Below are positions 1 to 64,000 of a DNA stretch of 64,000 nucleotides, one piece after another. The DNA lies in contig CAVYKI010000009.1 in the NCBI GenBank assembly GCA_963769025.1, positions 960,001-1,024,000 of the forward strand. The letters run 5' to 3'. The number at the start of each line of letters is the position of its first letter. The first letter of the stretch is position 1. This DNA is from an uncultured Verrucomicrobiae bacterium. Its GTDB lineage: Bacteria > Verrucomicrobiota > Verrucomicrobiia > Chthoniobacterales > Chthoniobacteraceae. The notes below the pieces were generated by a model. That model saw only the letters and a list, made by a program, of their open reading frames with translations, was not told the origin of the DNA and searched no databases. A program made the translations under genes and the position numbers.

Positions 1-1173
1 GTACTCCGGAAAATGGGGCATCGGCCACAGGCGCTCGCCGCATTTCCGCGATGCGGCGAGGACGGCATCGCGCAGGCGGTCGTCACTGCTCCAGAGCCCA
101 GCCGCCGCTTCGCCGAGCGCGACACCGCATGCGCCGGTGAGCGTCGCGATGTCCACGATGGCGGCCGCGCGGAGATCCTTGCGCGCATAGCCGATCGCAT
201 CCGCGAGAATCATCCGCCCCTCCGCGTCGGTGTTCACCACCTCGACGTGCCGCCCGTCGTAGCAGGTCACGATGTCGCCCGGGCGATATGCAGCAGATCC
301 CGGCATATTCTCCGCGGCGGGGATGAGGCCGACGACGTTGCGCCGCACCCCGAACTTCGCAATCGCGAGCATTGCGCCGAGTACGGCTGCACCGCCGCAC
401 TTGTCCCAGATCATCTGCTCCATGTCCGCCGCGGGCTTGATGGAAATGCCGCCGGTGTCGAACGTGACCGCCTTGCCCACCAGCGCGAGCGGGGCCTGCG
501 TTTTCGATCCGCCGCGATGCTCGAGAACGATCAGACGCGGAGGCCGCGCGCTGCCACTTCCGACCGCAGTGATTCCGCCAAATCGCCGCACGCGGAGCTG
601 CCGGTCATCGAGCACCGTACAGCGCAGCCCGTGCTTCTTCGCATGCCATCGCGCCTCTTCGGCGAGCGTTTCGGGAAAAACGACATTGCCCGGCCGGTTG
701 GCGATCCCGCGTGCGAGATTCGTGAAATCCCCCAGCGTATGCGCGAGCGCCACCGCCTTTTTCACGGTGCCGGCCTGCCGCGCTCCGACCACAAGATTCA
801 CCTGCTGCAATCCGCGGCTGCGCGTCGTCTTGAATTCCTCATTCGAGTAATCGGCAAGGACGATGCCCTCCACCGCAGCCGCGGAAAACTGCGGCCAGTC
901 CGCGAGGATCACGTTGAAGCGCGTGCGTCCGCTCCGCTTCATCGCCAATGCTGCGGCGCCGGCCGCCAGGCGGACTTCATCCGCACCGACTTTCCCGGCG
1001 TCGCCCAGGCCGACGCAAAGGACGTCCTCGCCGTGGTGGAACACTCGTGAAGCGGGCTTCAGCGACAGCTCCTGCTCCGAAATCCCCTTCGGAAGAGCTC
1101 CGCGCTGTGCGGTGGTAAAAAAACGAACCGCGGGTGTGGCCGAAGGGACCTTGGTGAGAACGGAAATTTTCAC
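1..1173 (-). CDS. pepA: Leucyl aminopeptidase (M17), 3' end runs off the window
   Basis: Manual translation (absent from the ORF track because no stop falls in the window): VGKAVTFDTGGISIKP, DKCGGAAV, NTDAEGR, DIATLTGA are M17 signatures. GTG start at 1173 is inferred. Confidence 0.92.
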   Translation of the reverse strand, partial: MKISVLTKVPSATPAVRFFTTAQRGALPKGISEQELSLKPASRVFHHGEDVLCVGLGDAGKVGADEVRLAAGAAALAMKRSGRTRFNVILADWPQFSAAAVEGIVLADYSNEEFKTTRSRGLQQVNLVVGARQAGTVKKAVALAHTLGDFTNLARGIANRPGNVVFPETLAEEARWHAKKHGLRCTVLDDRQLRVRRFGGITAVGSGSARPPRLIVLEHRGGSKTQAPLALVGKAVTFDTGGISIKPAADMEQMIWDKCGGAAVLGAMLAIAKFGVRRNVVGLIPAAENMPGSAAYRPGDIVTCYDGRHVEVVNTDAEGRMILADAIGYARKDLRAAAIVDIATLTGACGVALGEAAAGLWSSDDRLRDAVLAASRKCGERLWPMPHFPEY

Positions 1174-1313
1174 ACGCGCGTTTACACAGGGATGCCCGTG
1201 CGCGGCGAGGCGCATTTCGCACGGCACGCCGCCGCACTCGCGAAATTGCGGACACGCTTTTCCTCCCGGGGAAACTCACGCCGTGCCTTGTCAGACGCGG
1301 CAGCCGCTTCCCG

Positions 1314-2906
1314 TCAAAGCTGCACGACCTGCGCGGAACGGATGTCCGGCTCGGCGAGCATTTCCTTCAGCACGGCTTCGCCGGGGACGCTGTCGAGATT
1401 CAGGATGCCGAGCGCGTTCCCGCCGGCCTCATTGCGACCGAGGCTCATGCTGGCGATGTTCACGCCGTGCTTGCCGAACAGGTTGCCGATCAGGCCGACC
1501 ATTCCGGGCCGATCCTTGTTCTCGTAGATGAGCAGCACGCCGTCGGGCTTCGCTTCCACGTGGCGTCCGTTCATCTTCACGATGCGCGGCTGGCTGCCGA
1601 AGAAGGTGCCTGCAACGCTCACCCATCCGCCTTCGCCGGTCGCGGTCAGTTCGATCAGTTCGGTGTAATCACCACCGTTGCTCTCGCGGCTCTCGGTCAC
1701 TTTCAGGCCGAGTTGCTTTGCAAAATCCGGCGCATTCACTTCGTTCGCCTCGCCGCCGCTCGCCGCAAAGAGGAAGCTCTTCAGGATCGCCCGCGTAACC
1801 GCAGTGGTGTCGTGGTCGTTGATTTTGCCGGCGAAGTTGATGTGCAGCGTGTCGCAACGCTTCGCCGCGATCTGCCGGAGCAGCATGCCGAGACGCGCTC
1901 CGAGGGCGATGTGCGGGCCGATGATGGCGAGCGTCTTCGCGTCGAGGTTCGGCATGTTCACCGCGTTGCGGACTTCACCGCTCATCAGCATTGCGCGGAT
2001 CTGCTGTGCGACTTCGATGCCGACATTCTCCTGCGCCTCCGCGGTGCTCGCGCCGAGGTGCGGCGTGAGCACGACATTCGGCAGCGAGCGCAGCGGGAAA
2101 TCCGCGGGCGGCGGCTCCACTTCGTAAACGTCCAAGGCTGCCGCCGCGACCTGGCGGCTCTTCAGCGCATCGTAGAGCGCCTTCTCGTCCACCAGCCCTC
2201 CACGGGCGCAATTGATGATCCGCACGCCCTTCTTCGTCTTCGCGAGGCGTTCGGCGTTGAGCATGTTCTTCGTCTCGTCCGTGAGCGGCATGTGCATCGT
2301 GATGTAGTCGGCCAGCGGGACGATTTCATCGAGACGCTCGACCAATTCCACCTGCAGGGAACGCGCGCGACTCGCGGAGAGATACGGGTCGTAGGCATAA
2401 ACGCGCATCCCGAAGGCAATCGCGCGCCGCGCGATCTCCGTGCCGATGCGGCCCATTCCGAGAATGGCGAGCGTCTTGCCGTAAAGCTCGACACCCTCGA
2501 AAGACTTGCGGTCCCACTTGCCCGCCTTCACCGACGCATCCGCCTGCGCGATGTTGCGCGAAATCGCCATGAGCAGGCTGAACGCGTGCTCTGCCGTGGA
2601 GATTGTGTTTCCCGCCGGCGTGTTCATCACCACGACGCCGCGCTTCGTGGCCGCCTCCACGTCCACATTGTCCACACCGACACCGGCGCGGCCCACGACC
2701 TTCAGATTCTTCGCCGCCTCGATCACCCTTGCGTTCACCTTCGTCTGAGAGCGCACGACGAGGCCCTCGAATTCGCCGATGATTTTCAGAAGCTCCTCCT
2801 CCTTCAGGCCCGTCTTCACGGTCACGTCGAGCAGACCCCCTTCCTGCAGTTCGGCGATGCCGCGCTCGCTCACTGGATCGGCCACTAGGACTTTTGGTTT
2901 GTTCAT
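1314..2906 (-). CDS. serA: D-3-phosphoglycerate dehydrogenase with C-terminal ACT domain
   Basis: GRAGVGVDNVD, GMGRIG, INCARGG, TPHLGAST, ACT-like DRPGMVG. Start at MNKPKVLVADP. Confidence 0.96.
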   Translation of the reverse strand: MNKPKVLVADPVSERGIAELQEGGLLDVTVKTGLKEEELLKIIGEFEGLVVRSQTKVNARVIEAAKNLKVVGRAGVGVDNVDVEAATKRGVVVMNTPAGNTISTAEHAFSLLMAISRNIAQADASVKAGKWDRKSFEGVELYGKTLAILGMGRIGTEIARRAIAFGMRVYAYDPYLSASRARSLQVELVERLDEIVPLADYITMHMPLTDETKNMLNAERLAKTKKGVRIINCARGGLVDEKALYDALKSRQVAAAALDVYEVEPPPADFPLRSLPNVVLTPHLGASTAEAQENVGIEVAQQIRAMLMSGEVRNAVNMPNLDAKTLAIIGPHIALGARLGMLLRQIAAKRCDTLHINFAGKINDHDTTAVTRAILKSFLFAASGGEANEVNAPDFAKQLGLKVTESRESNGGDYTELIELTATGEGGWVSVAGTFFGSQPRIVKMNGRHVEAKPDGVLLIYENKDRPGMVGLIGNLFGKHGVNIASMSLGRNEAGGNALGILNLDSVPGEAVLKEMLAEPDIRSAQVVQL

Positions 2907-2931
2907 TTTGGAGTATTGAAAATGGGCGCGC

Positions 2932-2959
2932 AGTCTGCGCACCAAGCCGCCGCTGGCAA
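2932..2959 (-). promoter_or_regulatory. Candidate sigma70-type promoter of serA (TTGCCA-N16-CAGACT)
   Basis: Same architecture, including a following GCGCGCCC, is seen upstream of uvrA and tRNA-Pro. Confidence 0.5.
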
Positions 2960-3003
2960 ATCGAAAGTTGCCCCCACCCCGCCCGAACCGATAACGAACC
3001 TTC

Positions 3004-3831
3004 ATGCGAATCGCTCGTCTCCAACTCCCCGATGCCTCCGTCATCTTCGCCCGCCAGCACGCCGGCGGAGAATTCACGCGTCTCACCGGCGGGCCATACG
3101 GGCCGTTCGCCGACACCGGCGAGACGGTGTCCGGAAAGTTGCTCGCGCCGGTGGTGCCGAGTGCGATTCTGTGCATCGGGCTGAACTACAAAAAGCACGC
3201 CGCGGAATCGAATTCGCCGCTGCCGAAGTTCCCGGTGCTCTTCGTGAAGTCGGCAGGCGCTGTGCAGGATCCCGAGGGGACCATTTTCCTCCCGCGCCGC
3301 CTGCGCAGCGACAAGGTGGACTACGAGGCGGAACTGGCCGTCGTGATCGGTCGCGCGGCCAAGAATGTTTCGCGCGAAAACGCGCTCGACCATGTCCTCG
3401 GCTACACGTGCGCGAACGACGTGAGCGCGCGCGACTGGCAGAAAGACGGCGGCGGCGGGCAATGGTGCCGCGGGAAGTCGTTCGACACGTTCTGCCCGCT
3501 CGGGCCGGTGCTCGTGACGCCCGAATCCCTCCCCGACCCGCATGCGCTCCGCATCGCCGCCCGTGTGAACGGCGAGACGCTGCAGGACTGGACGACCGGC
3601 GACATGATTTTCGACGTTGCGACGATCATCGAGTTCCTGAGCAGCAGCAACACGCTGCAGCCCGGCACGGTGATCCTCACCGGCACGCCGCACGGCGTCG
3701 GCATGGCGCGCACCCCTCCCCGCTGGCTGCTGCCCGGCGATGTCGCCGAGATCGAGATCGAGAAAATCGGCACGTTGCGCAATCCGGTCGCCGAGGAACC
3801 GGCCGAGGAAGGGCGCTTCCGCATGGCGTAG
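3004..3831 (+). CDS. Fumarylacetoacetate hydrolase family protein
   Basis: CIGLNYKKH, VDYEAEL, NDVSARDWQ, GKSFDTFCPLGP, ILTGTPHGVG. Confidence 0.93.
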   Translation: MRIARLQLPDASVIFARQHAGGEFTRLTGGPYGPFADTGETVSGKLLAPVVPSAILCIGLNYKKHAAESNSPLPKFPVLFVKSAGAVQDPEGTIFLPRRLRSDKVDYEAELAVVIGRAAKNVSRENALDHVLGYTCANDVSARDWQKDGGGGQWCRGKSFDTFCPLGPVLVTPESLPDPHALRIAARVNGETLQDWTTGDMIFDVATIIEFLSSSNTLQPGTVILTGTPHGVGMARTPPRWLLPGDVAEIEIEKIGTLRNPVAEEPAEEGRFRMA

Positions 3832-3872
3832 CCGCCCACGGGAGTCGCATCGCATTTCTGCAGCAAACGACA

Positions 3873-3902
3873 AAGGCCGGATGCCACTCAGCATCCGGCC
3901 TT
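3873..3902. terminator. Intrinsic terminator-like hairpin between convergent genes
   Basis: Perfect 12-bp stem AAGGCCGGATGC-cactca-GCATCCGGCCTT, with a T-rich tail on the minus strand. Confidence 0.7.
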
Positions 3903-3952
3903 CGTGAATTCGTTCATTCCTCCGGCACGTGCGCCGGCGGATGCCAGCTTGC

Positions 3953-5267
3953 CTACCCGAGCAGTTCTTTGATCGCCGTGCCGTAGCGCGCGATCATCAC
4001 GGGACGTCCGCTCGGGGTGTTGTATTCCTTCTGCGGATTGATGCCGAGCGCGGTGTAGAAGGTCGCGGCGATGTCGTCCGGCGTGATCGCCTTGTCCTTC
4101 GGTCCTTCGCCCTTCTCATCGCTTTCGCCGAGCACCTGACCCATCTTGATGCCGCCGCCCGCGAGGAGCGTGAACATCGCCCGCGGATAATGGTCGCGGC
4201 CCGCGCGCGCGTTGACCTTCGGCGTGCGGCCGAATTCGCCGGTGACATAGACGACCGTGGAGTCGAGCAGGCCCTTGAGCGCGAGCGCCTGGAAGAGGCC
4301 GCTGAGGCCGGAATCGAGCTGCGGGAGCTGCTTGTTTTTCAGCGCATTGAAGTTGTCCGAGTGCGTGTCCCAGCCGCCGAGGTTGAGCGTGACAAACTTC
4401 ACGCCGCTCTCCACGAGCCGCGTCGCGAGCAGGCAGCTCTGCGAGAATGCGTCATTGCCGAAGAGCGTCGTCATGTTCGACGATTCCTTCGACAGATCGA
4501 AGGCGTCGCGCGCCTTTGTCGAACGCATCATCGCGTAGGCCTTCTGGCCAAACTCGTCCATGCCGGAGAGAATCTTGTCCTCCTTCGCGAAGTCGCCGAA
4601 TGCATTGTCGTAGCGCTTCACGAGGTTCTGTCGGCGATCCACGTCTTCCATGGTGACGCCGCGCAGCGCGAGCCCGCGGATTTCCATCGCCTTGCCGGCC
4701 TGCGGAGCTCGATCCGGTGTCGAAGGGGCCGTATTCCACGCCGAGGTAGCCGGTGGGGTTGTTCCCCTGCGAGGGCACCGCGACAAACGCGGGCAGCTCC
4801 GGCGACCCACCGATTTCCTTCGCGACGACCGATCCGAAGCTCGGGAACTTCAGCGAGGGCAGCGGACGGTTGCCGGTGCCCATGTAGAGCGAGCCGAGTT
4901 CGTGCGCCGCGAGCGTGTGCGAGACACCGCGCAGGATCGCGAATTTGTCCGCGCACGTCGCGAGCTTCGGCAGGTGCTCGGAAATTTGCATGCCGGCGAC
5001 ATTCGTCGCGATGGGCTTGAATTCGCCGCGGTGCGTGTCGGGCGCGTCGGGCTTCAAGTCGAACGTGTCCATGTGGCTCGGTCCGCCGCCGAGGCGGACG
5101 AAGATCGCGGCCTTCGCCTTGCCTTTCAGCGGCGAGGCAGCCGTGGCGGCACCCGCGTTTGCGGCGAGGAAATGTTGGAGGCTGAATCCCATGCCGAAGC
5201 CTGTGATGGCGCCGACGCGGATGAAGTCACGGCGCGTGACGCCGTCGCAGCAGATGTATTTGCTCAT
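3953..5267 (-). CDS. DUF1501 family protein, Tat signal (one probable sequencing frameshift near 4712)
   Basis: TRRDFIR leader, GGGPSHMDTFDLKP, RLVESGVKFV, GGWDTH, GEFGRTPKVN, GRDHYP. Split over ORFs 4452..5267 and 3953..4810. Confidence 0.88.
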
Positions 5268-5328
5268 GGTGGTGGTGGTTTGTGTTCGGGGTTGGGAGTT
5301 GGGGTTGAAAATCGGGCGTCGCTTTCCG

Positions 5329-8192
5329 TCAGTGGTTCACCATGAACTCGCGCGTGTTCAGCATCGCCCAGAGCAGATCGCGGACGCCTTCGAGCGGAGC
5401 CTTCGCGGCGGCCACATCGGCCTTTGCCTGCGTGAGCTCGGCAGCGCTCGGCGGACGGCTGAGCGTGCGCAGGAATATCTCGGTGATCGCATCCTCCATG
5501 TTGAACGGCTTCACCGGCTTTTCCGCCTCGGCGATCTGCTTCTGCAGTTCCGCCTTGCGCACGTTCATCTCCGCAACCCGCGCCTCGTACTGCCGCAGTT
5601 TTTCCTCGTAGCGGCTCGTCGCCTCCGCATCGCCCTCCTCCGGCTTCTCAGGCGCCTTCAGAAACTTGGCGGCCTTCCCCTCGCCCGGCGAAAGCTGGGC
5701 CAGTTTCTTCCGGAGCGCTTCGGGACTGCGCTCGCCATCCGGCGCGAGTTGGCTCCGCATTTCGTCCAGCCAACTCGCCCCTTTGTTTCCATCCAGACGC
5801 TGAAGCATCGATGGGATCGTTCCGCGTGAAGATGGTCTGGAGCAGGGTGGGATCGGTCGTGCGCTCGCAGTCGCAGTTGGTCTCGCGCGCGGGCTTGCCG
5901 AAAATGTTCAGCGCATAGCTGTCGCCGCCGCCCTTGCCGTTGCCGGACGTCGCATTCGGCCCGATGGACCGCTCGGTGATCTCGGTCGGAAATTTCGCCG
6001 CACGCTCCGTCGAGGCCGTGGCCATCGCGATGGCGTCGAAAACGACTTCGGCCGGCAGGCGGCGGATGACGGCGTGGCTGAAATTTTTCTCGTCCAGCTT
6101 GTTGGTCGGATTCGTCTTCCAGCTCCGCTGATACGTGTCGCTGTTCAGGATCTCCTTGTGCAGCCACTTCATGTCGAAATTGCGCGCCACAAAACCATCC
6201 GCGAGGTAGTCGAAAAGCGCGGCATTGCTCGGGGCATTCGCGAGGTTCAGGTCGTCCGCCGGCTCCACGATGCCGCGGCTGAAATACGAGGCCCACACGC
6301 GGTTCACGAATGCCTTCGCAAAATACGGGTTCTCCTTGCCGCGCAGCCATTCCATCAGCGGCGCGCGCGGATCGTTGTATTGCGTCCATCGCCACTTCAC
6401 CGCCGCCGAGAATCTTCGGGGTGATGACCCGCGAGCTGCCCTTCACCTCCTTCTTGTCCTGCTTCATCGGCTGGCCCACGCGCTTGATGTCCACAACGAG
6501 TTCATCCCACGGAATCGGCTCACCCGCGGCGATGCGCCGGCTCACCTCCGTCTGTTCGTACTTCTGCTTCTCATTCTTTTTCGGGTCCACCGGCTTCCCC
6601 GCCATGGACGCCTCCACCTTCTCCTTGATCTCCTGGCGAAGGCTCGCCGGCGTCATTTCGGCCGTAGCTCCGGCGGCTTCCTCGCCCTTCGCCATCTTCC
6701 CCTTCCCGCCATTTCCGCCACCGTAGGCGACTCCGGAAAAGAACGCCTGGAAGTGCTCAAAGTCCTGCTTCGTCCATTGATCGAACGGATGCTTGTGACA
6801 CTGCGCGCACTCGATCCGCACGCCGAGGAATGTGTGCGCAAACGCCAGCGCCTTCTCCTCGGGCTTCTGCACGTTCTGCCGCATCCAATACCACGGGAGA
6901 TTCGAGCGGTGCGCGAAATCCGCCGGCTGGTCCTTGCGGAAATAGCTGCCCATCTCGTTCACGAAGTCCGCGTACTTCTGATCCGGCGCAGTGCGGCTGA
7001 CAGCCAGCACGATCCCCGCGGCAAGTTGGTCGTACGGCGTGTTGTCCGCGATGCGCTTATAGATCCAGGAGTACCATTGCTTCGACATCTCGCCGTTCAG
7101 GTTTCTCCCATTTCCGTTCATGCGGATCAGCCGCGGATTGTTGCCGGTGAAATCGCACAGCTTCGTCGTCCACCACGCCGCATACGACGGGCGCGCGAGC
7201 AGTTCGTCCACTTTCCGTGCGCGCTTGTCCGGCGCGGTGTCCTTCGCAAATGCCTCGATCTCCTTCGGCGTCGGCAGCGTCCCCGTCACATCGAGCGAAG
7301 CGCGCCGCAGGAACTCCAAATCGGTGCAAATCTCGCTCGGCAGGATGCCAGTCTTGCGAAGTTTCGCGATCACGAGTTCGTCCACCTTCGTCCGCGTCTT
7401 CACCGCCGGGAATTTCGCCCCGACGCGATCCGAGACCGGGAGCACCGCGGGCACCGGTTCCACGCCGTTGTCATAAAACGCGACGATGTGTGTGTCGCCC
7501 GGCGTCTTCGCCGTCACCAGACCCGTGTCACTCACGAGCGCCACGGATTCATCGTTCGTCCGGAACCGCGTGAGCTGCGTGACGTCCTCCACTGTCCCGT
7601 CCTTCCAATGCGCGACCACCTTCAACTGGATCGCCTCGCCGGATTTCTTGAACACCAGTTCCTTCGGCGAAACATCCAGCCGCGCAAATTCTCCCGTCTC
7701 CGCCACGTCGCTCTTCGCGCCCGACTGGATCCATTTCAGGATCAGGTTGTATTCCCACGATCCTTTGTCGAAACGCTTCTTGCCCTTGTGCTCCTCGCCG
7801 TCGAGCGACGGCTTCGCGAGGACGAGGCTCTTCACCGGATCATTCAGATCCACGCGAATCTCCTCAGCGCCGCCCTTGCCCTTGGTAATCGCCTCGTGGT
7901 CCTTTTCAAAATCGTAGCCAAAGAGCGAAAGCTGAAATCCACCGCGGCCCTGGAACGAACCGTGGCACTCGCGCCCGCTGCAACCCGCGCGCGACATCAG
8001 CGGAATCACATGCCGGCGGAAGCTCGCCTCGTCCGCCTTCGCCGCAGTCTGCCAGCGCTCCTTCGCAGTTTTCGTGACCGTCGCGGATGCCGATGCTTTC
8101 ACCGGACCCGGGGATGCCGGTGCAGCTTCCCGGATGGCATTCGCGAGGACAGCCGCGGGCAGAAGTGCGGCAAGGATGAGGAAGGGTTTCAT
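5329..8192 (-). CDS. DUF1549/DUF1553 (PSD1) protein with Ig-like domain (frameshifts near 6386 and 5810)
   Basis: Signal peptide, CSGRECH, GFQLSLFGYD, FLRRASLDVTGTLP, FLGVRIECAQCH, NPYFAKAFVNRVW..GIVEP, RRLPAEV, DLLWAMLNTREF. Confidence 0.88.
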
Positions 8193-8375
8193 GGGTATTG
8201 GGAGGTGGACGAACCTTCTTTCGCCGACTGGCGAAACGCAGCCCAGAGGGAGGGTTGCAAATGGTTCATTGTGTAAAGGACCGACGCTGCGGGGTTTTCT
8301 TAACAGGAATTTTATGTTCCGGCAGATGTATTTCCATCCGGCAGAAGCGCATCTTCGAGCCTACTCCCCGCACCC

Positions 8376-9689
8376 CTACCCTTTCCACCACCCATCGAGC
8401 TTCGCGCGCATCTTCTCCACGCGCTCCGTCTCCGCATCGGCGAGATTCTTTTCCTCGGTGGGATCGGATTTCAAATTGAAGAGTTCCACCACCGCCGCAG
8501 GCTCGTTCTGCGACGCCGGGACGATCAGCTTCCAGTCGCCTTGGATCACCCAGCGCCACCGCAGGCTCGCCGAGGGATTCGCGAGATCCTTTGAATTGTG
8601 GGTGAAGCATTCGCCGAACACCGCCCCGCGCGCGTTCACCGCCGCCGCATCCGTCAGGCTCACACCGGGCAGACCGTCGGGCCGATGGATGCCGGCCGCG
8701 TCGAGCACGGTGGGGAGAATGTCGAGCGAACTCACCACCGAATCGCTCATCGCTGGACGGATCTTCGCCGGCCAGCGCACCATGATCGGCGTGCGCAAGC
8801 CGCCGTCGTATTGCGACTGCTTGGATTTCGGCGCGTACTTCGGCGCGTTCGGATCCTGAATCCACCCGTTGTCGGTCACGTAAATCACAATGGTATTCTC
8901 CGCGACCTTCTCGCGATCGAGGAAGCCGAGCAGTTCGCCGCACGTCTCGTCGAACCACTCGACCATCGCCCAGTACTTCGCCACATGCTCGCTCGGCGTC
9001 TTGCCCTTGTACTTTTCCAGAAGCCTCGCCGGCGGCGTGTGCGGATCGTGCGGCAGCAGCGGCGCGTACCAGACGAAGAACGGCTTCGACTGCTGCTTCG
9101 CCTCGCCGATGAAATCGTAAATCGGCTGCATCGTCTTGCGGCCAATATCGAGCCCCTGATCGCCGTGGCGCCCGCCCTTCGTCATGCCGTGAGTGAAGCC
9201 GCCATGCGAATACGAACCCTGCCACCATTTCCCCGTCTGGAGGCTCAGGTACCCCTTCGTGCCCAGCAGCCGCGGCAGCGTGGGCATTTCATCCATGTAC
9301 TTGTTCATGATGTCGCGCCCGGCCTGGAACTGCGGCGACCTGTTGAACTCGCGCGGCGTCATCCCGGCGGGAATCGGCGGATCATTGCTCGTCACCCTGT
9401 GCTGATGCGGATAGCGCCCGGTGATGATGCTCGCGAGGCTCGGGCAGCACAGGGACGCGGGAACGTACCCGCGGCGGAATGTCAGCGACTCCGCAGCCAG
9501 CTTGTCGAGATTCGGCGTCTTGATCACCGGATGCCCCATGAACCCGTAGTCACCCCAAGCCTGATCGTCGGACAGGATCAAAACGACATTTGGCTGGGAG
9601 GCGGCACGCGCGGGCACACTGCCGAGGACGCAGACGGCAGAAACCGCGAAGGCGAGAAGTCGGAGAAAACACATGGGTCGGGCATTCAT
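8376..9689 (-). CDS. Sulfatase (S1 family), exported
   Basis: PNVVLILSDD, TPNLDKLA, signature region SLCCPSLASIITG, TGKWW, PH, TDNG, GLRTP. Confidence 0.9.
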   Translation of the reverse strand: MNARPMCFLRLLAFAVSAVCVLGSVPARAASQPNVVLILSDDQAWGDYGFMGHPVIKTPNLDKLAAESLTFRRGYVPASLCCPSLASIITGRYPHQHRVTSNDPPIPAGMTPREFNRSPQFQAGRDIMNKYMDEMPTLPRLLGTKGYLSLQTGKWWQGSYSHGGFTHGMTKGGRHGDQGLDIGRKTMQPIYDFIGEAKQQSKPFFVWYAPLLPHDPHTPPARLLEKYKGKTPSEHVAKYWAMVEWFDETCGELLGFLDREKVAENTIVIYVTDNGWIQDPNAPKYAPKSKQSQYDGGLRTPIMVRWPAKIRPAMSDSVVSSLDILPTVLDAAGIHRPDGLPGVSLTDAAAVNARGAVFGECFTHNSKDLANPSASLRWRWVIQGDWKLIVPASQNEPAAVVELFNLKSDPTEEKNLADAETERVEKMRAKLDGWWKG

Positions 9690-10636
9690 TTTGAGGTTGG
9701 GAAGAAGGAATCCACCGTCGCGTCACCTGCCAGCCAGCCGAGCGATGCGAGAAATTTGTCCGCCTGCTTGAGCGTCTCGCGGAACATCGCGTTGTCGCCG
9801 CGGCCGAAATTGAAAAAGCCGTGCTGCTGTCCCTCGAAGCCCATGACTTCACATCGGTTCCCGGCCTTTTTCATCGCCTCCGCGAACGCCTCCACTGTCG
9901 CGAACGGCACCGTCGTATCCGCCTTTCCGTGGAAGATGATCGTGGGCGGCGTTCCGGCCTTCACGTTGTGCGCCGGTGAAATCGCGACCGGCTCCGCGCC
10001 GAGCTTCTCCGCGGGAAGCCGCGAGCCGAATCCTCCGAAGTCATTCCCTTCCACCGGCGCGAGCGCGAGCGCGGGATTGAAAAGGACCATCGCATCCGGC
10101 ACCGAACTGACGGCTTTGTCCTCGCCCGGCTCTTCAAGGCCCGGCACCGCACCGGTGCAACCCGCGATGTGACCGCCCGCCGAACCGCCGCCGGCAGCAA
10201 TGCGCTTCGGATCCACGCCGAGCTCCTTCGCATGCGCCCGAACGTAGCGGACCGCCGACTTCGCGTCTGCCACACACTGCGCCGCCTTTGCCTGATGCCG
10301 CGATGCCACGCGGTAGTCCGCCGTGATTGCCACCATCCCGCGCGAGGCAAAATAGCGGCACTGCTGCTCAAACTGCCCAGGCGACCCGCTCGTCCATCCG
10401 CCACCGAAAAAAAGCACAATGGCAGGCCGGCTGTCCGAAGCCTTGTGCCCCTCGGGATTGAAAATGTTCAGCGCGAGCTTCGTCTCGCCGACCGTCTTGT
10501 AAGTCACCACCTGCGCGCCCGAAAATTCGGGCGGATATCCGAACCCGGATTTTTTGACGCGGGTCGCCGGGGCAACCTTTTCAGCAGCGCCGGCCATGCC
10601 GACGATCGTGAGGAGGAGAAACGCGAATGATTTCAT
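9686..10636 (-). CDS. Alpha/beta hydrolase (esterase/lipase, BD-FAE-like), exported
   Basis: FFGGGW oxyanion motif, DYR, GGSAGGH nucleophile elbow, HGKAD, HGFFN. Confidence 0.88.
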   Translation of the reverse strand: MKSFAFLLLTIVGMAGAAEKVAPATRVKKSGFGYPPEFSGAQVVTYKTVGETKLALNIFNPEGHKASDSRPAIVLFFGGGWTSGSPGQFEQQCRYFASRGMVAITADYRVASRHQAKAAQCVADAKSAVRYVRAHAKELGVDPKRIAAGGGSAGGHIAGCTGAVPGLEEPGEDKAVSSVPDAMVLFNPALALAPVEGNDFGGFGSRLPAEKLGAEPVAISPAHNVKAGTPPTIIFHGKADTTVPFATVEAFAEAMKKAGNRCEVMGFEGQQHGFFNFGRGDNAMFRETLKQADKFLASLGWLAGDATVDSFFPTSK

Positions 10637-10733
10637 AGAAGGGGAAACTGGAACGCGGCTGCACCGCATTCGTCGGCTGCATTCTTGCGCAAGTCACACG
10701 CAGGCCGTCGAGCATCCTCTCGAAACCGGCCCG

Positions 10734-12212
10734 TCACGCGAGCCACGGGCGCAACACTTTCCCCGCGACATCCGTGAGCCGGTAATCGCGGCCTTGGAAG
10801 CGGTGGGTGAGCCGCATGTGGTCGATTCCAAAAAGGTGCAGGATCGTCGCATGGAGATCGTTGATGTGGACCGGATCGCGCACGACCGACCAGCCGATCT
10901 CGTCCGTCCCGCCATAAGTCTGCCCGCCTTTGATTCCGCCGCCCGCGAGCAGCACCGTGAATGCATTCGGGTGGTGATCGCGTCCGGTGACGTTCTTGCT
11001 TCCGCCGCGATTCTCGCCAAGCGGCGTGCGTCCAAATTCGCCGCACCACACGATGAGCGTCTCATCGAGCAGCCCGCGCATTTTCAGATCCTTGATCAGT
11101 GCCGCGACCGGCTGGTCGCTCATGCCCGCGTTGAAGGCGAGTTCGTTGTCGAGGTTCGAGTGATGGTCCCACGACGCATGCACGACATTCACGAAGCGCA
11201 CGCCGCGCTCAACAAGCCGGCGCGCGAGCAGGCAATTCGTCGCAAAACTCCTGTACTGACCCGGCCCGCCGGCGCGCGTCGCCTTCACCTTCGCATCCTC
11301 ACGATTCACGCCGTACATCTCCAGCGTCTTCGGATCCTCCTTGGAAAGATCGATCAGCTCCGGCGCCGCGCTCTGCATGCGAAACGCGAGCTCATACGCT
11401 GCGGTGCGACTCTGGATCTCCGGGTCGCGCATCTGGCCGAACCGCTCCTCGTTCAACCCCGCCAGCGCATCGAGCCCCGCGCGCTGGAGCTCCGGCGGAA
11501 GACCCTCGGGGTTGCTCAGATTCAGGACCGGCGCGCCCTGATTGCGAAATTGCACGCCCGCATACACCGAGGGCAAAAATCCGCTCTGCCACAGCGACGT
11601 CCCGCCGCTCGTCCCACGCCCCGCCGACAGCACGACGTAGCCCGGCAGGTTGCGCGACTCCGAGCCGAGCCCGTAGTTCAGCCACGCTCCCATCGTCGGC
11701 AGCCCGAACGTCGCGCGCCCGCAGTGCATCACGAGCTGCGCCGGATGATGGTTGAACTGATCCGTGTGCATCGAGCGCACCATCAGCAGGTCATCCGCGC
11801 ACGTCGCGACATTCGGCAGCAGGTCGCTGAACTCCATCCCGCACTGCCCGTACTTCGCAAATTTCCGCGGCGAGCCCATCAGCCGCGCCGTCTCCTTCTT
11901 GATGAATGCGAACCGCACGTTCTTCGTCATCGATTCCGGCAACGGCTGGCCGTTCAGTTCATTAAGCTTGGGCTTCGGGTCGAAGAGATCGATCTGCGAC
12001 GGCGCGCCCTCCATGAACATGAAGATGCAATTCTTCGCCTTCGGCGCGAAATGCGGAGCCTTCGGGAAAAGCGGATCGATCCCCGCGCCGGGCGCGGCGA
12101 GCAGCCCGTCCTGCTGCAACATGGACGCCATCGCCAGCCATCCCAGCCCGCTCGCAGCCGTGGTGAAAAATTCGCGGCGGCTGAGATGAACGGCGCGGTC
12201 GATTGGATTCAT
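10734..12212 (-). CDS. DUF1501 family protein, Tat signal
   Basis: SRREFF leader, GAPSQIDLFDPKP, LLARRLVERGVRFV, WDHH, GEFGRTP, GRDHHP. Confidence 0.92.
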   Translation of the reverse strand: MNPIDRAVHLSRREFFTTAASGLGWLAMASMLQQDGLLAAPGAGIDPLFPKAPHFAPKAKNCIFMFMEGAPSQIDLFDPKPKLNELNGQPLPESMTKNVRFAFIKKETARLMGSPRKFAKYGQCGMEFSDLLPNVATCADDLLMVRSMHTDQFNHHPAQLVMHCGRATFGLPTMGAWLNYGLGSESRNLPGYVVLSAGRGTSGGTSLWQSGFLPSVYAGVQFRNQGAPVLNLSNPEGLPPELQRAGLDALAGLNEERFGQMRDPEIQSRTAAYELAFRMQSAAPELIDLSKEDPKTLEMYGVNREDAKVKATRAGGPGQYRSFATNCLLARRLVERGVRFVNVVHASWDHHSNLDNELAFNAGMSDQPVAALIKDLKMRGLLDETLIVWCGEFGRTPLGENRGGSKNVTGRDHHPNAFTVLLAGGGIKGGQTYGGTDEIGWSVVRDPVHINDLHATILHLFGIDHMRLTHRFQGRDYRLTDVAGKVLRPWLA

Positions 12213-12216
12213 GGCT

Positions 12217-15200
12217 CTAGTTTCGTGTGATGAACTCATCGGTATTCATGACTATCCGCGACGTTGCCGTCCAAGCCGCCAGCTCGACGGCGTTCGCCTC
12301 CTTGGGATTCGCAACGAGCTTCTTTGCCTCGTCCGGATGTGCCGCGTAATACGCGCGCGCCTGGCTCAGCAGCGACATCAGCCGCGAACTTTCCGGCGCC
12401 GTGGGAGGCCGCCCGAGGCACAGCCGGAACGCGCGCTCCAACCGCGGCGCATCGTTTCCGTTCGCTTCGCGAAGGACTCGCGCCGCGAGAGCCCGCGCCG
12501 CCTCCGCGAATGCCTGCGCGTTCAGCGTGGCAAGCGCCTGAAGCGGCGTGTCGGACACAGTCCGCGTGACGCATGCTGTGTTCGCATCGGGACAGTCAAA
12601 CGTCATCAGGTCCGGATGCGGCGCAGTGCGCTTGAAAAAGGTGTACATCCCGCGCCGGTACCGGTCCTCGCCGCTGCTCTCGGTCCACTTGAAATTCCCC
12701 GCGTAACTCAGCGCCGCGACATCGGCCGGCATCGGCGGAAAGACGCTCGGGCCGCCGATCTTCGCCGAGAGCAATCCGCTCGCCGCCAGATGCAGGTCGC
12801 GCACGACCTCGCCCTCGACGCGGATGCGCGCCTGCCGCGCGAGCAGCCGGTTCAGCGGATCCACGTCGCGAAGCTCGGGCCTCTGTGCCGCGCCCTGCTG
12901 GTACGTCGCGCTCGTGACAAGCAGCCGGATCATGTGCTTCCGGCTCCAACCCTTCGCGACGAATTCATCCGCGAGCCAATCGAACAGTTCCGGGTGCGAC
13001 GGCGGTTCGCCACGCACACCGAAGTCATCTTCCGTCCGCACGATTCCCGTGCCGAAAAGCTGCGCCCAGAAATGATTCACCGTCACGCGCGCCGTGAGCG
13101 GATTCTCCCGGCTCATGAGCCAGCGCGCAAAATCGAGCCGGTCGGGCATCGCGCCGCCCTTGACATCGGCATTCCGTGCGCGGAGCGGCGGCAGAATTGC
13201 CAGGCCACCCGGCTTCACGGGATCGGTCGGGGAAAGGAACTCGCCCCGGTGCAGGATGCGCGTGTCGCGCGGAGTCGCCCGCTGCGCGATCACCCGCACA
13301 TCCATGAGCGGCGGCGGCGGTCCCGACGCTGCGATCCTTTCCGCCTCCGCCGCGATCGCGCGGGTCGCGGGATCGCTCTTCACAGCCCAGTCGAGGATCT
13401 CCGCGACATTTTCATTCGTCCACTTTTCCGAACCGACGCGCAAAAGGCGCCTCACTTCCGCGGTCCCGATGCTCTCCTCCGTCTCGCCAGTGATCGCGAC
13501 GAGCCGGAAACGCCCGATGCAATGGTCGCCCTTCGGGTAAGTCTGCTGCAGCGAAATGGTCACCTCACCGGCCTTCGCACCGTCGAGCGGAAGCGCGACT
13601 TGGAATATCGCGCTGTGCTGCTTGCCGACACCGCCTCCGACAGCCCAGCCCGTCTCCGCATTTCCATCGAGCGCTCCCGCGACTTTCCAACCCGCCTGCT
13701 CGTAGTCGGCCCTCGGCGAATGCAGTTCCACCTTCGCGCCGTCTTTTGTCTGAACGCGGAACTCGCTCAGCACAAAGTTGCCCTTGTCCGCGCGCCCCGG
13801 ACCTTTCTCCGGCAGCGAATCATCCGGCAGCACTTCCAGTTCGAACGCGCTTACGTTGAGCGGCGGCAACTTTGCCGTGACCGTGTATGTATCGTGCTTC
13901 GGCTGCACGCCGGCCGCGAGCCACGATCCGTCGTCGAGCTTTGTGAAGGTGGTCTTGCCCGCCGCCTTCACGGAGGAAATCTCAAGCACGCTGCGCCCCG
14001 CCTTTTTCCCCTCGGCAGCGCCGAGCTTTTCCAACTTCGCGTGCATCTCCCTTTCCCATGCAGGCAGACGTTCCTTCAGCGACTCGCGCGCGGCTGCCAC
14101 TTTCGCCTCTGCCTCGCGGAGTTTGGCAAGATGCGCGGCGTTTGCCTTCGCGTATTCCGCGAGTGCGGCGGCGGACTTGCCGACCTTCGCCGTGGCCTCG
14201 TCGCCGTTGTTGAAAAACGCGAAGAGCTGGTAGTACTCCCGCTGCGAAATCTGGTCGTACTTGTGCGTGTGGCAGCGCGCGCAGCCGACCGTGAGCCCGA
14301 GCCACACCGCGCCCGTCGTCTCCGTGCGATCGAACACGGCCTCGTTGCGGAACTGCTCCTGGTCCACGCCGCCCTCGGTGTTCGTGAGCGTCTGCCGGTG
14401 GAACGCGGTCGCGAGCTTCTGCTCCGGCGTCGCATTTGGCAACAGGTCGCCCGCGAGCTGCTCGATGGTGAACTGGTCGAACGGCATGTCCGCATTCACC
14501 GCCGCGATCACCCAGTCGCGATAACGCCACGCATCCGGACGCGGCCTGTCCTTCTCGTAGCCATCGCTGTCCGCATAGCGCGCCTTGTCGAGCCAATGCC
14601 GTCCCCATCGCTCGCCAAACCGCGGCGACGCGAGCAGCCGCTCCGCCAGCGCCTCCACCGCCTTCTGCCGATCCTTCGCCGCAGCCTTCGCAAAATCATC
14701 CGCCTCCTCCGGCGTCGGCGGCAGTCCTGTCAGATCGAGGAAAAGCCGCCGGCAAAGCGTATGCGCATCCGCCGCTGGCGAGGGCTTGATGCCTTCCCTC
14801 TCCAGTCGCGCGAGGATGAAGCGATCCACGTCATTTCGCGGCCACGCCGCGTCCTTCACCTGCGGCGGCTGCGGACGGTGCACCGGCAGATACGCCCAGT
14901 GCTGCGTCCACTCCGCGCCCGATGCGATCCACTTCTTCAAAATCTCCACCTGCTGCGGAGTCGGGCGTTTCGCCATGTTTTTTGGCGGCATGACGTCATC
15001 CGGATCGTTGGTCGTGATGCGCGCGATTGCCTCGCTCCTTTCCGGATGCCCCGCGACGAACGCCGCCGCCCCGCTGTCGAGGAGCTTCAGCGCACCCTCG
15101 CGTGTCGTGAGATTCAGCCCGCCCTTCTGCTTGTCCGGCCCGTGACACTCATAGCAGTGCTCCGCAAAAAGCGGCTGGATGTCGCGCTGAAAGTCCACCT

Positions 15201-15258
15201 CCGCGGCAAAGGCAGCGAGTGGTAGAACAAGGGACGAAAGTGCGGCAGTTCGCAGCAT
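12217..15258 (-). CDS. Planctomycete cytochrome c (PSCyt1) + DUF1549 + DUF1553 protein
   Basis: [74 protein letters not shown]. Confidence 0.92.
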
Positions 15259-15355
15259 GCGTGAAGGGTATCACCACCACGCGTCCGTGTTAGCGGAAAA
15301 AAGCACCTCGACTGGCGGGAGGATCACGCCGACCCCAGTCCCTCGGCGGAAACTG

Positions 15356-16093
15356 CTACCGTGGTCGCACGATCATCTCCTCGATGATCACATGCGGCGG
15401 CATGTTGATCGAAAACACGATGCAATCCGCGACATCTTCGGGACGCATCATCTTCGCAAGCGCGTCCGCATCCGGCACGACCGGACGTTTCTTCAGCAGC
15501 GGCGTGTCGATGTCTCCGGGGAAAATCCCGATTGCGCGCACACCGCGCCCGCGCTCCTCGGCGTTGATGCTCTGTGTCAGCCCCGCGAGGCCAAACTTCG
15601 ACATCACGTATGCCGGCCCGGCCTTCGGCGACGCCGCCTTTCCCGCATCGGAAATCACATTCACGATCGTCCCGCTCCCACGCGCACGCATCCCAGGCAA
15701 GAACGCCTGCACGCAATAGTACGCACCGTTGAGATTCGTGTTCATCATGTCGTGAAAATCGGCGGACGACAGCACCTCCAGCGCACGCTTCGGCGCATTC
15801 GTCCCCGCCGCGTTCACGAGCACCTCGACCTCGCCAAACTCCGCGAGCACGCGCTTCCCCATCGCCGCCACCGCCGCCTCATCGCCGATGTCGCACGGGC
15901 ACACGAGCACCTTGCCACCATGCTCGCCCGCGATGCCCGCCGTCTCCAGCAGCGCATTTTCACGCCGCCCGAGGATCGCCACATTCCAGCCTGCGCCAGC
16001 AAGCGCGACTGCCGTTGCACGACCCACGCCGCTGCCGGCGCCGGTGATGACTGCTGTTTTCATAGATGCTTCGTTCAATGCCTTCACGCTCAC
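15356..16093 (-). CDS. SDR family oxidoreductase
   Basis: TGAGSGVG, NAAG, YVMSK (YxxxK). An alternative start at 16063 is possible. Confidence 0.9.
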   Translation of the reverse strand: MSVKALNEASMKTAVITGAGSGVGRATAVALAGAGWNVAILGRRENALLETAGIAGEHGGKVLVCPCDIGDEAAVAAMGKRVLAEFGEVEVLVNAAGTNAPKRALEVLSSADFHDMMNTNLNGAYYCVQAFLPGMRARGSGTIVNVISDAGKAASPKAGPAYVMSKFGLAGLTQSINAEERGRGVRAIGIFPGDIDTPLLKKRPVVPDADALAKMMRPEDVADCIVFSINMPPHVIIEEMIVRPR

Positions 16094-17166
16094 GCAACGT
16101 CAATCCACGCTCCGCGCTCCGCCGATTCCAGCGCAGCATCCATCACCCGGACGACATCCGCGCCCTCGTGGAAGCTCGGCACGCACGGGCGCTGATTCCG
16201 GATCGCCTCCACAAATTCAAACGCCTGATCGTAGCGGAACGTCACGAGCGGATCGCCCGTGCCGGGATCGCGCGGCGAGCCGGGCCACGTCCAGAACTCG
16301 CGCGGCACGGGCAGCGGCGCGAGCCCGGGACCGCCGACTTTGCCGAAGATGAGCTCGTTCCATTTTCCCGTCGTGAACTCGAACGTCCCCTCGCTGCCGT
16401 TCAGCTCCACGTAATCGAGCGAGCGCCACGACTCGTTCCGGCCACTCGCGAGCTTCGAGCTTTCCAGCACGCCAGTTGCGCCATTTTGAAAATCCGCAAG
16501 GATCGCCACCCAGTCCTCGGTGTCGTTCGGCAGTCCCCCGCGCATCGGCGTGAGGGTTTTCACATTCGCCACGAGCCGCTTCATCGGCCCGACGAGATAC
16601 TGCGCGAAATTGATCCGGTGGCTGAGCATGTCGCCGAGTTCGCCTGTGCCAGCGAGTTTCTTCACCATGCGCCAGCCGAGCGGGCGCGTGCCCCAGTCCT
16701 GCAGCCGGCACGAGCGGTAGTGGTACGGCTGACCGAGGTCGCCGCGCGCGATGAGATGCCCGAGGTAGCGCATCGCCGGGACGAAACGATACGTGAACGC
16801 CGTCATGTGCCGCACGCCGGCGCGGTCCGCCGCATCCGCCATGCCACGCGCCTCAGGGTAGTTCATCGCGATGGGCTTTTCGCAGAGCACATGCTTGCCC
16901 GCCGCAATGGCCGCGTGCGCGATCGGCGCATGGGTGAAATTCGGAGTGGCGATGATCACCGCATGCACGTCATCGCGCTTCACGATGTCCTCGTAATTCA
17001 GCGAGCAGGTCTGGACGCCCGTCTGCTGCCGCGCCGCCTCGAGCGTCGCGGGATTGGTGTCGCAAAGCGCCGTGACTTTCACATCGCCGCACATGGCGAG
17101 GCCGGGGAGATGGTTTTGCAAAGTGATGCCGCCGGTGCCGATGATTGCGAAATTCAGGGTGCTCAT
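16090..17166 (-). CDS. Gfo/Idh/MocA family oxidoreductase
   Basis: IIGTGGI, ATPNFTH, GKHVLCEKP, GELGDMLSH. Confidence 0.92.
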   Translation of the reverse strand: MSTLNFAIIGTGGITLQNHLPGLAMCGDVKVTALCDTNPATLEAARQQTGVQTCSLNYEDIVKRDDVHAVIIATPNFTHAPIAHAAIAAGKHVLCEKPIAMNYPEARGMADAADRAGVRHMTAFTYRFVPAMRYLGHLIARGDLGQPYHYRSCRLQDWGTRPLGWRMVKKLAGTGELGDMLSHRINFAQYLVGPMKRLVANVKTLTPMRGGLPNDTEDWVAILADFQNGATGVLESSKLASGRNESWRSLDYVELNGSEGTFEFTTGKWNELIFGKVGGPGLAPLPVPREFWTWPGSPRDPGTGDPLVTFRYDQAFEFVEAIRNQRPCVPSFHEGADVVRVMDAALESAERGAWIDVA

Positions 17167-17236
17167 GGGCTGCGCAGGACAGCCGAGGCGACGCAGCTCC
17201 GCAAGCCCGCAACTGCGCCTGCCGACCTGTCCGCAC

Positions 17237-20200
17237 TCAAGCTGTCCGCGCTTTCACATTTGCAGCTACGAGCGGACGAAGGAACGGCGCCGTCCTGCTC
17301 ACCGGATGCGCAGCGACTTCCTCCGGCGTGCCGCAGGCGACGACTTCACCGCCCGCCGCGCCCGCCTCGGGACCGATGTCCACGACGTAGTCGGCGTCGG
17401 CGATGAGCGAGAGATTGTGCTCGATGACGAGCACCGTCGCGCCGTCGTCCACGAGGCGGTGGAGCACTTTCAGCAACTCGGCCACGTCCGCCATGTGCAG
17501 GCCGATGGTCGGCTCCTCGAGCAGGTAGAGCGTGCTCTTCGGCTCGCGCTGGCGGCGCAGTCGCGAGTTCGCATCGCGCGCGACGCCCTGCACGAGTTCG
17601 GCGACGAGCTTCAGCCGCTGTGCCTCTCCGCCGCTGAGCGTGGGACTGGGCTGGCCGAGACGCAGATAGCCGAGCCCGGTGTCGCAGAGGAGCGCGAGCG
17701 GACGGTGGATTTTCGGCGCGGCTTTGAAAAATTCCGCGGCCTCCGCAAGCGACATCTCCATGACGTCGCCGATGCTCTTGTCATTGTAGAGCACCTCGAG
17801 TGTCGCCGGATTGAAGCGCTTTCCGTGGCAGTCCGTGCACGGCTGGTAGCTTGTCGGAAGGAACGCCATCTCCATGCGGATGACACCCTGCCCGCTGCAC
17901 GTCTCGCAGCGTCCGCCCTCGGTGTTGAAAGAAAAGCGCGACGCGGTGTAGCCGCGCATCCGCGAAGTCGGGAGCTGCGCGAAGAGCGCGCGGATCTCGT
18001 TGAACACGCCGAGATACGTCGCTGGCGTGGAGCGCGACGTTTTGCCGATGGGCGACTGATCCACCTCATGGACAGCCTCGATGAACTCGACGCCGCCGAG
18101 GCAGGGCGCGCCCGCCGAGCGCGCCGACACTTCCTCGCCGGGTTTCACGCCCGCCAGCTTGAGCACTTTCGGCGAGAGCGCCCTGCCCCGTTTCGCTCCC
18201 TCCTTTAGCGCAGCCTCGACCGTCGGTTTCAGCACCCCGCGCATGAGCGTGCTTTTCCCGCTGCCGCTGATGCCGGTGATCACGCTCAGCCTGCCGATGG
18301 GAAAACGGACATCCACGTTCTTCAGGTTGTTCGTCCGTCGCTCCGCGGAGTTCCAGCCATTGGCCGCCTTCGAGCGAGCGTCGCACACCGCGCGTGGGAT
18401 GCTCCAGCGGATGGCGCAAATACTTTCCCGTCGCGCTGCGCTCGCACGCCGCGATGTCGTCGAGCGAACCGATGGCGCAGACTTCGCCGCCATGAACGCC
18501 CGCGAGCGGCCCGAGGTCCACGATCGTATCCGCGCGGCGCATCGTCTCCTCGTCGTGTTCGACGACCACGAGCGAGTTTCCCTTTGCCGCGCAGTGCGAT
18601 GAGCGTGTCGAGCAGCGCATCGTTGTCGCGCGGATGCAGGCCGATGGTCGGCTCGTCGAGGACGTAGAGCACGCCGCGCAGATTGCTCCCGAGCTGCGCG
18701 GCGAGGCGGATGCGCTGGCTCTCGCCGCCGCTGAGCGTCTTCGCGCTGCGGTCGAGCGACAGGTAGTCGAGCCCGACTTTTCCCATGAAAGTGAGCCGCT
18801 GGATGATCTCCGGAACGATGTCCTGCGAGATGGGCGTTTCCTGCGCGTCGAATCGCAGCTTTCCCGCGAGCGCGAGCGCTTCGCGCACCGGCAGCGCCGC
18901 GTATTCGCCGATGGTGCGCCCTTTCAATTTCACCGCGCACGCCTGCGGATTCAGCCGCGCGCCGGAACACGCGGGACACGGCACCGCCTCGCCTTCCTCC
19001 AGCGATTCACCCTGGCGCTCGATGTCGAGTTCCTGCTCCAGCGCGGTTTCCAGCCGCGGATTCACGTAATGCTTCCACACTTCGCCGAAGCCGCGGCACT
19101 CGGCGCACCAGCCGTGCGGCGAGTTGAACGAGAACAGGCGCGGATCGAGTTCCTCAAAGGATTGTCCGCAATCCGGGCAGGCCTGCTCGGTGCTGAGAAT
19201 GGTGCCGCGGTTCTTCGCATCGAGCACGCGGATGGTGCCGCGGCCGATGCTGAGTGCGCTCTTCACCAACTCGGCGAGCCTCCGCCGCCGCGGGCCGCGC
19301 GTGTCGGCGGGCGTGCGCTCGCCGACGAGCACCTCGATGGTGTGCTCGCGGAAACGCTCGAGCTTGGTGAACTCGTCCACGCGCACGAGACGGCCGTCCA
19401 CCAGCAGCGTCTCGAAGCCCTGGCGCTTCGCCCATTTCGCGATGTCCGTGTGGAAGCCCTTCCGGGCTCGCACCAGCGTCGCGAACACGCGCACCCGTCC
19501 CTTTTTTCGCGAAGTCCTCGACACGCCGTGTGACCGCAGCCGCGGTCTGCGACTCGACAGCGCAACCGCAATCCGGGCAATGCTGCACGCCGAGCTTTGA
19601 AAAGAGCAGCCGCAGGAAATGATAGACCTCGGTGACAGTCGCCACGGTGGATTTTCCGCCGCCGCGCGTGACGCGCTGCTCGATGGCCACGCTCGGCGGA
19701 AGGCCCGTGATGCGATCGACGTCGGGCTTTTCGAGTTGCTCGACGAACTGCCGCGCGTACGGCGACATCACGTCGAGGAAGCGGCGCTGCCCCTCGGCGA
19801 AGAGAAGGTCGAACGCGAGCGTGCTCTTCCCCGAGCCGCTGAGGCCGGTGATGACGACCAACTGATCGCGCGGGATGGAGAGCGAGATGTTCTTCAGGTT
19901 GTGCTCCCGCGCACCGTGGATGCCGATTGCACGCGAAGCGGCAGCGCGCGACGGCTCCTCGGCGACCACGGCTGTTTGGTAGGGCGCGCTCGCCGAGCGC
20001 GCCCACTCTTCCGCACCGGCTGATCTGGGCGCTTTCGGCGAAAGCGCCCTACCGAGGTATCGCCCGGTGTGCGACTCCTCGACTTGCGCGACTTCCTCCG
20101 GCGTGCCCTTCGCGACGAGAAGGCCTCCGCCGGTTCCTGCCTCCGGGCCGAGATCCAGGACGTAGTCGGCGCACTTGATGACTTCGAGATTGTGCTCGAT

Positions 20201-22978
20201 GACGAGCAGCGAATTCCCCTGCTCCACCAGGCGATCGAAGACCTTCACGAGCATCGCCACGTCGTCGAAATGCAGGCCGGTCGTCGGCTCATCGAGGATC
20301 AGCAGCGCGTTCGCGGTGTCCTGCTGCGTGAGGCGCTCCACCAGCTTCAGCCGCTGGCTTTCGCCGCCGCTCAGCATGTTGAGCGGCTGTCCGAGGCGGA
20401 TGTAGCCGAGGCCGACCTCCTCGAGGATGCGCAGCGGACCCGCGATTCGCGCCGCGTCACGGACCTCGAAGAGACGCACCGCCTCGGTGACGGTCATCTC
20501 CAGCACTTCGTGGATGCTTTTGCCGTCCACGCGAATTTTCAGCACGTGCGGCTGATAGCGCCGGCCTTCGCATTCCGGGCAGCGCACGAAGACGTCGCTA
20601 AGGAATTGCATCTCGATTTTCTCGAAGCCGCTGCCGCCGCAGCGCTCGCAACGGCCCGGGCCGCCATTGAAGGAAAACGCGCTGGCGCTGAGCCCCTCGC
20701 GAAGCGCCTCGGGTGTCATCGCGAACATCTCGCGGATGTCGTCGAAGATCCCAAGGTAAAGCGCAGCGGTGGATTTCGGCGTGCGCGAAAGTTGCGACTG
20801 ATCGACGAGGATGACCTGCGAGATTTGCCGCGCGCCGACGAGCTTCTTCAATGCGCCCGGCTGGTTCGCGCTCGCGATGCCTTTTGCGTTCAGGAGGTTT
20901 TCGTAGAGGACGCTGTGGACGAGCGTGCTCTTCCCCGAACCGCTGACGCCGGTGACGCAGGCGAAGACGCCGAGCGGAATCTCGACGGTGATGTTGCGGA
21001 GGTTGTTCTCGCGGGCGCCCTCGATGCGAAGCCACGAGGAAGGCGTGCGGCGCATCGCCGGGACGGGGATCGATTTTTCGCCGGTGAGATAGGCGGCGGT
21101 GAGGGAATATCCGGCGTCCAACGCCGCACGCTCAACGTCCAATGCGCGGCGACCACCGCCCGAAGTTTTGGGAGCTTTCGCCGCGCGCGTTGCACGTTGG
21201 CCGTCTTCAGCAGCTCCTCCGCCGGCCCCGCAAAGACCAGTTCGCCCCCACTCTCGCCGCGGCCGGGGCCGAGTTCGATGAGGTGATCCGCGGCGCGCAT
21301 CACGGCTTCCTCGTGCTCGACGACGAGCAGCGTGTTGCCCTTGTCGCGCAGCGCCTCCATCACGCGGATGAGCCGCCCGGTGTCGCGCGGGTGCAGGCCG
21401 ATGCTCGGCTCGTCGAGGACGAACAGCGTGTTCACGAGCGAAGCACCGAGGCAGGTGGTGAGATTCACGCGCTCGACTTCGCCGCCGCTCAGCGTGCGGG
21501 TCGGGCGGTCGAGCGAGAGGTAGCCGAGGCCGACTTCGAGCAGAAAGCCGAGACGCGAGCGGACTTCGCCAGCGAGCATGTCGGTGGTGGAGTTGCCAGC
21601 GCCCGCGCTCTCGTTTGGTGAACGATCGCCGGAGTCCGCGAGGATGGCGCTCATTTCGCCCAGCGGCATGCATTGCAGTTCGGGCAGCGTCTTTCCGGCG
21701 AAGCGGTAATTCAGCGTCGCGGGCTGGTAGCGGCCGCCGTGGCAATCGGGACAGATCGGAATAGTTGCGGTAGCGGCTGAGCAGCACGCGGACGTGCATT
21801 TTGTACGCCTTGCTTTCGAGCCAGCGGAAGAAGCCGCGCACGCCGTACCACAGGCCCTCTTTCCAAAGCTCCTCGCCCTCGCGCTTCGGGTCCTCGCCTT
21901 CCAGCACCCACTCCTGCTCGTCCTTCGGCATGTCGTCGAAAGGCATCTTCACATCGATGCCCTTCGCCTTCGCGCAGCGCATCATGTCGCGCTGGCAGTC
22001 CGCGCCGCTCTCGGTCTGGAACGGCTTGACGCAGCCATCCGCGAGGCTGAGCGAGCGATCGGGAATCGCGCGGAGCAAATCAATCGCGATGGTCCGCCCA
22101 AAACCGCGGCAGGTCGGACACGCGCCGAGCGGGTGATTGAAACTGAAAAGCCCCGGCGTCGGCGGCGTGATGTCGACGTCGCAGTGCGCGCAATGCCAGC
22201 CCGCGCTGTAAGGGTGCCGGTAGCCCGACCCCGGATGCCGGATCGCGAGCTTCCCGCTCCCGAGACGCAGCGCGTGCTCGATGGCCTCCATCAGCCGCGC
22301 GCGGTCTTCGTCGGAAATCGTGACACGATCCTGGATCACCTCGACAAGCGCGGGCAGCCGCTTCGCCGCCGGCTCCTCGTCGGTCCGGAGAATCTCACCG
22401 TCGAGCCACACGCGCAGATAGCCCTGCTGCTGGAGGAACGAAAAGAAATCCGCGGGCTTCGTACCCGCGGGCGCCGGAACCCCAAACGTGATCAACACCG
22501 CCTCGCCGCCGTGCTGCGCGAAGACATGCTCGACGATGCTCTTCGCCGACTCGGGTTTGATTTCCAACGCGCACTCCGGGCACCGCGCCGTGGCGATGCG
22601 CGGGAAGAGCAGCTTCAGGTAGTCGTTGATCTCCGTCATCGTGCCGACGGTCGAGCGCGTGCTCTTCACGTTGTTCGTCTGCTCGATGGCGATGGCCGGC
22701 GGGATGCCGCGGATTTCGTCCACGCGCGGCTTGTCCATGCGGTCGAGGAACTGCCGCGTGTAAGGGCTGAACGTCTCGACATACCGCCGCTGCCCCTCCG
22801 CGTAGATCGTGTCAAACGCGAGCGACGACTTCCCGCTTCCACTCGGCCCCGTGACGACGATCAATTTGCCGAGCGGCAGATCGAGGTCGAAGCCTTTGAG
22901 GTTATTCTGCCGCGCGCCCCGGACCTCGATGCAATCGGGACTAGGAACCACGGTGAGTGCTGGGCGTTTCTTGGGCAT
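17237..22978 (-). CDS. uvrA: Excinuclease ABC subunit A, double-length (two tandem UvrA modules), with about 5 probable sequencing frameshifts (near 21755, 21180, 19505, 18585, 18338)
   Basis: Four Walker A motifs (GPSGSGKSS, GVSGSGKST, GLSGSGKST, GISGSGKST), four LSGGE signatures, UvrA zinc-finger CxxC pairs and two EGQRR motifs, stitched across ORFs 19154..23131, 20890..21669, 18322..19524, 18066..18620 and 17237..18979. Confidence 0.92.
18100..18187. repeat. REP doublet (REPIN-like) inside uvrA CDS, copy 2
   Basis: Arms GGCAGGGCGCGCCCGCCGAGCGCGCC and, inverted, GGCAGGGCGCTCTCGCCGAAAGTGCT. Translated as GRALSPK...ARSAGAPC. Confidence 0.75.
19978..20053. repeat. REP doublet (REPIN-like) inside uvrA CDS, copy 1
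   Basis: Arms GGTAGGGCGCGCTCGCCGAGCGCGCCC and, inverted, GGTAGGGCGCTTTCGCCGAAAGCGCCC, each a GTAG head plus palindrome. Translated as GRALSPK...ARSASAPY. Confidence 0.85.
21115..21203. repeat. Degenerate inverted heptamer-repeat element inside uvrA CDS
   Basis: CGTCCAA CGCCGCA CGCTCAA CGTCCAA ... TTGCACG TTGGCCG. Confidence 0.5.
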
Positions 22979-22995
22979 CGGTAAAAAGGGCGCGC

Positions 22996-23024
22996 AATCT
23001 GCCTCTACGCGCGCCCCTTGGCAA
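22996..23024 (-). promoter_or_regulatory. Candidate sigma70-type promoter of uvrA (TTGCCA-N17-CAGATT)
   Basis: Followed by GCGCGCCCTTTT. Near-identical layout upstream of serA. Confidence 0.5.
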
Positions 23025-23164
23025 CCGGCGCGAAAGAATAACGCCGCACTGCTTTCCCCGGCTCCCCCGCGCTTGCGCGCTTTCCCTCCTTCATGTCGCT
23101 GAGATGCGCCCGCGCACCTCAGCCGCCCCAAAGGGCGTATTAACCGCAGACAACTCGACAGCGG

Positions 23165-23497
23165 CTACGCGCCGGCCTGCCCTTCCGCGTCCGCCTTCAG
23201 CTTCGCGGTGAGCTGGCTCACGCGCTGTTTCATGATTTTGCCGGACTTGAACTTCACCGTGGCGCGCGCCGGAATGACGAAGCTGCTCCCCGGCTGGTTC
23301 GGGTTGCGTCCGACGCGCGGCTTTGTGAGCTTTACTTCGAAGACGCCGAAGTTTCGCAACTCGATGTTGTCTCCGCGGGCGAGTGCTTCGATGACTTGGT
23401 CGAGCGTCTTTTGGACGACATCGAACACCTCATGTTGGACCAGCCCTGTCTCGTTGCTGATGTTCAGAACGATTTCCCTTTTAGTCAGTGTGCCCAT
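23165..23497 (-). CDS. HU/IHF family DNA-binding protein
   Basis: LTKREIV, IELRNFGVFEV, RVGRNP, IPARATVKFKSGK. Confidence 0.93.
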   Translation of the reverse strand: MGTLTKREIVLNISNETGLVQHEVFDVVQKTLDQVIEALARGDNIELRNFGVFEVKLTKPRVGRNPNQPGSSFVIPARATVKFKSGKIMKQRVSQLTAKLKADAEGQAGA

Positions 23498-23557
23498 AAC
23501 GCTTTCTTCCTAAGGCTTTTCACCCCCACGGGCAAGCACGGAAATCCGCCTCCCCGG

Positions 23558-24007
23558 CTAGGTTGCGCCGGAAGGGACCTCGACGTATTCGAGCGCCCAC
23601 TCCCGCATGAAGCGGACGCGCACCGGCTCGATGCGATAAATGATCAGTTCGGGATTGTCCGGCGTGCCGAGGTAACGGCGCAAAAGCGGGTTGCTGTCCC
23701 AAATCGTGCGCAGCACCGCTGCATCCGTCTCCACGTGCGCAATCCCGGTGATGCGGACCTGATCGTGGTGCTCGTCGAGGTAGCAGAGTTCGCAGCGCGG
23801 GTTCGCCGCGAGTTCGCGCGTCTTGCCGTAGCTTCGGAGATTCGCGACAAAAATCGTGAATCCATCCACCCGCACCGGCGACACCGGCCTCAGGCGCGGC
23901 TGGCCGGCCTCATCCACCGTGGCGAGCATCGGGAACTTCGCGCGACGGATGACTTCGTGGGAAAGTCGCGGGGCTTCGTCCGGGGAAACGGGTGCGGGTG
24001 CGGGCAT
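23558..24007 (-). CDS. Pyridoxamine 5'-phosphate oxidase-like FMN-binding protein
   Basis: MLATVDEAGQPRLRPV, KTRELAANPRCEL, QVRITG. Confidence 0.8.
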   Translation of the reverse strand: MPAPAPVSPDEAPRLSHEVIRRAKFPMLATVDEAGQPRLRPVSPVRVDGFTIFVANLRSYGKTRELAANPRCELCYLDEHHDQVRITGIAHVETDAAVLRTIWDSNPLLRRYLGTPDNPELIIYRIEPVRVRFMREWALEYVEVPSGAT

Positions 24008-24094
24008 GCGGATCAGCGGAACAGGAATCGGCGTCAATATCAACCGGCCATGCGACACTCGACAGCACGGCGCGGCTGCGGAAGTGTCCTCGCG

Positions 24095-24619
24095 ATGGAA
24101 TTCGCAAAGCTCGTCCTGCTGTGCATCGCATCCGTATGCGGCTACGGCGCCCTCCTCGGCGGAGTCTCCGCAGCACTGTGCCCGGAGGCATTCACGCTCG
24201 GGCGTCCGCCTTTCTTCGAACACTGGCCGGCGCTCGCGCTCGGCGCGATATGGGGCACGCTCGATCTGCTCATCCCCGCGACCTTCGCCGGACTCGCTCT
24301 CGGCATCGCGGCAAATTTCGGTCCCCAGCCGGCGCTAAAGGCCGCGTTTTTCCGCCGAATCGTCCCCGGCCTGGTCGGCCTCCTCTCGCTCGCCTCGCTC
24401 GCGGGCGGCGCGACGGGTTACTTCGCCTCGAAGAACGGCATGCACATCATCACCGGACCGCTGAAGGAAACGCTCGCGCCGGAAAAGCATCCGATGCTCG
24501 CCGCCGTCTGGTGGGCTGCGCTCGGAGCCCTGCTCGCGCTCTTCGCTTCGGCGATCGTCCTAGCCGCGTGGGCCTGGCGGAAACGCGCCTACTACGCGGA
24601 ACTCCTCCGCAATCGCTGA
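24095..24619 (+). CDS. Hypothetical membrane protein (about 4 TM segments)
   Basis: C-terminal part of ORF 23396..24619 from MEFAKLVLLC, with four hydrophobic stretches. Confidence 0.7.
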   Translation: MEFAKLVLLCIASVCGYGALLGGVSAALCPEAFTLGRPPFFEHWPALALGAIWGTLDLLIPATFAGLALGIAANFGPQPALKAAFFRRIVPGLVGLLSLASLAGGATGYFASKNGMHIITGPLKETLAPEKHPMLAAVWWAALGALLALFASAIVLAAWAWRKRAYYAELLRNR

Positions 24620-24622
24620 CCC

Positions 24623-25156
24623 CTACCGCGCCACACCCGCGGCGTCCTTGGGAGCCTTCTTGTGCGCCTCCTGAAATTTCGCCGCGCGCTGCACACCGTC
24701 GATCACCTGCGCGCCGTTCAGCTTTTGGGAAATCTCCCGCAGCGCCGCCTCCGCTCCCGGCGCATCCTCCCATGTCGCGAGCCATATCCATTTGTAGGCC
24801 TCCACCAGATCCTGCGGACGCCCGGTCCCCTGCGCATACAGCGACCCGAGATCGAGCTGCGCACCGCCGTGGCCTGCCTCCGCCGCCTTGCCCAGCCATT
24901 CACCCGCCCGCTCCACATCACCGCGTGCAAAAAAAAATCGCCCGAGCGTCGCCATTGCCTTCGCATCGCCCTGCCGCGCGCCATCGAGCAGCCGCGAGGA
25001 AAACGCGCTGACCGTTTCCTTTTCCATGTCCGGCGCAATCCAGAGCGCCGCACCGCTTGGAAAAAGCCCGGTCTTCCGAAACGGCTCCCATTCCTCCGCA
25101 GTCTGCGCGAGCGCAGCGGCGACGGTGAGGAGCAGGACCGGAAGGATTTTCCACAT
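24623..25156 (-). CDS. Sel1-like (SLR/TPR) repeat protein, exported
   Basis: Signal peptide, AMATLG, WLGKAAEAGHGGAQLDLGSLYAQGTGRPQDLVEAYKW. Confidence 0.85.
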   Translation of the reverse strand: MWKILPVLLLTVAAALAQTAEEWEPFRKTGLFPSGAALWIAPDMEKETVSAFSSRLLDGARQGDAKAMATLGRFFFARGDVERAGEWLGKAAEAGHGGAQLDLGSLYAQGTGRPQDLVEAYKWIWLATWEDAPGAEAALREISQKLNGAQVIDGVQRAAKFQEAHKKAPKDAAGVAR

Positions 25157-25183
25157 CCCTCGATCGTAGCGCGCAAATCCCTC

Positions 25184-25212
25184 TTGCCAAGCACACCGGC
25201 ACCGCGCACTTT
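25184..25212 (+). promoter_or_regulatory. Candidate sigma70-type promoter of tRNA-Pro (TTGCCA-N17-CACTTT) with GC-rich discriminator
   Basis: Ends 16 nt upstream of the tRNA and is followed by CCGCGCCC. Confidence 0.5.
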
Positions 25213-25228
25213 CCGCGCCCGCTGGAAT

Positions 25229-25305
25229 CGGGCCGTAGTTCAGCTTGGTAGAACGCTTGAATGGGGTTCAAGAGGTCGTGGGTTCGAATCCCGCCGGCCC
25301 GACCA
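25229..25305 (+). tRNA. tRNA-Pro (GGG)
   Basis: Cloverleaf: acceptor CGGGCCG/CGGCCCG, D arm GTTC/GAAC, anticodon arm CTTGA-ATGGGGT-TCAAG, T loop TTCGAAT, encoded CCA. 77 nt. Confidence 0.97.
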
Positions 25306-25390
25306 GCCTCCCCTCCGGGGGACTTTCGCAGCGGAATTCGCTGCGCTCCCTATGCATTCGTCCGTTTCGCCGAGCCTCGGGCCGCGAACC

Positions 25391-26413
25391 TCACTGGAAG
25401 GTGAGTTCCACTCTCGGCAGCAGCGCCTTGATCTTCGCCTGCACTTCGTCGGAATAGGGTTTGGGCCGCTGCACGATGCGGAGGGATTTTAGGAACGCGA
25501 ACGGCTTCAACTGCGCGACACGCTCCTCGGTCATCGGCAGGTTGCCGAGTTCCAGGCTTTCAAGCTGCTTCATCGTGGCGAGAAGCTTCAGGTCTTCGTC
25601 GGTGGTCTTGGAGCAGTTCGTCAGCGTGAGGCGTGTCAGCGTCCTGAAGTTCTGGATGGCAACCAGCGATGCGGATGAATCGAACCCTTCGCCGAGTTGC
25701 AAATACTCAAGGGGCAATCCCGCGAGGTTTTTCAGAGATGCAGGCGTTGCGTTCGAAGTGCCGATTTCGAGGCCTTTGAGCTTGGTGAGCTTCGCGAGGG
25801 CCGGAGCGCCGGCGTCGGTGAATTTCGCGTGCGCGAGGCTGATGCTTTCGAGGTTTGGCAGATGTTCGCAGAGCTGCAGGAGACCTTCGTCATCGATGCT
25901 GCTGCCGCGATGGCTGACCTTGATGACGCGCGTCCAGTCCTTGCACTTCGCGTACGCGCGACCGGTGATGGCGGTGCCGACGAAGGAAAACGTTTCGAGG
26001 TTCTTCAATCCGGCGAAGTGCTCCATGCCGGCATCGGTGAGCTTGCCGTTGTTGGTGAAGCGAAGCGTCTTGAGGTTCGCCAATTTGCCGAGCGGCGCGA
26101 TCCATGCGTCGTTGGCTTTGGTCGAGATGATGTTCAGCGATTCCAGCGCAGTTATGTGCCCGAGGTGCTCAAAGAATGCGGCATCGTAGGGATCGCTCCC
26201 GCGCTTGTCGTGCGGGCCGGTATTGGGCACGGCGAGGTCCACGAGCTTGAGGCCTTTCCCGTCCTCGGTTTTTTCCACTTTGCCGCGCGCGCCCTCGACG
26301 ATGCGGGTGACGGCTTCGACGTGCGGATCGAGCGCGAGGGCTGCGTTTGCGGATAATTTCAAGAGAAAAGCGGCAATCGTGATTGCCCTTAAATGGAGCC
26401 GAGGGAGTGTCAT
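25391..26413 (-). CDS. Exported leucine-rich repeat protein
   Basis: Signal peptide and repeated LxxLxxLxLxxxxxTDxG units. Confidence 0.85.
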   Translation of the reverse strand: MTLPRLHLRAITIAAFLLKLSANAALALDPHVEAVTRIVEGARGKVEKTEDGKGLKLVDLAVPNTGPHDKRGSDPYDAAFFEHLGHITALESLNIISTKANDAWIAPLGKLANLKTLRFTNNGKLTDAGMEHFAGLKNLETFSFVGTAITGRAYAKCKDWTRVIKVSHRGSSIDDEGLLQLCEHLPNLESISLAHAKFTDAGAPALAKLTKLKGLEIGTSNATPASLKNLAGLPLEYLQLGEGFDSSASLVAIQNFRTLTRLTLTNCSKTTDEDLKLLATMKQLESLELGNLPMTEERVAQLKPFAFLKSLRIVQRPKPYSDEVQAKIKALLPRVELTFQ

Positions 26414-26545
26414 GTGACGGTCAGGCTAGTGCGCTTCCGGCCCCGTTTGCACGAGGAAACCAAGCGAAGGGATCCTGCCGGCCAAATGCGACTCATCACC
26501 AAGAAAGCTGCGGTAAACCTGAGAGGCACCGCACATACTCCATTG

Positions 26546-27088
26546 ATGCCTGCGCCTGATCCACACGCGAACTTCATTTTCCTGCTCAATGCCGCGCACC
26601 GGCGGCTGCTGGCGTATCTCGTCTCGCTGCTCGGCAGCCGCCACGACGCGGAGGACGTCTTGCAAAAGGCAAGCATGACGATGTGGCGGCGTTTCGAGAC
26701 GTTCGACGCCTCGCGCGTGACGGCGAATGACGATTTTCTCTCGTGGGCCTGCACTGTTGCCTTTTACGAGGCAAAGAATTTCCAGCGCGCGGCGGCGCGT
26801 TCGCGGCTGCATTTCAGCGATGAGCTGCTCGAAATCCTCGCCAGCGAGCGAGCGCCGGATCTTGCGCAGACGGACGCGCGGCACGAGGCGCTGGGGCATT
26901 GTCTCGAAATGCTCGACGATCCGGGGCGCAGACTCGTTGAGGCGGCGTATTTCGAGGAGGGCAGCATCGCCACGCTCGCGGAGCAGCTCGGCCGTGCGCC
27001 GCAGACGCTCTACAACAAGCTGAACATCATTCGCCGCAAACTCGCGGACTGTGTGACGCAGCGCCTTGCCGGAGGAGGCGCGGCGTGA
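26546..27088 (+). CDS. ECF sigma-70 factor (Rhodopirellula/Verrucomicrobium-type)
   Basis: DAEDVLQ, FLSWACTVAFYEAKN, region 4 LAEQLGR..TLYNKLNIIRRKLADC. Confidence 0.9.
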   Translation: MPAPDPHANFIFLLNAAHRRLLAYLVSLLGSRHDAEDVLQKASMTMWRRFETFDASRVTANDDFLSWACTVAFYEAKNFQRAAARSRLHFSDELLEILASERAPDLAQTDARHEALGHCLEMLDDPGRRLVEAAYFEEGSIATLAEQLGRAPQTLYNKLNIIRRKLADCVTQRLAGGGAA

Positions 27089-28617
27089 GTGCGGACTTCG
27101 AGCGCGATGAACTGCGTGCGATGATGGCTGCGCAGAACGACGGAACGATTTCCGGGGATGAACACGCGAGGCTGGAAAAAATCCTCGCGTACAGCGCGGA
27201 GGCCCGGCGGCTGTGGTTCCTGCACTGCGACATCGAGACGGGGCTCGCCGAATGGGCGGCGGCGCGGAATTCCGGCGATGCGCTGACGGTGCCGCGCAAG
27301 GTTGTGCGTTCTCGCGTTTTTTGGAAATGGGCGACACCGCTCGCTGCGGCGGCGCTCGTGATGCTCGCGGCAGTGTGGTGGTGGCGCGGGCCGGCGGAGT
27401 CGCGTGCGAACGGCGCGGCAGTGCTGGCGCGCGCGGTCGGTGTGGAGTGGGAGGATGGCGTCGAGCGCATGCCGGGGACGGTGCTCGCGCCGGGCGAACT
27501 GCGGCTGAAGTCGGGCGCGGTGCTCGTGGAATTTTACAGCGGTGCGCGTGTCGTCATCGAGGGGCCGGCGGAATTTCGAATCGTGTCATCGGGCGCGGGA
27601 TTTCTGAGCCGGGGGAAAATCAGCGCGCACGTGCCGCCGCAGGCGCGTGGCTTTGCGGTGGATGCGCCTGGCGTGAAGGTCGTGGACTTCGGCACGGACT
27701 TCGGCGTCGCGCTGCGCATAGGTTCCGCGCCGGAGGTGCATGTTTTTCTCGGTGAAGTCGAAGTCACCGCTACTGCGGCACCGTCGCGCAAGTTGATCGG
27801 CGGCGAGGCGGTGCGCGTGGATGCCAATGCGCTCGCGGCAATCCCAGCGGCGCGTTCCGATTTTCTGAGCGAGGAGGAACTCGCGAGGCGCGACGAGGAC
27901 GGTGCGCGCCGCCGTTTCGCAGCGTGGCGCGATGCCAGCCGCGCGCTGAGCGCAGACCCTGCGACGGTGATTCATTACTCGCTCGACGACACGCCGCAAT
28001 CCGAGCGCAGCGTCGCGAACCACGCCGCAGGCGCGACGGAGGAATCGCACGGCAGCATCGTCGGCTGCGCGTGGATTGCGGGACGCTGGCCGGGGAAACG
28101 CGCGCTCGATTTTCGCAGCGAGGGCGACCGCATCCGGTTCACCGCTTCGCATTCTCAGAGTGCGATCACTTTCCTCGCATGGGTGCGCGTCGAGGCGCTG
28201 CCGCACGGGATGCACACGCTGCTCTGCGCCGAGGCGGAACGTCCCGGCGCGCTGCGCTGGGAACTCACGCGCGAAGGGCGGATGCGGTTGGCTGTGGGGC
28301 GCGACCTCGGACGCGCGCGGATGGAATGGGAGGCGGTGAACAGCGAGCCGTTCGTCACGCCGGAGCGGCTCGGCCAGTGGCTGCTGCTTGTGACGACGTT
28401 CGACGGCCACGTTGTCCGGCACTACGCGAACGGCCGGCCGATTGGATCAGGCGCGTCGTTTACTCCGCCCGCGCTGCACATCGGCACGGCGGAAATCGGC
28501 AACTGGCGCGGCGAAGTGCGGCGCAGTTTTTCCGGGACGCTGGATGAGATGGCGATTCTCTCGCGCGTGATGAGCGAGGCCGAAGTGCACACGGCGTATG
28601 CGGCGGGAAAGCCGTGA
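27085..28617 (+). CDS. FecR-domain anti-sigma factor with C-terminal LamG/ConA-like domain
   Basis: N-terminal anti-sigma helices, TM segment, FecR (GARVVIEGPA, VVDFGTDFGV, HVFLGEV), LamG (GRWPGK.AL, FSGTLDE). GTGA overlap with the sigma gene. Confidence 0.88.
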   Translation: MSADFERDELRAMMAAQNDGTISGDEHARLEKILAYSAEARRLWFLHCDIETGLAEWAAARNSGDALTVPRKVVRSRVFWKWATPLAAAALVMLAAVWWWRGPAESRANGAAVLARAVGVEWEDGVERMPGTVLAPGELRLKSGAVLVEFYSGARVVIEGPAEFRIVSSGAGFLSRGKISAHVPPQARGFAVDAPGVKVVDFGTDFGVALRIGSAPEVHVFLGEVEVTATAAPSRKLIGGEAVRVDANALAAIPAARSDFLSEEELARRDEDGARRRFAAWRDASRALSADPATVIHYSLDDTPQSERSVANHAAGATEESHGSIVGCAWIAGRWPGKRALDFRSEGDRIRFTASHSQSAITFLAWVRVEALPHGMHTLLCAEAERPGALRWELTREGRMRLAVGRDLGRARMEWEAVNSEPFVTPERLGQWLLLVTTFDGHVVRHYANGRPIGSGASFTPPALHIGTAEIGNWRGEVRRSFSGTLDEMAILSRVMSEAEVHTAYAAGKP

Positions 28618-28683
28618 AGCGATTTGGCACGCGTCGCTGATTTGCCCGGTAAATCGAATGCGTGCCGCACATTTCCCTGCGAC

Positions 28684-30567
28684 ATGAAACAGCCATTCTC
28701 TCACACGTCCGCCCTCGTCCTCGCCCTGGCCTTTTCCGCACACGCCGCGCCGCAAGTCACGCCGCTCTTCGACGCGAGCACGAAACTCGAACCCGCCACG
28801 CTGGAGGAAACATCCGACGCGCTCATCACGCGCCTCGGGGACCGCGCGCGCAGCCGTCATGCGCGCGAAGGGCAGTTTCACTCGTATGATCTCTACGCCA
28901 CATTCTATTGGGAGGAGCGCACCATCGGCATCGAGATTGTGGACCGCATCGCGAAAGGCGGAAAGGATGTGATCTTCACCTACGACACGCTCGCGGAGCT
29001 GAGCGCACCGGAGTTCCGCGCCTTCTTCCGCGGCATCAACACGGAGGCCGAATATCATCTCAACACGGCCGCGCCGCTCATTGCGCCGAATCGTCGCTCG
29101 GTGACGGTGAAGCACAACGTGATTGAGAAGCGCCCGCTGCAAGTCGGCGACCGCATCGAGGTGGAAATCAGCCAGTTCATGAAAGCGCCGAAGCACGGCC
29201 AGAAGAACTATTACGGCACCGCATTCCTCTACGTCGTCGGGCGCGGCGTCGTGCCGTGGGAGGGCAAGGGCGAGAAGCTCGACTCGTTTCCGCTGCCCGA
29301 GAAGGCGTGGCTCGGTGGGCTGACGACGTTGCCCTATCATTACTCGGGCGAGCCGGTGCATCGCTTCAAGCAGATGGCCGGCAATATCGCGCCGGTGAGC
29401 GCGCAGCCGTTCATGCTCGGGCGCCGACTGCATCACACGGACTTCGCGAGCGGCGCACATTCGGAGAAAGGGAATCCGGTTTTCGAAGAGCAGAAGGGCA
29501 AGCTCGGGCCGCGGTTCGTCGCGCAGAGTTGCATCGCTTGCCACGTCAACAACGGTCGCGCGCTGCCGCCGGAAATTGGCAAGCCGATGTATCGGACGGT
29601 CATCAAAGTCGGCGCGGATGCGAAAGGCACGCCGCATCCGAAACTCGGCAGCGCGTTGCAGCCGCAATCCAGCAACGGCAAACCCGAGGCCGGCGCGAGC
29701 ATCGCAAGCTGGCAGAACATCGACGGCAAGTACGCCGACGGCACGCCATTCTCGCTGCGCAAGCCGGTGTATGCGTTCACAGGCGAGACGCCTTCGCACT
29801 TCTCCATGCGACTCACGCCGCAGCTTGTGGGTCTCGGATTGCTGGAGGCGATTGACGAAGCGGACGTGCTCGCGCTCGCAGAGGCGAATCACAAGCGCGG
29901 CGACGGCGTGCGCGGACGCGCGCAAATCGTGAGCGACGAAGATGGCAGGCCGCGCCTCGGACGCTTCGGCTACAAGGCCGCGCAGCCGAGCGTACGGCAT
30001 CAGATCGCCAGTGCGTTCAACAGCGACATGGGCGTGACGACTTCGGCTTTTCACAAGCTCGACGATGGCACCGACCGCAAATCGGCACTCTCAGACGCCG
30101 ACCTCGCGAACCTCACGCGCTACGTCAGCACGCTCGGCGTCAGCGCGCGTCGCGACCTCGCCGACGCGGATGCACTGCGCGGTGAGCAGCTCTTTGCAAA
30201 AGCCAACTGCACCGCCTGCCACACACCGAGCTTCACCACGAGCAAGCATCACCCTTTTGCCGAACTGCGCGGACAAAAGATTCAGCCCTTCACCGACCTG
30301 CTGCTGCACGACATGGGCGCAGGCCTCGCCGACAGCCTCGGAGAACACGAAGCCACCGGAGCCGAGTGGCGCACGCCGCCGCTCTGGAGCATCGGCCTCA
30401 CGGCTGGCGTGAGCGGCGGCGAAGCGTATCTGCACGATGGCCGCGCGCGGACCCTCGAGGAAGCCATCCTCTGGCACGGCGGCGAAGGCGAGCGCTCAAA
30501 GGAATCCTTCCGCTCGATGCCCGCTGCCGACCGCGCCGCGCTGGTCAAGTTCCTCAGGTCACTCTGA
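28684..30567 (+). CDS. Di-heme oxidoreductase family (DUF1111) protein with N-terminal extension
   Basis: LGPRF..CIACH..NGR, GLGLLEAI, GRFGYKA, CTACH, PFTDLLLHDMG, EWRTPPLW, LHDGRARTLEEAILWHGGE. Confidence 0.9.
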   Translation: MKQPFSHTSALVLALAFSAHAAPQVTPLFDASTKLEPATLEETSDALITRLGDRARSRHAREGQFHSYDLYATFYWEERTIGIEIVDRIAKGGKDVIFTYDTLAELSAPEFRAFFRGINTEAEYHLNTAAPLIAPNRRSVTVKHNVIEKRPLQVGDRIEVEISQFMKAPKHGQKNYYGTAFLYVVGRGVVPWEGKGEKLDSFPLPEKAWLGGLTTLPYHYSGEPVHRFKQMAGNIAPVSAQPFMLGRRLHHTDFASGAHSEKGNPVFEEQKGKLGPRFVAQSCIACHVNNGRALPPEIGKPMYRTVIKVGADAKGTPHPKLGSALQPQSSNGKPEAGASIASWQNIDGKYADGTPFSLRKPVYAFTGETPSHFSMRLTPQLVGLGLLEAIDEADVLALAEANHKRGDGVRGRAQIVSDEDGRPRLGRFGYKAAQPSVRHQIASAFNSDMGVTTSAFHKLDDGTDRKSALSDADLANLTRYVSTLGVSARRDLADADALRGEQLFAKANCTACHTPSFTTSKHHPFAELRGQKIQPFTDLLLHDMGAGLADSLGEHEATGAEWRTPPLWSIGLTAGVSGGEAYLHDGRARTLEEAILWHGGEGERSKESFRSMPAADRAALVKFLRSL

Positions 30568-30679
30568 GCCGCAGTTCGAGTCCCATTCCAAGGGGGTACG
30601 CTCACCCGGAACCGTCCGGCAATACGCACGTTGTGCTTCCTACCGAGCACCGACAGGCCGCTTTCTTCGCTAGCTCTCG

Positions 30680-31900
30680 TCACTCGCGCCCTTGGAACTG
30701 CTCCTCCCTCGGGAGCGCGTTCACTTTCCAAGTGGCGGGATAAAAGCGGACGATGCGGCGCGGCCGGAAACCCTCCAGCAGCATGTCGCATTTCACCTGG
30801 ATCTGGACGCCGCTGCTGCCGGGCTCGGCGGGGATTTTTTTGATGTCGAGAATGTTGCCGCCTTTGCGGTCGTTCACGGGATCGTAGGTCATCAGGCTGT
30901 CGCGAGCGACGGCGATGGTGCCTTTCGGCGCTTCCGGATTGTCGGGCTCCTTCGAAAGCGGCCAGCCGATTTTGTCGCTGTTGGTGAGCCTGAGTTCGTC
31001 GAAGAGCTTCTCATCCACGCCGCCGAAGAAAGTGATCGTGACGATCTGCTGTTCGTCGTCCACGGCCTGCACCCAACCGGCGAGACCACGCTCGCGGATG
31101 TGATTACGGTGCCGCTCAAGCTGCTGGGCAGTGGCAAGTGCGCGGCTACGTTCATCTAGCCAGATGTCGGTGATGCGGCCGGGGCCGTAGAGGGTGACCC
31201 ATGTGAAATTGAAGAGGACGGTCTGCCCGGGTTGCAGCGCCTCAAGATCGGCAAAGCCCTCGCCGCGCATCACCCGGGTGCTGGTGAGCAGGTCGAAAAT
31301 CCTCGGCTGTCCGCTTGCCTGGCCTTTGTCGATCAGCGTGGCGGTGAGTTTTTTCTCCGCGAGGTTCACGGAGTCGATTTTCCAGAGGTGCTGCTGGCGC
31401 AAATGAAAGCTGAAGTCGTCCTCGATGCGGAAGCAGCGCCGGAAATCCGACTCGGGCGTCTTGCGCTTGTAGGCAGTATCCGGAAGCGGAGCGTTGTCGT
31501 TCGGATCCTTCAGGTAAAAAAGCCCGTGCAGATGCGTGCCAAGCGGGATGTCCTGCAGCGCTGCGGGCGCTCCGTGGTAATAGATGGATCCGTAGGGCAG
31601 CATCGTGGCATCGAGAGGCAAATCCCAGACGCCGCGTTCCTGGCTGTCGTTGCGATCCACCCGGATCTGGAAACGGCGCTCCAGGTGATCGACCTGCATC
31701 AGTTCACCTGAAATCGCATGCGCCGAGCCTTCCGGCGGGAACTCCCCCTCCACGGGCAGAAACCACTCGGGCACGGTGCTCTTCTCCTTCGGGTTCTTCT
31801 TTGCGGTGGCGGTCACGGGGCCGTCGGCATCCGTGCGGAATTTCGGCGGCTCGGCGTGGAGAATGGCGACGGCGAGGAGGAGTGCGATGAGCGGGCGCAT
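30680..31900 (-). CDS. Conserved hypothetical exported protein
   Basis: Signal peptide MRPLIALLLAVAILHA, about 406 aa open frame, follows the DUF1552 gene on the same strand. Confidence 0.75.
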   Translation of the reverse strand: MRPLIALLLAVAILHAEPPKFRTDADGPVTATAKKNPKEKSTVPEWFLPVEGEFPPEGSAHAISGELMQVDHLERRFQIRVDRNDSQERGVWDLPLDATMLPYGSIYYHGAPAALQDIPLGTHLHGLFYLKDPNDNAPLPDTAYKRKTPESDFRRCFRIEDDFSFHLRQQHLWKIDSVNLAEKKLTATLIDKGQASGQPRIFDLLTSTRVMRGEGFADLEALQPGQTVLFNFTWVTLYGPGRITDIWLDERSRALATAQQLERHRNHIRERGLAGWVQAVDDEQQIVTITFFGGVDEKLFDELRLTNSDKIGWPLSKEPDNPEAPKGTIAVARDSLMTYDPVNDRKGGNILDIKKIPAEPGSSGVQIQVKCDMLLEGFRPRRIVRFYPATWKVNALPREEQFQGRE

Positions 31901-32019
31901 GAAGATGGATGGTAAGAATCGGGCGCTGAGCGATACGACAGAAGGAACAGCGCAGACAGATCCGGCGAACTTTTCCACCATCGTATCGCTGTCTGCAGCT
32001 TCCGTTCTTCTCGCGCAGG

Positions 32020-33383
32020 TCAGGCGACGATCTGCGAGATCGGCGCGACGCTGTCCTGGAACTTGTCCACCTTCACATCCACGCGCTGGAGCATCGTGAG
32101 GAGCAGGTTGCTGACGCGCGCGTTGTCGTCCACGGGCTTCGAGCAGATGCGGTAATGCGTGATCGCGTCGGCGACGTCGTATTTGCCGATCTTCGGGAGG
32201 TTGAAATCGACGTGCGTGCCGTGCTTGTAGCCGAGCGCTTTTCCGCCGGCGAGGATGGTGGGCAGGTTGGCATTGCCGTGGCTGTGGCCGTAGGCCATGC
32301 CGCTGCCCCAGAGCACCTGCGTGGTGTCGAGCAGCGTGCCGTTTTCCTCGCGGTGCGACTTGAGCTGGTCGAGGAAGTAGCTGAGCTGATCGATGAGGAA
32401 GGTGTCCGTCTGCGTGAGGCGGCGGAGCTGCTCGGGGTCGCCATTGTGGTGCGACAGGCCGTGGCGCGTCTGCAAAATGCCGATCTCGGGGATGCCGCTC
32501 GCTGTTGCCTTCGCTGCCGATGCCGCAGGTGATGACGCGCGTGGAATCCGTGCGCAGCGCCATGACCATGAGGTCATAGAAGAGCCGGTAATATTCGCCG
32601 GCCTCGGCCATGCTCGAGCTTGCGCTGGAGGCGCGCGGCCTCGTCGGCGGGCACGAGCGGCTTGGGGACGTTCAGCCATTCATCGGCGCGGCGCGTGCGT
32701 TCCTCCACCTGGCGGACGGCGGTGAAGTATTCGTCGAGCTTCGTGCGATCCTCGCTGCCGAGTTTTTTGTTCACGCGCTTCGCGTCATCGGCCACGAGAT
32801 CGAGGATGCTGCCGCGGCGGCTGAGGCGGCGGCGGATGGTCTCCTTGCTGTCCTTTTCCACGCCGAAGAGCATGTTGAAAATCTGCTGCGTGTTCCGCTC
32901 GGCAGGAATCTGGATGCCGTCCTTCGACCACGCGAGCGAAGTGCCCTCGATGGCCATTTCCAGCGAGGAAAAACGCGTCGCCGCGCCCTGCGCATCCGCG
33001 ATGAGCTGGTCGGCCGAGACCGTGTTGCGGAATGCGCCGCCGTCGCCGGGGACGTTCGCGCCGGTGAGCCAGACCTTTTCGCAGTTGTGATGCTTGCCGA
33101 TCACCATCGGGTGATGCAGTCCGCTGATGGGCGTGATGTCGGCGCGGTGCTTTTCGAGCGACTTCAGCGGCGCGGTGAATTCGTAGTCCGCGCCCGCCTT
33201 TTCGATCTGCCACGTGAGCGTGTTCACGCCGTTCGGAATGTAGAGAAAGACGCTGCGCTTCGGCTTCGATGGCACCGGCAGCACGGCCATGCAGTCGAGG
33301 AGCGGCAGGGCGATGGTGGCTCCGAGGCCGCGCAGCATCTGGCGGCGGCTCATGCGCCAGCGGTTGAGATTGAGGTTGCTCAT
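32020..33383 (-). CDS. DUF1552 (HXXSHH) protein, Tat-like leader (frameshifts near 32612 and 32498)
   Basis: [64 protein letters not shown]. Confidence 0.88.
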
Positions 33384-33413
33384 GGGGTGCTCCTGGTTGG
33401 TGCTGCGGTTGGG

Positions 33414-35866
33414 TTAGCGCTTTTGGAAGAGGTCTGAAAGGACGAATGCTTCGACGATGTCGCGCAGGCGGTAGTCCTTCGCCTTGCCCGCGGCGGCGAT
33501 GGCCTTCAGCTCGTCGCGGTCGCTGAAGGACATGCTGCGGCGCAGGCCGTAGGTCGCGAGCTTCTCGACGAAGGTGTGATTGAACGCGTCGATGTCGGCG
33601 AGGAGCAGCTTCTTGAATTCGTCGGCGTCGCTGTAGTTCGCGGCCGTCGGGGAGTTTGCCGGCAGGATCGACCTTCGGATTCGCACCGGTGCCGTCGGTG
33701 ACCTCCTCGGTGCGCCAGCGGCCGATGGCGTCGTAATTTTCAAACGCGAGCCCAAGCGGATCGATCTTGCGTGACAGGCGGCGCAGGTCGGATCGTGGAT
33801 GTGCGCGTCGAGCTTCATGCGCAGCGTGGCCTTCGGCGCATCGAGCGCGATTCGTCGCGATGGGCTCGACATTCGCCGGCGGCGGCGGCGGCGATTTGCC
33901 GAAGATGGCCTCGGAGACCCACACGCCGCGATGCACCGGCCGGTGCCGCGTGCCGTCGGACGTGAGCGAAAGGATCGACGCCTGCGTGAGCGAGTCCGCC
34001 GCGTTTGCTGTCGGCCGGCAGCGACGACGCGCTGGAAGCCGTCGCGCGGCAGCCCCGCATCCGGCAAGGCCGTAAAACTTCGCGAGCCGCGCGTTCACCA
34101 TGCTCCAGTCCGAGTGCAGGAATTCGCGCAGCGTGAGGCCGCCTTGCAGCACTTCGCGGAAGAACGCCTTCGTCTCGCCGACCATGCTCGCCTCGAGCGT
34201 CTTGTCGTAGTCGGGATAGAGCTTCTTGTCCGGCTGGAACATGCCGACCTTCCGCAGCCGCAGCCACTGGGTGGCAAAGGAGTCCGTGAAGCGCGTGGCG
34301 CGTTCGTCCGCGAGCATCCGCGCGACCTGCCGCGAGAGCTCGGCCTTGTCCCGCAGCTTCCCTTTTTCCGCGAGCGAGAACAGTTCCTCGTCCGGCATCG
34401 TGCTCCACAGCAGATACGAAAGGCGCGAGGCGATCTCCCAGTCGTTGAGTGTGTCGCGGTTCGCGTTCTCGTCGCCTTCGGCGATGAAAAGGAAACTCTT
34501 CGAGCAAAGGATCGCCAGCATCCCAGCCTTCACCGCGTCGCGGAATTTCTCCTTCGCGGCGAGCTCCGCCTTCACGATGCCGACATAGCCGTCCAGTTCC
34601 TCATCCGTGACCGGCCGGCGGAATGCACGGCGCGCGAGCGTGCGCGAGGCAGTCGCGCACCTGCTCCATGTTCCCCTCCTCGCGCGGGAAATACGTCGGC
34701 GCGGCGGCTTTGCTCCTCGTCGGTGATGATCGGCCCGCGCCAGGAGACCGAATCCATGATGAGGAACGGATACCGCGCGCGACCCTGCTCGTCGGTGAGC
34801 TTCATCTGCCAGGGGATGCGCCCGTCCTTGATGCTGATGAACGGCTTGTCTCCATGGCGGCCGGAGCGCGGAAGTATTCGACGGCCCCGGCACCTCGTTA
34901 TACACCTCGATGTTCGGCCGGCCCTTCGGCAGATGCGCGCGGAAAGTGACCGTGATCGGCTGCGTCCTCGGGCGCGATGATGTCCTGCTCGAAGAGCACG
35001 CGATCCAGCTTCGCCTCATACACCTTGAGCCGCGGCGCCCGGCCATTTTCCGGCTTCAGCCCGCTGAGCGTGTAGCTGATCTCGTAGATGCCCGCCTCCG
35101 GCAGCGGGTCCTGCAGATTCGAGTAGCGGAACATGTCCCCCGGCCACATCTCGTAACGCACCTTGTCCAGCAGCCCGAGTTCGCGCAGGCGCTCACGATG
35201 CCGCTCGTTCACCTGGTTTTCCAAAATCGCTCGCTTCGTGCCGCCGAACGGAGGGACGGGCTTCGCCTTTTTGTCCGGCGGATCGGGATACGCCTCTGCG
35301 AGGATCACCTCCGCCGCGCCGAGATACTTTTCGATGTTCGACGGCGAGAGCGTGAGCACCGAGCCGATGCGCTCGAAGCCGTGCCACTCCGGGTCCTCGA
35401 GAAAGGCGCCGGGATCCTTCGCGTCGTAATGAACGCCGATGAGGTCGCTCACCGTGTTCACATATTCATCCCGCGTGAGGCGGTTGTAGGACACACGCCC
35501 GCGCGATGCCATGCGCGCCGACTCGCCTTCCTTCATCCGCGCCGCCAGCCATGCCACCACCTTCGCGCTCTCCTCCGCCGTGGGCTTCACCTTTTCCTTT
35601 TTCGGCGGCATCTCGCCGGAGTTGATGCGCTCCATGATCTCCAGCCACTGCGGCGTATTCTCAAAGCCGACCTTCGGGGAGAGCGTGTCCATCCGGAACT
35701 CGCCCTTTTGCTTCTCCGCGCCGTGGCAGTTCAGGCAGTGCTTTTCAAAGTAAGCCTGCACCGTCGGGTCCAACCCTCCCGGCACCGCCGCGCCTAAATG
35801 GCCAGCCGCGGCGAGCAGCAACGAGACAACAGATAATGTGAGAGCGGGATGACCGGACTTGAGCAT
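33414..35866 (-). CDS. DUF1592/1588/1585/1587/1595 (PSD/PSCyt) cytochrome c protein, with about 10 frameshifts between 33630 and 34970 (sequencing error or pseudogene)
   Basis: CLNCH, EMPP, RLTRDEYVNTV.DL, RRAFRRPV, EIASRLSYLLWSTMPD, PVHRGVWV, PPPPANV, CAACH, KIDPLG.AFENYDAIGRWR. Confidence 0.85.
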
Positions 35867-35978
35867 GGGACAGGTGACAGAATACCCAGACCGCCTTCCC
35901 CTTAGCCAGAATGCTCGGCAGCGACAAACGCACTGGCGGGCCAATTGACTTGGACGCTCGCCCTGCCACGCTCGGCAC

Positions 35979-36761
35979 GTGATGAATCCCCCTGCCCGTC
36001 TCCTCGTCGCGCTGCTTGCCTTTGCCGCCAGCGTCAGTCTTTTCGCCGCCGACCCGGGAACCGCGCCCACTCCCACGCACTCCACTCCGCCCGACGGATT
36101 CGTGTCGCTATTCAACGGCAAGGACCTGGATGGATGGACCGTCCGCCAGCCCGACAATGGCGCATGGAGCGTCGTGGACGGCGTCATCGATTGCGACCCC
36201 AAGGGCGACGCGAAGGGCGACCAAAACCTGTGGACCACGAAGGACTTCGGCGACTTCGATCTGTGGGTGGATTGGCGGATCAAGGAGAGCCCGTTTTTCA
36301 ACCGCAAGGCGCGCATCATTCTTCCCGATGGCACCTACAAAAAGGACGTTTCCGGCAACGTCCTCGCCGTCACCGCGCCGAACACCGACTCGGGAGTCTT
36401 CCTCCGCGGGCAGCACAAATCGCAGGTGAACATCTGGTGCTGGCCTGTCGGCTCGGGCGAGGTGTGGGGTTACCGGACAGACCCGGCCCTTTCCGCAAAG
36501 GTCCGCGCCGGGGTGACTCCGAAGGTGAATGCGGATCGGCCAGTCGGCGAATGGAACACGTTCCATATCGTGATGCAGGGCGACCGCCTCACGGTGACGC
36601 TCAACGACAAACTGGTGATCGACGATGCCGAGTTGCCCGGAGTTCCGCGCAAGGGCCCGCTGGCCCTGCAACTCCACTCCGAACGGAAGGACGGCGAATG
36701 GGGCGCGTCGCTGGTGCAATTTCGGAACATCCGGATCAAGGAGCTGACGGGCGTGAAATAG
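35979..36761 (+). CDS. DUF1080 (3-keto-disaccharide hydrolase-like) exported protein
   Basis: FVSLFNGKDLDGW, DSGVFLR, GEWNTF, LALQLH, FRNIRIKEL. Confidence 0.9.
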   Translation: MMNPPARLLVALLAFAASVSLFAADPGTAPTPTHSTPPDGFVSLFNGKDLDGWTVRQPDNGAWSVVDGVIDCDPKGDAKGDQNLWTTKDFGDFDLWVDWRIKESPFFNRKARIILPDGTYKKDVSGNVLAVTAPNTDSGVFLRGQHKSQVNIWCWPVGSGEVWGYRTDPALSAKVRAGVTPKVNADRPVGEWNTFHIVMQGDRLTVTLNDKLVIDDAELPGVPRKGPLALQLHSERKDGEWGASLVQFRNIRIKELTGVK

Positions 36762-36837
36762 CAGTGCGCAGTAACGGCGCGCTTCGTCCCCTCGCCGGCG
36801 AAGCAATTTCGGCCGGAGGCGCTGCGTTGATTGAACG

Positions 36838-37311
36838 TCAAACGGCGTTCTCGGATCGGCTGAAAAGCTCGCGCACCGCCTGCTCGCGGAATGCAAAAAT
36901 CTTAGCGAGCTGCGGCTTGACCAGGAAGGGATGCGCGAAATTGCCGAGCGGGCCGAAAGGCAGCACGTACGTCACCCGGTCGGTGATTTCGACGCGGCCG
37001 CCCGCGAGTTCCTTGAAGTGGTGCTCGTGGTGCCAGATGCGGTAAGGACCGATGCGCTGCTCATCGACGAAGAACTGTCGCGGCTCGACATGCGTGATTT
37101 CCGTCACCCAACGGGCGGGGATGCCAAGCAGCGGGCGCACCCGGTACTCGATCATCATGCCCGGATAGATGCGCTCCGGGAGCGAGGTGAGGATCTTGAA
37201 GTCCAACTCGGGCGGAGTGATTTTTTCGAGATTGCGTGGATCGGAAAAGAAATCCCATGCGCGTTCGAGGCTGGCTTCGATGATTTGGGAGGCTTCGAGG
37301 ACGTGAACCAT
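36838..37311 (-). CDS. SRPBCC family ligand-binding protein
   Basis: WDFFSDPRNL.KITPP, WVTEITHV, FVDEQR.GPY..WHHEH, IFAFR. Confidence 0.88.
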   Translation of the reverse strand: MVHVLEASQIIEASLERAWDFFSDPRNLEKITPPELDFKILTSLPERIYPGMMIEYRVRPLLGIPARWVTEITHVEPRQFFVDEQRIGPYRIWHHEHHFKELAGGRVEITDRVTYVLPFGPLGNFAHPFLVKPQLAKIFAFREQAVRELFSRSENAV

Positions 37312-37350
37312 GACGAGGAAAGGATGACGCGAAGGGCCCGGATGAGTCGT

Positions 37351-38412
37351 TCAGGCGTCCGAACGCGCCGGTGGCGCCGGTTTGGATGGTCCCGCATGAC
37401 TGGCGAGCAATTGTTCGATCTGCGTATTCAGCGCGGGCGCGCCGTCGAGTTCATTCCTAAACTTCGACGGAATCCCATCGGTTCCGGCTGCGGCCCCGAG
37501 CAGCGCGCCTACGACCGCGCCACGGTGGCAGTTGTCGCCGCCGACGTTGGTGTTCGCGATGACTCCCGCCTCGAAATCATCGGCGTACTTCCACGCGAGG
37601 TAGAGCGAGGCTGGGAATGCATCGGCGATGTAGCACGCGGGGCTGACACATTGACCGATGACGACCTCGTCCGGCTCGTGCGACCACTGCGCCGCGGTGC
37701 GTGCCGGGAACCAGTCGCTGCCATGCGCGACGATCGCTTCACGCAATCCGGAGCCGGAGACGACGGCTCCGACGATCCGCACCATCGCGTCCGCCGCGGC
37801 GAGCACCTCCGGTACGCGGTGCGTTAGCGCGACGTGTTCGCGCACGGCATCCCGGCTGGCGGCGAGGTCGCCGCCGAAGAAGGCGCAGAGCACACCGACA
37901 TGCGCGAGGCCGCCAATGTGGATGTCGCTGCCTGCGCATTTGCGGGGAGGGGTGCCACGGGCGTACGCGGTGAAGAATTTCCGATGGCACTCCTCGACGT
38001 AGGTATCCCGGTGCCGGCCAGGGCTGAGCATGAAGTCAATATACCGATCGAGATAATCGTCGGCGTCGTAACCACCGCGCGCGATAAGCGATCCGATGAG
38101 CACTTTCGCGAGCTGGAGGTTGAGGGTGTTTTCGCCGGCGCGGAGGAACTGGTGGTAGTGGATGCCACGCCGTCCCCAATATTGCGCCTGCTCGTGCAGG
38201 ATGTCGCCGCGCGCATTGAGCGGCGTGTATTCGGAACGCCAGAGGATGCTGTCGGGATGGGGATTTCGCGGCGCAACGTAGTCGCGCACGAGGCCGTAGT
38301 CGCGACGCAGCGCGGCGCGGTCGTAATACCAGTGAACGGGCATCGCGAGCGCGTCGCCGATAAATGGTCCCCAGGCGAGACCTTGGAGCTTATCGTGAAT
38401 GGAAGCGGTCAT
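37351..38412 (-). CDS. ADP-ribosylglycohydrolase family protein
   Basis: GDALAMPVHWYY, ALTH, NTNVGGDNCHRGAVVGALLGA. Confidence 0.87.
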   Translation of the reverse strand: MTASIHDKLQGLAWGPFIGDALAMPVHWYYDRAALRRDYGLVRDYVAPRNPHPDSILWRSEYTPLNARGDILHEQAQYWGRRGIHYHQFLRAGENTLNLQLAKVLIGSLIARGGYDADDYLDRYIDFMLSPGRHRDTYVEECHRKFFTAYARGTPPRKCAGSDIHIGGLAHVGVLCAFFGGDLAASRDAVREHVALTHRVPEVLAAADAMVRIVGAVVSGSGLREAIVAHGSDWFPARTAAQWSHEPDEVVIGQCVSPACYIADAFPASLYLAWKYADDFEAGVIANTNVGGDNCHRGAVVGALLGAAAGTDGIPSKFRNELDGAPALNTQIEQLLASHAGPSKPAPPARSDA

Positions 38413-38436
38413 TGGTCGGTCGCGTGCTGAAGTTTT

Positions 38437-39294
38437 TCATGGGGACGCTGCGAAATCAGCCGGAAGGCCGGCCGGTTCCCAAGCATCAAGTTCCTTTTCC
38501 ACATCGGCGAGTTTCCTGCGCGCTTTTTCGTTCGCGTATTTTCCGAGCACGAGTCGCAGCGGCGGGGAATCGGATTCGACGGCGGCCATGATCGCTTCCG
38601 CTGCCTTCCCCGGAACCCCCGGCTGCCTGCCTTCCATCGTTTCGAGGAAGCGCAGGAATTTTCCGCTCGTGCGATCGTAATCGGCGATGTGGCTGCCCGC
38701 GCGCTCGAGCGAACGCGCGATGAAGCCGGTGCGAAACGGCCCCGGCTGCACGATCGTCACTTTGATCCCAAGCGGCTTGAGTTCCGCGGCGAGTGATTCC
38801 GACACCCCTTCGAGCGCACACTTGGTCGCGCCGTAGATCGAAAAACCTGGATAGTTCGCAATGGCCGCCGCGGCGGAGATGTTCACGATGTGGCCGCTGC
38901 GCTGCGCACGCAGGATCGGAAGCGCCGCCCGGACGACCTCCAGCGCGCCGAAGAAGTTCGTGTTGAAACTGCGCGCGATCTGCTCCCCGCCGAGTTCCTC
39001 GAATGCGCCCACGAGCCCGTAGCCCGCGTTGTTCACGATCACATTGAGCCGGCCAAATGCCTCCGCACTCCGTGCGACCACATCCCTCACTTGAGCGGCG
39101 TCAGTGACATCGAGGGCAAGCACCCGGCAAGTCTCGGGATGACGCGCGGCAAGTTCGTCGAGGGTGGCCGGTTCACGCGCCGTCGCGACCACTCTGTGCC
39201 CGCGTGCGAGTACGTGCGCAGCGAGCGAGAGTCCGAGCCCGCTGGAGCAGCCGGTGATCAGCCAGACTAGGGAGGGTGTTGTTGAATCGGGCAT
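38437..39294 (-). CDS. SDR family oxidoreductase
   Basis: WLITGCSSGLG, VNNAGYG, YGATK, PGPFRT. Confidence 0.9.
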   Translation of the reverse strand: MPDSTTPSLVWLITGCSSGLGLSLAAHVLARGHRVVATAREPATLDELAARHPETCRVLALDVTDAAQVRDVVARSAEAFGRLNVIVNNAGYGLVGAFEELGGEQIARSFNTNFFGALEVVRAALPILRAQRSGHIVNISAAAAIANYPGFSIYGATKCALEGVSESLAAELKPLGIKVTIVQPGPFRTGFIARSLERAGSHIADYDRTSGKFLRFLETMEGRQPGVPGKAAEAIMAAVESDSPPLRLVLGKYANEKARRKLADVEKELDAWEPAGLPADFAASP

Positions 39295-39543
39295 GTTGCC
39301 TCGAACCTTACGCCCGGCCTTGCCGGATGGACGTGACAAAGCGCGAGCGTTCATCTGCGCATGCGGCCTCAACGGACTTCGTGCCGCCGCAAACCCACGG
39401 GATTGCGGACCCCTTCGGCGGACGCCACGGTTCGCGCGAGCATCGCGTAGCGCCGGGAAGAAGCACCGCCCCCCCGGGCGGTGGACGGCATTATTCGCGA
39501 TTTTGGCCTGCCACTTGAGCCCGAGGTTTCATACGCTTCTCCG

Positions 39544-39894
39544 ATGCACGACTTGGCGATTTCCCTGCAAGCTTTCGTAGCCGCCTCGATCTTTTTCGTT
39601 TGGGTCGTGCGCTACGACAACATCATCGCGGAGTTCAAACAGTATCGCCTGCCGGACTGGCTCCGCGATTTGGTCGGGATTCTCAAGCTCGCCCTGTCTC
39701 TGCTGCTGCTGATCGGAATCGAGCGCCCGCGCTTCGCCATCGTGGGCGGGCTGGGCATCGCTGTCCTGATGGCGTGCGCCTTCGTCGTGCATCTGCGGGT
39801 GAAGAACCCGCCGTTCAAGATGCTCCCCTGTCTCACGCTGCTCGTCCTTTCCGCCACGATCGCATTCATCAACTACCGGCTCGTGAACGCGTAA
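39544..39894 (+). CDS. DoxX-like small membrane protein
   Basis: Four hydrophobic segments, EFKQYRLPDW...VGILK, HLRVKNP..K.LP. Confidence 0.78.
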   Translation: MHDLAISLQAFVAASIFFVWVVRYDNIIAEFKQYRLPDWLRDLVGILKLALSLLLLIGIERPRFAIVGGLGIAVLMACAFVVHLRVKNPPFKMLPCLTLLVLSATIAFINYRLVNA

Positions 39895-39904
39895 GTTCCG
39901 GAGC

Positions 39905-40675
39905 ATGGGTTCCAGCGAAGCACCAGCGCGGGTTCCCGATGATGCGCAGCGGCTCGCGGCGCGGGCTCGGCCAACGGGGCGACCGGTGATGTATCAGCAA
40001 TGGCGCGACCTGCTCTTTCTCCACTGGGAATATCCAGCCGCTGCGATTCAGGCGACGCTGCCGGAGGGCCTGTTTGTGGATACGTTCGGTGGAAAGGCGT
40101 ATCTCGGCATCGTCCCGTTCTTCATGCGCAACATCCGGCCGCGCTTTCTGCCTGCGGTGCCGGGCATCTCGAATTTCATGGAGGTGAACCTGCGCACCTA
40201 TGTGCATGATCGATCCGGTGTCCCCGGTGTGTGGTTCTATTCGCTCGATGCGAACCGATGGCTCGCGGTGAAAATTGCGCGGAGGTTTTTTCATCTGCCC
40301 TACGAGCACGCGAGGATGCGGGCGAATCGCGCACCCGACGGCCGCATCCGCTACGAATCGCTGCGCACCGGCGAGCGGGCGAACGGCGCGAGTTGCCTTT
40401 TTGAATACGCTGCCGGAGCGGAGCTTCTGCCGCCGTCGCCCGGCTCGCCGGAGTTTTTTCTCGTCGAGCGCTACCGGCTCTATTCCCGCGCGCCCTGCGG
40501 GCTGCGGCGCGGCGCAGTTTCTCATCAGCCGTATCCGCTTTGCCGCGCGGATGTGTCGGCTTGGGACGACCACTTGCTGACGCTCGACGGCTTCGCCCCG
40601 GCTGGCCGCCCGCCGGATCACATCGTCATGTCGCGCGGGGTGGACGTGACGATTTTTCCGCTGGAGCGGGTGTGA
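39905..40675 (+). CDS. DUF2071 (YqjF) family protein
   Basis: MYQQWRDLLFLHW, EVNLRTYV, GVWFYSLDA, LPY, FLVERY.LY. Confidence 0.9.
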   Translation: MGSSEAPARVPDDAQRLAARARPTGRPVMYQQWRDLLFLHWEYPAAAIQATLPEGLFVDTFGGKAYLGIVPFFMRNIRPRFLPAVPGISNFMEVNLRTYVHDRSGVPGVWFYSLDANRWLAVKIARRFFHLPYEHARMRANRAPDGRIRYESLRTGERANGASCLFEYAAGAELLPPSPGSPEFFLVERYRLYSRAPCGLRRGAVSHQPYPLCRADVSAWDDHLLTLDGFAPAGRPPDHIVMSRGVDVTIFPLERV

Positions 40676-40756
40676 AACCGCTCTCTCGCCGATGTCTTCC
40701 TGCGACCTTCCGGTTTCTGTTGTCGCGAAGTCCGGATTCCATCATTCTCGGCGGGC

Positions 40757-41336
40757 ATGGAACAGGAACCCGATCCACAGCTCGATGCGGAGATCGCGCT
40801 CTTGCGTCGGGTCGCGCAGGGTGACCGCCGGGGTTTCGAGGAACTTTACGATCGCTTTTCCGGCGTCCTTTTTTCCACCGCGCATCGCGTGCTGAACAAC
40901 CAGGAGGCCGCCGAGGATGTGCTGCAGGATGTGTTCATCCAGATCTGGGAAAAGGCGCCGCTATACGACCCGTCGCGCGGAAAGCCGATGACGTGGGCGA
41001 TCACTCTCACCCGGAACAAGGCGATCGACCGCCTGCGCTCCACGCAGCGGCGCGGCCGGTTGCAGGAGGAGCTGATGCAGGAAACGCAAACTTCCGAGCA
41101 ATTCGATGATCGGAGTTCCTTCGATGCGGCCTCAGCGGGCGACACGAACAAGCTGGTCCACGAGGCGATGCAGAAGCTCTCGCCCGATCAACGCGAGGCG
41201 ATCGAACTCGCCTTTTTTTCCTCTCTCACGCAGATGGAAATTTCCGAGCGGCTCAAGCGTGCCGCTCGGCACTGTGAAGGCACGCATCCGCCGCGGCATG
41301 ATGCGGCTGCGGGATCTGCTGGGTCCGCGATTGTAG
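40757..41336 (+). CDS. ECF sigma-70 factor, SigK-like (frameshift near 41258)
   Basis: GDRRGFEELYDR, AEDVLQDVFIQIW, RNKAIDRLR, QREAIELAFF. Continues in a shifted frame as PLGTVKARIRRGM. Confidence 0.9.
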
Positions 41337-41345
41337 CCGCCCGGA

Positions 41346-41920
41346 TTACGCCGCGATGCGGTCCGTCAGTTCACGTTCGCGGGCGACGAGCCAGAGCGGC
41401 TGGCCCTCGCCGTTGAGAATCGGCGTGATGGCGACCTCGACCCAGTAAGGTGTGCCGTTCTTGTGGTAGTTGAGAATCGTCTCCTTGCACGGCTGGCACT
41501 CGTGCACCGCGCTCCGCATGCGCGCCGCGACCTCCCGGTCGGTCCTGGCGCCTTGCAGGATCGGGCCGAGATTTTTTCCACGCAACTCGTCGAGAGAATA
41601 TCCGCACATCTCGGTGAAGGCGGGATTGACCCATTGCACGAGGCGATCCGGGCCGCACACCACGAGCGCTTCGGACGCCACGTGCTGCGGGCGCTGGCGA
41701 TCAGGCCAGCGATGCGAGCCTTGAGCCCCGGCGAAGGCGATGGGTCTGCGGCGCGGCGCGTGGAGAGCGTCAGCGCCGCACCCACCTCCGACATCCCGGC
41801 CGCGAAATCGCGGAGTTCATGGTGAAATTCGAGGAGGAGTTCAAACTGCTCGCGCTCCTGCGGAGTCATGGCTCCGGAGGAGAAGAGTGCGGCTTGGTCC
41901 TGGAGGAATTCGTTGAGCAT
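41346..41920 (-). CDS. Anti-sigma-like N-terminal domain fused to a LOV-like PAS domain (frameshift near 41695)
   Basis: N-terminus LQDQAALFSSGAMTPQEREQFE...PSPGLKARI resembles RskA-type anti-sigma domains. C-terminal PAS WVNPAFTEMCGYSLDELRGKNLGPILQG.RTD...NYHKNGTPYWV..AITP. Confidence 0.8.
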
Positions 41921-41962
41921 CGGATGCGGGGATCGGGTGGAGAAGGTTAAGGATGGAAGCGC

Positions 41963-41989
41963 TACGTTCCATCGCCTGCTTTGGATACA
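41963..41989 (-). promoter_or_regulatory. Candidate ECF promoter TGTATCC-N16-CGTA upstream of the anti-sigma/PAS gene
   Basis: ECF-like -35 and -10 spacing, overlapped by the inverted repeat GATGGAA-N8-TTCCATC (41952-41973). Confidence 0.4.
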
Positions 41990-42058
41990 TTTTACGCCGA
42001 AATTTTCCAAGCGGCCAGAATCGGCTAGCCGGCGTATCGCCACCATGTTCACGCCCCA

Positions 42059-43440
42059 ATGAAACGCGCCCGAAAGCTGAGGAATCTCATCCTCGTCCTC
42101 GGAGATCAACTGGACGAGCGCTCGGCGGCATTCGATGGCTTCGACCCCCGCATGGACGCCATCTGGATGGCGGAGGTCGCGCACGAGTCCGAGAAGGTCT
42201 GGGTGGCAAAACCGCGCATCGCCATTTTCCTCGCGGCGATGCGCCACTTTCGCGATGCCCTGCTCGAGCGCGGCTGGCGGGTCTTCTACCGCGCGCTCAC
42301 GGCGAAATCCGCGGAGTGGAGCGGACTGAGCGGCACGGGATTGCCCGGCGAGACATTCGCCGCGCAACTCGCGTGGGCCATCGCGCAGACGCATCCGGAA
42401 AGGCTCATCATCGTCGAACCCGGCGAGTGGGGCGTGCGCGACGAAATCGCCGCCGCCACGCGCGAAGCGAAAGTGCCGCTGGAGATTCGCACAGACCGCC
42501 ATTTTCTCTGCTCCGCCGAGGAGTTCGCCGCGCACGCGAAAGGCCGGAAGCAACTGCGCATGGAATATTTCTACCGCGAGATGCGCGTGAAGACCGGCGT
42601 GCTCATGGACGGCGACAAGCCCGCGGGCGGCGAGTGGAATTTCGACCACGACAATCGCGAATCCTTCGGCAAAGACGGCCCCGGCTTCCTGCCAGCGCCG
42701 CGCCGATTTCTGCCGGACGAGACGACACGCGAAGTGATGGCGATGGTCTCCGCGCGCTTCGCGAGCATCCGGGGGAGTTGGAAAAGTTCGACTGGCCCGT
42801 GACCGCCGCGCAGGCGCGCGAGGCGCTCGATGATTTCATCGCGCACCGGCTCCCGGATTTCGGCCGGTGGGAGGATGCGATGTGGTCGGGCGAGCCGTGG
42901 CTCTACCATTCGCGCCTCAGCGCCGCGCTTAATCTCAAGCTGCTCGATCCCCGCGAAGTGCTCACCGCCGCCGAGCGCGCATGGCGCGAAAAGCGCGCGC
43001 CGATCGCGAGCGTCGAGGGTTTCATCCGGCAAATCCTCGGCTGGCGGGAATACGTGCGCGGCATCTACTGGCGGCTCATGCCCGGCTACGTCGGGCGCAA
43101 CGCGCTCGGCGCCGACGAGCCGCTGCCGGCATTCTACTGGACGGGCGAGACGGAGATGAACTGCCTGCGCCACGCGCTTCGCCAGACGCTCGACCACGGC
43201 TACGCGCATCACATCCAGCGGCTCATGGTCACCGGACTCTTCTCGCTGCTGGTCGGAGTCCGCCCGCGGGAGATCGAGGAGTGGTATCTGGCCGTGTACG
43301 TCGATGCCGTGGATTGGGTGGAGCTGCCGAACACTCTCGGCATGTCGCAATACGCAGACGGCGGCGTGATGGCCTCGAAGCCCTACATCGCGACCGGCAA
43401 ATACATCCAGCGCATGTCGAACTACTGCGCCGGCTGCCGC
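42059..43440 (+). CDS. Cryptochrome/photolyase, Fe-S (6-4) photolyase (PhrB/CryB, FeS-BCP) type, C-terminally truncated (frameshift near 42772)
   Basis: [83 protein letters not shown]. Homology stops there. Confidence 0.85.
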
Positions 43441-43849
43441 GAAGCGAAAACCATCGTCGGCGTTGCTTCCGGTGCCGGAGCAGTTCAACACCCTCGTGGC
43501 CGCCGTCAAGGCAGCCGGCCTCGTGGACACCCTCAATGGCGCCGGACCTTTCACCGTCTTCGCGCCGACTGACGAAGCGTTCGCGAAGCTCCCCAAGGGC
43601 ACGGTGGAAGACCTGCTCAAGCCCGAGAACAAGGCCAAGCTGGCATCGATCCTCACTTACCACGTGCTCGCCGGAAAAGTCATGGCCGCGGATGTGAAAA
43701 CCATGGGCGCCAAAACCGTGAACGGCAAGGAAGCGTCCATCAAGGTGGGTGGAGGCAAAGTGACCATCGGCGCCGCGAATGTCGTGAAGACGGACATCGC
43801 CGCAAGCAACGGCGTTATCCACGTCATCGACACCGTCCTCATCCCGTAA
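43441..43849 (+). CDS. Fasciclin (FAS1) domain, lacking its own start and signal peptide (indel near 43480)
   Basis: [45 protein letters not shown]...ILTYHV...[11 protein letters not shown]. Confidence 0.85.
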
Positions 43850-43864
43850 CGAACCTTCCGTGAG

Positions 43865-43894
43865 GGGCTGGCGGCTCACACCGCCAGCCCTTTT
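43865..43894 (+). terminator. Rho-independent terminator
   Basis: Perfect 10-bp stem GGGCTGGCGG-ctcaca-CCGCCAGCCC followed by TTTT, just after the fasciclin stop. Confidence 0.8.
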
Positions 43895-43924
43895 CACGAT
43901 TGGGTGCACTACCCGCCGAGACCT

Positions 43925-44116
43925 ATGTTTCACAAAATCGACTACCCGTTCCTGATCGGGGCTTTCGTCAGTTTCCTCGCCAGCGTCACGCTCTGGTTTC
44001 TGAAAAGTCACGAGTACCGGCTTTTCGTCGGCCTTTGGGTGCCGAGCATTCTCAGCCTGTGGGTCGGAGTGCGCATCGCCATTCTCTCCACCGGCATCAC
44101 GATGAGAAGGCCCTGA
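43925..44116 (+). CDS. Small membrane protein (63 aa, 2 TM)
   Basis: MFHKIDYPFLIGAFVSFLASVTLWF...LFVGLWVPSILSLW. Confidence 0.65.
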   Translation: MFHKIDYPFLIGAFVSFLASVTLWFLKSHEYRLFVGLWVPSILSLWVGVRIAILSTGITMRRP

Positions 44117-44119
44117 CGC

Positions 44120-44257
44120 ATGGAATACCTCATCGCCATTTTCGGCCTCGGTGTCGCCGTGAGCGGCGTCGTCATGAAAGGCATCTTCCATGCCGAAGAG
44201 TTTACAAAGACTGAGTTGGACCGCCGAAACGAGGAAGGCAACAGAGGATCATCCTGA
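44120..44257 (+). CDS. Small single-TM protein (45 aa), below the ORF-track cutoff
   Basis: MEYLIAIFGLGVAVSGVVMKGIFHAEEFTKTELDRRNEEGNRGSS*. Starts 3 nt after the previous stop. Confidence 0.55.
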   Translation: MEYLIAIFGLGVAVSGVVMKGIFHAEEFTKTELDRRNEEGNRGSS

Positions 44258-44354
44258 AACTCGATGACGGCCCCGCTAATCCACCACTTCATTCAAAAGT
44301 AGCCATCACGAATCATTCATTCGCGACTGAATCCAGACTGACCGAACCAACGCC

Positions 44355-44690
44355 ATGAACATCGGACTCTCTGACAGGACCCGGAACACCGTCATCAAAA
44401 CGCTGCAACCGCTGCTTGCCGGTCACGCAGTGCTCGCGATGCAAACGCGCGCCGCTCACTGGCGGCTCACGGACCGGCTCTTCAAGCCCGTGCACGAATG
44501 GCTCGGCGAGCAATACGAAGAATTCTGCCGAAGCGTGGCTGAAGTTGCTCCTCGCTCACCGCGAAGCATTGATCTGCCAGCTCCGCAGCGCGGCAGATGC
44601 GGTCGGCTCCGCAGGGGACAGCGGCACGCAGGACTTTCTCATCGGCCTCATGGAGGACCATGAAAAGACCGCGTGAATGCTGTGTTCCAG
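44355..44690 (+). pseudogene. dps: Dps (DNA starvation/stationary-phase protection ferritin) remnant
   Basis: MNIGLS..LL..H W..FKPVHEWLGEQYEE, central DxxAER helix missing, then GDSGTQDFLIGLMEDHEKTA*MLCS (TGA where W of 'HEKTAWML' is expected). Confidence 0.78.
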
Positions 44691-44768
44691 TGTCTGACCA
44701 GGCCGCGCTTGGTCACTCCCCGCCTTTCGGCACGCAATGGCACAGGCTGACGCGAAGTGTCGGCGCGG

Positions 44769-44933
44769 GCAATGTAGGACAGGCTTCCAGCCTGTCCCGA
44801 ATGGAATGAAGGCACGCGAAGACCGCGAGTGCGTCCTGCCGGATTCGACGCGTGGACTGCGACCGGGCGACCCGTACTGATTTTGTCCGCCCATCTTCCA
44901 TCCGGGACAGGCTGGAAGCCTGTCCGACATTGC
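44769..44933. repeat. REP doublet (REPIN-like), GTAGGACAGGCTTCCAGCCTGTC family
   Basis: 38-bp inverted arms at 44769-44806 and 44896-44933 with 2 mismatches, each containing the palindrome GACAGGCT-TCC-AGCCTGTC. Confidence 0.85.
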
Positions 44934-45091
44934 TGCCACGGCACCGCTGAGGCTCATTTCACAAAATCACGCTCGTGCGTTCCACGCCTGTTGGTGACTC
45001 AGCTCCTTGATGCGTCAGCCCTTCGCGATGGCACTTGCGTGGACGACGCGACAGGCGCAGGAACGGAGGGTCACCCCACAGCGAAAAATCC

Positions 45092-46135
45092 ATGAGCCAG
45101 CGCCAGCGCATTTTCCTCCCGTTCATTCCAACCACCCGGCGATTCGCCGCCTGCGTTGCCCTGCTATCACTTTTCGCACTGCCGCCGGCGGGGTTCGGGA
45201 AGGAGTCCAAACTGCCGCCGCCCGTCCGCATCGAATCCGGCGTCAGCGGGCACATTCATCCGGCCCTGTGCATTACCAGCAAGGGAACGCTCGTCGCGGT
45301 CTTCTGCAAAAAGGAACGCGCGCCACATCTCATCACCCGCTCGACCGATGGCGGGAAGACATGGTCGCTGCCAGCGCTCTTTCCTCCGACGATCAAGACC
45401 GGCATCTATCCCGGCTCGCTGACCACGCTCGCCGACGGGCGCATCGTCTCGACGTGGAATGTCTGGTTTGCCGTCCAGGAAAAAATCGCGTCGCGTTACG
45501 TCGCCTTTTCCATCAGCAGCGACGACGGCGTGACTTGGAGCGAGCCGGTCAGCCTCGCGAAGGCCGCCGACCCGAAAATCCACAGCGTCATCCGCCATCC
45601 CATCGTCGAGCTGTCGCCCGAGTCGTGGATGTTCCCCCTCGCCGACCGCACGGTGCTCTACCATCCGAAGTCCGGCGTCGAAAGCCCGTTCGGCGATGCC
45701 ACCAATCACGGGCTGGTGCCGATTGTCCGCACTGCGGCCGGGACATTTGTCAGCGGCAAAGGCTCCCGCTCCACGGATGGCGGCAAGACATGGAAGCCCA
45801 TCGCCCCCTTCCCCGACGTCTTCACGCAAGGCTGGCGGCATCAGATGATCGCGCTGAAGAACGGCTCGCTGCTCGCTTCGCAAATCCCCGGCCCCGGCGT
45901 CGGCGGTGATCGCATCAATTTCATCGTCTCCCGCGATGACGGCGCGTCGTGGGACATGGAGCATCCGGTGGAATTCTACAATCCAAACCGTGCGATCGGC
46001 GGCAGGGCGTGCCCGCGCACCGTCGAACTCGACACGCAGACGCTCGGAACAATCTACTATGACACCGACGAAACACAGCCCGGCGGCTCCGGTGTGTTCT
46101 TCCGGACGATGCCGATCGCGAACTTGGAACCCTGA
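45092..46135 (+). CDS. BNR/Asp-box repeat (sialidase-like) exported protein
   Basis: Four Asp boxes: STDGGKTW, SSDDGVTW, STDGGKTW, SRDDGASW. Confidence 0.85.
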   Translation: MSQRQRIFLPFIPTTRRFAACVALLSLFALPPAGFGKESKLPPPVRIESGVSGHIHPALCITSKGTLVAVFCKKERAPHLITRSTDGGKTWSLPALFPPTIKTGIYPGSLTTLADGRIVSTWNVWFAVQEKIASRYVAFSISSDDGVTWSEPVSLAKAADPKIHSVIRHPIVELSPESWMFPLADRTVLYHPKSGVESPFGDATNHGLVPIVRTAAGTFVSGKGSRSTDGGKTWKPIAPFPDVFTQGWRHQMIALKNGSLLASQIPGPGVGGDRINFIVSRDDGASWDMEHPVEFYNPNRAIGGRACPRTVELDTQTLGTIYYDTDETQPGGSGVFFRTMPIANLEP

Positions 46136-46296
46136 ACGAAAGGCACACGCAATATTCATCGATCGCGGTTCAAGAATGGAACGGGTAATGAATCGGTACG
46201 GCGTAACCCTTCCCGGCCGTGTCGCGCTCCGGATCGCTGTCAGTGCTTCAAATAGTCTTCTCGCAGACGGGTGATCAGACCTTGTACATCCGCCTC

Positions 46297-48636
46297 ATGA
46301 CCCATCGCCCTCCCTCCGGCTTGGCAGCGCTCAGTGCACTTGCGCTGCTCGCCGTTGACGTGCGTGGCGCCGATCCGAAGCCTTACAGCGGTGCGGGCTG
46401 CGCGGCGGCGGATGAGTTCTTCAACGACCATGTCTGGCCGAAGGTCGCCGCGGAGTCGTGCCTGAAATGCCACAAGGCCGGCGGCGATGCCGAGGACAGC
46501 AAACTGGTGCTGCGCGATCCGAAGCGCGAGCCGGATGCGGCGCAGGCGGAGGTGATGCGGCACAATCGCGGGGCGTTCGCGCGCATGGCGACAACGATGG
46601 AAGGCGGCCAGTCGCGGCTGCTGCTGAAAGCCGCAGGCAAGCTCAAACACGAGGGCGAGGAGGTGCTGAAGCCGGACTCGGCGGGTTACGGTGTGCTCGC
46701 AAGTTTTGTCCGCCGCGTAAATGCGCCGCCGGCCGCAACGCTCGCGAAAGAGACGGCGCCGGACAGGAATGCTCCGCCATTTTTCGACGGCATCGTGATG
46801 ATGGACGACCGCCGGCTGCTCCGCCGCGTCACGCTTTCGCTCGCGGGCCGGCTGCCGACGGATGCGGAGATCGCAGACGTGAGCAGGAATGGCCTGAAGG
46901 CGCTGCCGGCGATCCTCGATGCCGTGATGAAGGAGGACGCCTTCTACGACCGGCTGCGCGAGGGGTTCAACGACATCTTCCTCACGCTCGGCGCCGACGG
47001 AAATGCGGACCAGACGTTCCTTTCCTACGATCATTTCCCGCAGAGGCACTGGTATCAGAAGTGGGAGTTCAAAGACATCCCGGACGAGAAGGACCGCAAG
47101 CAGGCCGGCTACAAGATGGCGCGTGAATACCGCGAGGCGCTCCACGGCGAACCGCTGAGACTCATCGAGCAAATCGTGCGCGAACGGAAGCCTTTCACCG
47201 AGATCGTCACGGCGGACTACATCATGGTCTCACCCTACACGGCGCGGGGCTACGGCATGTTCGACGAGCTCCAGGCGCAGTTCAAAAACGCGGACGATCC
47301 CTTTGAATACATCCCGGTGAAGCTCCACGCGCTCAAGGGACGCGCGAAGCCGCAGGATCAGGAGTCGCCGACCGGCTTTTATCCGCATGCGGGACTGCTG
47401 AGCACCTTCCAGTGGCTGTGCCGCTACCCGACGACGGAGACGAACCGCAACCGGCTGCGCGCACGGATGTACTACCAGCACTTCCTCGGCGTCGATGTGC
47501 TCGAGCTCGCGGCTCGCGTGTCGGACGCCGCCGCGGCCACGGCTAAATTCAAGGTGCCGACGATGGAGGCCAGCGAGTGCGTGGTGTGCCATAAGACGCT
47601 CGATCCCGTCGCGGGGCTTTTTCAGGACTACTGGAAGTTCGCCGACCAGGGCGTGTACGGGCGGCGGAAGGACGGCTGGTTCACAGACATGTTCGGCGCG
47701 GGATTCGAGGGCGAGAATCTGCCGGCGGAGGAACGCTGGCGATCGCTGCAATGGCTCGGAGAACGCACGGCCAAGGATCCGCGCTTCGCCGTCGCGATGA
47801 CCGAGCACGCCTACTACATCCTGACCGGTCGCAAGGTGCTGCTGCCGCCGAAGGATCTCGATGACCCGCTCGACGCCGCGAAGCGCCGTGCGTACCAGGC
47901 CCAGCGAAAGCAGACCGAGGCCATCGCCGCGCGCTTCGCGCAGACGGGGTTCGACTTCAAGAGCGTGATCAAGGACTGGGCCGCGTCCGACTTTTACCGC
48001 GCCGACGGACTCGCGACCGTGGCGGCCAAGCCCGAGCGTCGCGCGGAACTCGACGACATCGGCGTCGTGCGAATGCTCGCGCCCGAGCAAGTCGAGCGGA
48101 AGCTGAACGCCATTTTCGGCAAAGGATGGGGACGCCTGAGACATGGTGACGGCGGCATGGCCATGCTCTATGGCGGCATTGACTCGAAGGAAGTCACCGA
48201 TCGCGCCACCGACCCGAGCGGCGCGATGGGCGCGATCCAGCGCATCCTGTCCAACGACGTGGCGTGCAAGCAGACCGCCCTCGACTTCAGCCGCCCGCCT
48301 GCTGAGCGGATTCTTTTCCCAAACATCGAGCCGGACGTGCTGCCCGGCGATTCGCCCGAGGCGGACGCGAAAATCCGCAACGCGATCGTGCATCTGCACA
48401 AGCGCGTGCTCGGCCGCTACGACACACCGGACTCGCCCGAGGTCGCGCGCACGTTTCAGCTTTTCTCCGGAATCGTCAGCGACGCCGCCGAGCACAGCAA
48501 GACGCTCGACAAACAGGAGAGCTACTCCTGCCGCCAGGGCCTCCTCGCTCCCGTGCCCGATCCGAAATACGCCGTCCGCGCATGGCGCGGTGTCGTGACC
48601 TACCTCCTCCGCCAGCACGAGTTCCTCTACGAGTGA
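46297..48636 (+). CDS. Exported di-heme protein, DUF1588/DUF1549-related
   Basis: Signal peptide, CLKCH, LLRRVTLSLAGRLPT, PHAGLLS, NRNRLRAR, CVVCH..LDP. Confidence 0.8.
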   Translation: MTHRPPSGLAALSALALLAVDVRGADPKPYSGAGCAAADEFFNDHVWPKVAAESCLKCHKAGGDAEDSKLVLRDPKREPDAAQAEVMRHNRGAFARMATTMEGGQSRLLLKAAGKLKHEGEEVLKPDSAGYGVLASFVRRVNAPPAATLAKETAPDRNAPPFFDGIVMMDDRRLLRRVTLSLAGRLPTDAEIADVSRNGLKALPAILDAVMKEDAFYDRLREGFNDIFLTLGADGNADQTFLSYDHFPQRHWYQKWEFKDIPDEKDRKQAGYKMAREYREALHGEPLRLIEQIVRERKPFTEIVTADYIMVSPYTARGYGMFDELQAQFKNADDPFEYIPVKLHALKGRAKPQDQESPTGFYPHAGLLSTFQWLCRYPTTETNRNRLRARMYYQHFLGVDVLELAARVSDAAAATAKFKVPTMEASECVVCHKTLDPVAGLFQDYWKFADQGVYGRRKDGWFTDMFGAGFEGENLPAEERWRSLQWLGERTAKDPRFAVAMTEHAYYILTGRKVLLPPKDLDDPLDAAKRRAYQAQRKQTEAIAARFAQTGFDFKSVIKDWAASDFYRADGLATVAAKPERRAELDDIGVVRMLAPEQVERKLNAIFGKGWGRLRHGDGGMAMLYGGIDSKEVTDRATDPSGAMGAIQRILSNDVACKQTALDFSRPPAERILFPNIEPDVLPGDSPEADAKIRNAIVHLHKRVLGRYDTPDSPEVARTFQLFSGIVSDAAEHSKTLDKQESYSCRQGLLAPVPDPKYAVRAWRGVVTYLLRQHEFLYE

Positions 48637-48642
48637 CCGGCC

Positions 48643-49011
48643 ATGAGACGCGATTTCCTCCACCTGTGCATCGCAGCCGGCGCGGGCTTTGTAACGTGGG
48701 CCGCCTCGACACTGCCTGCTCGCGCTGCGGACGATGCAGGTGGCAGGGATCAATCTGCGCGTGATCTTGGCATCAAGGTGCTCGCGGTGCAGAAGGCGCT
48801 CAGACACCCAAAGGCTCCCGGCGCGATGGATGCGATTACGGCGCTGGGACGCGACTCGCGCTACTACGTGATGGTGCGCGGCTGGCTGGTGCAGGAACTC
48901 GCAGGCGCTGAAAGCATCCGCGACGCAAACCGGGAAGTGATCGCAGCCGAACTGCGCGAGCGGATTGATTTTTTGCACAAGGCCATCCGCGCGATCGACC
49001 TCGAGAAGTGA
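48643..49011 (+). CDS. Small hypothetical protein with Tat signal
   Basis: MRRDFLHLC...ARA-AD leader, helical body. Confidence 0.7.
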   Translation: MRRDFLHLCIAAGAGFVTWAASTLPARAADDAGGRDQSARDLGIKVLAVQKALRHPKAPGAMDAITALGRDSRYYVMVRGWLVQELAGAESIRDANREVIAAELRERIDFLHKAIRAIDLEK

Positions 49012-49062
49012 ACCGCACTCCCGCGAAATCCACGAAACAAACACAACCGCTCCTTTTTCATC

Positions 49063-50346
49063 ATGAGACGTGATTTTCTAAAACTCTGCGGCCTGCTCGG
49101 CCTGGGCTTCGCCTGCCCCGGCGGCATGACCTCGATCCTGCGCGCGGCGGTGAAAGAAGAACCGCCCTACGTCGGACCGTTCTACCTCGTGTTCAACGCC
49201 TCGGGCGGCTGGGACACGACCTGCCTGATGGACCCGAAGGGCATCAATGAAATCAACCGACTGTACAAGGAAGGCGACATTCTCACGAAAGGCGCGCACA
49301 AGTTTGCGCCGACGGACAAGCACAAGGCCGGCGGCATGAGCAACGAGGAGTTCTTCGGCGAATTCGGCGGCGAACTGCTCACGCTGAACGGCCTCGACTA
49401 CTCGGTGAACAACCATTCGCCCGGCGCCCGCTACATGGCCACCGGCAAGCTCGACAGCCTCGCGTATCCGACCTTCGCCGCGCTCGTCGCCGCGTGCAAA
49501 GGTCCGGCCTGCCCCCTCTCCTTCCTCACGTTCGGCAACTACTCCAACACCGGCAACCTCGTCGCGATGTCGCGCGTGCCGTACATCCAGTCGCTGCGGC
49601 AAATCGCAAACGCCGATTCCGTCGAGGGCAACACGCGCTCGCCTTACCACGACGATTTCGCCCTCGCGCGCATCGAGCAGGCGTTGCGCGACCAGCGCGA
49701 ATCGCGCACTTCGCTGCCATTGCTCCCGCGGCAGGAGCGCGCCGAAAACATGCTCTACGCCGCGCAGGTGAACTCGAAGGCGATGCAGCGCGTCACCCCT
49801 TTCATCCCGAGTTCGATGCCCAAGGAGCGTCTCGCGCAGCAGGCTGAGATTGCGCTCGCGTCTTTCAAGGCCGGCGTGTGCGTCTCGGCGAATCTTTCCA
49901 TCGGCCAGTTCGACAGCCACGCAAACAACGACGCCGACCAGATGAAGCTCATCCCCGAGTTGCTCGAAGGCATCGCGTATGTCCTGCGACGCGCCGAGGA
50001 GTTGAAGATCCGGGAAAAGCTCGTCGTAGTCATGCAGAGCGAAATGGGCCGCACGCCGGATTACAACAAAGGCAACGGCAAGGACCACTGGTCCGTCGGC
50101 TCGGTGATGTTCCTCGGTCCCGGCATCAAGGGCAACCGCGTCATCGGCGCGACGGACGAGAAACAATTCCACGTCCCGCTCAATCCGCAGACGCTCGCGT
50201 GCGACAGGGTTGCGGGCATCAAAGTGCGCCCGGAGCACATCCACGACGCGCTGCGCAGATACGCCGGCATTGCCGAACATCCGCTCAGCAAGAAGTTCCC
50301 GCTCGTCTTTCCCGAGAAGGAACGGCTCAAGGGATTGCTGGCGTAG
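49063..50346 (+). CDS. DUF1501 family protein (divergent), Tat signal
   Basis: MRRDFLK, ASGGWDTT.LMDPK, FDSH, SEMGRTP.YN, GKDHW, VIGATD. Confidence 0.85.
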   Translation: MRRDFLKLCGLLGLGFACPGGMTSILRAAVKEEPPYVGPFYLVFNASGGWDTTCLMDPKGINEINRLYKEGDILTKGAHKFAPTDKHKAGGMSNEEFFGEFGGELLTLNGLDYSVNNHSPGARYMATGKLDSLAYPTFAALVAACKGPACPLSFLTFGNYSNTGNLVAMSRVPYIQSLRQIANADSVEGNTRSPYHDDFALARIEQALRDQRESRTSLPLLPRQERAENMLYAAQVNSKAMQRVTPFIPSSMPKERLAQQAEIALASFKAGVCVSANLSIGQFDSHANNDADQMKLIPELLEGIAYVLRRAEELKIREKLVVVMQSEMGRTPDYNKGNGKDHWSVGSVMFLGPGIKGNRVIGATDEKQFHVPLNPQTLACDRVAGIKVRPEHIHDALRRYAGIAEHPLSKKFPLVFPEKERLKGLLA

Positions 50347-50451
50347 GATTGGGAAAATCGCATTTGCAAGCGACCCGAACACGCGTCCGCGCGCAGGGCC
50401 AACACCGACAATGCGCTGGCGTCCCCCCGCCCCCACGGTCACTTTCACCGC

Positions 50452-52176
50452 GTGCCTGAATCCCTAGCAGAGCCCCGCCTTTCCCAGGCCGCGCCGGAAC
50501 TCGCGGGCCACCTCGCGCGCGTTCGCCGCCGGCAAAGTGCCGTCGCGCTCCGCACGGGTTTTGCGATGGCGCTGGTCGCGGTGTTCGCGTGGCTCGCAAT
50601 CGGGATGCCGCTCGACTGGCTGCTCGCGCTGCCGTTCGCCGTGCGTGCCGTGCTCCTCGTGTGCGGGCTCGGCGGCGCGGCGGCGCTTGCGTGGGGGTTC
50701 GGCGTCCGAAAGTGGCTGCACCAGCCCGATGACGATCGTGTGGCGCTCGCCATCGAGCGCGCGTTGCCGCAATTCCGCAGCCGCTTCATCGCCAGCGTGC
50801 AGCTCGCGCGGCAGCACCACGCGAGCGATTCGAGCGGAGCCAGCGACGGGGTGAGCCGCTCGCTCGTGAATGCGCTGCTGAAGGAAACGGCCGCAGTCGC
50901 GGCGGATGCCCCATTCGACAACGCCGTGAAGACGGAGTCGCTTCGCCGCTGGCTGCGGATCGCGGCAGCCGCGACGGTCTGCGCAGCCGGACTGTGGATC
51001 GTCGGCGGACGCGCGAGTTGGCCCTTGTTCCAGCGCGCGTGGCTCGTGAATGTGCCGGTCCCGCGAAAGACGATGATCGTCGCCTTCACCGGTGACCGCG
51101 CAGTTGCGGTCGGCGACAATGTCACCCTCGAGGCCACGACCGCCGGAATTATTCCGAAGTCCGGCAGGCTGCTTATCGAAACCGCGTCCGGTCGTCGGCA
51201 GGAATTCGCACTCGACGCCACGGCCACCGAGCCGGTGCGCTTTTCCCGCATCCTGCAAAGCGTGCAGGAGAGCTTCCGCTACCGCATCGAACTCGGCGAC
51301 AACCGCACGGCGTTCGCGAGCGTGCGCGTTCGCCCACGTCCGGCCATCGCGGATCTCGCCTGCGAACAGATCTGGCCCGCATACACAAGGCTCCAACCCG
51401 TGCAAAGGCAGCCCGGCAACCTCAAGCTGCTCGCGGGATCGAAGCTCGCCGTCCGCATGAATTCCACCACGCCGCTCCGAAACGCCACGCTGCGGCTCAC
51501 CGGCGCGGAGCCTGCGCAGACCGTCCGCACCGCGCCGCTCGCGACGGATGCAAAGACTCCGGAAGATTGGACGGGCGCGGTGGAAATCCCCGCGAAGGAT
51601 GTGGCCGGGATGACTTTCCAGCTCACGGATGTGGAAGGCGTGGAGTCGCGCGCGATGGCCGTGCATCGCATCGAGGTCGTGCCCGACCAGCCCCCCAGCA
51701 TCCGCATTTTGCAGCCCTCTCGGCGCGAGGAACTGCTCACGAAGAAGGCGACGCTGCTGCTCGGTTTCGAGGCAAAGGACGACTTTGGCGTCGCAAAAGT
51801 GCTGCTGCATTACGCCGTGAACTGGACCGAAGGCGCGCCGCACAAGACGCTCGAGCTCGACCTCGGCGGCGACGAGCCGAAGTCACTCACGCGGCGCTTC
51901 GAGTGGAAGATCGAGCGCATCACGCCCGCGCCCGCGGAGAACGACACCATTGATTTTTGGCTGGAGGCCCGCGATGCGAACAACGTGACCGGCCCCGGAA
52001 TCGCGGTGCTGCCCGAGCACTGGCAGGCGCGCATCGTGAGCGAGGAGGAAAAGCGCGCGGACCTCGCGAACCGGCTCAACGACACGTTGCAGACCCTAGA
52101 CGCCGTGCGCCAGAGCCAGGAGGACCTCGCGAAAAAGCTCGGCGATCTCATCCATGAAAAGCCGGCCAAGCCGTGA
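50452..52176 (+). CDS. DUF4175-like membrane-anchored protein with Ig-like extracellular domains
   Basis: N-terminal TM pair, A.AIERALPQFRSRFIASVQL, PAYT, PDQPP, AKDDFGV, EARD.N...GPG. Confidence 0.72.
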   Translation: MPESLAEPRLSQAAPELAGHLARVRRRQSAVALRTGFAMALVAVFAWLAIGMPLDWLLALPFAVRAVLLVCGLGGAAALAWGFGVRKWLHQPDDDRVALAIERALPQFRSRFIASVQLARQHHASDSSGASDGVSRSLVNALLKETAAVAADAPFDNAVKTESLRRWLRIAAAATVCAAGLWIVGGRASWPLFQRAWLVNVPVPRKTMIVAFTGDRAVAVGDNVTLEATTAGIIPKSGRLLIETASGRRQEFALDATATEPVRFSRILQSVQESFRYRIELGDNRTAFASVRVRPRPAIADLACEQIWPAYTRLQPVQRQPGNLKLLAGSKLAVRMNSTTPLRNATLRLTGAEPAQTVRTAPLATDAKTPEDWTGAVEIPAKDVAGMTFQLTDVEGVESRAMAVHRIEVVPDQPPSIRILQPSRREELLTKKATLLLGFEAKDDFGVAKVLLHYAVNWTEGAPHKTLELDLGGDEPKSLTRRFEWKIERITPAPAENDTIDFWLEARDANNVTGPGIAVLPEHWQARIVSEEEKRADLANRLNDTLQTLDAVRQSQEDLAKKLGDLIHEKPAKP

Positions 52177-52236
52177 CGATTCTTTCCGCGACAATCGCCC
52201 TCAAACACGTAGCTTCGCTCCGTCACCGTCCGACGC

Positions 52237-55200
52237 ATGAAACTCCCTCTGCTCCTCCCCGCGAGACTGATCCTTGCATCCGTAGTGCTTGCCGCAGGTG
52301 ACGCATTCGCCGAGCTGCCGACCGCGCCGATTCGCGAAAGCGAGCAAAAGCAGGCGCAGATTCAGGGAGAGACGAAACTCCTCTCCGACACGCTCACGGC
52401 GATGCTCGGCGAATATGAGCGGAACAATCTCGCGGGTGACGACGCCGCGACCGTGCGCAAGCTGCGCGAATCGCTCGGCGCGCTGTCCTCCACCGAGATG
52501 CGGCAGGTCGTGGATTTGCTCCAACGCGCGCGAGCGGCGTCGGATCCGAATGCGACAGTGAGGACGGTCGCGGATGCGTTCACGACCCAGAAACAAATCC
52601 TCGTGGCCATCCAGCGCATCCTCGCCGAACACGCGCGTGAGCAGGAGGCGGCGGAGATTTCCAAGCAACTGCATGCGCTCGCCGACCGGCAGGCGCGCAA
52701 TCTTCGAAACGCGATCGAACTCGGACGGATGACGGCCGGCGGACAGGCGGAGAACGCCGGAGCCATGCAGCAGGCGCAACTCGAGACGCAGCGCGGCGAG
52801 CAGTCGGCCATCGCCGAGGAACTGAAGATGATTCGTGGCAAGGTCGCGCGTTTCGCGGCGAATCCGGAGAACGCGGGCGCGGCGGACAATTTCAATGCGG
52901 CGGCGAAGCAGCTCGAAGCCGTGGAGCCCGTCGCCGAGGCCGCGGCGGAAGCGCTGAAAGCCGGGCAGCTTTTCAAGGCGGCGACAGACGAAAAGGCGAG
53001 CCGCGAGGAATTGCGGAAGGTCGCGCGACAGATTGCACCGCGCGAGCAAGGGCCCGAGGCGCTGCGGAAGGCGGAGCGCGAACTTGGCGAGGTGATCGCC
53101 GAGCAGCGCCAATTGCGCGACTCGACGGCGGGACAGCGGAAACAGCAGGACCTCGACAAATGGCTGGCGGAAAAGCTCGCCGGAGAGGGCAAGAACGACG
53201 CGCTTCCGTCGAAGTTTCGAAACCAGCCGGCATCCGCACTGCGTGAAAATCCGGAGATCCGCGCGCGCTTTGAAAACGAGGAGAGGGCACAGGAGGCGCA
53301 GCTCGCACGCATCGAGGATCAGCAGGGTGAACTCGCCTCGAAGACCGATGCGCTCGCGCAAAAAATCGCCGAGGTCCCGCGGGCTGCGGAAGGACTGAAG
53401 GGCGCGACGGGAAAAATGCAGGAGGCGCGCGCCGCGATGCAGGATGCAAACGCACCGCAGGCCGCGCAGCAGCAGGACGCCGCCCTCGCACGGCTCGACA
53501 CGGCGCACGCGGAACTGAAACGCCGCGCCGACGAGGCCGAGGCACTGGCCGCACGGAGCGACGACAAGGTCAAGGATCTCGAACAGCTCAAGAATGTCGC
53601 CGAGGCGCTCGCACGCGAGGAGGGCGCAGTGGCGAAGGAAGCGAAACCGGACGCTGCGGCACAGGCGGACATCGCACGGCGGGCAAATCAACTCGCGCAG
53701 CGCGCGGCCGCGGCCGCGCCTTTGGCCGCGCAGCCGGCACAGGCGGCGGCGAACAACGCGCAGCAGGCCGAGCAGGCGATGCAAGCCGGCAAGCCTGCCG
53801 AAGGCCGTGCCGCGGCGGAGCAGGCCGCGCAAAATCTCGCGGAGGCAGCGAAACAAATCGCGCAGGAACTTGCCAAGGCGCAGGCGGCCCAGCAGCAGGC
53901 GGATGCGGCGCAGGCGGCGCTCGCGGACCTTGGAAAATTGATCCAGGCGGAACAGACGCTCGAACTCGAAACCGCAAAGGCTGTCGCGCTCGTCTCGCAG
54001 AAAATGCCCGCGCCTTTTGCGGAACTCGGAACACGACAGGGTGCGGTGCAAGCCGATGCGGCGAATTTCAGAGGCACGCTCACCGCGATGGCTCCGGACG
54101 CGGGGCAGGCAGTCGGGGACGCCGCGATGGCGATGGGCGATGCACGCGTTCAACTCGATGCGGCGAAAGGTGCCGAGGCACGGGTCGCGGAGCAGCGGGC
54201 GATCGAAAGGCTGCTCGCGGCGCAGCATTTGCTCGGTGCGATGCTCGATCAGGCGCAGGCCGCGCTCGGCCAACCGAATGCCGCAAACGCGGCGCAGATG
54301 GCAGCGGCGGCGAACCAACTCGCGCAGGCGCAGCAGCAGGTGCAGCAGGCGCAGGCAAATCTCCAACAGGCAGCGCAGCAATCCGGACAACAGGCGGCGC
54401 AGAACGCCGCGGAAGCTGCCCAGCAGGCGGCGCAGGCTGCACAACAGGCCGCACAAGCTGCGCAGGCCGCACAGCAGCAAGCGGCGCAGGCGGGCAATCA
54501 GCCTGCGGCACAGCAAGCCGCTCAGGCCGCGCAGCAGGCCGCCGCCGCCGCCCAAGCCGCCCAGCAAGCCGCTCAAAATGCGCAGCAGATGGCCGCGAAT
54601 CCCGGCCAACCCGCAGCACAGGCGGCGCAAGAGGCGGCCCAGCAGTCGGGCCAGGCCGCGCAGGCCGCGCAGCAAGCCGCGACCGCCGCGCAAGCGGCAC
54701 AGCAAGCGGCACAACAGGGTGCCCAACAGGCGGCTCAAGCGGGACAGCAGGCTGCGCAAAATGCGAATCAGCAAGCAGCGCAGCAAGCCGGCCAGGCTGC
54801 CCAAGCTGCGCAGCAGGCGGCACAGGCTGCACAGCAGGCGCAGCAGATGGCGCAGGCAGCGGCGCAAGCCGCGCAGAACGGATCACAAACCGCGAACGCT
54901 TCGATGCAGCAGGCCGCACAGCAACTCGCGCAGGCCGCGCAAAGCGCGGGGCAGGCGGCGGCCCAGCAGGGTGGCCGGATGTCACCCTCCGCACAGCAGG
55001 CGACACAGCAGGCCGGGCAGCAACTTTCCTCCGCAACCGGCCAGGCGATGAGCGGGCAGAACAGCGCAGCGCAGCAGGCCGCGCAGAGCGCTTCGCAGTC
55101 GCTCGCGAAGGCGCAGGCCGCGATGGCTGCGACGCAGGCGGGACTCTCGGCTTCGCAAGGCGCGCCGATGCCGGGCGGGCAAGGACAGCCGGGACAGGGC

Positions 55201-55470
55201 TCGCAGCCGGGACAGGGGCAGGCTCCGGGGAAAAATTCGCAGGCAGGCACAGGGCCTTCGCAGGGCGCGGAAAGTTACACGCCCGGCGACCCGAAGGCGG
55301 TGGAGCGCGGTGCGCGCGAGGCGGCGCTGAAGAAGGCGGACTTCATCGGACTTCCCGCGCGCGAGCGTGCAGCGATCCAGCAGTCGCTCCGGGAAAAATA
55401 TCCGCAGGAGTACGGCCCGCTCGTCGAGCAATACCTGCTGAACCTCGCGAACGAGAGCGGGAAAAAGTAA
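52237..55470 (+). CDS. Large exported coiled-coil protein with long Ala/Gln low-complexity tract
   Basis: Signal peptide, repeated Q..L helical motifs, AQQAAQ repeats, C-terminal LPARER....REKYPQEY..LVEQY motif. Confidence 0.8.
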   Translation: MKLPLLLPARLILASVVLAAGDAFAELPTAPIRESEQKQAQIQGETKLLSDTLTAMLGEYERNNLAGDDAATVRKLRESLGALSSTEMRQVVDLLQRARAASDPNATVRTVADAFTTQKQILVAIQRILAEHAREQEAAEISKQLHALADRQARNLRNAIELGRMTAGGQAENAGAMQQAQLETQRGEQSAIAEELKMIRGKVARFAANPENAGAADNFNAAAKQLEAVEPVAEAAAEALKAGQLFKAATDEKASREELRKVARQIAPREQGPEALRKAERELGEVIAEQRQLRDSTAGQRKQQDLDKWLAEKLAGEGKNDALPSKFRNQPASALRENPEIRARFENEERAQEAQLARIEDQQGELASKTDALAQKIAEVPRAAEGLKGATGKMQEARAAMQDANAPQAAQQQDAALARLDTAHAELKRRADEAEALAARSDDKVKDLEQLKNVAEALAREEGAVAKEAKPDAAAQADIARRANQLAQRAAAAAPLAAQPAQAAANNAQQAEQAMQAGKPAEGRAAAEQAAQNLAEAAKQIAQELAKAQAAQQQADAAQAALADLGKLIQAEQTLELETAKAVALVSQKMPAPFAELGTRQGAVQADAANFRGTLTAMAPDAGQAVGDAAMAMGDARVQLDAAKGAEARVAEQRAIERLLAAQHLLGAMLDQAQAALGQPNAANAAQMAAAANQLAQAQQQVQQAQANLQQAAQQSGQQAAQNAAEAAQQAAQAAQQAAQAAQAAQQQAAQAGNQPAAQQAAQAAQQAAAAAQAAQQAAQNAQQMAANPGQPAAQAAQEAAQQSGQAAQAAQQAATAAQAAQQAAQQGAQQAAQAGQQAAQNANQQAAQQAGQAAQAAQQAAQAAQQAQQMAQAAAQAAQNGSQTANASMQQAAQQLAQAAQSAGQAAAQQGGRMSPSAQQATQQAGQQLSSATGQAMSGQNSAAQQAAQSASQSLAKAQAAMAATQAGLSASQGAPMPGGQGQPGQGSQPGQGQAPGKNSQAGTGPSQGAESYTPGDPKAVERGAREAALKKADFIGLPARERAAIQQSLREKYPQEYGPLVEQYLLNLANESGKK
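54250..55150 (+). repeat. Coding low-complexity repeat (AQQAAQA-type units)
   Basis: About 300 codons dominated by GCN and CAR. Boundaries approximate. Confidence 0.85.
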
Positions 55471-55633
55471 TCCGCTGATCGCCGACGGCCGCGGTGGCCC
55501 AGTCCAATCTGAGTCGGGATTCATCGAGCAGCGTCGGCACAGAGCCCGGATATCCTCCGACGACGTGCTGATTCGTTCAGATGAATTTTTCCGCCAAACG
55601 TGCATGCGAATCCGCAGCCGGGGCGGCGCTTTA

Positions 55634-56968
55634 TCACACCCACATGCCGTCGGGCAGCACGGCGCCCTTCGGGATGACGACGATGCCGTCGCGGACATAC
55701 CACAACGGCTTTTCCGAGCCGTCACCCCATCGCACGGGGGGTCCGTCGCATTCATCGGGCTTGCCGTCGGGCGTGATGACCACGCCGTTTCCGACCCGCG
55801 CGTTCTTGTCCACGATGGCGTGGTCCACGACGCAATTCGAGCCGATGCCGAGCGCCGGCTCCCCTTCCCTTCCGGGGCGCACTTCCTCGTAGTAGTCCGC
55901 GCCCATCACCACGCTGTTTTTGATCGTCGAGCCGCTCTTGATGATGCTCCGCAGACCGATGACGGCGCGCTCGATGTTGGCGTCGCTGATGATGCAGCCG
56001 TCGCTGATGATCGCCTGGCGCACCGTGGCGCCGTTCACTTTGCTGCCCGGCAGGAAACGCATGTGCGTGTAGATCGGCGCGGTCGCATCGAAGAAGCTGA
56101 ATGGAGGAAGCGGATTGGTGAGCGCGAGATTCGCATCGAAGAACGCTCGGATGGTGCCGATGTCCTCCCAGTATCCTTGGAAGATATGCGCGTGGACGCG
56201 GAGCTTTCCGAGGGCCTCGGGGATCACGTGCTTGCCGAAATCCATGAGCTGGTTGTCGAGCGACTGGCGCAGCGCCTCGCGGTTGAAAATGTAGATGCCC
56301 ATCGAAGCCTGAAACAATTCCGCCCCCGCATCGCGCCCGAGTTCCGTGAGGAGCGGCGCGGGAATCCGCAGTGTATCGAGCACCGCAGGGTCTTTCGGCT
56401 TTTCGACGAATTGCGTGATTCGCCGCCCCGCATCCGTATGCATGATGCCGAAGCTCGACGCATCCTGCCGCCCGACGGGGATCGTCCCGACCGTCAGCTC
56501 CGCCTTCGTCTCAATGTGTTGCTCGAGCATGCGGCGGTAATCCATCCGGTAAAGCTGATCGCCGCTGAGGATGACATAGTACTCGAACGGCCCGTTGAGA
56601 AAATCCGCGAGATTCTGGCGCACCGCGTCCGCCGTGCCCTGGTACCATTGCGAATCGGTCGGCGTCTGCTGCGCGGCGAGGATCTCGACGTAGCTTCGCG
56701 AGAACTGGTCGAACTTGTAAGTCGCGTGGATGTGCCGGTGCAGCGAGACGCTGTTGAACTGCGTGAGGACGTAGATGCGCCGAAGGCCCGAGTTCAGGCA
56801 GTTCGAGATCGGAATGTCCACGAGCCGGTACTTTCCGGCCAGCGGCACGGCGGGTTTGGAACGCTCCTTTGTCAGCGGAAACAACCGCGAACCGGCGCCG
56901 CCTCCCATGATGATCGCGAGGGTTTTCTCGGTGACTGCAGGCCAGTTGAAGTTGGAGTCGATTCCCAT
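55634..56968 (-). CDS. glgC: Glucose-1-phosphate adenylyltransferase
   Basis: GGGAGSRLFPLT..RSKPAVP, LTQFNS.SL.RH, WYQGTADAVRQ, LSGDQLYRMDY, FVEKP, YWEDIGT. Confidence 0.96.
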   Translation of the reverse strand: MGIDSNFNWPAVTEKTLAIIMGGGAGSRLFPLTKERSKPAVPLAGKYRLVDIPISNCLNSGLRRIYVLTQFNSVSLHRHIHATYKFDQFSRSYVEILAAQQTPTDSQWYQGTADAVRQNLADFLNGPFEYYVILSGDQLYRMDYRRMLEQHIETKAELTVGTIPVGRQDASSFGIMHTDAGRRITQFVEKPKDPAVLDTLRIPAPLLTELGRDAGAELFQASMGIYIFNREALRQSLDNQLMDFGKHVIPEALGKLRVHAHIFQGYWEDIGTIRAFFDANLALTNPLPPFSFFDATAPIYTHMRFLPGSKVNGATVRQAIISDGCIISDANIERAVIGLRSIIKSGSTIKNSVVMGADYYEEVRPGREGEPALGIGSNCVVDHAIVDKNARVGNGVVITPDGKPDECDGPPVRWGDGSEKPLWYVRDGIVVIPKGAVLPDGMWV

Positions 56969-57076
56969 GCACCGAGGCTAGACTGAAAACATCGTGCGAT
57001 GGAAGCTGCGAAAGTTTCCCTCCGGCTCACGTCTCTGTTGCCATTCACGGAAGCGAATGCGTAGAAGGAAAGCTTT

Positions 57077-57718
57077 ATGGCCGACCTGAAGCACCTGCTC
57101 GACAACAACCGCGAATGGGCGGAGGACATCAAGAGTCGCCATCCTGATTTTTTCCGGAACCTCGCGCATCTCCAGGCCCCGGAATACCTGTGGATCGGCT
57201 GCTCGGATTCGCGCGTTCCCGCAAACCAGATCACGGGCCTCGCGCCCGGGGAGGTTTTTGTGCACCGCAACGTCGCCAATGTCGTCGTGCACACCGATCT
57301 GAATTGCCTGTCGGTCATGCAGTTCGCCGTGGATGTGCTGAAGGTGAAACACATCATCGTCGTCGGTCACTACGGCTGCGCCGGCGTGCTCGCGGCTCTG
57401 AAGCGTCATCGCTTCGGCCTCGTGGACAACTGGCTGCGGCACATCCAGGACGTGCGGCACAAACACGCCGGACTCATCGAGCGATTCCCCGCGGAGCGGC
57501 AGCAGGACACGCTCGGCGAGTTGAACGTCATCGAGCAGGTGCTCAATGTCGGCGAGACCACCGTGGTCCGCGACGCATGGGAGCGCGGACAGCCGCTCTC
57601 GATCCACGGCTGGATCTACCGCCTCGACGACGGGCTGATCCGCGACTTGAAAATGGACGCCTCGGATGTCGCCGAACTGGACCGTGCATACCGCGACGCC
57701 ATTGCCGCGATTGCGTAG
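57077..57718 (+). CDS. can: Beta carbonic anhydrase
   Basis: WIGCSDSRVP, FVHRNVAN, GHYGC, ELNVIEQV. Confidence 0.95.
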   Translation: MADLKHLLDNNREWAEDIKSRHPDFFRNLAHLQAPEYLWIGCSDSRVPANQITGLAPGEVFVHRNVANVVVHTDLNCLSVMQFAVDVLKVKHIIVVGHYGCAGVLAALKRHRFGLVDNWLRHIQDVRHKHAGLIERFPAERQQDTLGELNVIEQVLNVGETTVVRDAWERGQPLSIHGWIYRLDDGLIRDLKMDASDVAELDRAYRDAIAAIA

Positions 57719-57792
57719 CACCGGAGAGCCGCTTCAGGCTGACGCTTCGGAGTTGCCGAATGCTCGGCGACGCCTCTACCGTCTCGCGCTTC

Positions 57793-59200
57793 ATGCCGAC
57801 GCGCTTTTTCAACACCTACTCGCGACAGCTCGAAGAGTTCCGCCCGCTCGATCCTGACGGCAGAGGCGTGAAACTCTACACGTGCGGGCCGACGGTCTAT
57901 AATTTCGCGCACATCGGGAATTTCCGCGCCTACATCTTCGAGGACCTGCTGCAGCGGCATCTGGAGGCGCGCGGCTTCGAGGTCGAGCGCGTGATGAATC
58001 TCACCGACGTGGACGACAAGACGATCCGCGGGTGCCGGCAACTCGGCGTGCGGCTCGCGGAGTTCACGCAGAAGTTCAAGGACGCGTTCTTCGAGGACCT
58101 CGGCACGCTGCGGGTGAAACGCGCGCAGCATTTTCCTGCCGCGACTGATTACGTCGCGCAAATGATCGGGATGATCCGCGTGCTGGAGCAAAAGGGCATC
58201 GCGTATCAGGCCGAGGACCAGTCGCTGTATTTCCGGCTCAGCAAGTTCCCCGACTACGGGAAGCTCGCGCATCTGAACCTCGACGAACTGCGCCCGAGCG
58301 GCCGCGTGACGAGCGACGAATACGAGAAGGAAAACATCGGCGACTTCGCGCTGTGGAAGGCGTGGGATGAAAACGACGGCGACGTGAAATGGGATTCACC
58401 GTGGGGCCCCGGTCGCCCCGGCTGGCACATCGAGTGCAGCGCGATGGCCACCGCGCTGCTCGGCCCGGAGATCGACATCCATTGCGGCGGCGTGGACAAC
58501 ATTTTCCCGCACCACGAGGCGGAGATCGCGCAGAGCGAATGCGTGAACGGGGAAGAAGTTCGTCCGCTACTGGCTGCACTGCGCACACCTCATGGTCGAG
58601 GGGCAGAAGATGGCGAAGAGCGCTGGGAACTTTTACACGCTGCGCGACTTGATCGAGAAAGGCTGGACCGGACGAGAGATCCGCTACGCGCTCATCACCG
58701 TGAACTACCGGCTGCCGCTGAATTTCACATTTGACGGTCTCGCCGGGGCGCGCAGCGCGCTGGGGAGAATCGATGAATGGGTGGCGCGCCTCACAGACCG
58801 CGCCGTGAGCGCCATCCTGCCGGAGGCACTGCCCGCTCAGTTCGCGAATGCCATCGAGTCGTTTTTCACCGACTTGGACGACGACCTGAACATCAGCGGC
58901 GCGATGGGCCGGGTGTTCGACCTTATCCGCGAAACGAATCGTGCACTCGATGCGGATGAGATCAGCCCGGGCGTCGCAGCCGCGATTGTCGGCGGCTGGA
59001 AGCGGATCAATTCAGTGCTCGGTCTCGAACGCGAAGCGCACACTCCGTCGCCGGAAGTTCTCGCGCTCGTCGAGGAACGCCAGCTTGCCCGCACCAACAG
59101 GCAATGGTCCGAGAGCGACCGTCTGCGAGACGCCATCGCGGCGCTCGGCTGGGTTGTAAAGGACACCAAGGAAGGCCCGAAGCTCTCGCCAAGAACGTAG
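57793..59200 (+). CDS. cysS: Cysteine--tRNA ligase (probable sequencing frameshift near 58550)
   Basis: YTCGPTVY, HIGN, TDVDDK, DFALWK, GRPGWHIECSAM, FPHHE, KMAKS, DDLN. Confidence 0.95.
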
Positions 59201-59358
59201 CCGACGACGGCAGGAGGCGGGCTCTCAGCGGATGGCCACATTCTCCCCGAACAAGTCAGGGCGCGCTCGGCGAGCACGCTCCACCGGTAGGGCGCGACCG
59301 CACGGCGCGCCCAAACTCCACCGTCGAGATCAGCCCGCCTCCTGCCGTCGGCGGCTAC
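59197..59358. repeat. Nested REP cluster between convergent cysS and tpiA
   Basis: Outer 27-bp inverted arms GTAGCCG(A/C)CGACGGCAGGAGGCGGGCT (59197-59223, 59332-59358). Inner head-to-head REPs of the uvrA family (59259-59285, 59286-59312). Confidence 0.85.
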
Positions 59359-59368
59359 TGACGGGCGA

Positions 59369-60140
59369 TCACCGCGCCAGCTTCACCGTCGCGAGCACGA
59401 TCTCCGCGAAGCCGCGCGGGTCGAGGCTCGCGCCGCCGACGAGTGCGCCGTCGATGTCCGGTTGCGACATGAGTTCCGCGGTGTTCGCGGGCTTCACGCT
59501 GCCGCCGTACTGGATTCGCACCTTGTCCGCCGCCGCTGCGCTCCAGAGTTCCGTAAGTTTGCGGCGGATGAATGCGTGCGCGTCCTGCGCCTGCTGCGGC
59601 GTCGCGGTGCGTCCGGTGCCGATGGCCCAGACGGGCTCGTAGGCGATCACGGTTTCCTCAAGCTGATCCGCGCTGAGCCCCGCGAGGCTGCCGCGGATTT
59701 GCCTGTCGAGCACGGCCTCCACCTGGTTCCCGTCGCGCTCGGCGAGCGTCTCGCCGACGCAGACGATCGGCCGCAGCGTCGCGGCGTGCGCGGCGTGCGT
59801 CTTCTTGTTTACCGATCTCATCCGTCTCGCCGAAAATCGTCCGGCGCTCGCTGTGGCCCAGCACCACGTAGCGGACGAAAAGCTCGCGCAGCATCGCCGC
59901 GCTGATCTCGCCGGTGAATGCGCCCGATTTCTCCGCGCTCATGTTCTGCGCGCCGAGCTTCACATTCTGCACGTTGCGCAAAATTTCCCCCGCCTTCGCG
60001 AGCGCGGTGAACGGAGGCACGATGACGACGTCCGCCCGTTTCTCCGATCCGATTTCGATGAGGAACGATTTGAAGAACCCTTCCGTCTCTCCGACGGTCA
60101 TGTTCATCTTCCAGTTGGCCGCGATGATTTTTTTGCGCAT
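59369..60140 (-). CDS. tpiA: Triosephosphate isomerase (probable sequencing frameshift near 59815)
   Basis: [41 protein letters not shown]. Confidence 0.95.
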
Positions 60141-60161
60141 GGGATTTTGAAAATGGGCTGC

Positions 60162-61376
60162 CTACTTGTCATTGAGCGCGGCGACGCCGGGAAGCACTTT
60201 TCCCTCGAGGAGTTCGAGCGATGCCCCGCCGCCGGTGCTGATGAATGTGACCTTGTCCGCGACGCCTGCGCGCTTCACGGCCTTCACGCTGTCGCCGCCG
60301 CCGATGATTGTCTTCGCGCCGCGGTTCGCAGCGATGGCCTCGGCGATGTCGAAGGTCCCCTTTGCCGTCGCCTTGATTTCAAAGACGCCCATAGGGCCGT
60401 TCCAGATGACCGTCTTCGCCTTCGCAATTTCCGCGGCGAAGAGCTTCACGCTCTCGGGCCCGATGTCGAGGCCCTCCCAGCCGTCGGGGATGCTCTCGCC
60501 GGGCGGCACGACTTTCGTCTCGCCGATCGTCTTCGTGTCAAAATCGAACTTGTCCGACACCAGCGCGTCCACGGGGAGGAGCAGCTTCACGCCGCGCTCC
60601 TTCGCCTTTGCGATCGCGGCCTGCGCGATGGGCTCCCACTCGGGCTTGTAGAGGCTCTTCCCGATTCCGATCCCCTCGACGAGTTTGCGGAAAGTGTAGG
60701 CCATGCCGCCGCCGATGATGATCGTGTCGGCCTTTTCGAGCAGCCGGTTGATGACCGCAATCTTGTCGTTCACCTTCGCGCCGCCGAGGATCACCACGAA
60801 AGGCCGTTCGGGCGACTCCAACTCGTCGTGCAAATAGGTGATCTCCTTTTCCATGAGCAGTCCGCTCACGGCAGGCAGCAATGCCGCTACACCCGCCGTC
60901 GAGCTGTGCGCGCGGTGCGCCGAGCCGAATGCGTCGTTCACGAAGACATCCGCGAGTTCCGCCATCGCCTTTGCGAGCGCCGCGTCGTTCTTTTCCTCTC
61001 CGGCTTCGAAGCGCACATTCTCCAGCAAGGTCACGTCGCCATTCTTCATGTGCGCGATGATTTTCGCAGGCACTTCGCCGATGACGTCGTGGCTGAATGC
61101 GACAGGATGATTGATGAGCGAGTGCAGGTGATCCGCGATGGGGCGCAGGGATTCCTTTTCGCTGCGTTTGCCCTTGGGCCGGCCGAGATGCGAGCAAAGG
61201 ATGACCTTCGCACCTTTCCCGATGAGATGCCTGATGGTCGGCAGCGTCTCCTTGATGCGCGTGTCGTCGGTGATGACCATGTGCCCGTCCTTCTCGTCGA
61301 GCGGCACGTTGAAATCCACGCGCACGAGGCAGCGCTTCCCGGTTACTTCGATGTCACGAATGCTTTTCTTGGCCAT
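60162..61376 (-). CDS. pgk: Phosphoglycerate kinase
   Basis: RVDFNVP, SHLGRP, LLENVRF, NDAFGSAHRAH, GGAKV, WNGPMGVFE, GGGDS, STGGGASL. Confidence 0.97.
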   Translation of the reverse strand: MAKKSIRDIEVTGKRCLVRVDFNVPLDEKDGHMVITDDTRIKETLPTIRHLIGKGAKVILCSHLGRPKGKRSEKESLRPIADHLHSLINHPVAFSHDVIGEVPAKIIAHMKNGDVTLLENVRFEAGEEKNDAALAKAMAELADVFVNDAFGSAHRAHSSTAGVAALLPAVSGLLMEKEITYLHDELESPERPFVVILGGAKVNDKIAVINRLLEKADTIIIGGGMAYTFRKLVEGIGIGKSLYKPEWEPIAQAAIAKAKERGVKLLLPVDALVSDKFDFDTKTIGETKVVPPGESIPDGWEGLDIGPESVKLFAAEIAKAKTVIWNGPMGVFEIKATAKGTFDIAEAIAANRGAKTIIGGGDSVKAVKRAGVADKVTFISTGGGASLELLEGKVLPGVAALNDK

Positions 61377-61454
61377 AAATTTGAGCCGGCGATGAATCGC
61401 CACCGGAAGCGGAAAGACAAGCTCTTTGCTGGGAAAATCCGTAGCGGCGCTGAA

Positions 61455-61591
61455 GAATGAAACGCAGAGGCGCGGAGACGCAGAGGACGGAAAACGAGCT
61501 TCAACCAGCCACTCGCGCTCGACCCAGATCCGCCGAAAAATGCACCTTCATCCTTCTTCTCTCCGCGCCTCTGCGTCTCTGCGTTTCATTC
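61455..61591. repeat. Inverted repeat built from octamer units (ACGCAGAG/GCGCGGAG)
   Basis: 31-bp arms at 61455-61485 and 61561-61591 with 4 mismatches, in the divergent pgk/NHL intergenic region. Confidence 0.75.
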
Positions 61592-61631
61592 ATGCTTGGC
61601 CGGACGCCACGCGCCCGCTTTCCTGCGCATC

Positions 61632-62693
61632 ATGCGCATCCTTTTCTCCCTGCTCCTCATCGCATCCTCACTCACCGCCGCGGAAATCCGCACCGTCGCC
61701 GGCACCGGCATCGCGGGCTCCGCGGGCGACGGCGGCTCGGCCACCGCCGCTCAGATCGACAATCCCTTCGGCGTCATCCGCGGGCCGGACGGCAACATTT
61801 GGTTCTGCGAATACACCGGCCAGCGCGTGCGCAAAATTACGCCGGACGGAAAAATTCACATCGTCGCGGGCACGGGCGCGAAAGGCTACACCGGCGACGG
61901 AGGCCCTGCGCTGCACGCCACATTCAATCTCCCCCACGAGATCCGCTTCGACAAAAAGGGCGACCTTTTCATCGTGGACATGACGAACCACGCCGTGCGC
62001 CGCGTGGACATGAAGACCGGCATCATCACCACGTTCGCCGGCAGCGGCAAAGCCGGCTACTCCGGCGACGGCGGCCCGGCGAAGGACGCACAGTTCAAGC
62101 AGCCGCACAGCATCCAGTTCGACCCCGCGGGCGACCTCTACATCTGCGACATCGGCAACCACGTCATCCGCAAGGTGGACATGAAGACCGGCATCATCAC
62201 GACTTTTGCCGGCACCGGAAAAGCCGGCCCCACGCCCGATGGCTCGCCGATCGCCGGCACGCCACTGAACGGCCCGCGCTCGCTCGACTTCGACGCGGAA
62301 GGCAACCTCTGGCTCGCCACGCGCGAGGGGAACCAGGTCTTCAAATTCGACATCAAGGCCGGCAAGATCCTCCACGTCGCAGGCACGGGAAAGAAGGGTT
62401 TCACCGGCCACGGCGGCCCCGCGAAGGACGCCACGCTCTCCGGCCCGAAAGGAATCGCCGTCGCCCCGGACGGCAACGTCTGGCTCGCTGACTGCGAGAG
62501 CCACAGCATCCGCATGATCGACATGAAGACCGGCAAACTCGAACTCATCGCCGGCACAGGCGAAAAAGGCGACGGTCCCGACGGCGATCCGATGAAGTGC
62601 AAAATGGCCCGCCCGCACGGAATCTTCGTGGACAAGGACGGAAGCGTCTTCATCGGCGACAGCGAAGCGCACCGCGTGCGGGTGCTGAAGTAG
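61632..62693 (+). CDS. NHL-repeat beta-propeller exported protein
   Basis: Six repeats of AGTG..G..GDGG.A..A....P..+..D..G. Confidence 0.9.
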   Translation: MRILFSLLLIASSLTAAEIRTVAGTGIAGSAGDGGSATAAQIDNPFGVIRGPDGNIWFCEYTGQRVRKITPDGKIHIVAGTGAKGYTGDGGPALHATFNLPHEIRFDKKGDLFIVDMTNHAVRRVDMKTGIITTFAGSGKAGYSGDGGPAKDAQFKQPHSIQFDPAGDLYICDIGNHVIRKVDMKTGIITTFAGTGKAGPTPDGSPIAGTPLNGPRSLDFDAEGNLWLATREGNQVFKFDIKAGKILHVAGTGKKGFTGHGGPAKDATLSGPKGIAVAPDGNVWLADCESHSIRMIDMKTGKLELIAGTGEKGDGPDGDPMKCKMARPHGIFVDKDGSVFIGDSEAHRVRVLK

Positions 62694-62696
62694 CGG

Positions 62697-63671
62697 TCAG
62701 TTCCCTTCCGCCGTGCGCTTGATGTGATTCAGCACGCGCTCGTGGATTCGGTGGATCATGTAGTCGGAAATCGGACCCCAATACCACTGAGGCGCCAGCG
62801 TGTGCGCGTACCAAGTCGTACCTTCCAGCACCACGGCTCCACCTTCCTGCACGAGGCGGAACTGCCCGCGTTTTGAAACCATGTGGCCGTGGAGATGCGG
62901 GGCATTCACCTGTTCGTAGGGCGAAAGCTCCTTCATCGGCGGTGGCGACGAGCTCACATCGAAGGCGAGCAGGCCGGGCGACTCCCATCGCGTAATCGGT
63001 TCGACGAAGCTCCCTGTGGAAAAAACGCAGTGCCGGACGGCACCGACGCCGGCGCCTTCAATCCGCGCCTCGATGGGATATGCAATGCCGAGGCAGAAAA
63101 TGCCCGACGGCGGCTCTGAAATCTTCGGGAACGCAATAACGGTATCCCACACGCGGCTGATCGGCGCATGCACGAGGACGCTCGTCGTCACACTGCGAAC
63201 AGACGGAGCCGACCGCGATGTATAGTCAAACGCGACGAACGCCGGGAACAGCAGGACGATCAGCAACGGCAGTGCGGACCGCACCCCTTTCCCGCACGCG
63301 CGGCCAGCCACCCGGCCGAGCGCGGCAGCGACAATCGCGAAGCACCATGCCAATGGCAGCGCCATGAGCAGACAGATGAGGCCATCCATCGCGAACAACA
63401 TGATGACGGCACCCAGCACGAGCACGCCGGCCGTCGCGGATCCATAGACCGCTGACTGCGAGACATCGCGACGAAACGATCGGAGAAACGCCGACAGGAA
63501 ACCCACCTCGACCGGCACGCCAAGGAAAAGGCTCCAACCGTAAAACTGCAGATTTTGGACGCACAACGCAGTGAGCCCAAATCCGATCAACGCCGGAGCC
63601 AGCGTCGCAAACCAGAAGCTGTTGATGGTCTTCAACAATGCGCTGCTAGCCGGTGCGCTCTCATGGAGCAA
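62697..63671 (-). CDS. Membrane protein with C-terminal SRPBCC domain
   Basis: About 5 TM segments (DGLICLLMALP), then GIAYP, GVGAVRHCVFSTG.FVEPI..W, IH.RVL.HIK. Confidence 0.8.
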   Translation of the reverse strand: MLHESAPASSALLKTINSFWFATLAPALIGFGLTALCVQNLQFYGWSLFLGVPVEVGFLSAFLRSFRRDVSQSAVYGSATAGVLVLGAVIMLFAMDGLICLLMALPLAWCFAIVAAALGRVAGRACGKGVRSALPLLIVLLFPAFVAFDYTSRSAPSVRSVTTSVLVHAPISRVWDTVIAFPKISEPPSGIFCLGIAYPIEARIEGAGVGAVRHCVFSTGSFVEPITRWESPGLLAFDVSSSPPPMKELSPYEQVNAPHLHGHMVSKRGQFRLVQEGGAVVLEGTTWYAHTLAPQWYWGPISDYMIHRIHERVLNHIKRTAEGN

Positions 63672-63693
63672 GGTATGAGCCCGAGTGAGGCCA

Positions 63694-64000
63694 CTACCTC
63701 ACCCCCGTCACCACCGGCTGCGTCCACGCCTGCTCCATTTCATCCGGCGAGAGGACGCCTTCCTTGCGCTTCGAGGAGACGATGCGGGCGCGGACGTAGA
63801 GTTCGTCGCCCTTGAATGCGTAGCCCGCGGTCGTGCCGTCGGCGGTGGCGAGGATGCGGCCCACGTCCTTGCTGTAGCGGCGCGTGGTGCGGAGGGTTTC
63901 GCCTTTTTCGCCGAGCACGGGCTCGCTCGCGGTGTCCCAGCCTTTGCGCGTGCCGATGAATTCCGTCCGGAACGTCACGCCCGGCTGCGGCTCGATCTCG
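63694..64000 (-). CDS. C-terminal fragment of a probable PHP-family metallohydrolase (5' end outside the window)
   Basis: FIGT, GDELYVRARIVSS, AWTQP tail. The catalytic domain is not visible, so the family call is tentative. Confidence 0.55.
   Translation of the reverse strand, partial: EIEPQPGVTFRTEFIGTRKGWDTASEPVLGEKGETLRTTRRYSKDVGRILATADGTTAGYAFKGDELYVRARIVSSKRKEGVLSPDEMEQAWTQPVVTGVR

Follow-up and report, generated by a model that had tools for sequence, protein, structure and literature searches.

A SigK-like ECF sigma factor and a convergently encoded candidate anti-sigma sensor with a LOV-lineage PAS domain in Verrucomicrobiota

Which protein keeps the ECF sigma factor of this verrucomicrobial locus in check, and to which signal would it respond? 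Pairs of ECF sigma and anti-sigma factors are among the main ways in which bacteria signal, and soluble anti-sigma factors with defined sensor domains are few, namely the ChrR cupin and the zinc/thiol types. Excerpts of a 2021 ECF census report soluble anti-sigma factors in only 10 groups and consider it probable that other variants exist (PMC7826278). In the window, the 64,000-nucleotide stretch of DNA analysed here, the gene of a SigK-like ECF sigma factor (40757..41336, plus strand, about 192 aa) is found without a co-directional anti-sigma gene, as the earlier note had stated. Convergent with it runs a gene on the minus strand (41920..41346) for a predicted anti-sigma domain (ASD) followed by a PAS domain. 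We consider it probable that the two form a cognate pair, the second partner being a soluble, 191-aa anti-sigma factor and sensor in one protein, with light or a light-linked redox or photo-oxidative cue as the likeliest signal. This reading was reached because of gene integrity in relatives, domain identities, synteny, promoter conservation and a predicted complex. Physical binding, the promoter read by the sigma factor, the cofactor, the signal and the release mechanism are what we infer for the pair.

Layout and integrity of the locus

The anti-sigma gene consists of two abutting reading frames with a junction near 41695, an N frame from ATG 41920 (MLNEFLQDQAAL...KARIAGLIAS) and a PAS ORF at 41681..41346. 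Using the N half alone as query and looking for longer proteins, 48 intact homologs were found, all with PAS domains and 43 of them exactly 191 aa long. A metagenome contig of about 90% identity over 41560-41930 had an additional base right behind 41692, at the very position of the break. The proposal that one base restored near 41695 gives a single ORF of about 190 aa was borne out by these homologs and the contig. Compared with its relatives, the sequence is that of a single gene broken by a missing base at 41692/41693, with the N half at 41693..41920 and the C half at 41346..41692; the latter ends in ...DRIAA before the stop at 41346-41348. The sigma gene carries one extra base near 41255-41258, which breaks its frame, and intact orthologs are 74-88% identical to it. 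Only when this second break is allowed does its TAG at 41334-41336 lie 9 nt (41337..41345) from the stop of the anti-sigma gene, the distance given in the earlier note. Upstream, the anti-sigma gene is divergent, across 138 nt, from a photolyase-related gene of the DPRP family (42059..43572, plus strand; Pfam PF04244, 1e-68), in agreement with the divergent photolyase described before. This gene is split over two frames compared with its orthologs at two related loci (L020, L024). For the fasciclin-domain gene (43463..43849, plus strand; Pfam Fasciclin, 2.4e-41; 5' end uncertain) relatives were one base shorter at 43479, with the indel visible in all covering contigs.

Three adjacent genes, those of the sigma factor, the anti-sigma factor and the photolyase, are thus all frame-broken within 3 kb, as would be seen if they were real pseudogenes of a decaying stress island in this organism. 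Sequencing runs containing the strain were sought for a check of the indels on reads, and none was found, the best share of sampled words being 0.10. However, frame breaks were found genome-wide. Split across frames were 14 of 44 test ORFs, with 29 frame changes in total, which marks the assembly as indel-rich, and even the highly conserved ortholog of gyrase/topoisomerase IV subunit A lay in 7 pieces (92-100% identity over most pieces). Single indels aside, the coding sequence of the three genes is intact and conserved. Because of the 48 intact homologs and the frame breaks throughout the assembly, the break in the anti-sigma gene is most likely an assembly error. Judged from the sequence comparisons, the same most likely holds for the frame breaks in the window in general, and we regard genuine gene decay as very improbable. 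The contigs of four sequencing runs that matched the locus all came from relatives; RNA contigs over the sigma gene were from relatives of about 86% identity and were uninformative on this strain.

On the sigma side of the pair, Pfam assigned SRPBCC (36841-37311), ADP-ribosylglycohydrolase (37354-38412) and SDR (38437-39372) genes on the minus strand, and DoxX-like (39481-39894) and DUF2071 (39905-40675) genes on the plus strand. SDR and ADP-ribosylglycohydrolase genes recur near the pair in relatives. Photolyase genes were present at the window and at three related loci (L013, L020, L024); with DPRP matched at 11 of 80 loci, only a minority have a photolyase neighbour. At 16 of 80 related loci, a fasciclin gene lay no more than 3 kb away. 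Other neighbours were a fatty-acid desaturase plus a lipocalin, with or without an amine oxidase or DUF1365 (L018, L022, L023, L025, L026), and AhpC (L018). In the same genome, a MerR+B12 (CarH/LitR-like) gene stands directly before the sigma gene of a paralogous pair (L017). The types of neighbouring genes (photolyase, SDR, amine oxidase, DUF1365, desaturase) presumably resemble the ChrR singlet-oxygen regulon, and the wider neighbourhood appears to have a light or photo-oxidative flavour. In M. kansasii, light induces fasciclin genes whose M. tuberculosis counterparts belong to the SigK regulon, according to excerpts of PMC9861118.

The anti-sigma domain and the predicted complex

For the N half, AF2 predicted helices 4-15, 20-32, 34-53/54 and 64/66-75, that is a three-helix bundle, a linker and a fourth helix, with a pLDDT of 82.6 for this half and 87.4 for the full length. 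A profile of the N half searched against the PDB gave RslA (3.1e-4) and RskA (0.3; residues 6-72, collinear) as the top two of 5 matches, and the NCBIfam anti-sigma model NF052375 matched residues 10-81 at 7.4e-5, under its curated cutoff. In a fold search with VIA-align over 48,161 chains, RsiW (Z 6.7), RslA (6.5), MucA (6.2), RskA (5.9) and RseA (5.3) were all found within the top 8, with Z values of 5-7 being reachable by chance for helical bundles. The Pfam search on each half, suggested in the earlier note, gave a mixed result: PAS_9 (1.5e-14) was found on the C half, while no family matched the 77-aa N half of the window copy or the N half of any ASD-PAS member. RskA_N was found in 3 of 20 sequences, but in 0 of 17 ASD-PAS members. 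A related N domain heads proteins encoded directly after paralogous ECF sigma factors, namely ASD+ChrR-cupin paralogs at L028 and L030 (2.9e-15 and 3.6e-17) and a true RskA_C protein at L031 (6e-18). The zinc motif HxxxCxxC is absent; the positions aligned to RslA read V/L, H33 and L36, with H33 shared by 46 of the 51 close members and 8 of the 21 diverse ones, and no Cys. No TM segment was detected, the Kyte-Doolittle maxima over 19 residues being 0.88, 0.98 and 1.81, of which the highest falls in the amphipathic helix 3. Sequence profiles and models together support the N half well as a class I anti-sigma domain of the zinc-free RskA/ChrR type. With the profile, NCBIfam and fold matches and the hydropathy values, the earlier claims of a soluble protein and of an RskA/ChrR-type N-terminus lacking HxxxCxxC stood.

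The sigma factor showed Pfam Sigma70_r2 (1.9e-20) plus r4. Its best solved relatives were SigK (4nqw_A, 2.5e-39), followed by R. sphaeroides SigE (3.3e-33). The best NCBIfam model was NF007228 (SigK) at 4.4e-50, with 170 bits versus a cutoff of 226, and we treat the protein as SigK-like rather than as a demonstrated SigK ortholog. Since the sigma alignment contained no invariant Cys, a disulfide sensor of the SigK type was not evident.

A complex prediction with the sigma factor at 40757, as the earlier note had proposed, turned out positive. The ipSAE was 0.81 (runs 0.80, 0.83 and 0.81) compared to 0.23 for the best control, and passed a mark that 116 out of 157 solved complexes and 2 out of 215 mismatched pairs reach. 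Contacts agreed to at least 91% between the three runs, with a partner pLDDT of at least 84. Modelled contacts involved sigma2 (residues 20-94) and sigma4 (130-192), mostly via helices 3 and 4 of the anti-sigma factor. We are aware of the fact that this pass may stem from likeness to the solved SigK/RskA and SigE/ChrR complexes. As a prediction, the anti-sigma role of the ASD-PAS protein is well supported by computation.

Linkage, distribution and promoters

A convergent sigma gene was found at 14 of 16 loci and, in a larger set, at 47 of 73, the same species representatives standing behind both sets, which overlap. The tail-to-tail linkage persists despite a TPR gene between the pair at L018, L021, L023 and L026, and a paralogous copy on contig C3 retains its own convergent sigma gene. 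The remaining 26 of the 73 loci had none. At 23 loci with proteins 35-59% identical to P0001 (L088-L103, L105-L111; labelled Verrucomicrobiaceae, Prosthecobacter, Opitutaceae and also Chthoniobacterales) there was no sigma match within 3 kb; 18 of them have at least 700 nt downstream, and all 18 are among the 26. Pfam detected no sigma factor in 39 ORFs from 10 loci without a convergent sigma gene. Several ASD-PAS copies per genome occur, at 3 places each in G011 and G024 and at 2 in G000. Of the linkage that the earlier note had expected in homologs, the part concerning a convergent ECF sigma gene was found, while the photolyase part is limited to the minority of loci mentioned above. Searching a 1.84-billion library with a whole-protein profile, single-stretch, full-length members made up 19 of the top 150; family size was not readable from this library because multi-PAS proteins swamped the search. 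By its sequences, ASD-PAS is a real, conserved, Verrucomicrobiota-wide family, present in at least three verrucomicrobial orders. A literature search for the ASD-PAS/ECF architecture returned no described example, in accordance with the statement of the earlier note that no characterised one was known, and the pair, conserved as neighbours, seems undescribed.

Upstream of the sigma gene a putative sigma-70-like promoter box was located at 40713..40748 on the plus strand (GTTTCTGTTGTCG at 40713-40725, a 17-nt spacer, CATTCT at 40743-40748). In each of the 13 sigma upstream regions listed, one from the window and 12 from loci of relatives, the spacing between box and ATG is identical, and the box is probably the promoter of the sigma gene. 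As a regulon motif this box was ruled out, because its 5 full-box genome matches correspond to chance level. A conserved ECF-type promoter belongs to the anti-sigma gene, not to the sigma gene. At the window, ATCC-N16-CGTA (41963..41986, minus strand) stands 42 nt before the ATG; it precedes the anti-sigma genes of 16 of 16 relatives and of 60 of 78 contig loci, and 21 strict matches in 231 kb were counted versus about 5 expected. The sigma factor of the pair would be the one to read this promoter. A genome scan for the ECF-type motif yielded 102 matches versus about 115 expected, and no regulon was defined because of this lack of enrichment. Before the photolyase, fasciclin, DoxX and SDR genes of the window no matching motif was found, the ATCC...CGTA close to the SDR gene having a spacer of 12 nt, not 16. 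Among the best-scoring genome sites besides the two anti-sigma genes is one before katG (C12:236394), perhaps by chance.

The convergent order could nevertheless be incidental, with ASD-PAS controlling one or more other ECF sigma factors, for instance that of a ChrR-type paralog with a similar promoter. Operons of these paralogs carry GCATCC-N16-CG[AC]A, with a very similar -35 element (GCATCC), and many of the members at 59% identity or below, orphans by the 3-kb search, still have an ECF-type promoter; the multiple copies per genome fit as well. On the other hand, such an arrangement would leave unexplained the tail-to-tail linkage at the 47 loci, even across an inserted TPR gene, and the paralog beside its own convergent sigma gene, and the complex model passed with the neighbouring sigma factor, the only one modelled. 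We consider control of another sigma factor quite improbable.

The PAS domain, a proposed mechanism and known systems

In a profile search of the C half against the PDB, the best 60 of 159 matches (E<=0.01) were all flavin-binding LOV domains, with CagFbFP on top (8.8e-27). Foldseek superimposed the PAS domain on CagFbFP with a TM of 0.90, an rmsd of 1.5 A and 37% identity, and the YtvA family of NCBIfam matched the protein at 8.6e-18. The window copy shows the motifs GKNLGPILQG..TD and NYHKNG..YWV and a final Glu. At the site of the adduct Cys (YtvA Cys62), the 51 close members had Leu (49) or Pro (2) and the 21 diverse ones Leu (12), Pro (8) or Ala (1); Cys occurred in 0 of 51 and 0 of 21. 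A PAS domain that tracks LOV but lacks the adduct Cys, as claimed before, was confirmed by these counts and by the nearest solved relatives. A LOV signature rule in excerpts of PMC9098866 asks for at least 8 of the 9 YtvA residues G59, N61, C62, R63, F64, L65, Q66, N94 and N104. Mapped via the CagFbFP alignment and not via YtvA itself, 5 of 9 (G, N, L, Q, N94) are kept in the window copy and in P0001, below the rule. The N61 equivalent is kept in 24 of 51 close members and 1 of 21 diverse members; that of R63 is Pro in 49 of 51 close members and varied in the diverse set; F64 is replaced by Ile, Leu or Met; and N104 is Val in 50 of 51 close and 21 of 21 diverse members. The equivalents of Gln66, Asn94 and one or two Arg are retained. 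A one-residue insertion, G119, lies in the flavin-phosphate loop, and the site of the active-site Gln (YtvA Gln123) is Glu in 51 of 51 close and 21 of 21 diverse members. According to excerpts of PMC9098866, few of the about 350 natural LOV proteins without this Gln have a charged residue at its site. The C half is, on sequence grounds, a LOV-clade PAS domain without adduct Cys that fails published LOV residue filters. Flavin binding appears doubtful because of the replaced LOV residues, the insertion, the Glu at the Gln site and the rarity of charged residues there.

Across the 21 members at 37-68% identity, the pocket residues C106, Q123, N151, V161 and E182 never vary, a sign of constraint on the pocket. 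C106 is likewise invariant in 51 of 51 close members, whereas its site is occupied by Ser or Thr in P0073, P0079 and P0094, the multi-PAS proteins listed as closest relatives. The CQPC pair highlighted by the earlier note was rejected as a redox pair: only 7 of 51 close homologs have its first Cys, while the second (C145) occurs in all 51 of them and in 15 of the 21 diverse members. The same PAS subtype (G.KPG..LQG ... IAIE.D) is very common in multi-sensor proteins, with 1231 representatives at E<=1e-30; the domain belongs, by sequence, to a very large Cys-less PAS subfamily that is a sister of LOV. A C-terminal AA was found in 48 of 51 close homologs and 7 of 19 diverse members; as a family-wide degron this tail was ruled out, being confined to the close subfamily.

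For the proposed pair we envisage the following sequence of events. The first approximately 76 residues, the zinc-free class I ASD, would sit between sigma regions 2 and 4 and keep the sigma factor off RNA polymerase. The fourth helix of the ASD would run straight into the LOV-derived PAS domain, at the position of the N-terminal flanking helix of LOV domains. A cytoplasmic signal, most likely light or a light-linked redox or photo-oxidative cue, might be read in the conserved pocket (Gln123, Asn151, Val161, Glu182, Cys106) and alter the presentation of helix 4, by which the sigma factor would be freed; alternatively, the signal may expose the [V/I/L]AA tail to proteolysis. With a housekeeping-type promoter for the sigma gene and an ECF-type promoter for the anti-sigma gene, negative feedback would result.

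How the pocket reads its signal is where the possible versions of the pair differ. In the most specific one, the Cys-less, Glu-bearing PAS domain binds flavin, and light, through flavin photoreduction, or the flavin redox state releases the SigK-like sigma factor; we rate this as unlikely. A serious possibility, though still short of likely, is that the PAS domain of the same pair carries no flavin, is no photoreceptor and reads a small ligand or thiol chemistry via Cys106, joined in most members by Cys145. The replacement of 4 of 9 signature residues and of the active-site Gln, the insertion, the invariant C106 with Ser or Thr in multi-PAS relatives, and the abundance of the subtype in multi-sensor proteins agree with this, but the flavin-binding LOV domains among the solved matches, the retained Gln66, Asn94 and Arg equivalents and the neighbourhoods rich in light-response genes do not. 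Moreover, the best PDB match, 6ywi, is a LOV Gln-to-Glu variant that was still crystallised as a flavin-based fluorescent protein. Within the non-flavin version, the PAS domain might serve only dimerisation and stability, with control by turnover via the [V/I/L]AA tail as an ssrA/RseA-like ClpX signal. VAA/AAA C-terminal tails of anti-sigma fragments bind ClpX, according to excerpts of bioRxiv 10.1101/491043, and the AA tail of the close homologs fits; it is absent, however, from 12 of 19 diverse members.

In each case, the sigma/ASD-PAS pair adds a compact 191-aa design in which a LOV-lineage PAS domain appears wired directly onto a sigma-binding helix, in a neighbourhood of photolyase, fasciclin and lipid-protection genes. 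It draws attention to a pocket with invariant Glu, Val and Cys in a PAS subtype that is very common, provides a lead on the stimulus of SigK-type regulons and is a testable candidate for light or photo-oxidative stress sensing in non-phototrophic soil and freshwater Verrucomicrobiota. If light-responsive, it would be a very small natural module for light-controlled transcription. If the flavin/light reading is true, an ECF anti-sigma factor with direct light input would be established for the first time; light would be suggested as the "obscure" stimulus of SigK-type systems with fasciclin and photolyase neighbours, and the subtype G.KPG..LQG ... IAIE.D, with more than 1000 representative clusters, would constitute a new class of light/redox sensors based on flavin.

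Among known systems, LOV photoreceptors (short LOV, YtvA, Cys-less LOV-like proteins) share the fold and are the nearest sequence relatives of the PAS domain. YtvA is not an anti-sigma factor but works on SigB by way of the stressosome, and no fusion of a LOV or LOV-like domain to an ECF anti-sigma domain was found in the literature searched. Natural Cys-less LOV-like proteins (BAT-LOV) respond to flavin reduction and, according to excerpts of that study, retain every other LOV residue of strict conservation (Yee et al., 2015, PMC4682037). In ASD-PAS, by contrast, the residues corresponding to Arg, Phe, the second Asn and the active-site Gln are replaced too, and the loop insertion is present.

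SigK-RskA of M. tuberculosis (ECF19, PDB 4NQW) provides the best solved match of the window sigma factor, which differs from SigK in its score under the NCBIfam cutoff and in having no invariant Cys. The cytosolic domain of RskA is collinear with the N domain of ASD-PAS, and both lack the zinc motif. Excerpts of PMC9861118 include the fasciclin-type mpt70/mpt83 in the SigK regulon, with a fasciclin gene lying near the window pair too, and call the stimulus of SigK-RskA obscure. RskA sits in the membrane and has an extracytoplasmic RskA_C domain (PF10099), and its gene follows sigK in the same direction, whereas ASD-PAS has a cytoplasmic LOV-like PAS domain, no TM segment or RskA_C, and a convergent gene with its own ECF-type promoter.

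RpoE-ChrR of R. sphaeroides (ECF11, PDB 2Q1Z/2Z2S), whose SigE is the second-best solved match, is likewise soluble with an N-terminal ASD and a C-terminal sensor. The ASD of ChrR, however, binds zinc, the ChrR sensor is a cupin, and the chrR gene is transcribed together with rpoE, while ASD-PAS has no zinc motif, a PAS domain in place of the cupin (PF12973) and a convergent gene order. In the LitR/CarH-LitS systems of Streptomyces and Myxococcus, an ECF sigma factor is tied to a light sensor that is a B12-dependent transcriptional repressor. The paralogous sigma/ASD-PAS pair directly after the MerR+B12-binding gene recalls this arrangement, but the candidate sensor of ASD-PAS is built into the anti-sigma protein.

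Gene structure, distribution and frame breaks

ASD-PAS, a candidate anti-sigma domain (ASD) followed by a PAS domain, is a real, conserved family and new within the theme of ECF sigma and anti-sigma factors. All 80 named loci belong to Verrucomicrobiota, one with an odd species label. Three clusters of 187-191 aa (116, 76 and 313 members) are in the ESM Atlas, where Verrucomicrobiota are the commonest source and the only names given are PAS or "blue-light-activated" protein. In agreement with the earlier note, which knew of no characterised example of this architecture, no LOV- or PAS-fused ECF anti-sigma factor was found in full-text searches of the literature or in passages of the ECF reclassification and ASDI papers.

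In the window the gene occupies two frames of the minus strand. The N half (MLNEFLQDQAALFSSGAMTPQEREQFELLLEFHHELRDFAAGMSEVGAAL...KARIAGLIAS) opens at ATG 41920, its frame then continuing without sense, and a PAS ORF of 111 aa follows in a second frame (41681..41346, stop at 41346-41348). Pfam matched the C half to PAS_9 (1.5e-14) and gave no match for the 77-aa N half. The proposal that restoring one base near 41695 yields a single ORF was borne out. An N-half query limited to longer proteins returned 48 proteins, all with a PAS domain and 43 of exactly 191 aa, both halves are contiguous in a single frame in the loci of 16 relatives, and a metagenome contig of ~90% identity spanning 41560-41930 has a single additional base directly at the break, behind 41692. 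Judged from these sequences, ASD-PAS is one gene.

The convergent sigma gene (plus strand, start 40757, stop 41334-41336) is broken near 41255-41258, and its conserved end (...PLGTVKARIRRGMMRLRDLLGPRL) sits in a different frame from its start; with this frame taken into account, the distance of 9 nt between the two stops noted earlier holds. The DPRP-type photolyase-related gene divergent from ASD-PAS (from 42059; Pfam DPRP, 1e-68) is also split across frames. Of 44 long ORFs from relatives that match this organism's genome at 60% identity or more, 14 were split, with 29 frame changes altogether (e.g., C9:714933-716914, C9:713289-714676, C4:125050-126048, C6:177101-178458), and one of the 14, a gyrase/topoisomerase IV subunit A ortholog, was cut into seven pieces, with 92-100% identity over most pieces. 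A search for a sequencing run of this strain, to check the breaks against reads, found none. Given the intact homologs, the contig with the extra base and the genome-wide frame changes, the breaks in the window are most likely assembly errors. As single-base changes occur throughout the genome, even in highly conserved genes, calls of "pseudogene" or "split gene" in the window are suspect. A Dps/ferritin-like gene (44355-44676, plus strand) is apparently split over two frames as well (ORFs 44355-44663 and 44416-44676), probably by a further assembly indel.

Anti-sigma domain and probable partner sigma factor

Two known anti-sigma factors headed the matches of a profile of 20 N halves among solved sequences, RslA at 3.1e-4 and then RskA at 0.3, the latter aligned collinearly over residues 6-72, in line with the RskA/ChrR-type pattern described before. 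The NCBIfam "antisigma" model matched residues 10-81 (7.4e-5, under its cutoff); Pfam RskA_N matched no ASD-PAS member. In AlphaFold models, three helices are joined by a linker to a fourth. When the N-half model was searched against 48,161 chains by a method other than Foldseek, RsiW, RslA, MucA, RskA and RseA all ranked in the top eight, with Z values of 5.3-6.7 that are modest in themselves. The HxxxCxxC zinc motif is absent, as had been read from the sequence: the H, C and C positions of RslA correspond to V or L, H33 and L36 here. In canonical co-directional operons of relatives (L028:4837-3645, minus; L030:3815-2602, minus; L031:5216-6795, plus), paralogous ECF sigma genes are followed directly by genes for proteins that begin with this N domain and end in a ChrR cupin (L028, L030) or RskA_C (L031). 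The occurrence of the domain before PAS, ChrR cupin and RskA_C indicates that one anti-sigma domain was combined with three sensor modules in this lineage. An anti-sigma role of the ASD-PAS protein is probable.

The best solved relative of the sigma factor is SigK (2.5e-39), followed by Rhodobacter sphaeroides SigE (3.3e-33). Among NCBIfam models the SigK subfamily scored highest, although below its cutoff, so that the description as SigK-like is upheld. Of the 16 relatives' loci, 14 have a sigma ortholog behind the anti-sigma gene and convergent with it. The same holds for 47 of 73 loci in a second, overlapping set of named species-level loci whose downstream DNA was long enough. Both genes are separated in four relatives by a conserved gene for a secreted TPR/RMD1-like protein of about 250-300 aa (L018:3832-4722, L021:531-1367, L023:4795-5601, L026:6660-7415). 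The expected linkage of homologs to a sigma gene stood for most loci of both sets but not for members at ≤59% identity (labeled Verrucomicrobiaceae, Prosthecobacter, Opitutaceae and Chthoniobacterales), where no sigma gene was found within 3 kb.

Complex models of a syntenic sigma factor with the 80-residue ASD gave ipSAE values of 0.80, 0.83 and 0.81 in three runs (median 0.81; best control 0.23), the mark being reached by 116 of 157 solved complexes and 2 of 215 mismatched pairs. The runs agreed in at least 91% of contacts, at a partner pLDDT of at least 84, and sigma2 as well as sigma4 carries predicted contacts. Solved SigK/RskA and SigE/ChrR complexes exist, so the predicted complex shows likeness to known sigma/anti-sigma complexes and is not proof of binding.

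The region 26393-28617 (plus strand) holds a second ECF sigma gene, of the Rhodopirellula/Verrucomicrobium type (TIGR02989, 6.6e-45), which probably starts at 26546 and runs into the beginning of its co-directional partner, a 510-aa gene (27085-28617). The latter was taken for a FecR-like anti-sigma gene from gene order and sequence rather than from a family match; the two form an independent pair.

The PAS domain compared with LOV domains

The best 60 solved-sequence matches listed for the C half are all LOV domains, led by CagFbFP (8.8e-27) and followed by PpSB1, phototropins, EL222, LOV kinases, YtvA and aureochrome; Foldseek gave a TM of 0.90, an rmsd of 1.5 Å and 37% identity. Scored by the nine-residue rule given in PMC9098866, via the alignment from the solved-sequence profile search, the copy in the window retains 5 of the 9 LOV residues. 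In ASD-PAS members the adduct Cys position is Leu or Pro, confirming a LOV-like PAS domain that lacks this Cys. The following Arg is mostly Pro, preceded by a one-residue Gly insertion. Ile, Leu or Met takes the place of the LOV Phe, Val that of the second Asn, and an invariant Glu that of the active-site Gln. The CQPC pair pointed out earlier is not conserved, its first Cys occurring in 7 of 51 sequences.

Six residues, C106, G119, Q123, N151, V161 and E182, do not vary across 21 members of 37-68% identity, and the pocket, as read from the alignment, is under strong constraint. Cys106 (motif MCGY; about 41603-41605, minus strand) was found in 72/72 aligned rows of ASD-PAS members, taken from two alignments with two sequences in common; this position is Ser or Thr in LOV domains and in the closest multi-PAS relatives shown. 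These closest relatives outside the family have the same G.KPG..LQG ... IAIE.D signature, which points to LOV having a very large sister group that lacks the Cys. Some natural LOV-like proteins without the Cys are documented to respond to reduction of the flavin, but they retain the other conserved residues (PMC4682037). In natural Gln-less LOV proteins charged residues are largely missing at the Gln site (PMC9098866). Going by its residues, the C half is best described as a PAS domain of the LOV lineage that does not satisfy the LOV residue rules; that it senses light directly through a flavin is rather unlikely.

Promoters and gene neighborhood

ATCC-N16-CGTA was found 35-54 nt ahead of the ATG of every anti-sigma gene of a first set (15/15 in one count, 16/16 in another) and before 60 of 78 in a second, with ~0.004 expected per locus as estimated from base composition. 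The operons of ChrR-type paralogs have GCATCC-N16-CG[AC]A. The sigma genes share a different box, GTTTCNNTTGTCG-N17-CAT(T/G)(C/T)T, which resembles a housekeeping promoter. With these promoter types, a constitutive sigma factor and an inducible anti-sigma factor would form a negative feedback. A genome scan with the ECF-type motif defined no regulon. A good match (TGAATCC...ACGTAAG; C12:236394, plus strand) precedes a gene that resembles katG in its N-terminal sequence; with about 100 chance matches in the genome it may be a coincidence. In mycobacteria, SigK influences katG expression, according to PMC7509140. The motif also occurs in L022 (2786, 470, minus) and L023 (3322, 933, minus) before an SDR gene and before an FAD-binding oxidoreductase gene that neighbors a type III polyketide-synthase-like gene; these are possible regulon members.

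The linkage to a photolyase held in the window and proved restricted among relatives: within a few kb of the pair, CPD or DPRP photolyases occur in the window, L013, L020 and L024, with a DPRP match at only 11 of 80 loci. Fasciclin genes were found at 16 of 80 loci, fatty-acid desaturase and lipocalin genes, with or without amine oxidase or DUF1365, in L018, L022, L023, L025 and L026, and an AhpC gene in L018; SDR, ADP-ribosylglycohydrolase and SRPBCC genes also occur. In L105, the locus of a distant member, a second PAS_9 protein of similar size (2227-2925, plus strand), possibly a tandem duplicate, lies immediately upstream of ASD-PAS (3001-3585). Planctomycete-type DUF1552/DUF1592/DUF1588/DUF1587 and PSCyt cytochrome-domain genes in the window (30683-36334, minus; 46219-48633, plus) are common in Planctomycetota and Verrucomicrobiota and have no bearing on ASD-PAS.

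A paralogous pair in the same genome (L017, C3:1348102-1360323) comprises a sigma gene from 5055 (plus) and ASD-PAS at 6222-5653 (minus). Directly before this sigma gene, on the same strand, stands a MerR-HTH and B12-binding gene of CarH/LitR-like light-sensor architecture (3758-5014, plus); an amine-oxidase-family gene lies just ahead of the latter. PMC9861118 terms the stimulus of SigK-RskA obscure and describes induction by light, in Mycobacterium kansasii, of the fasciclin genes making up the SigK regulon of Mycobacterium tuberculosis. This induction and the gene context fit a light or photo-oxidative theme, without identifying the signal of the PAS domain.
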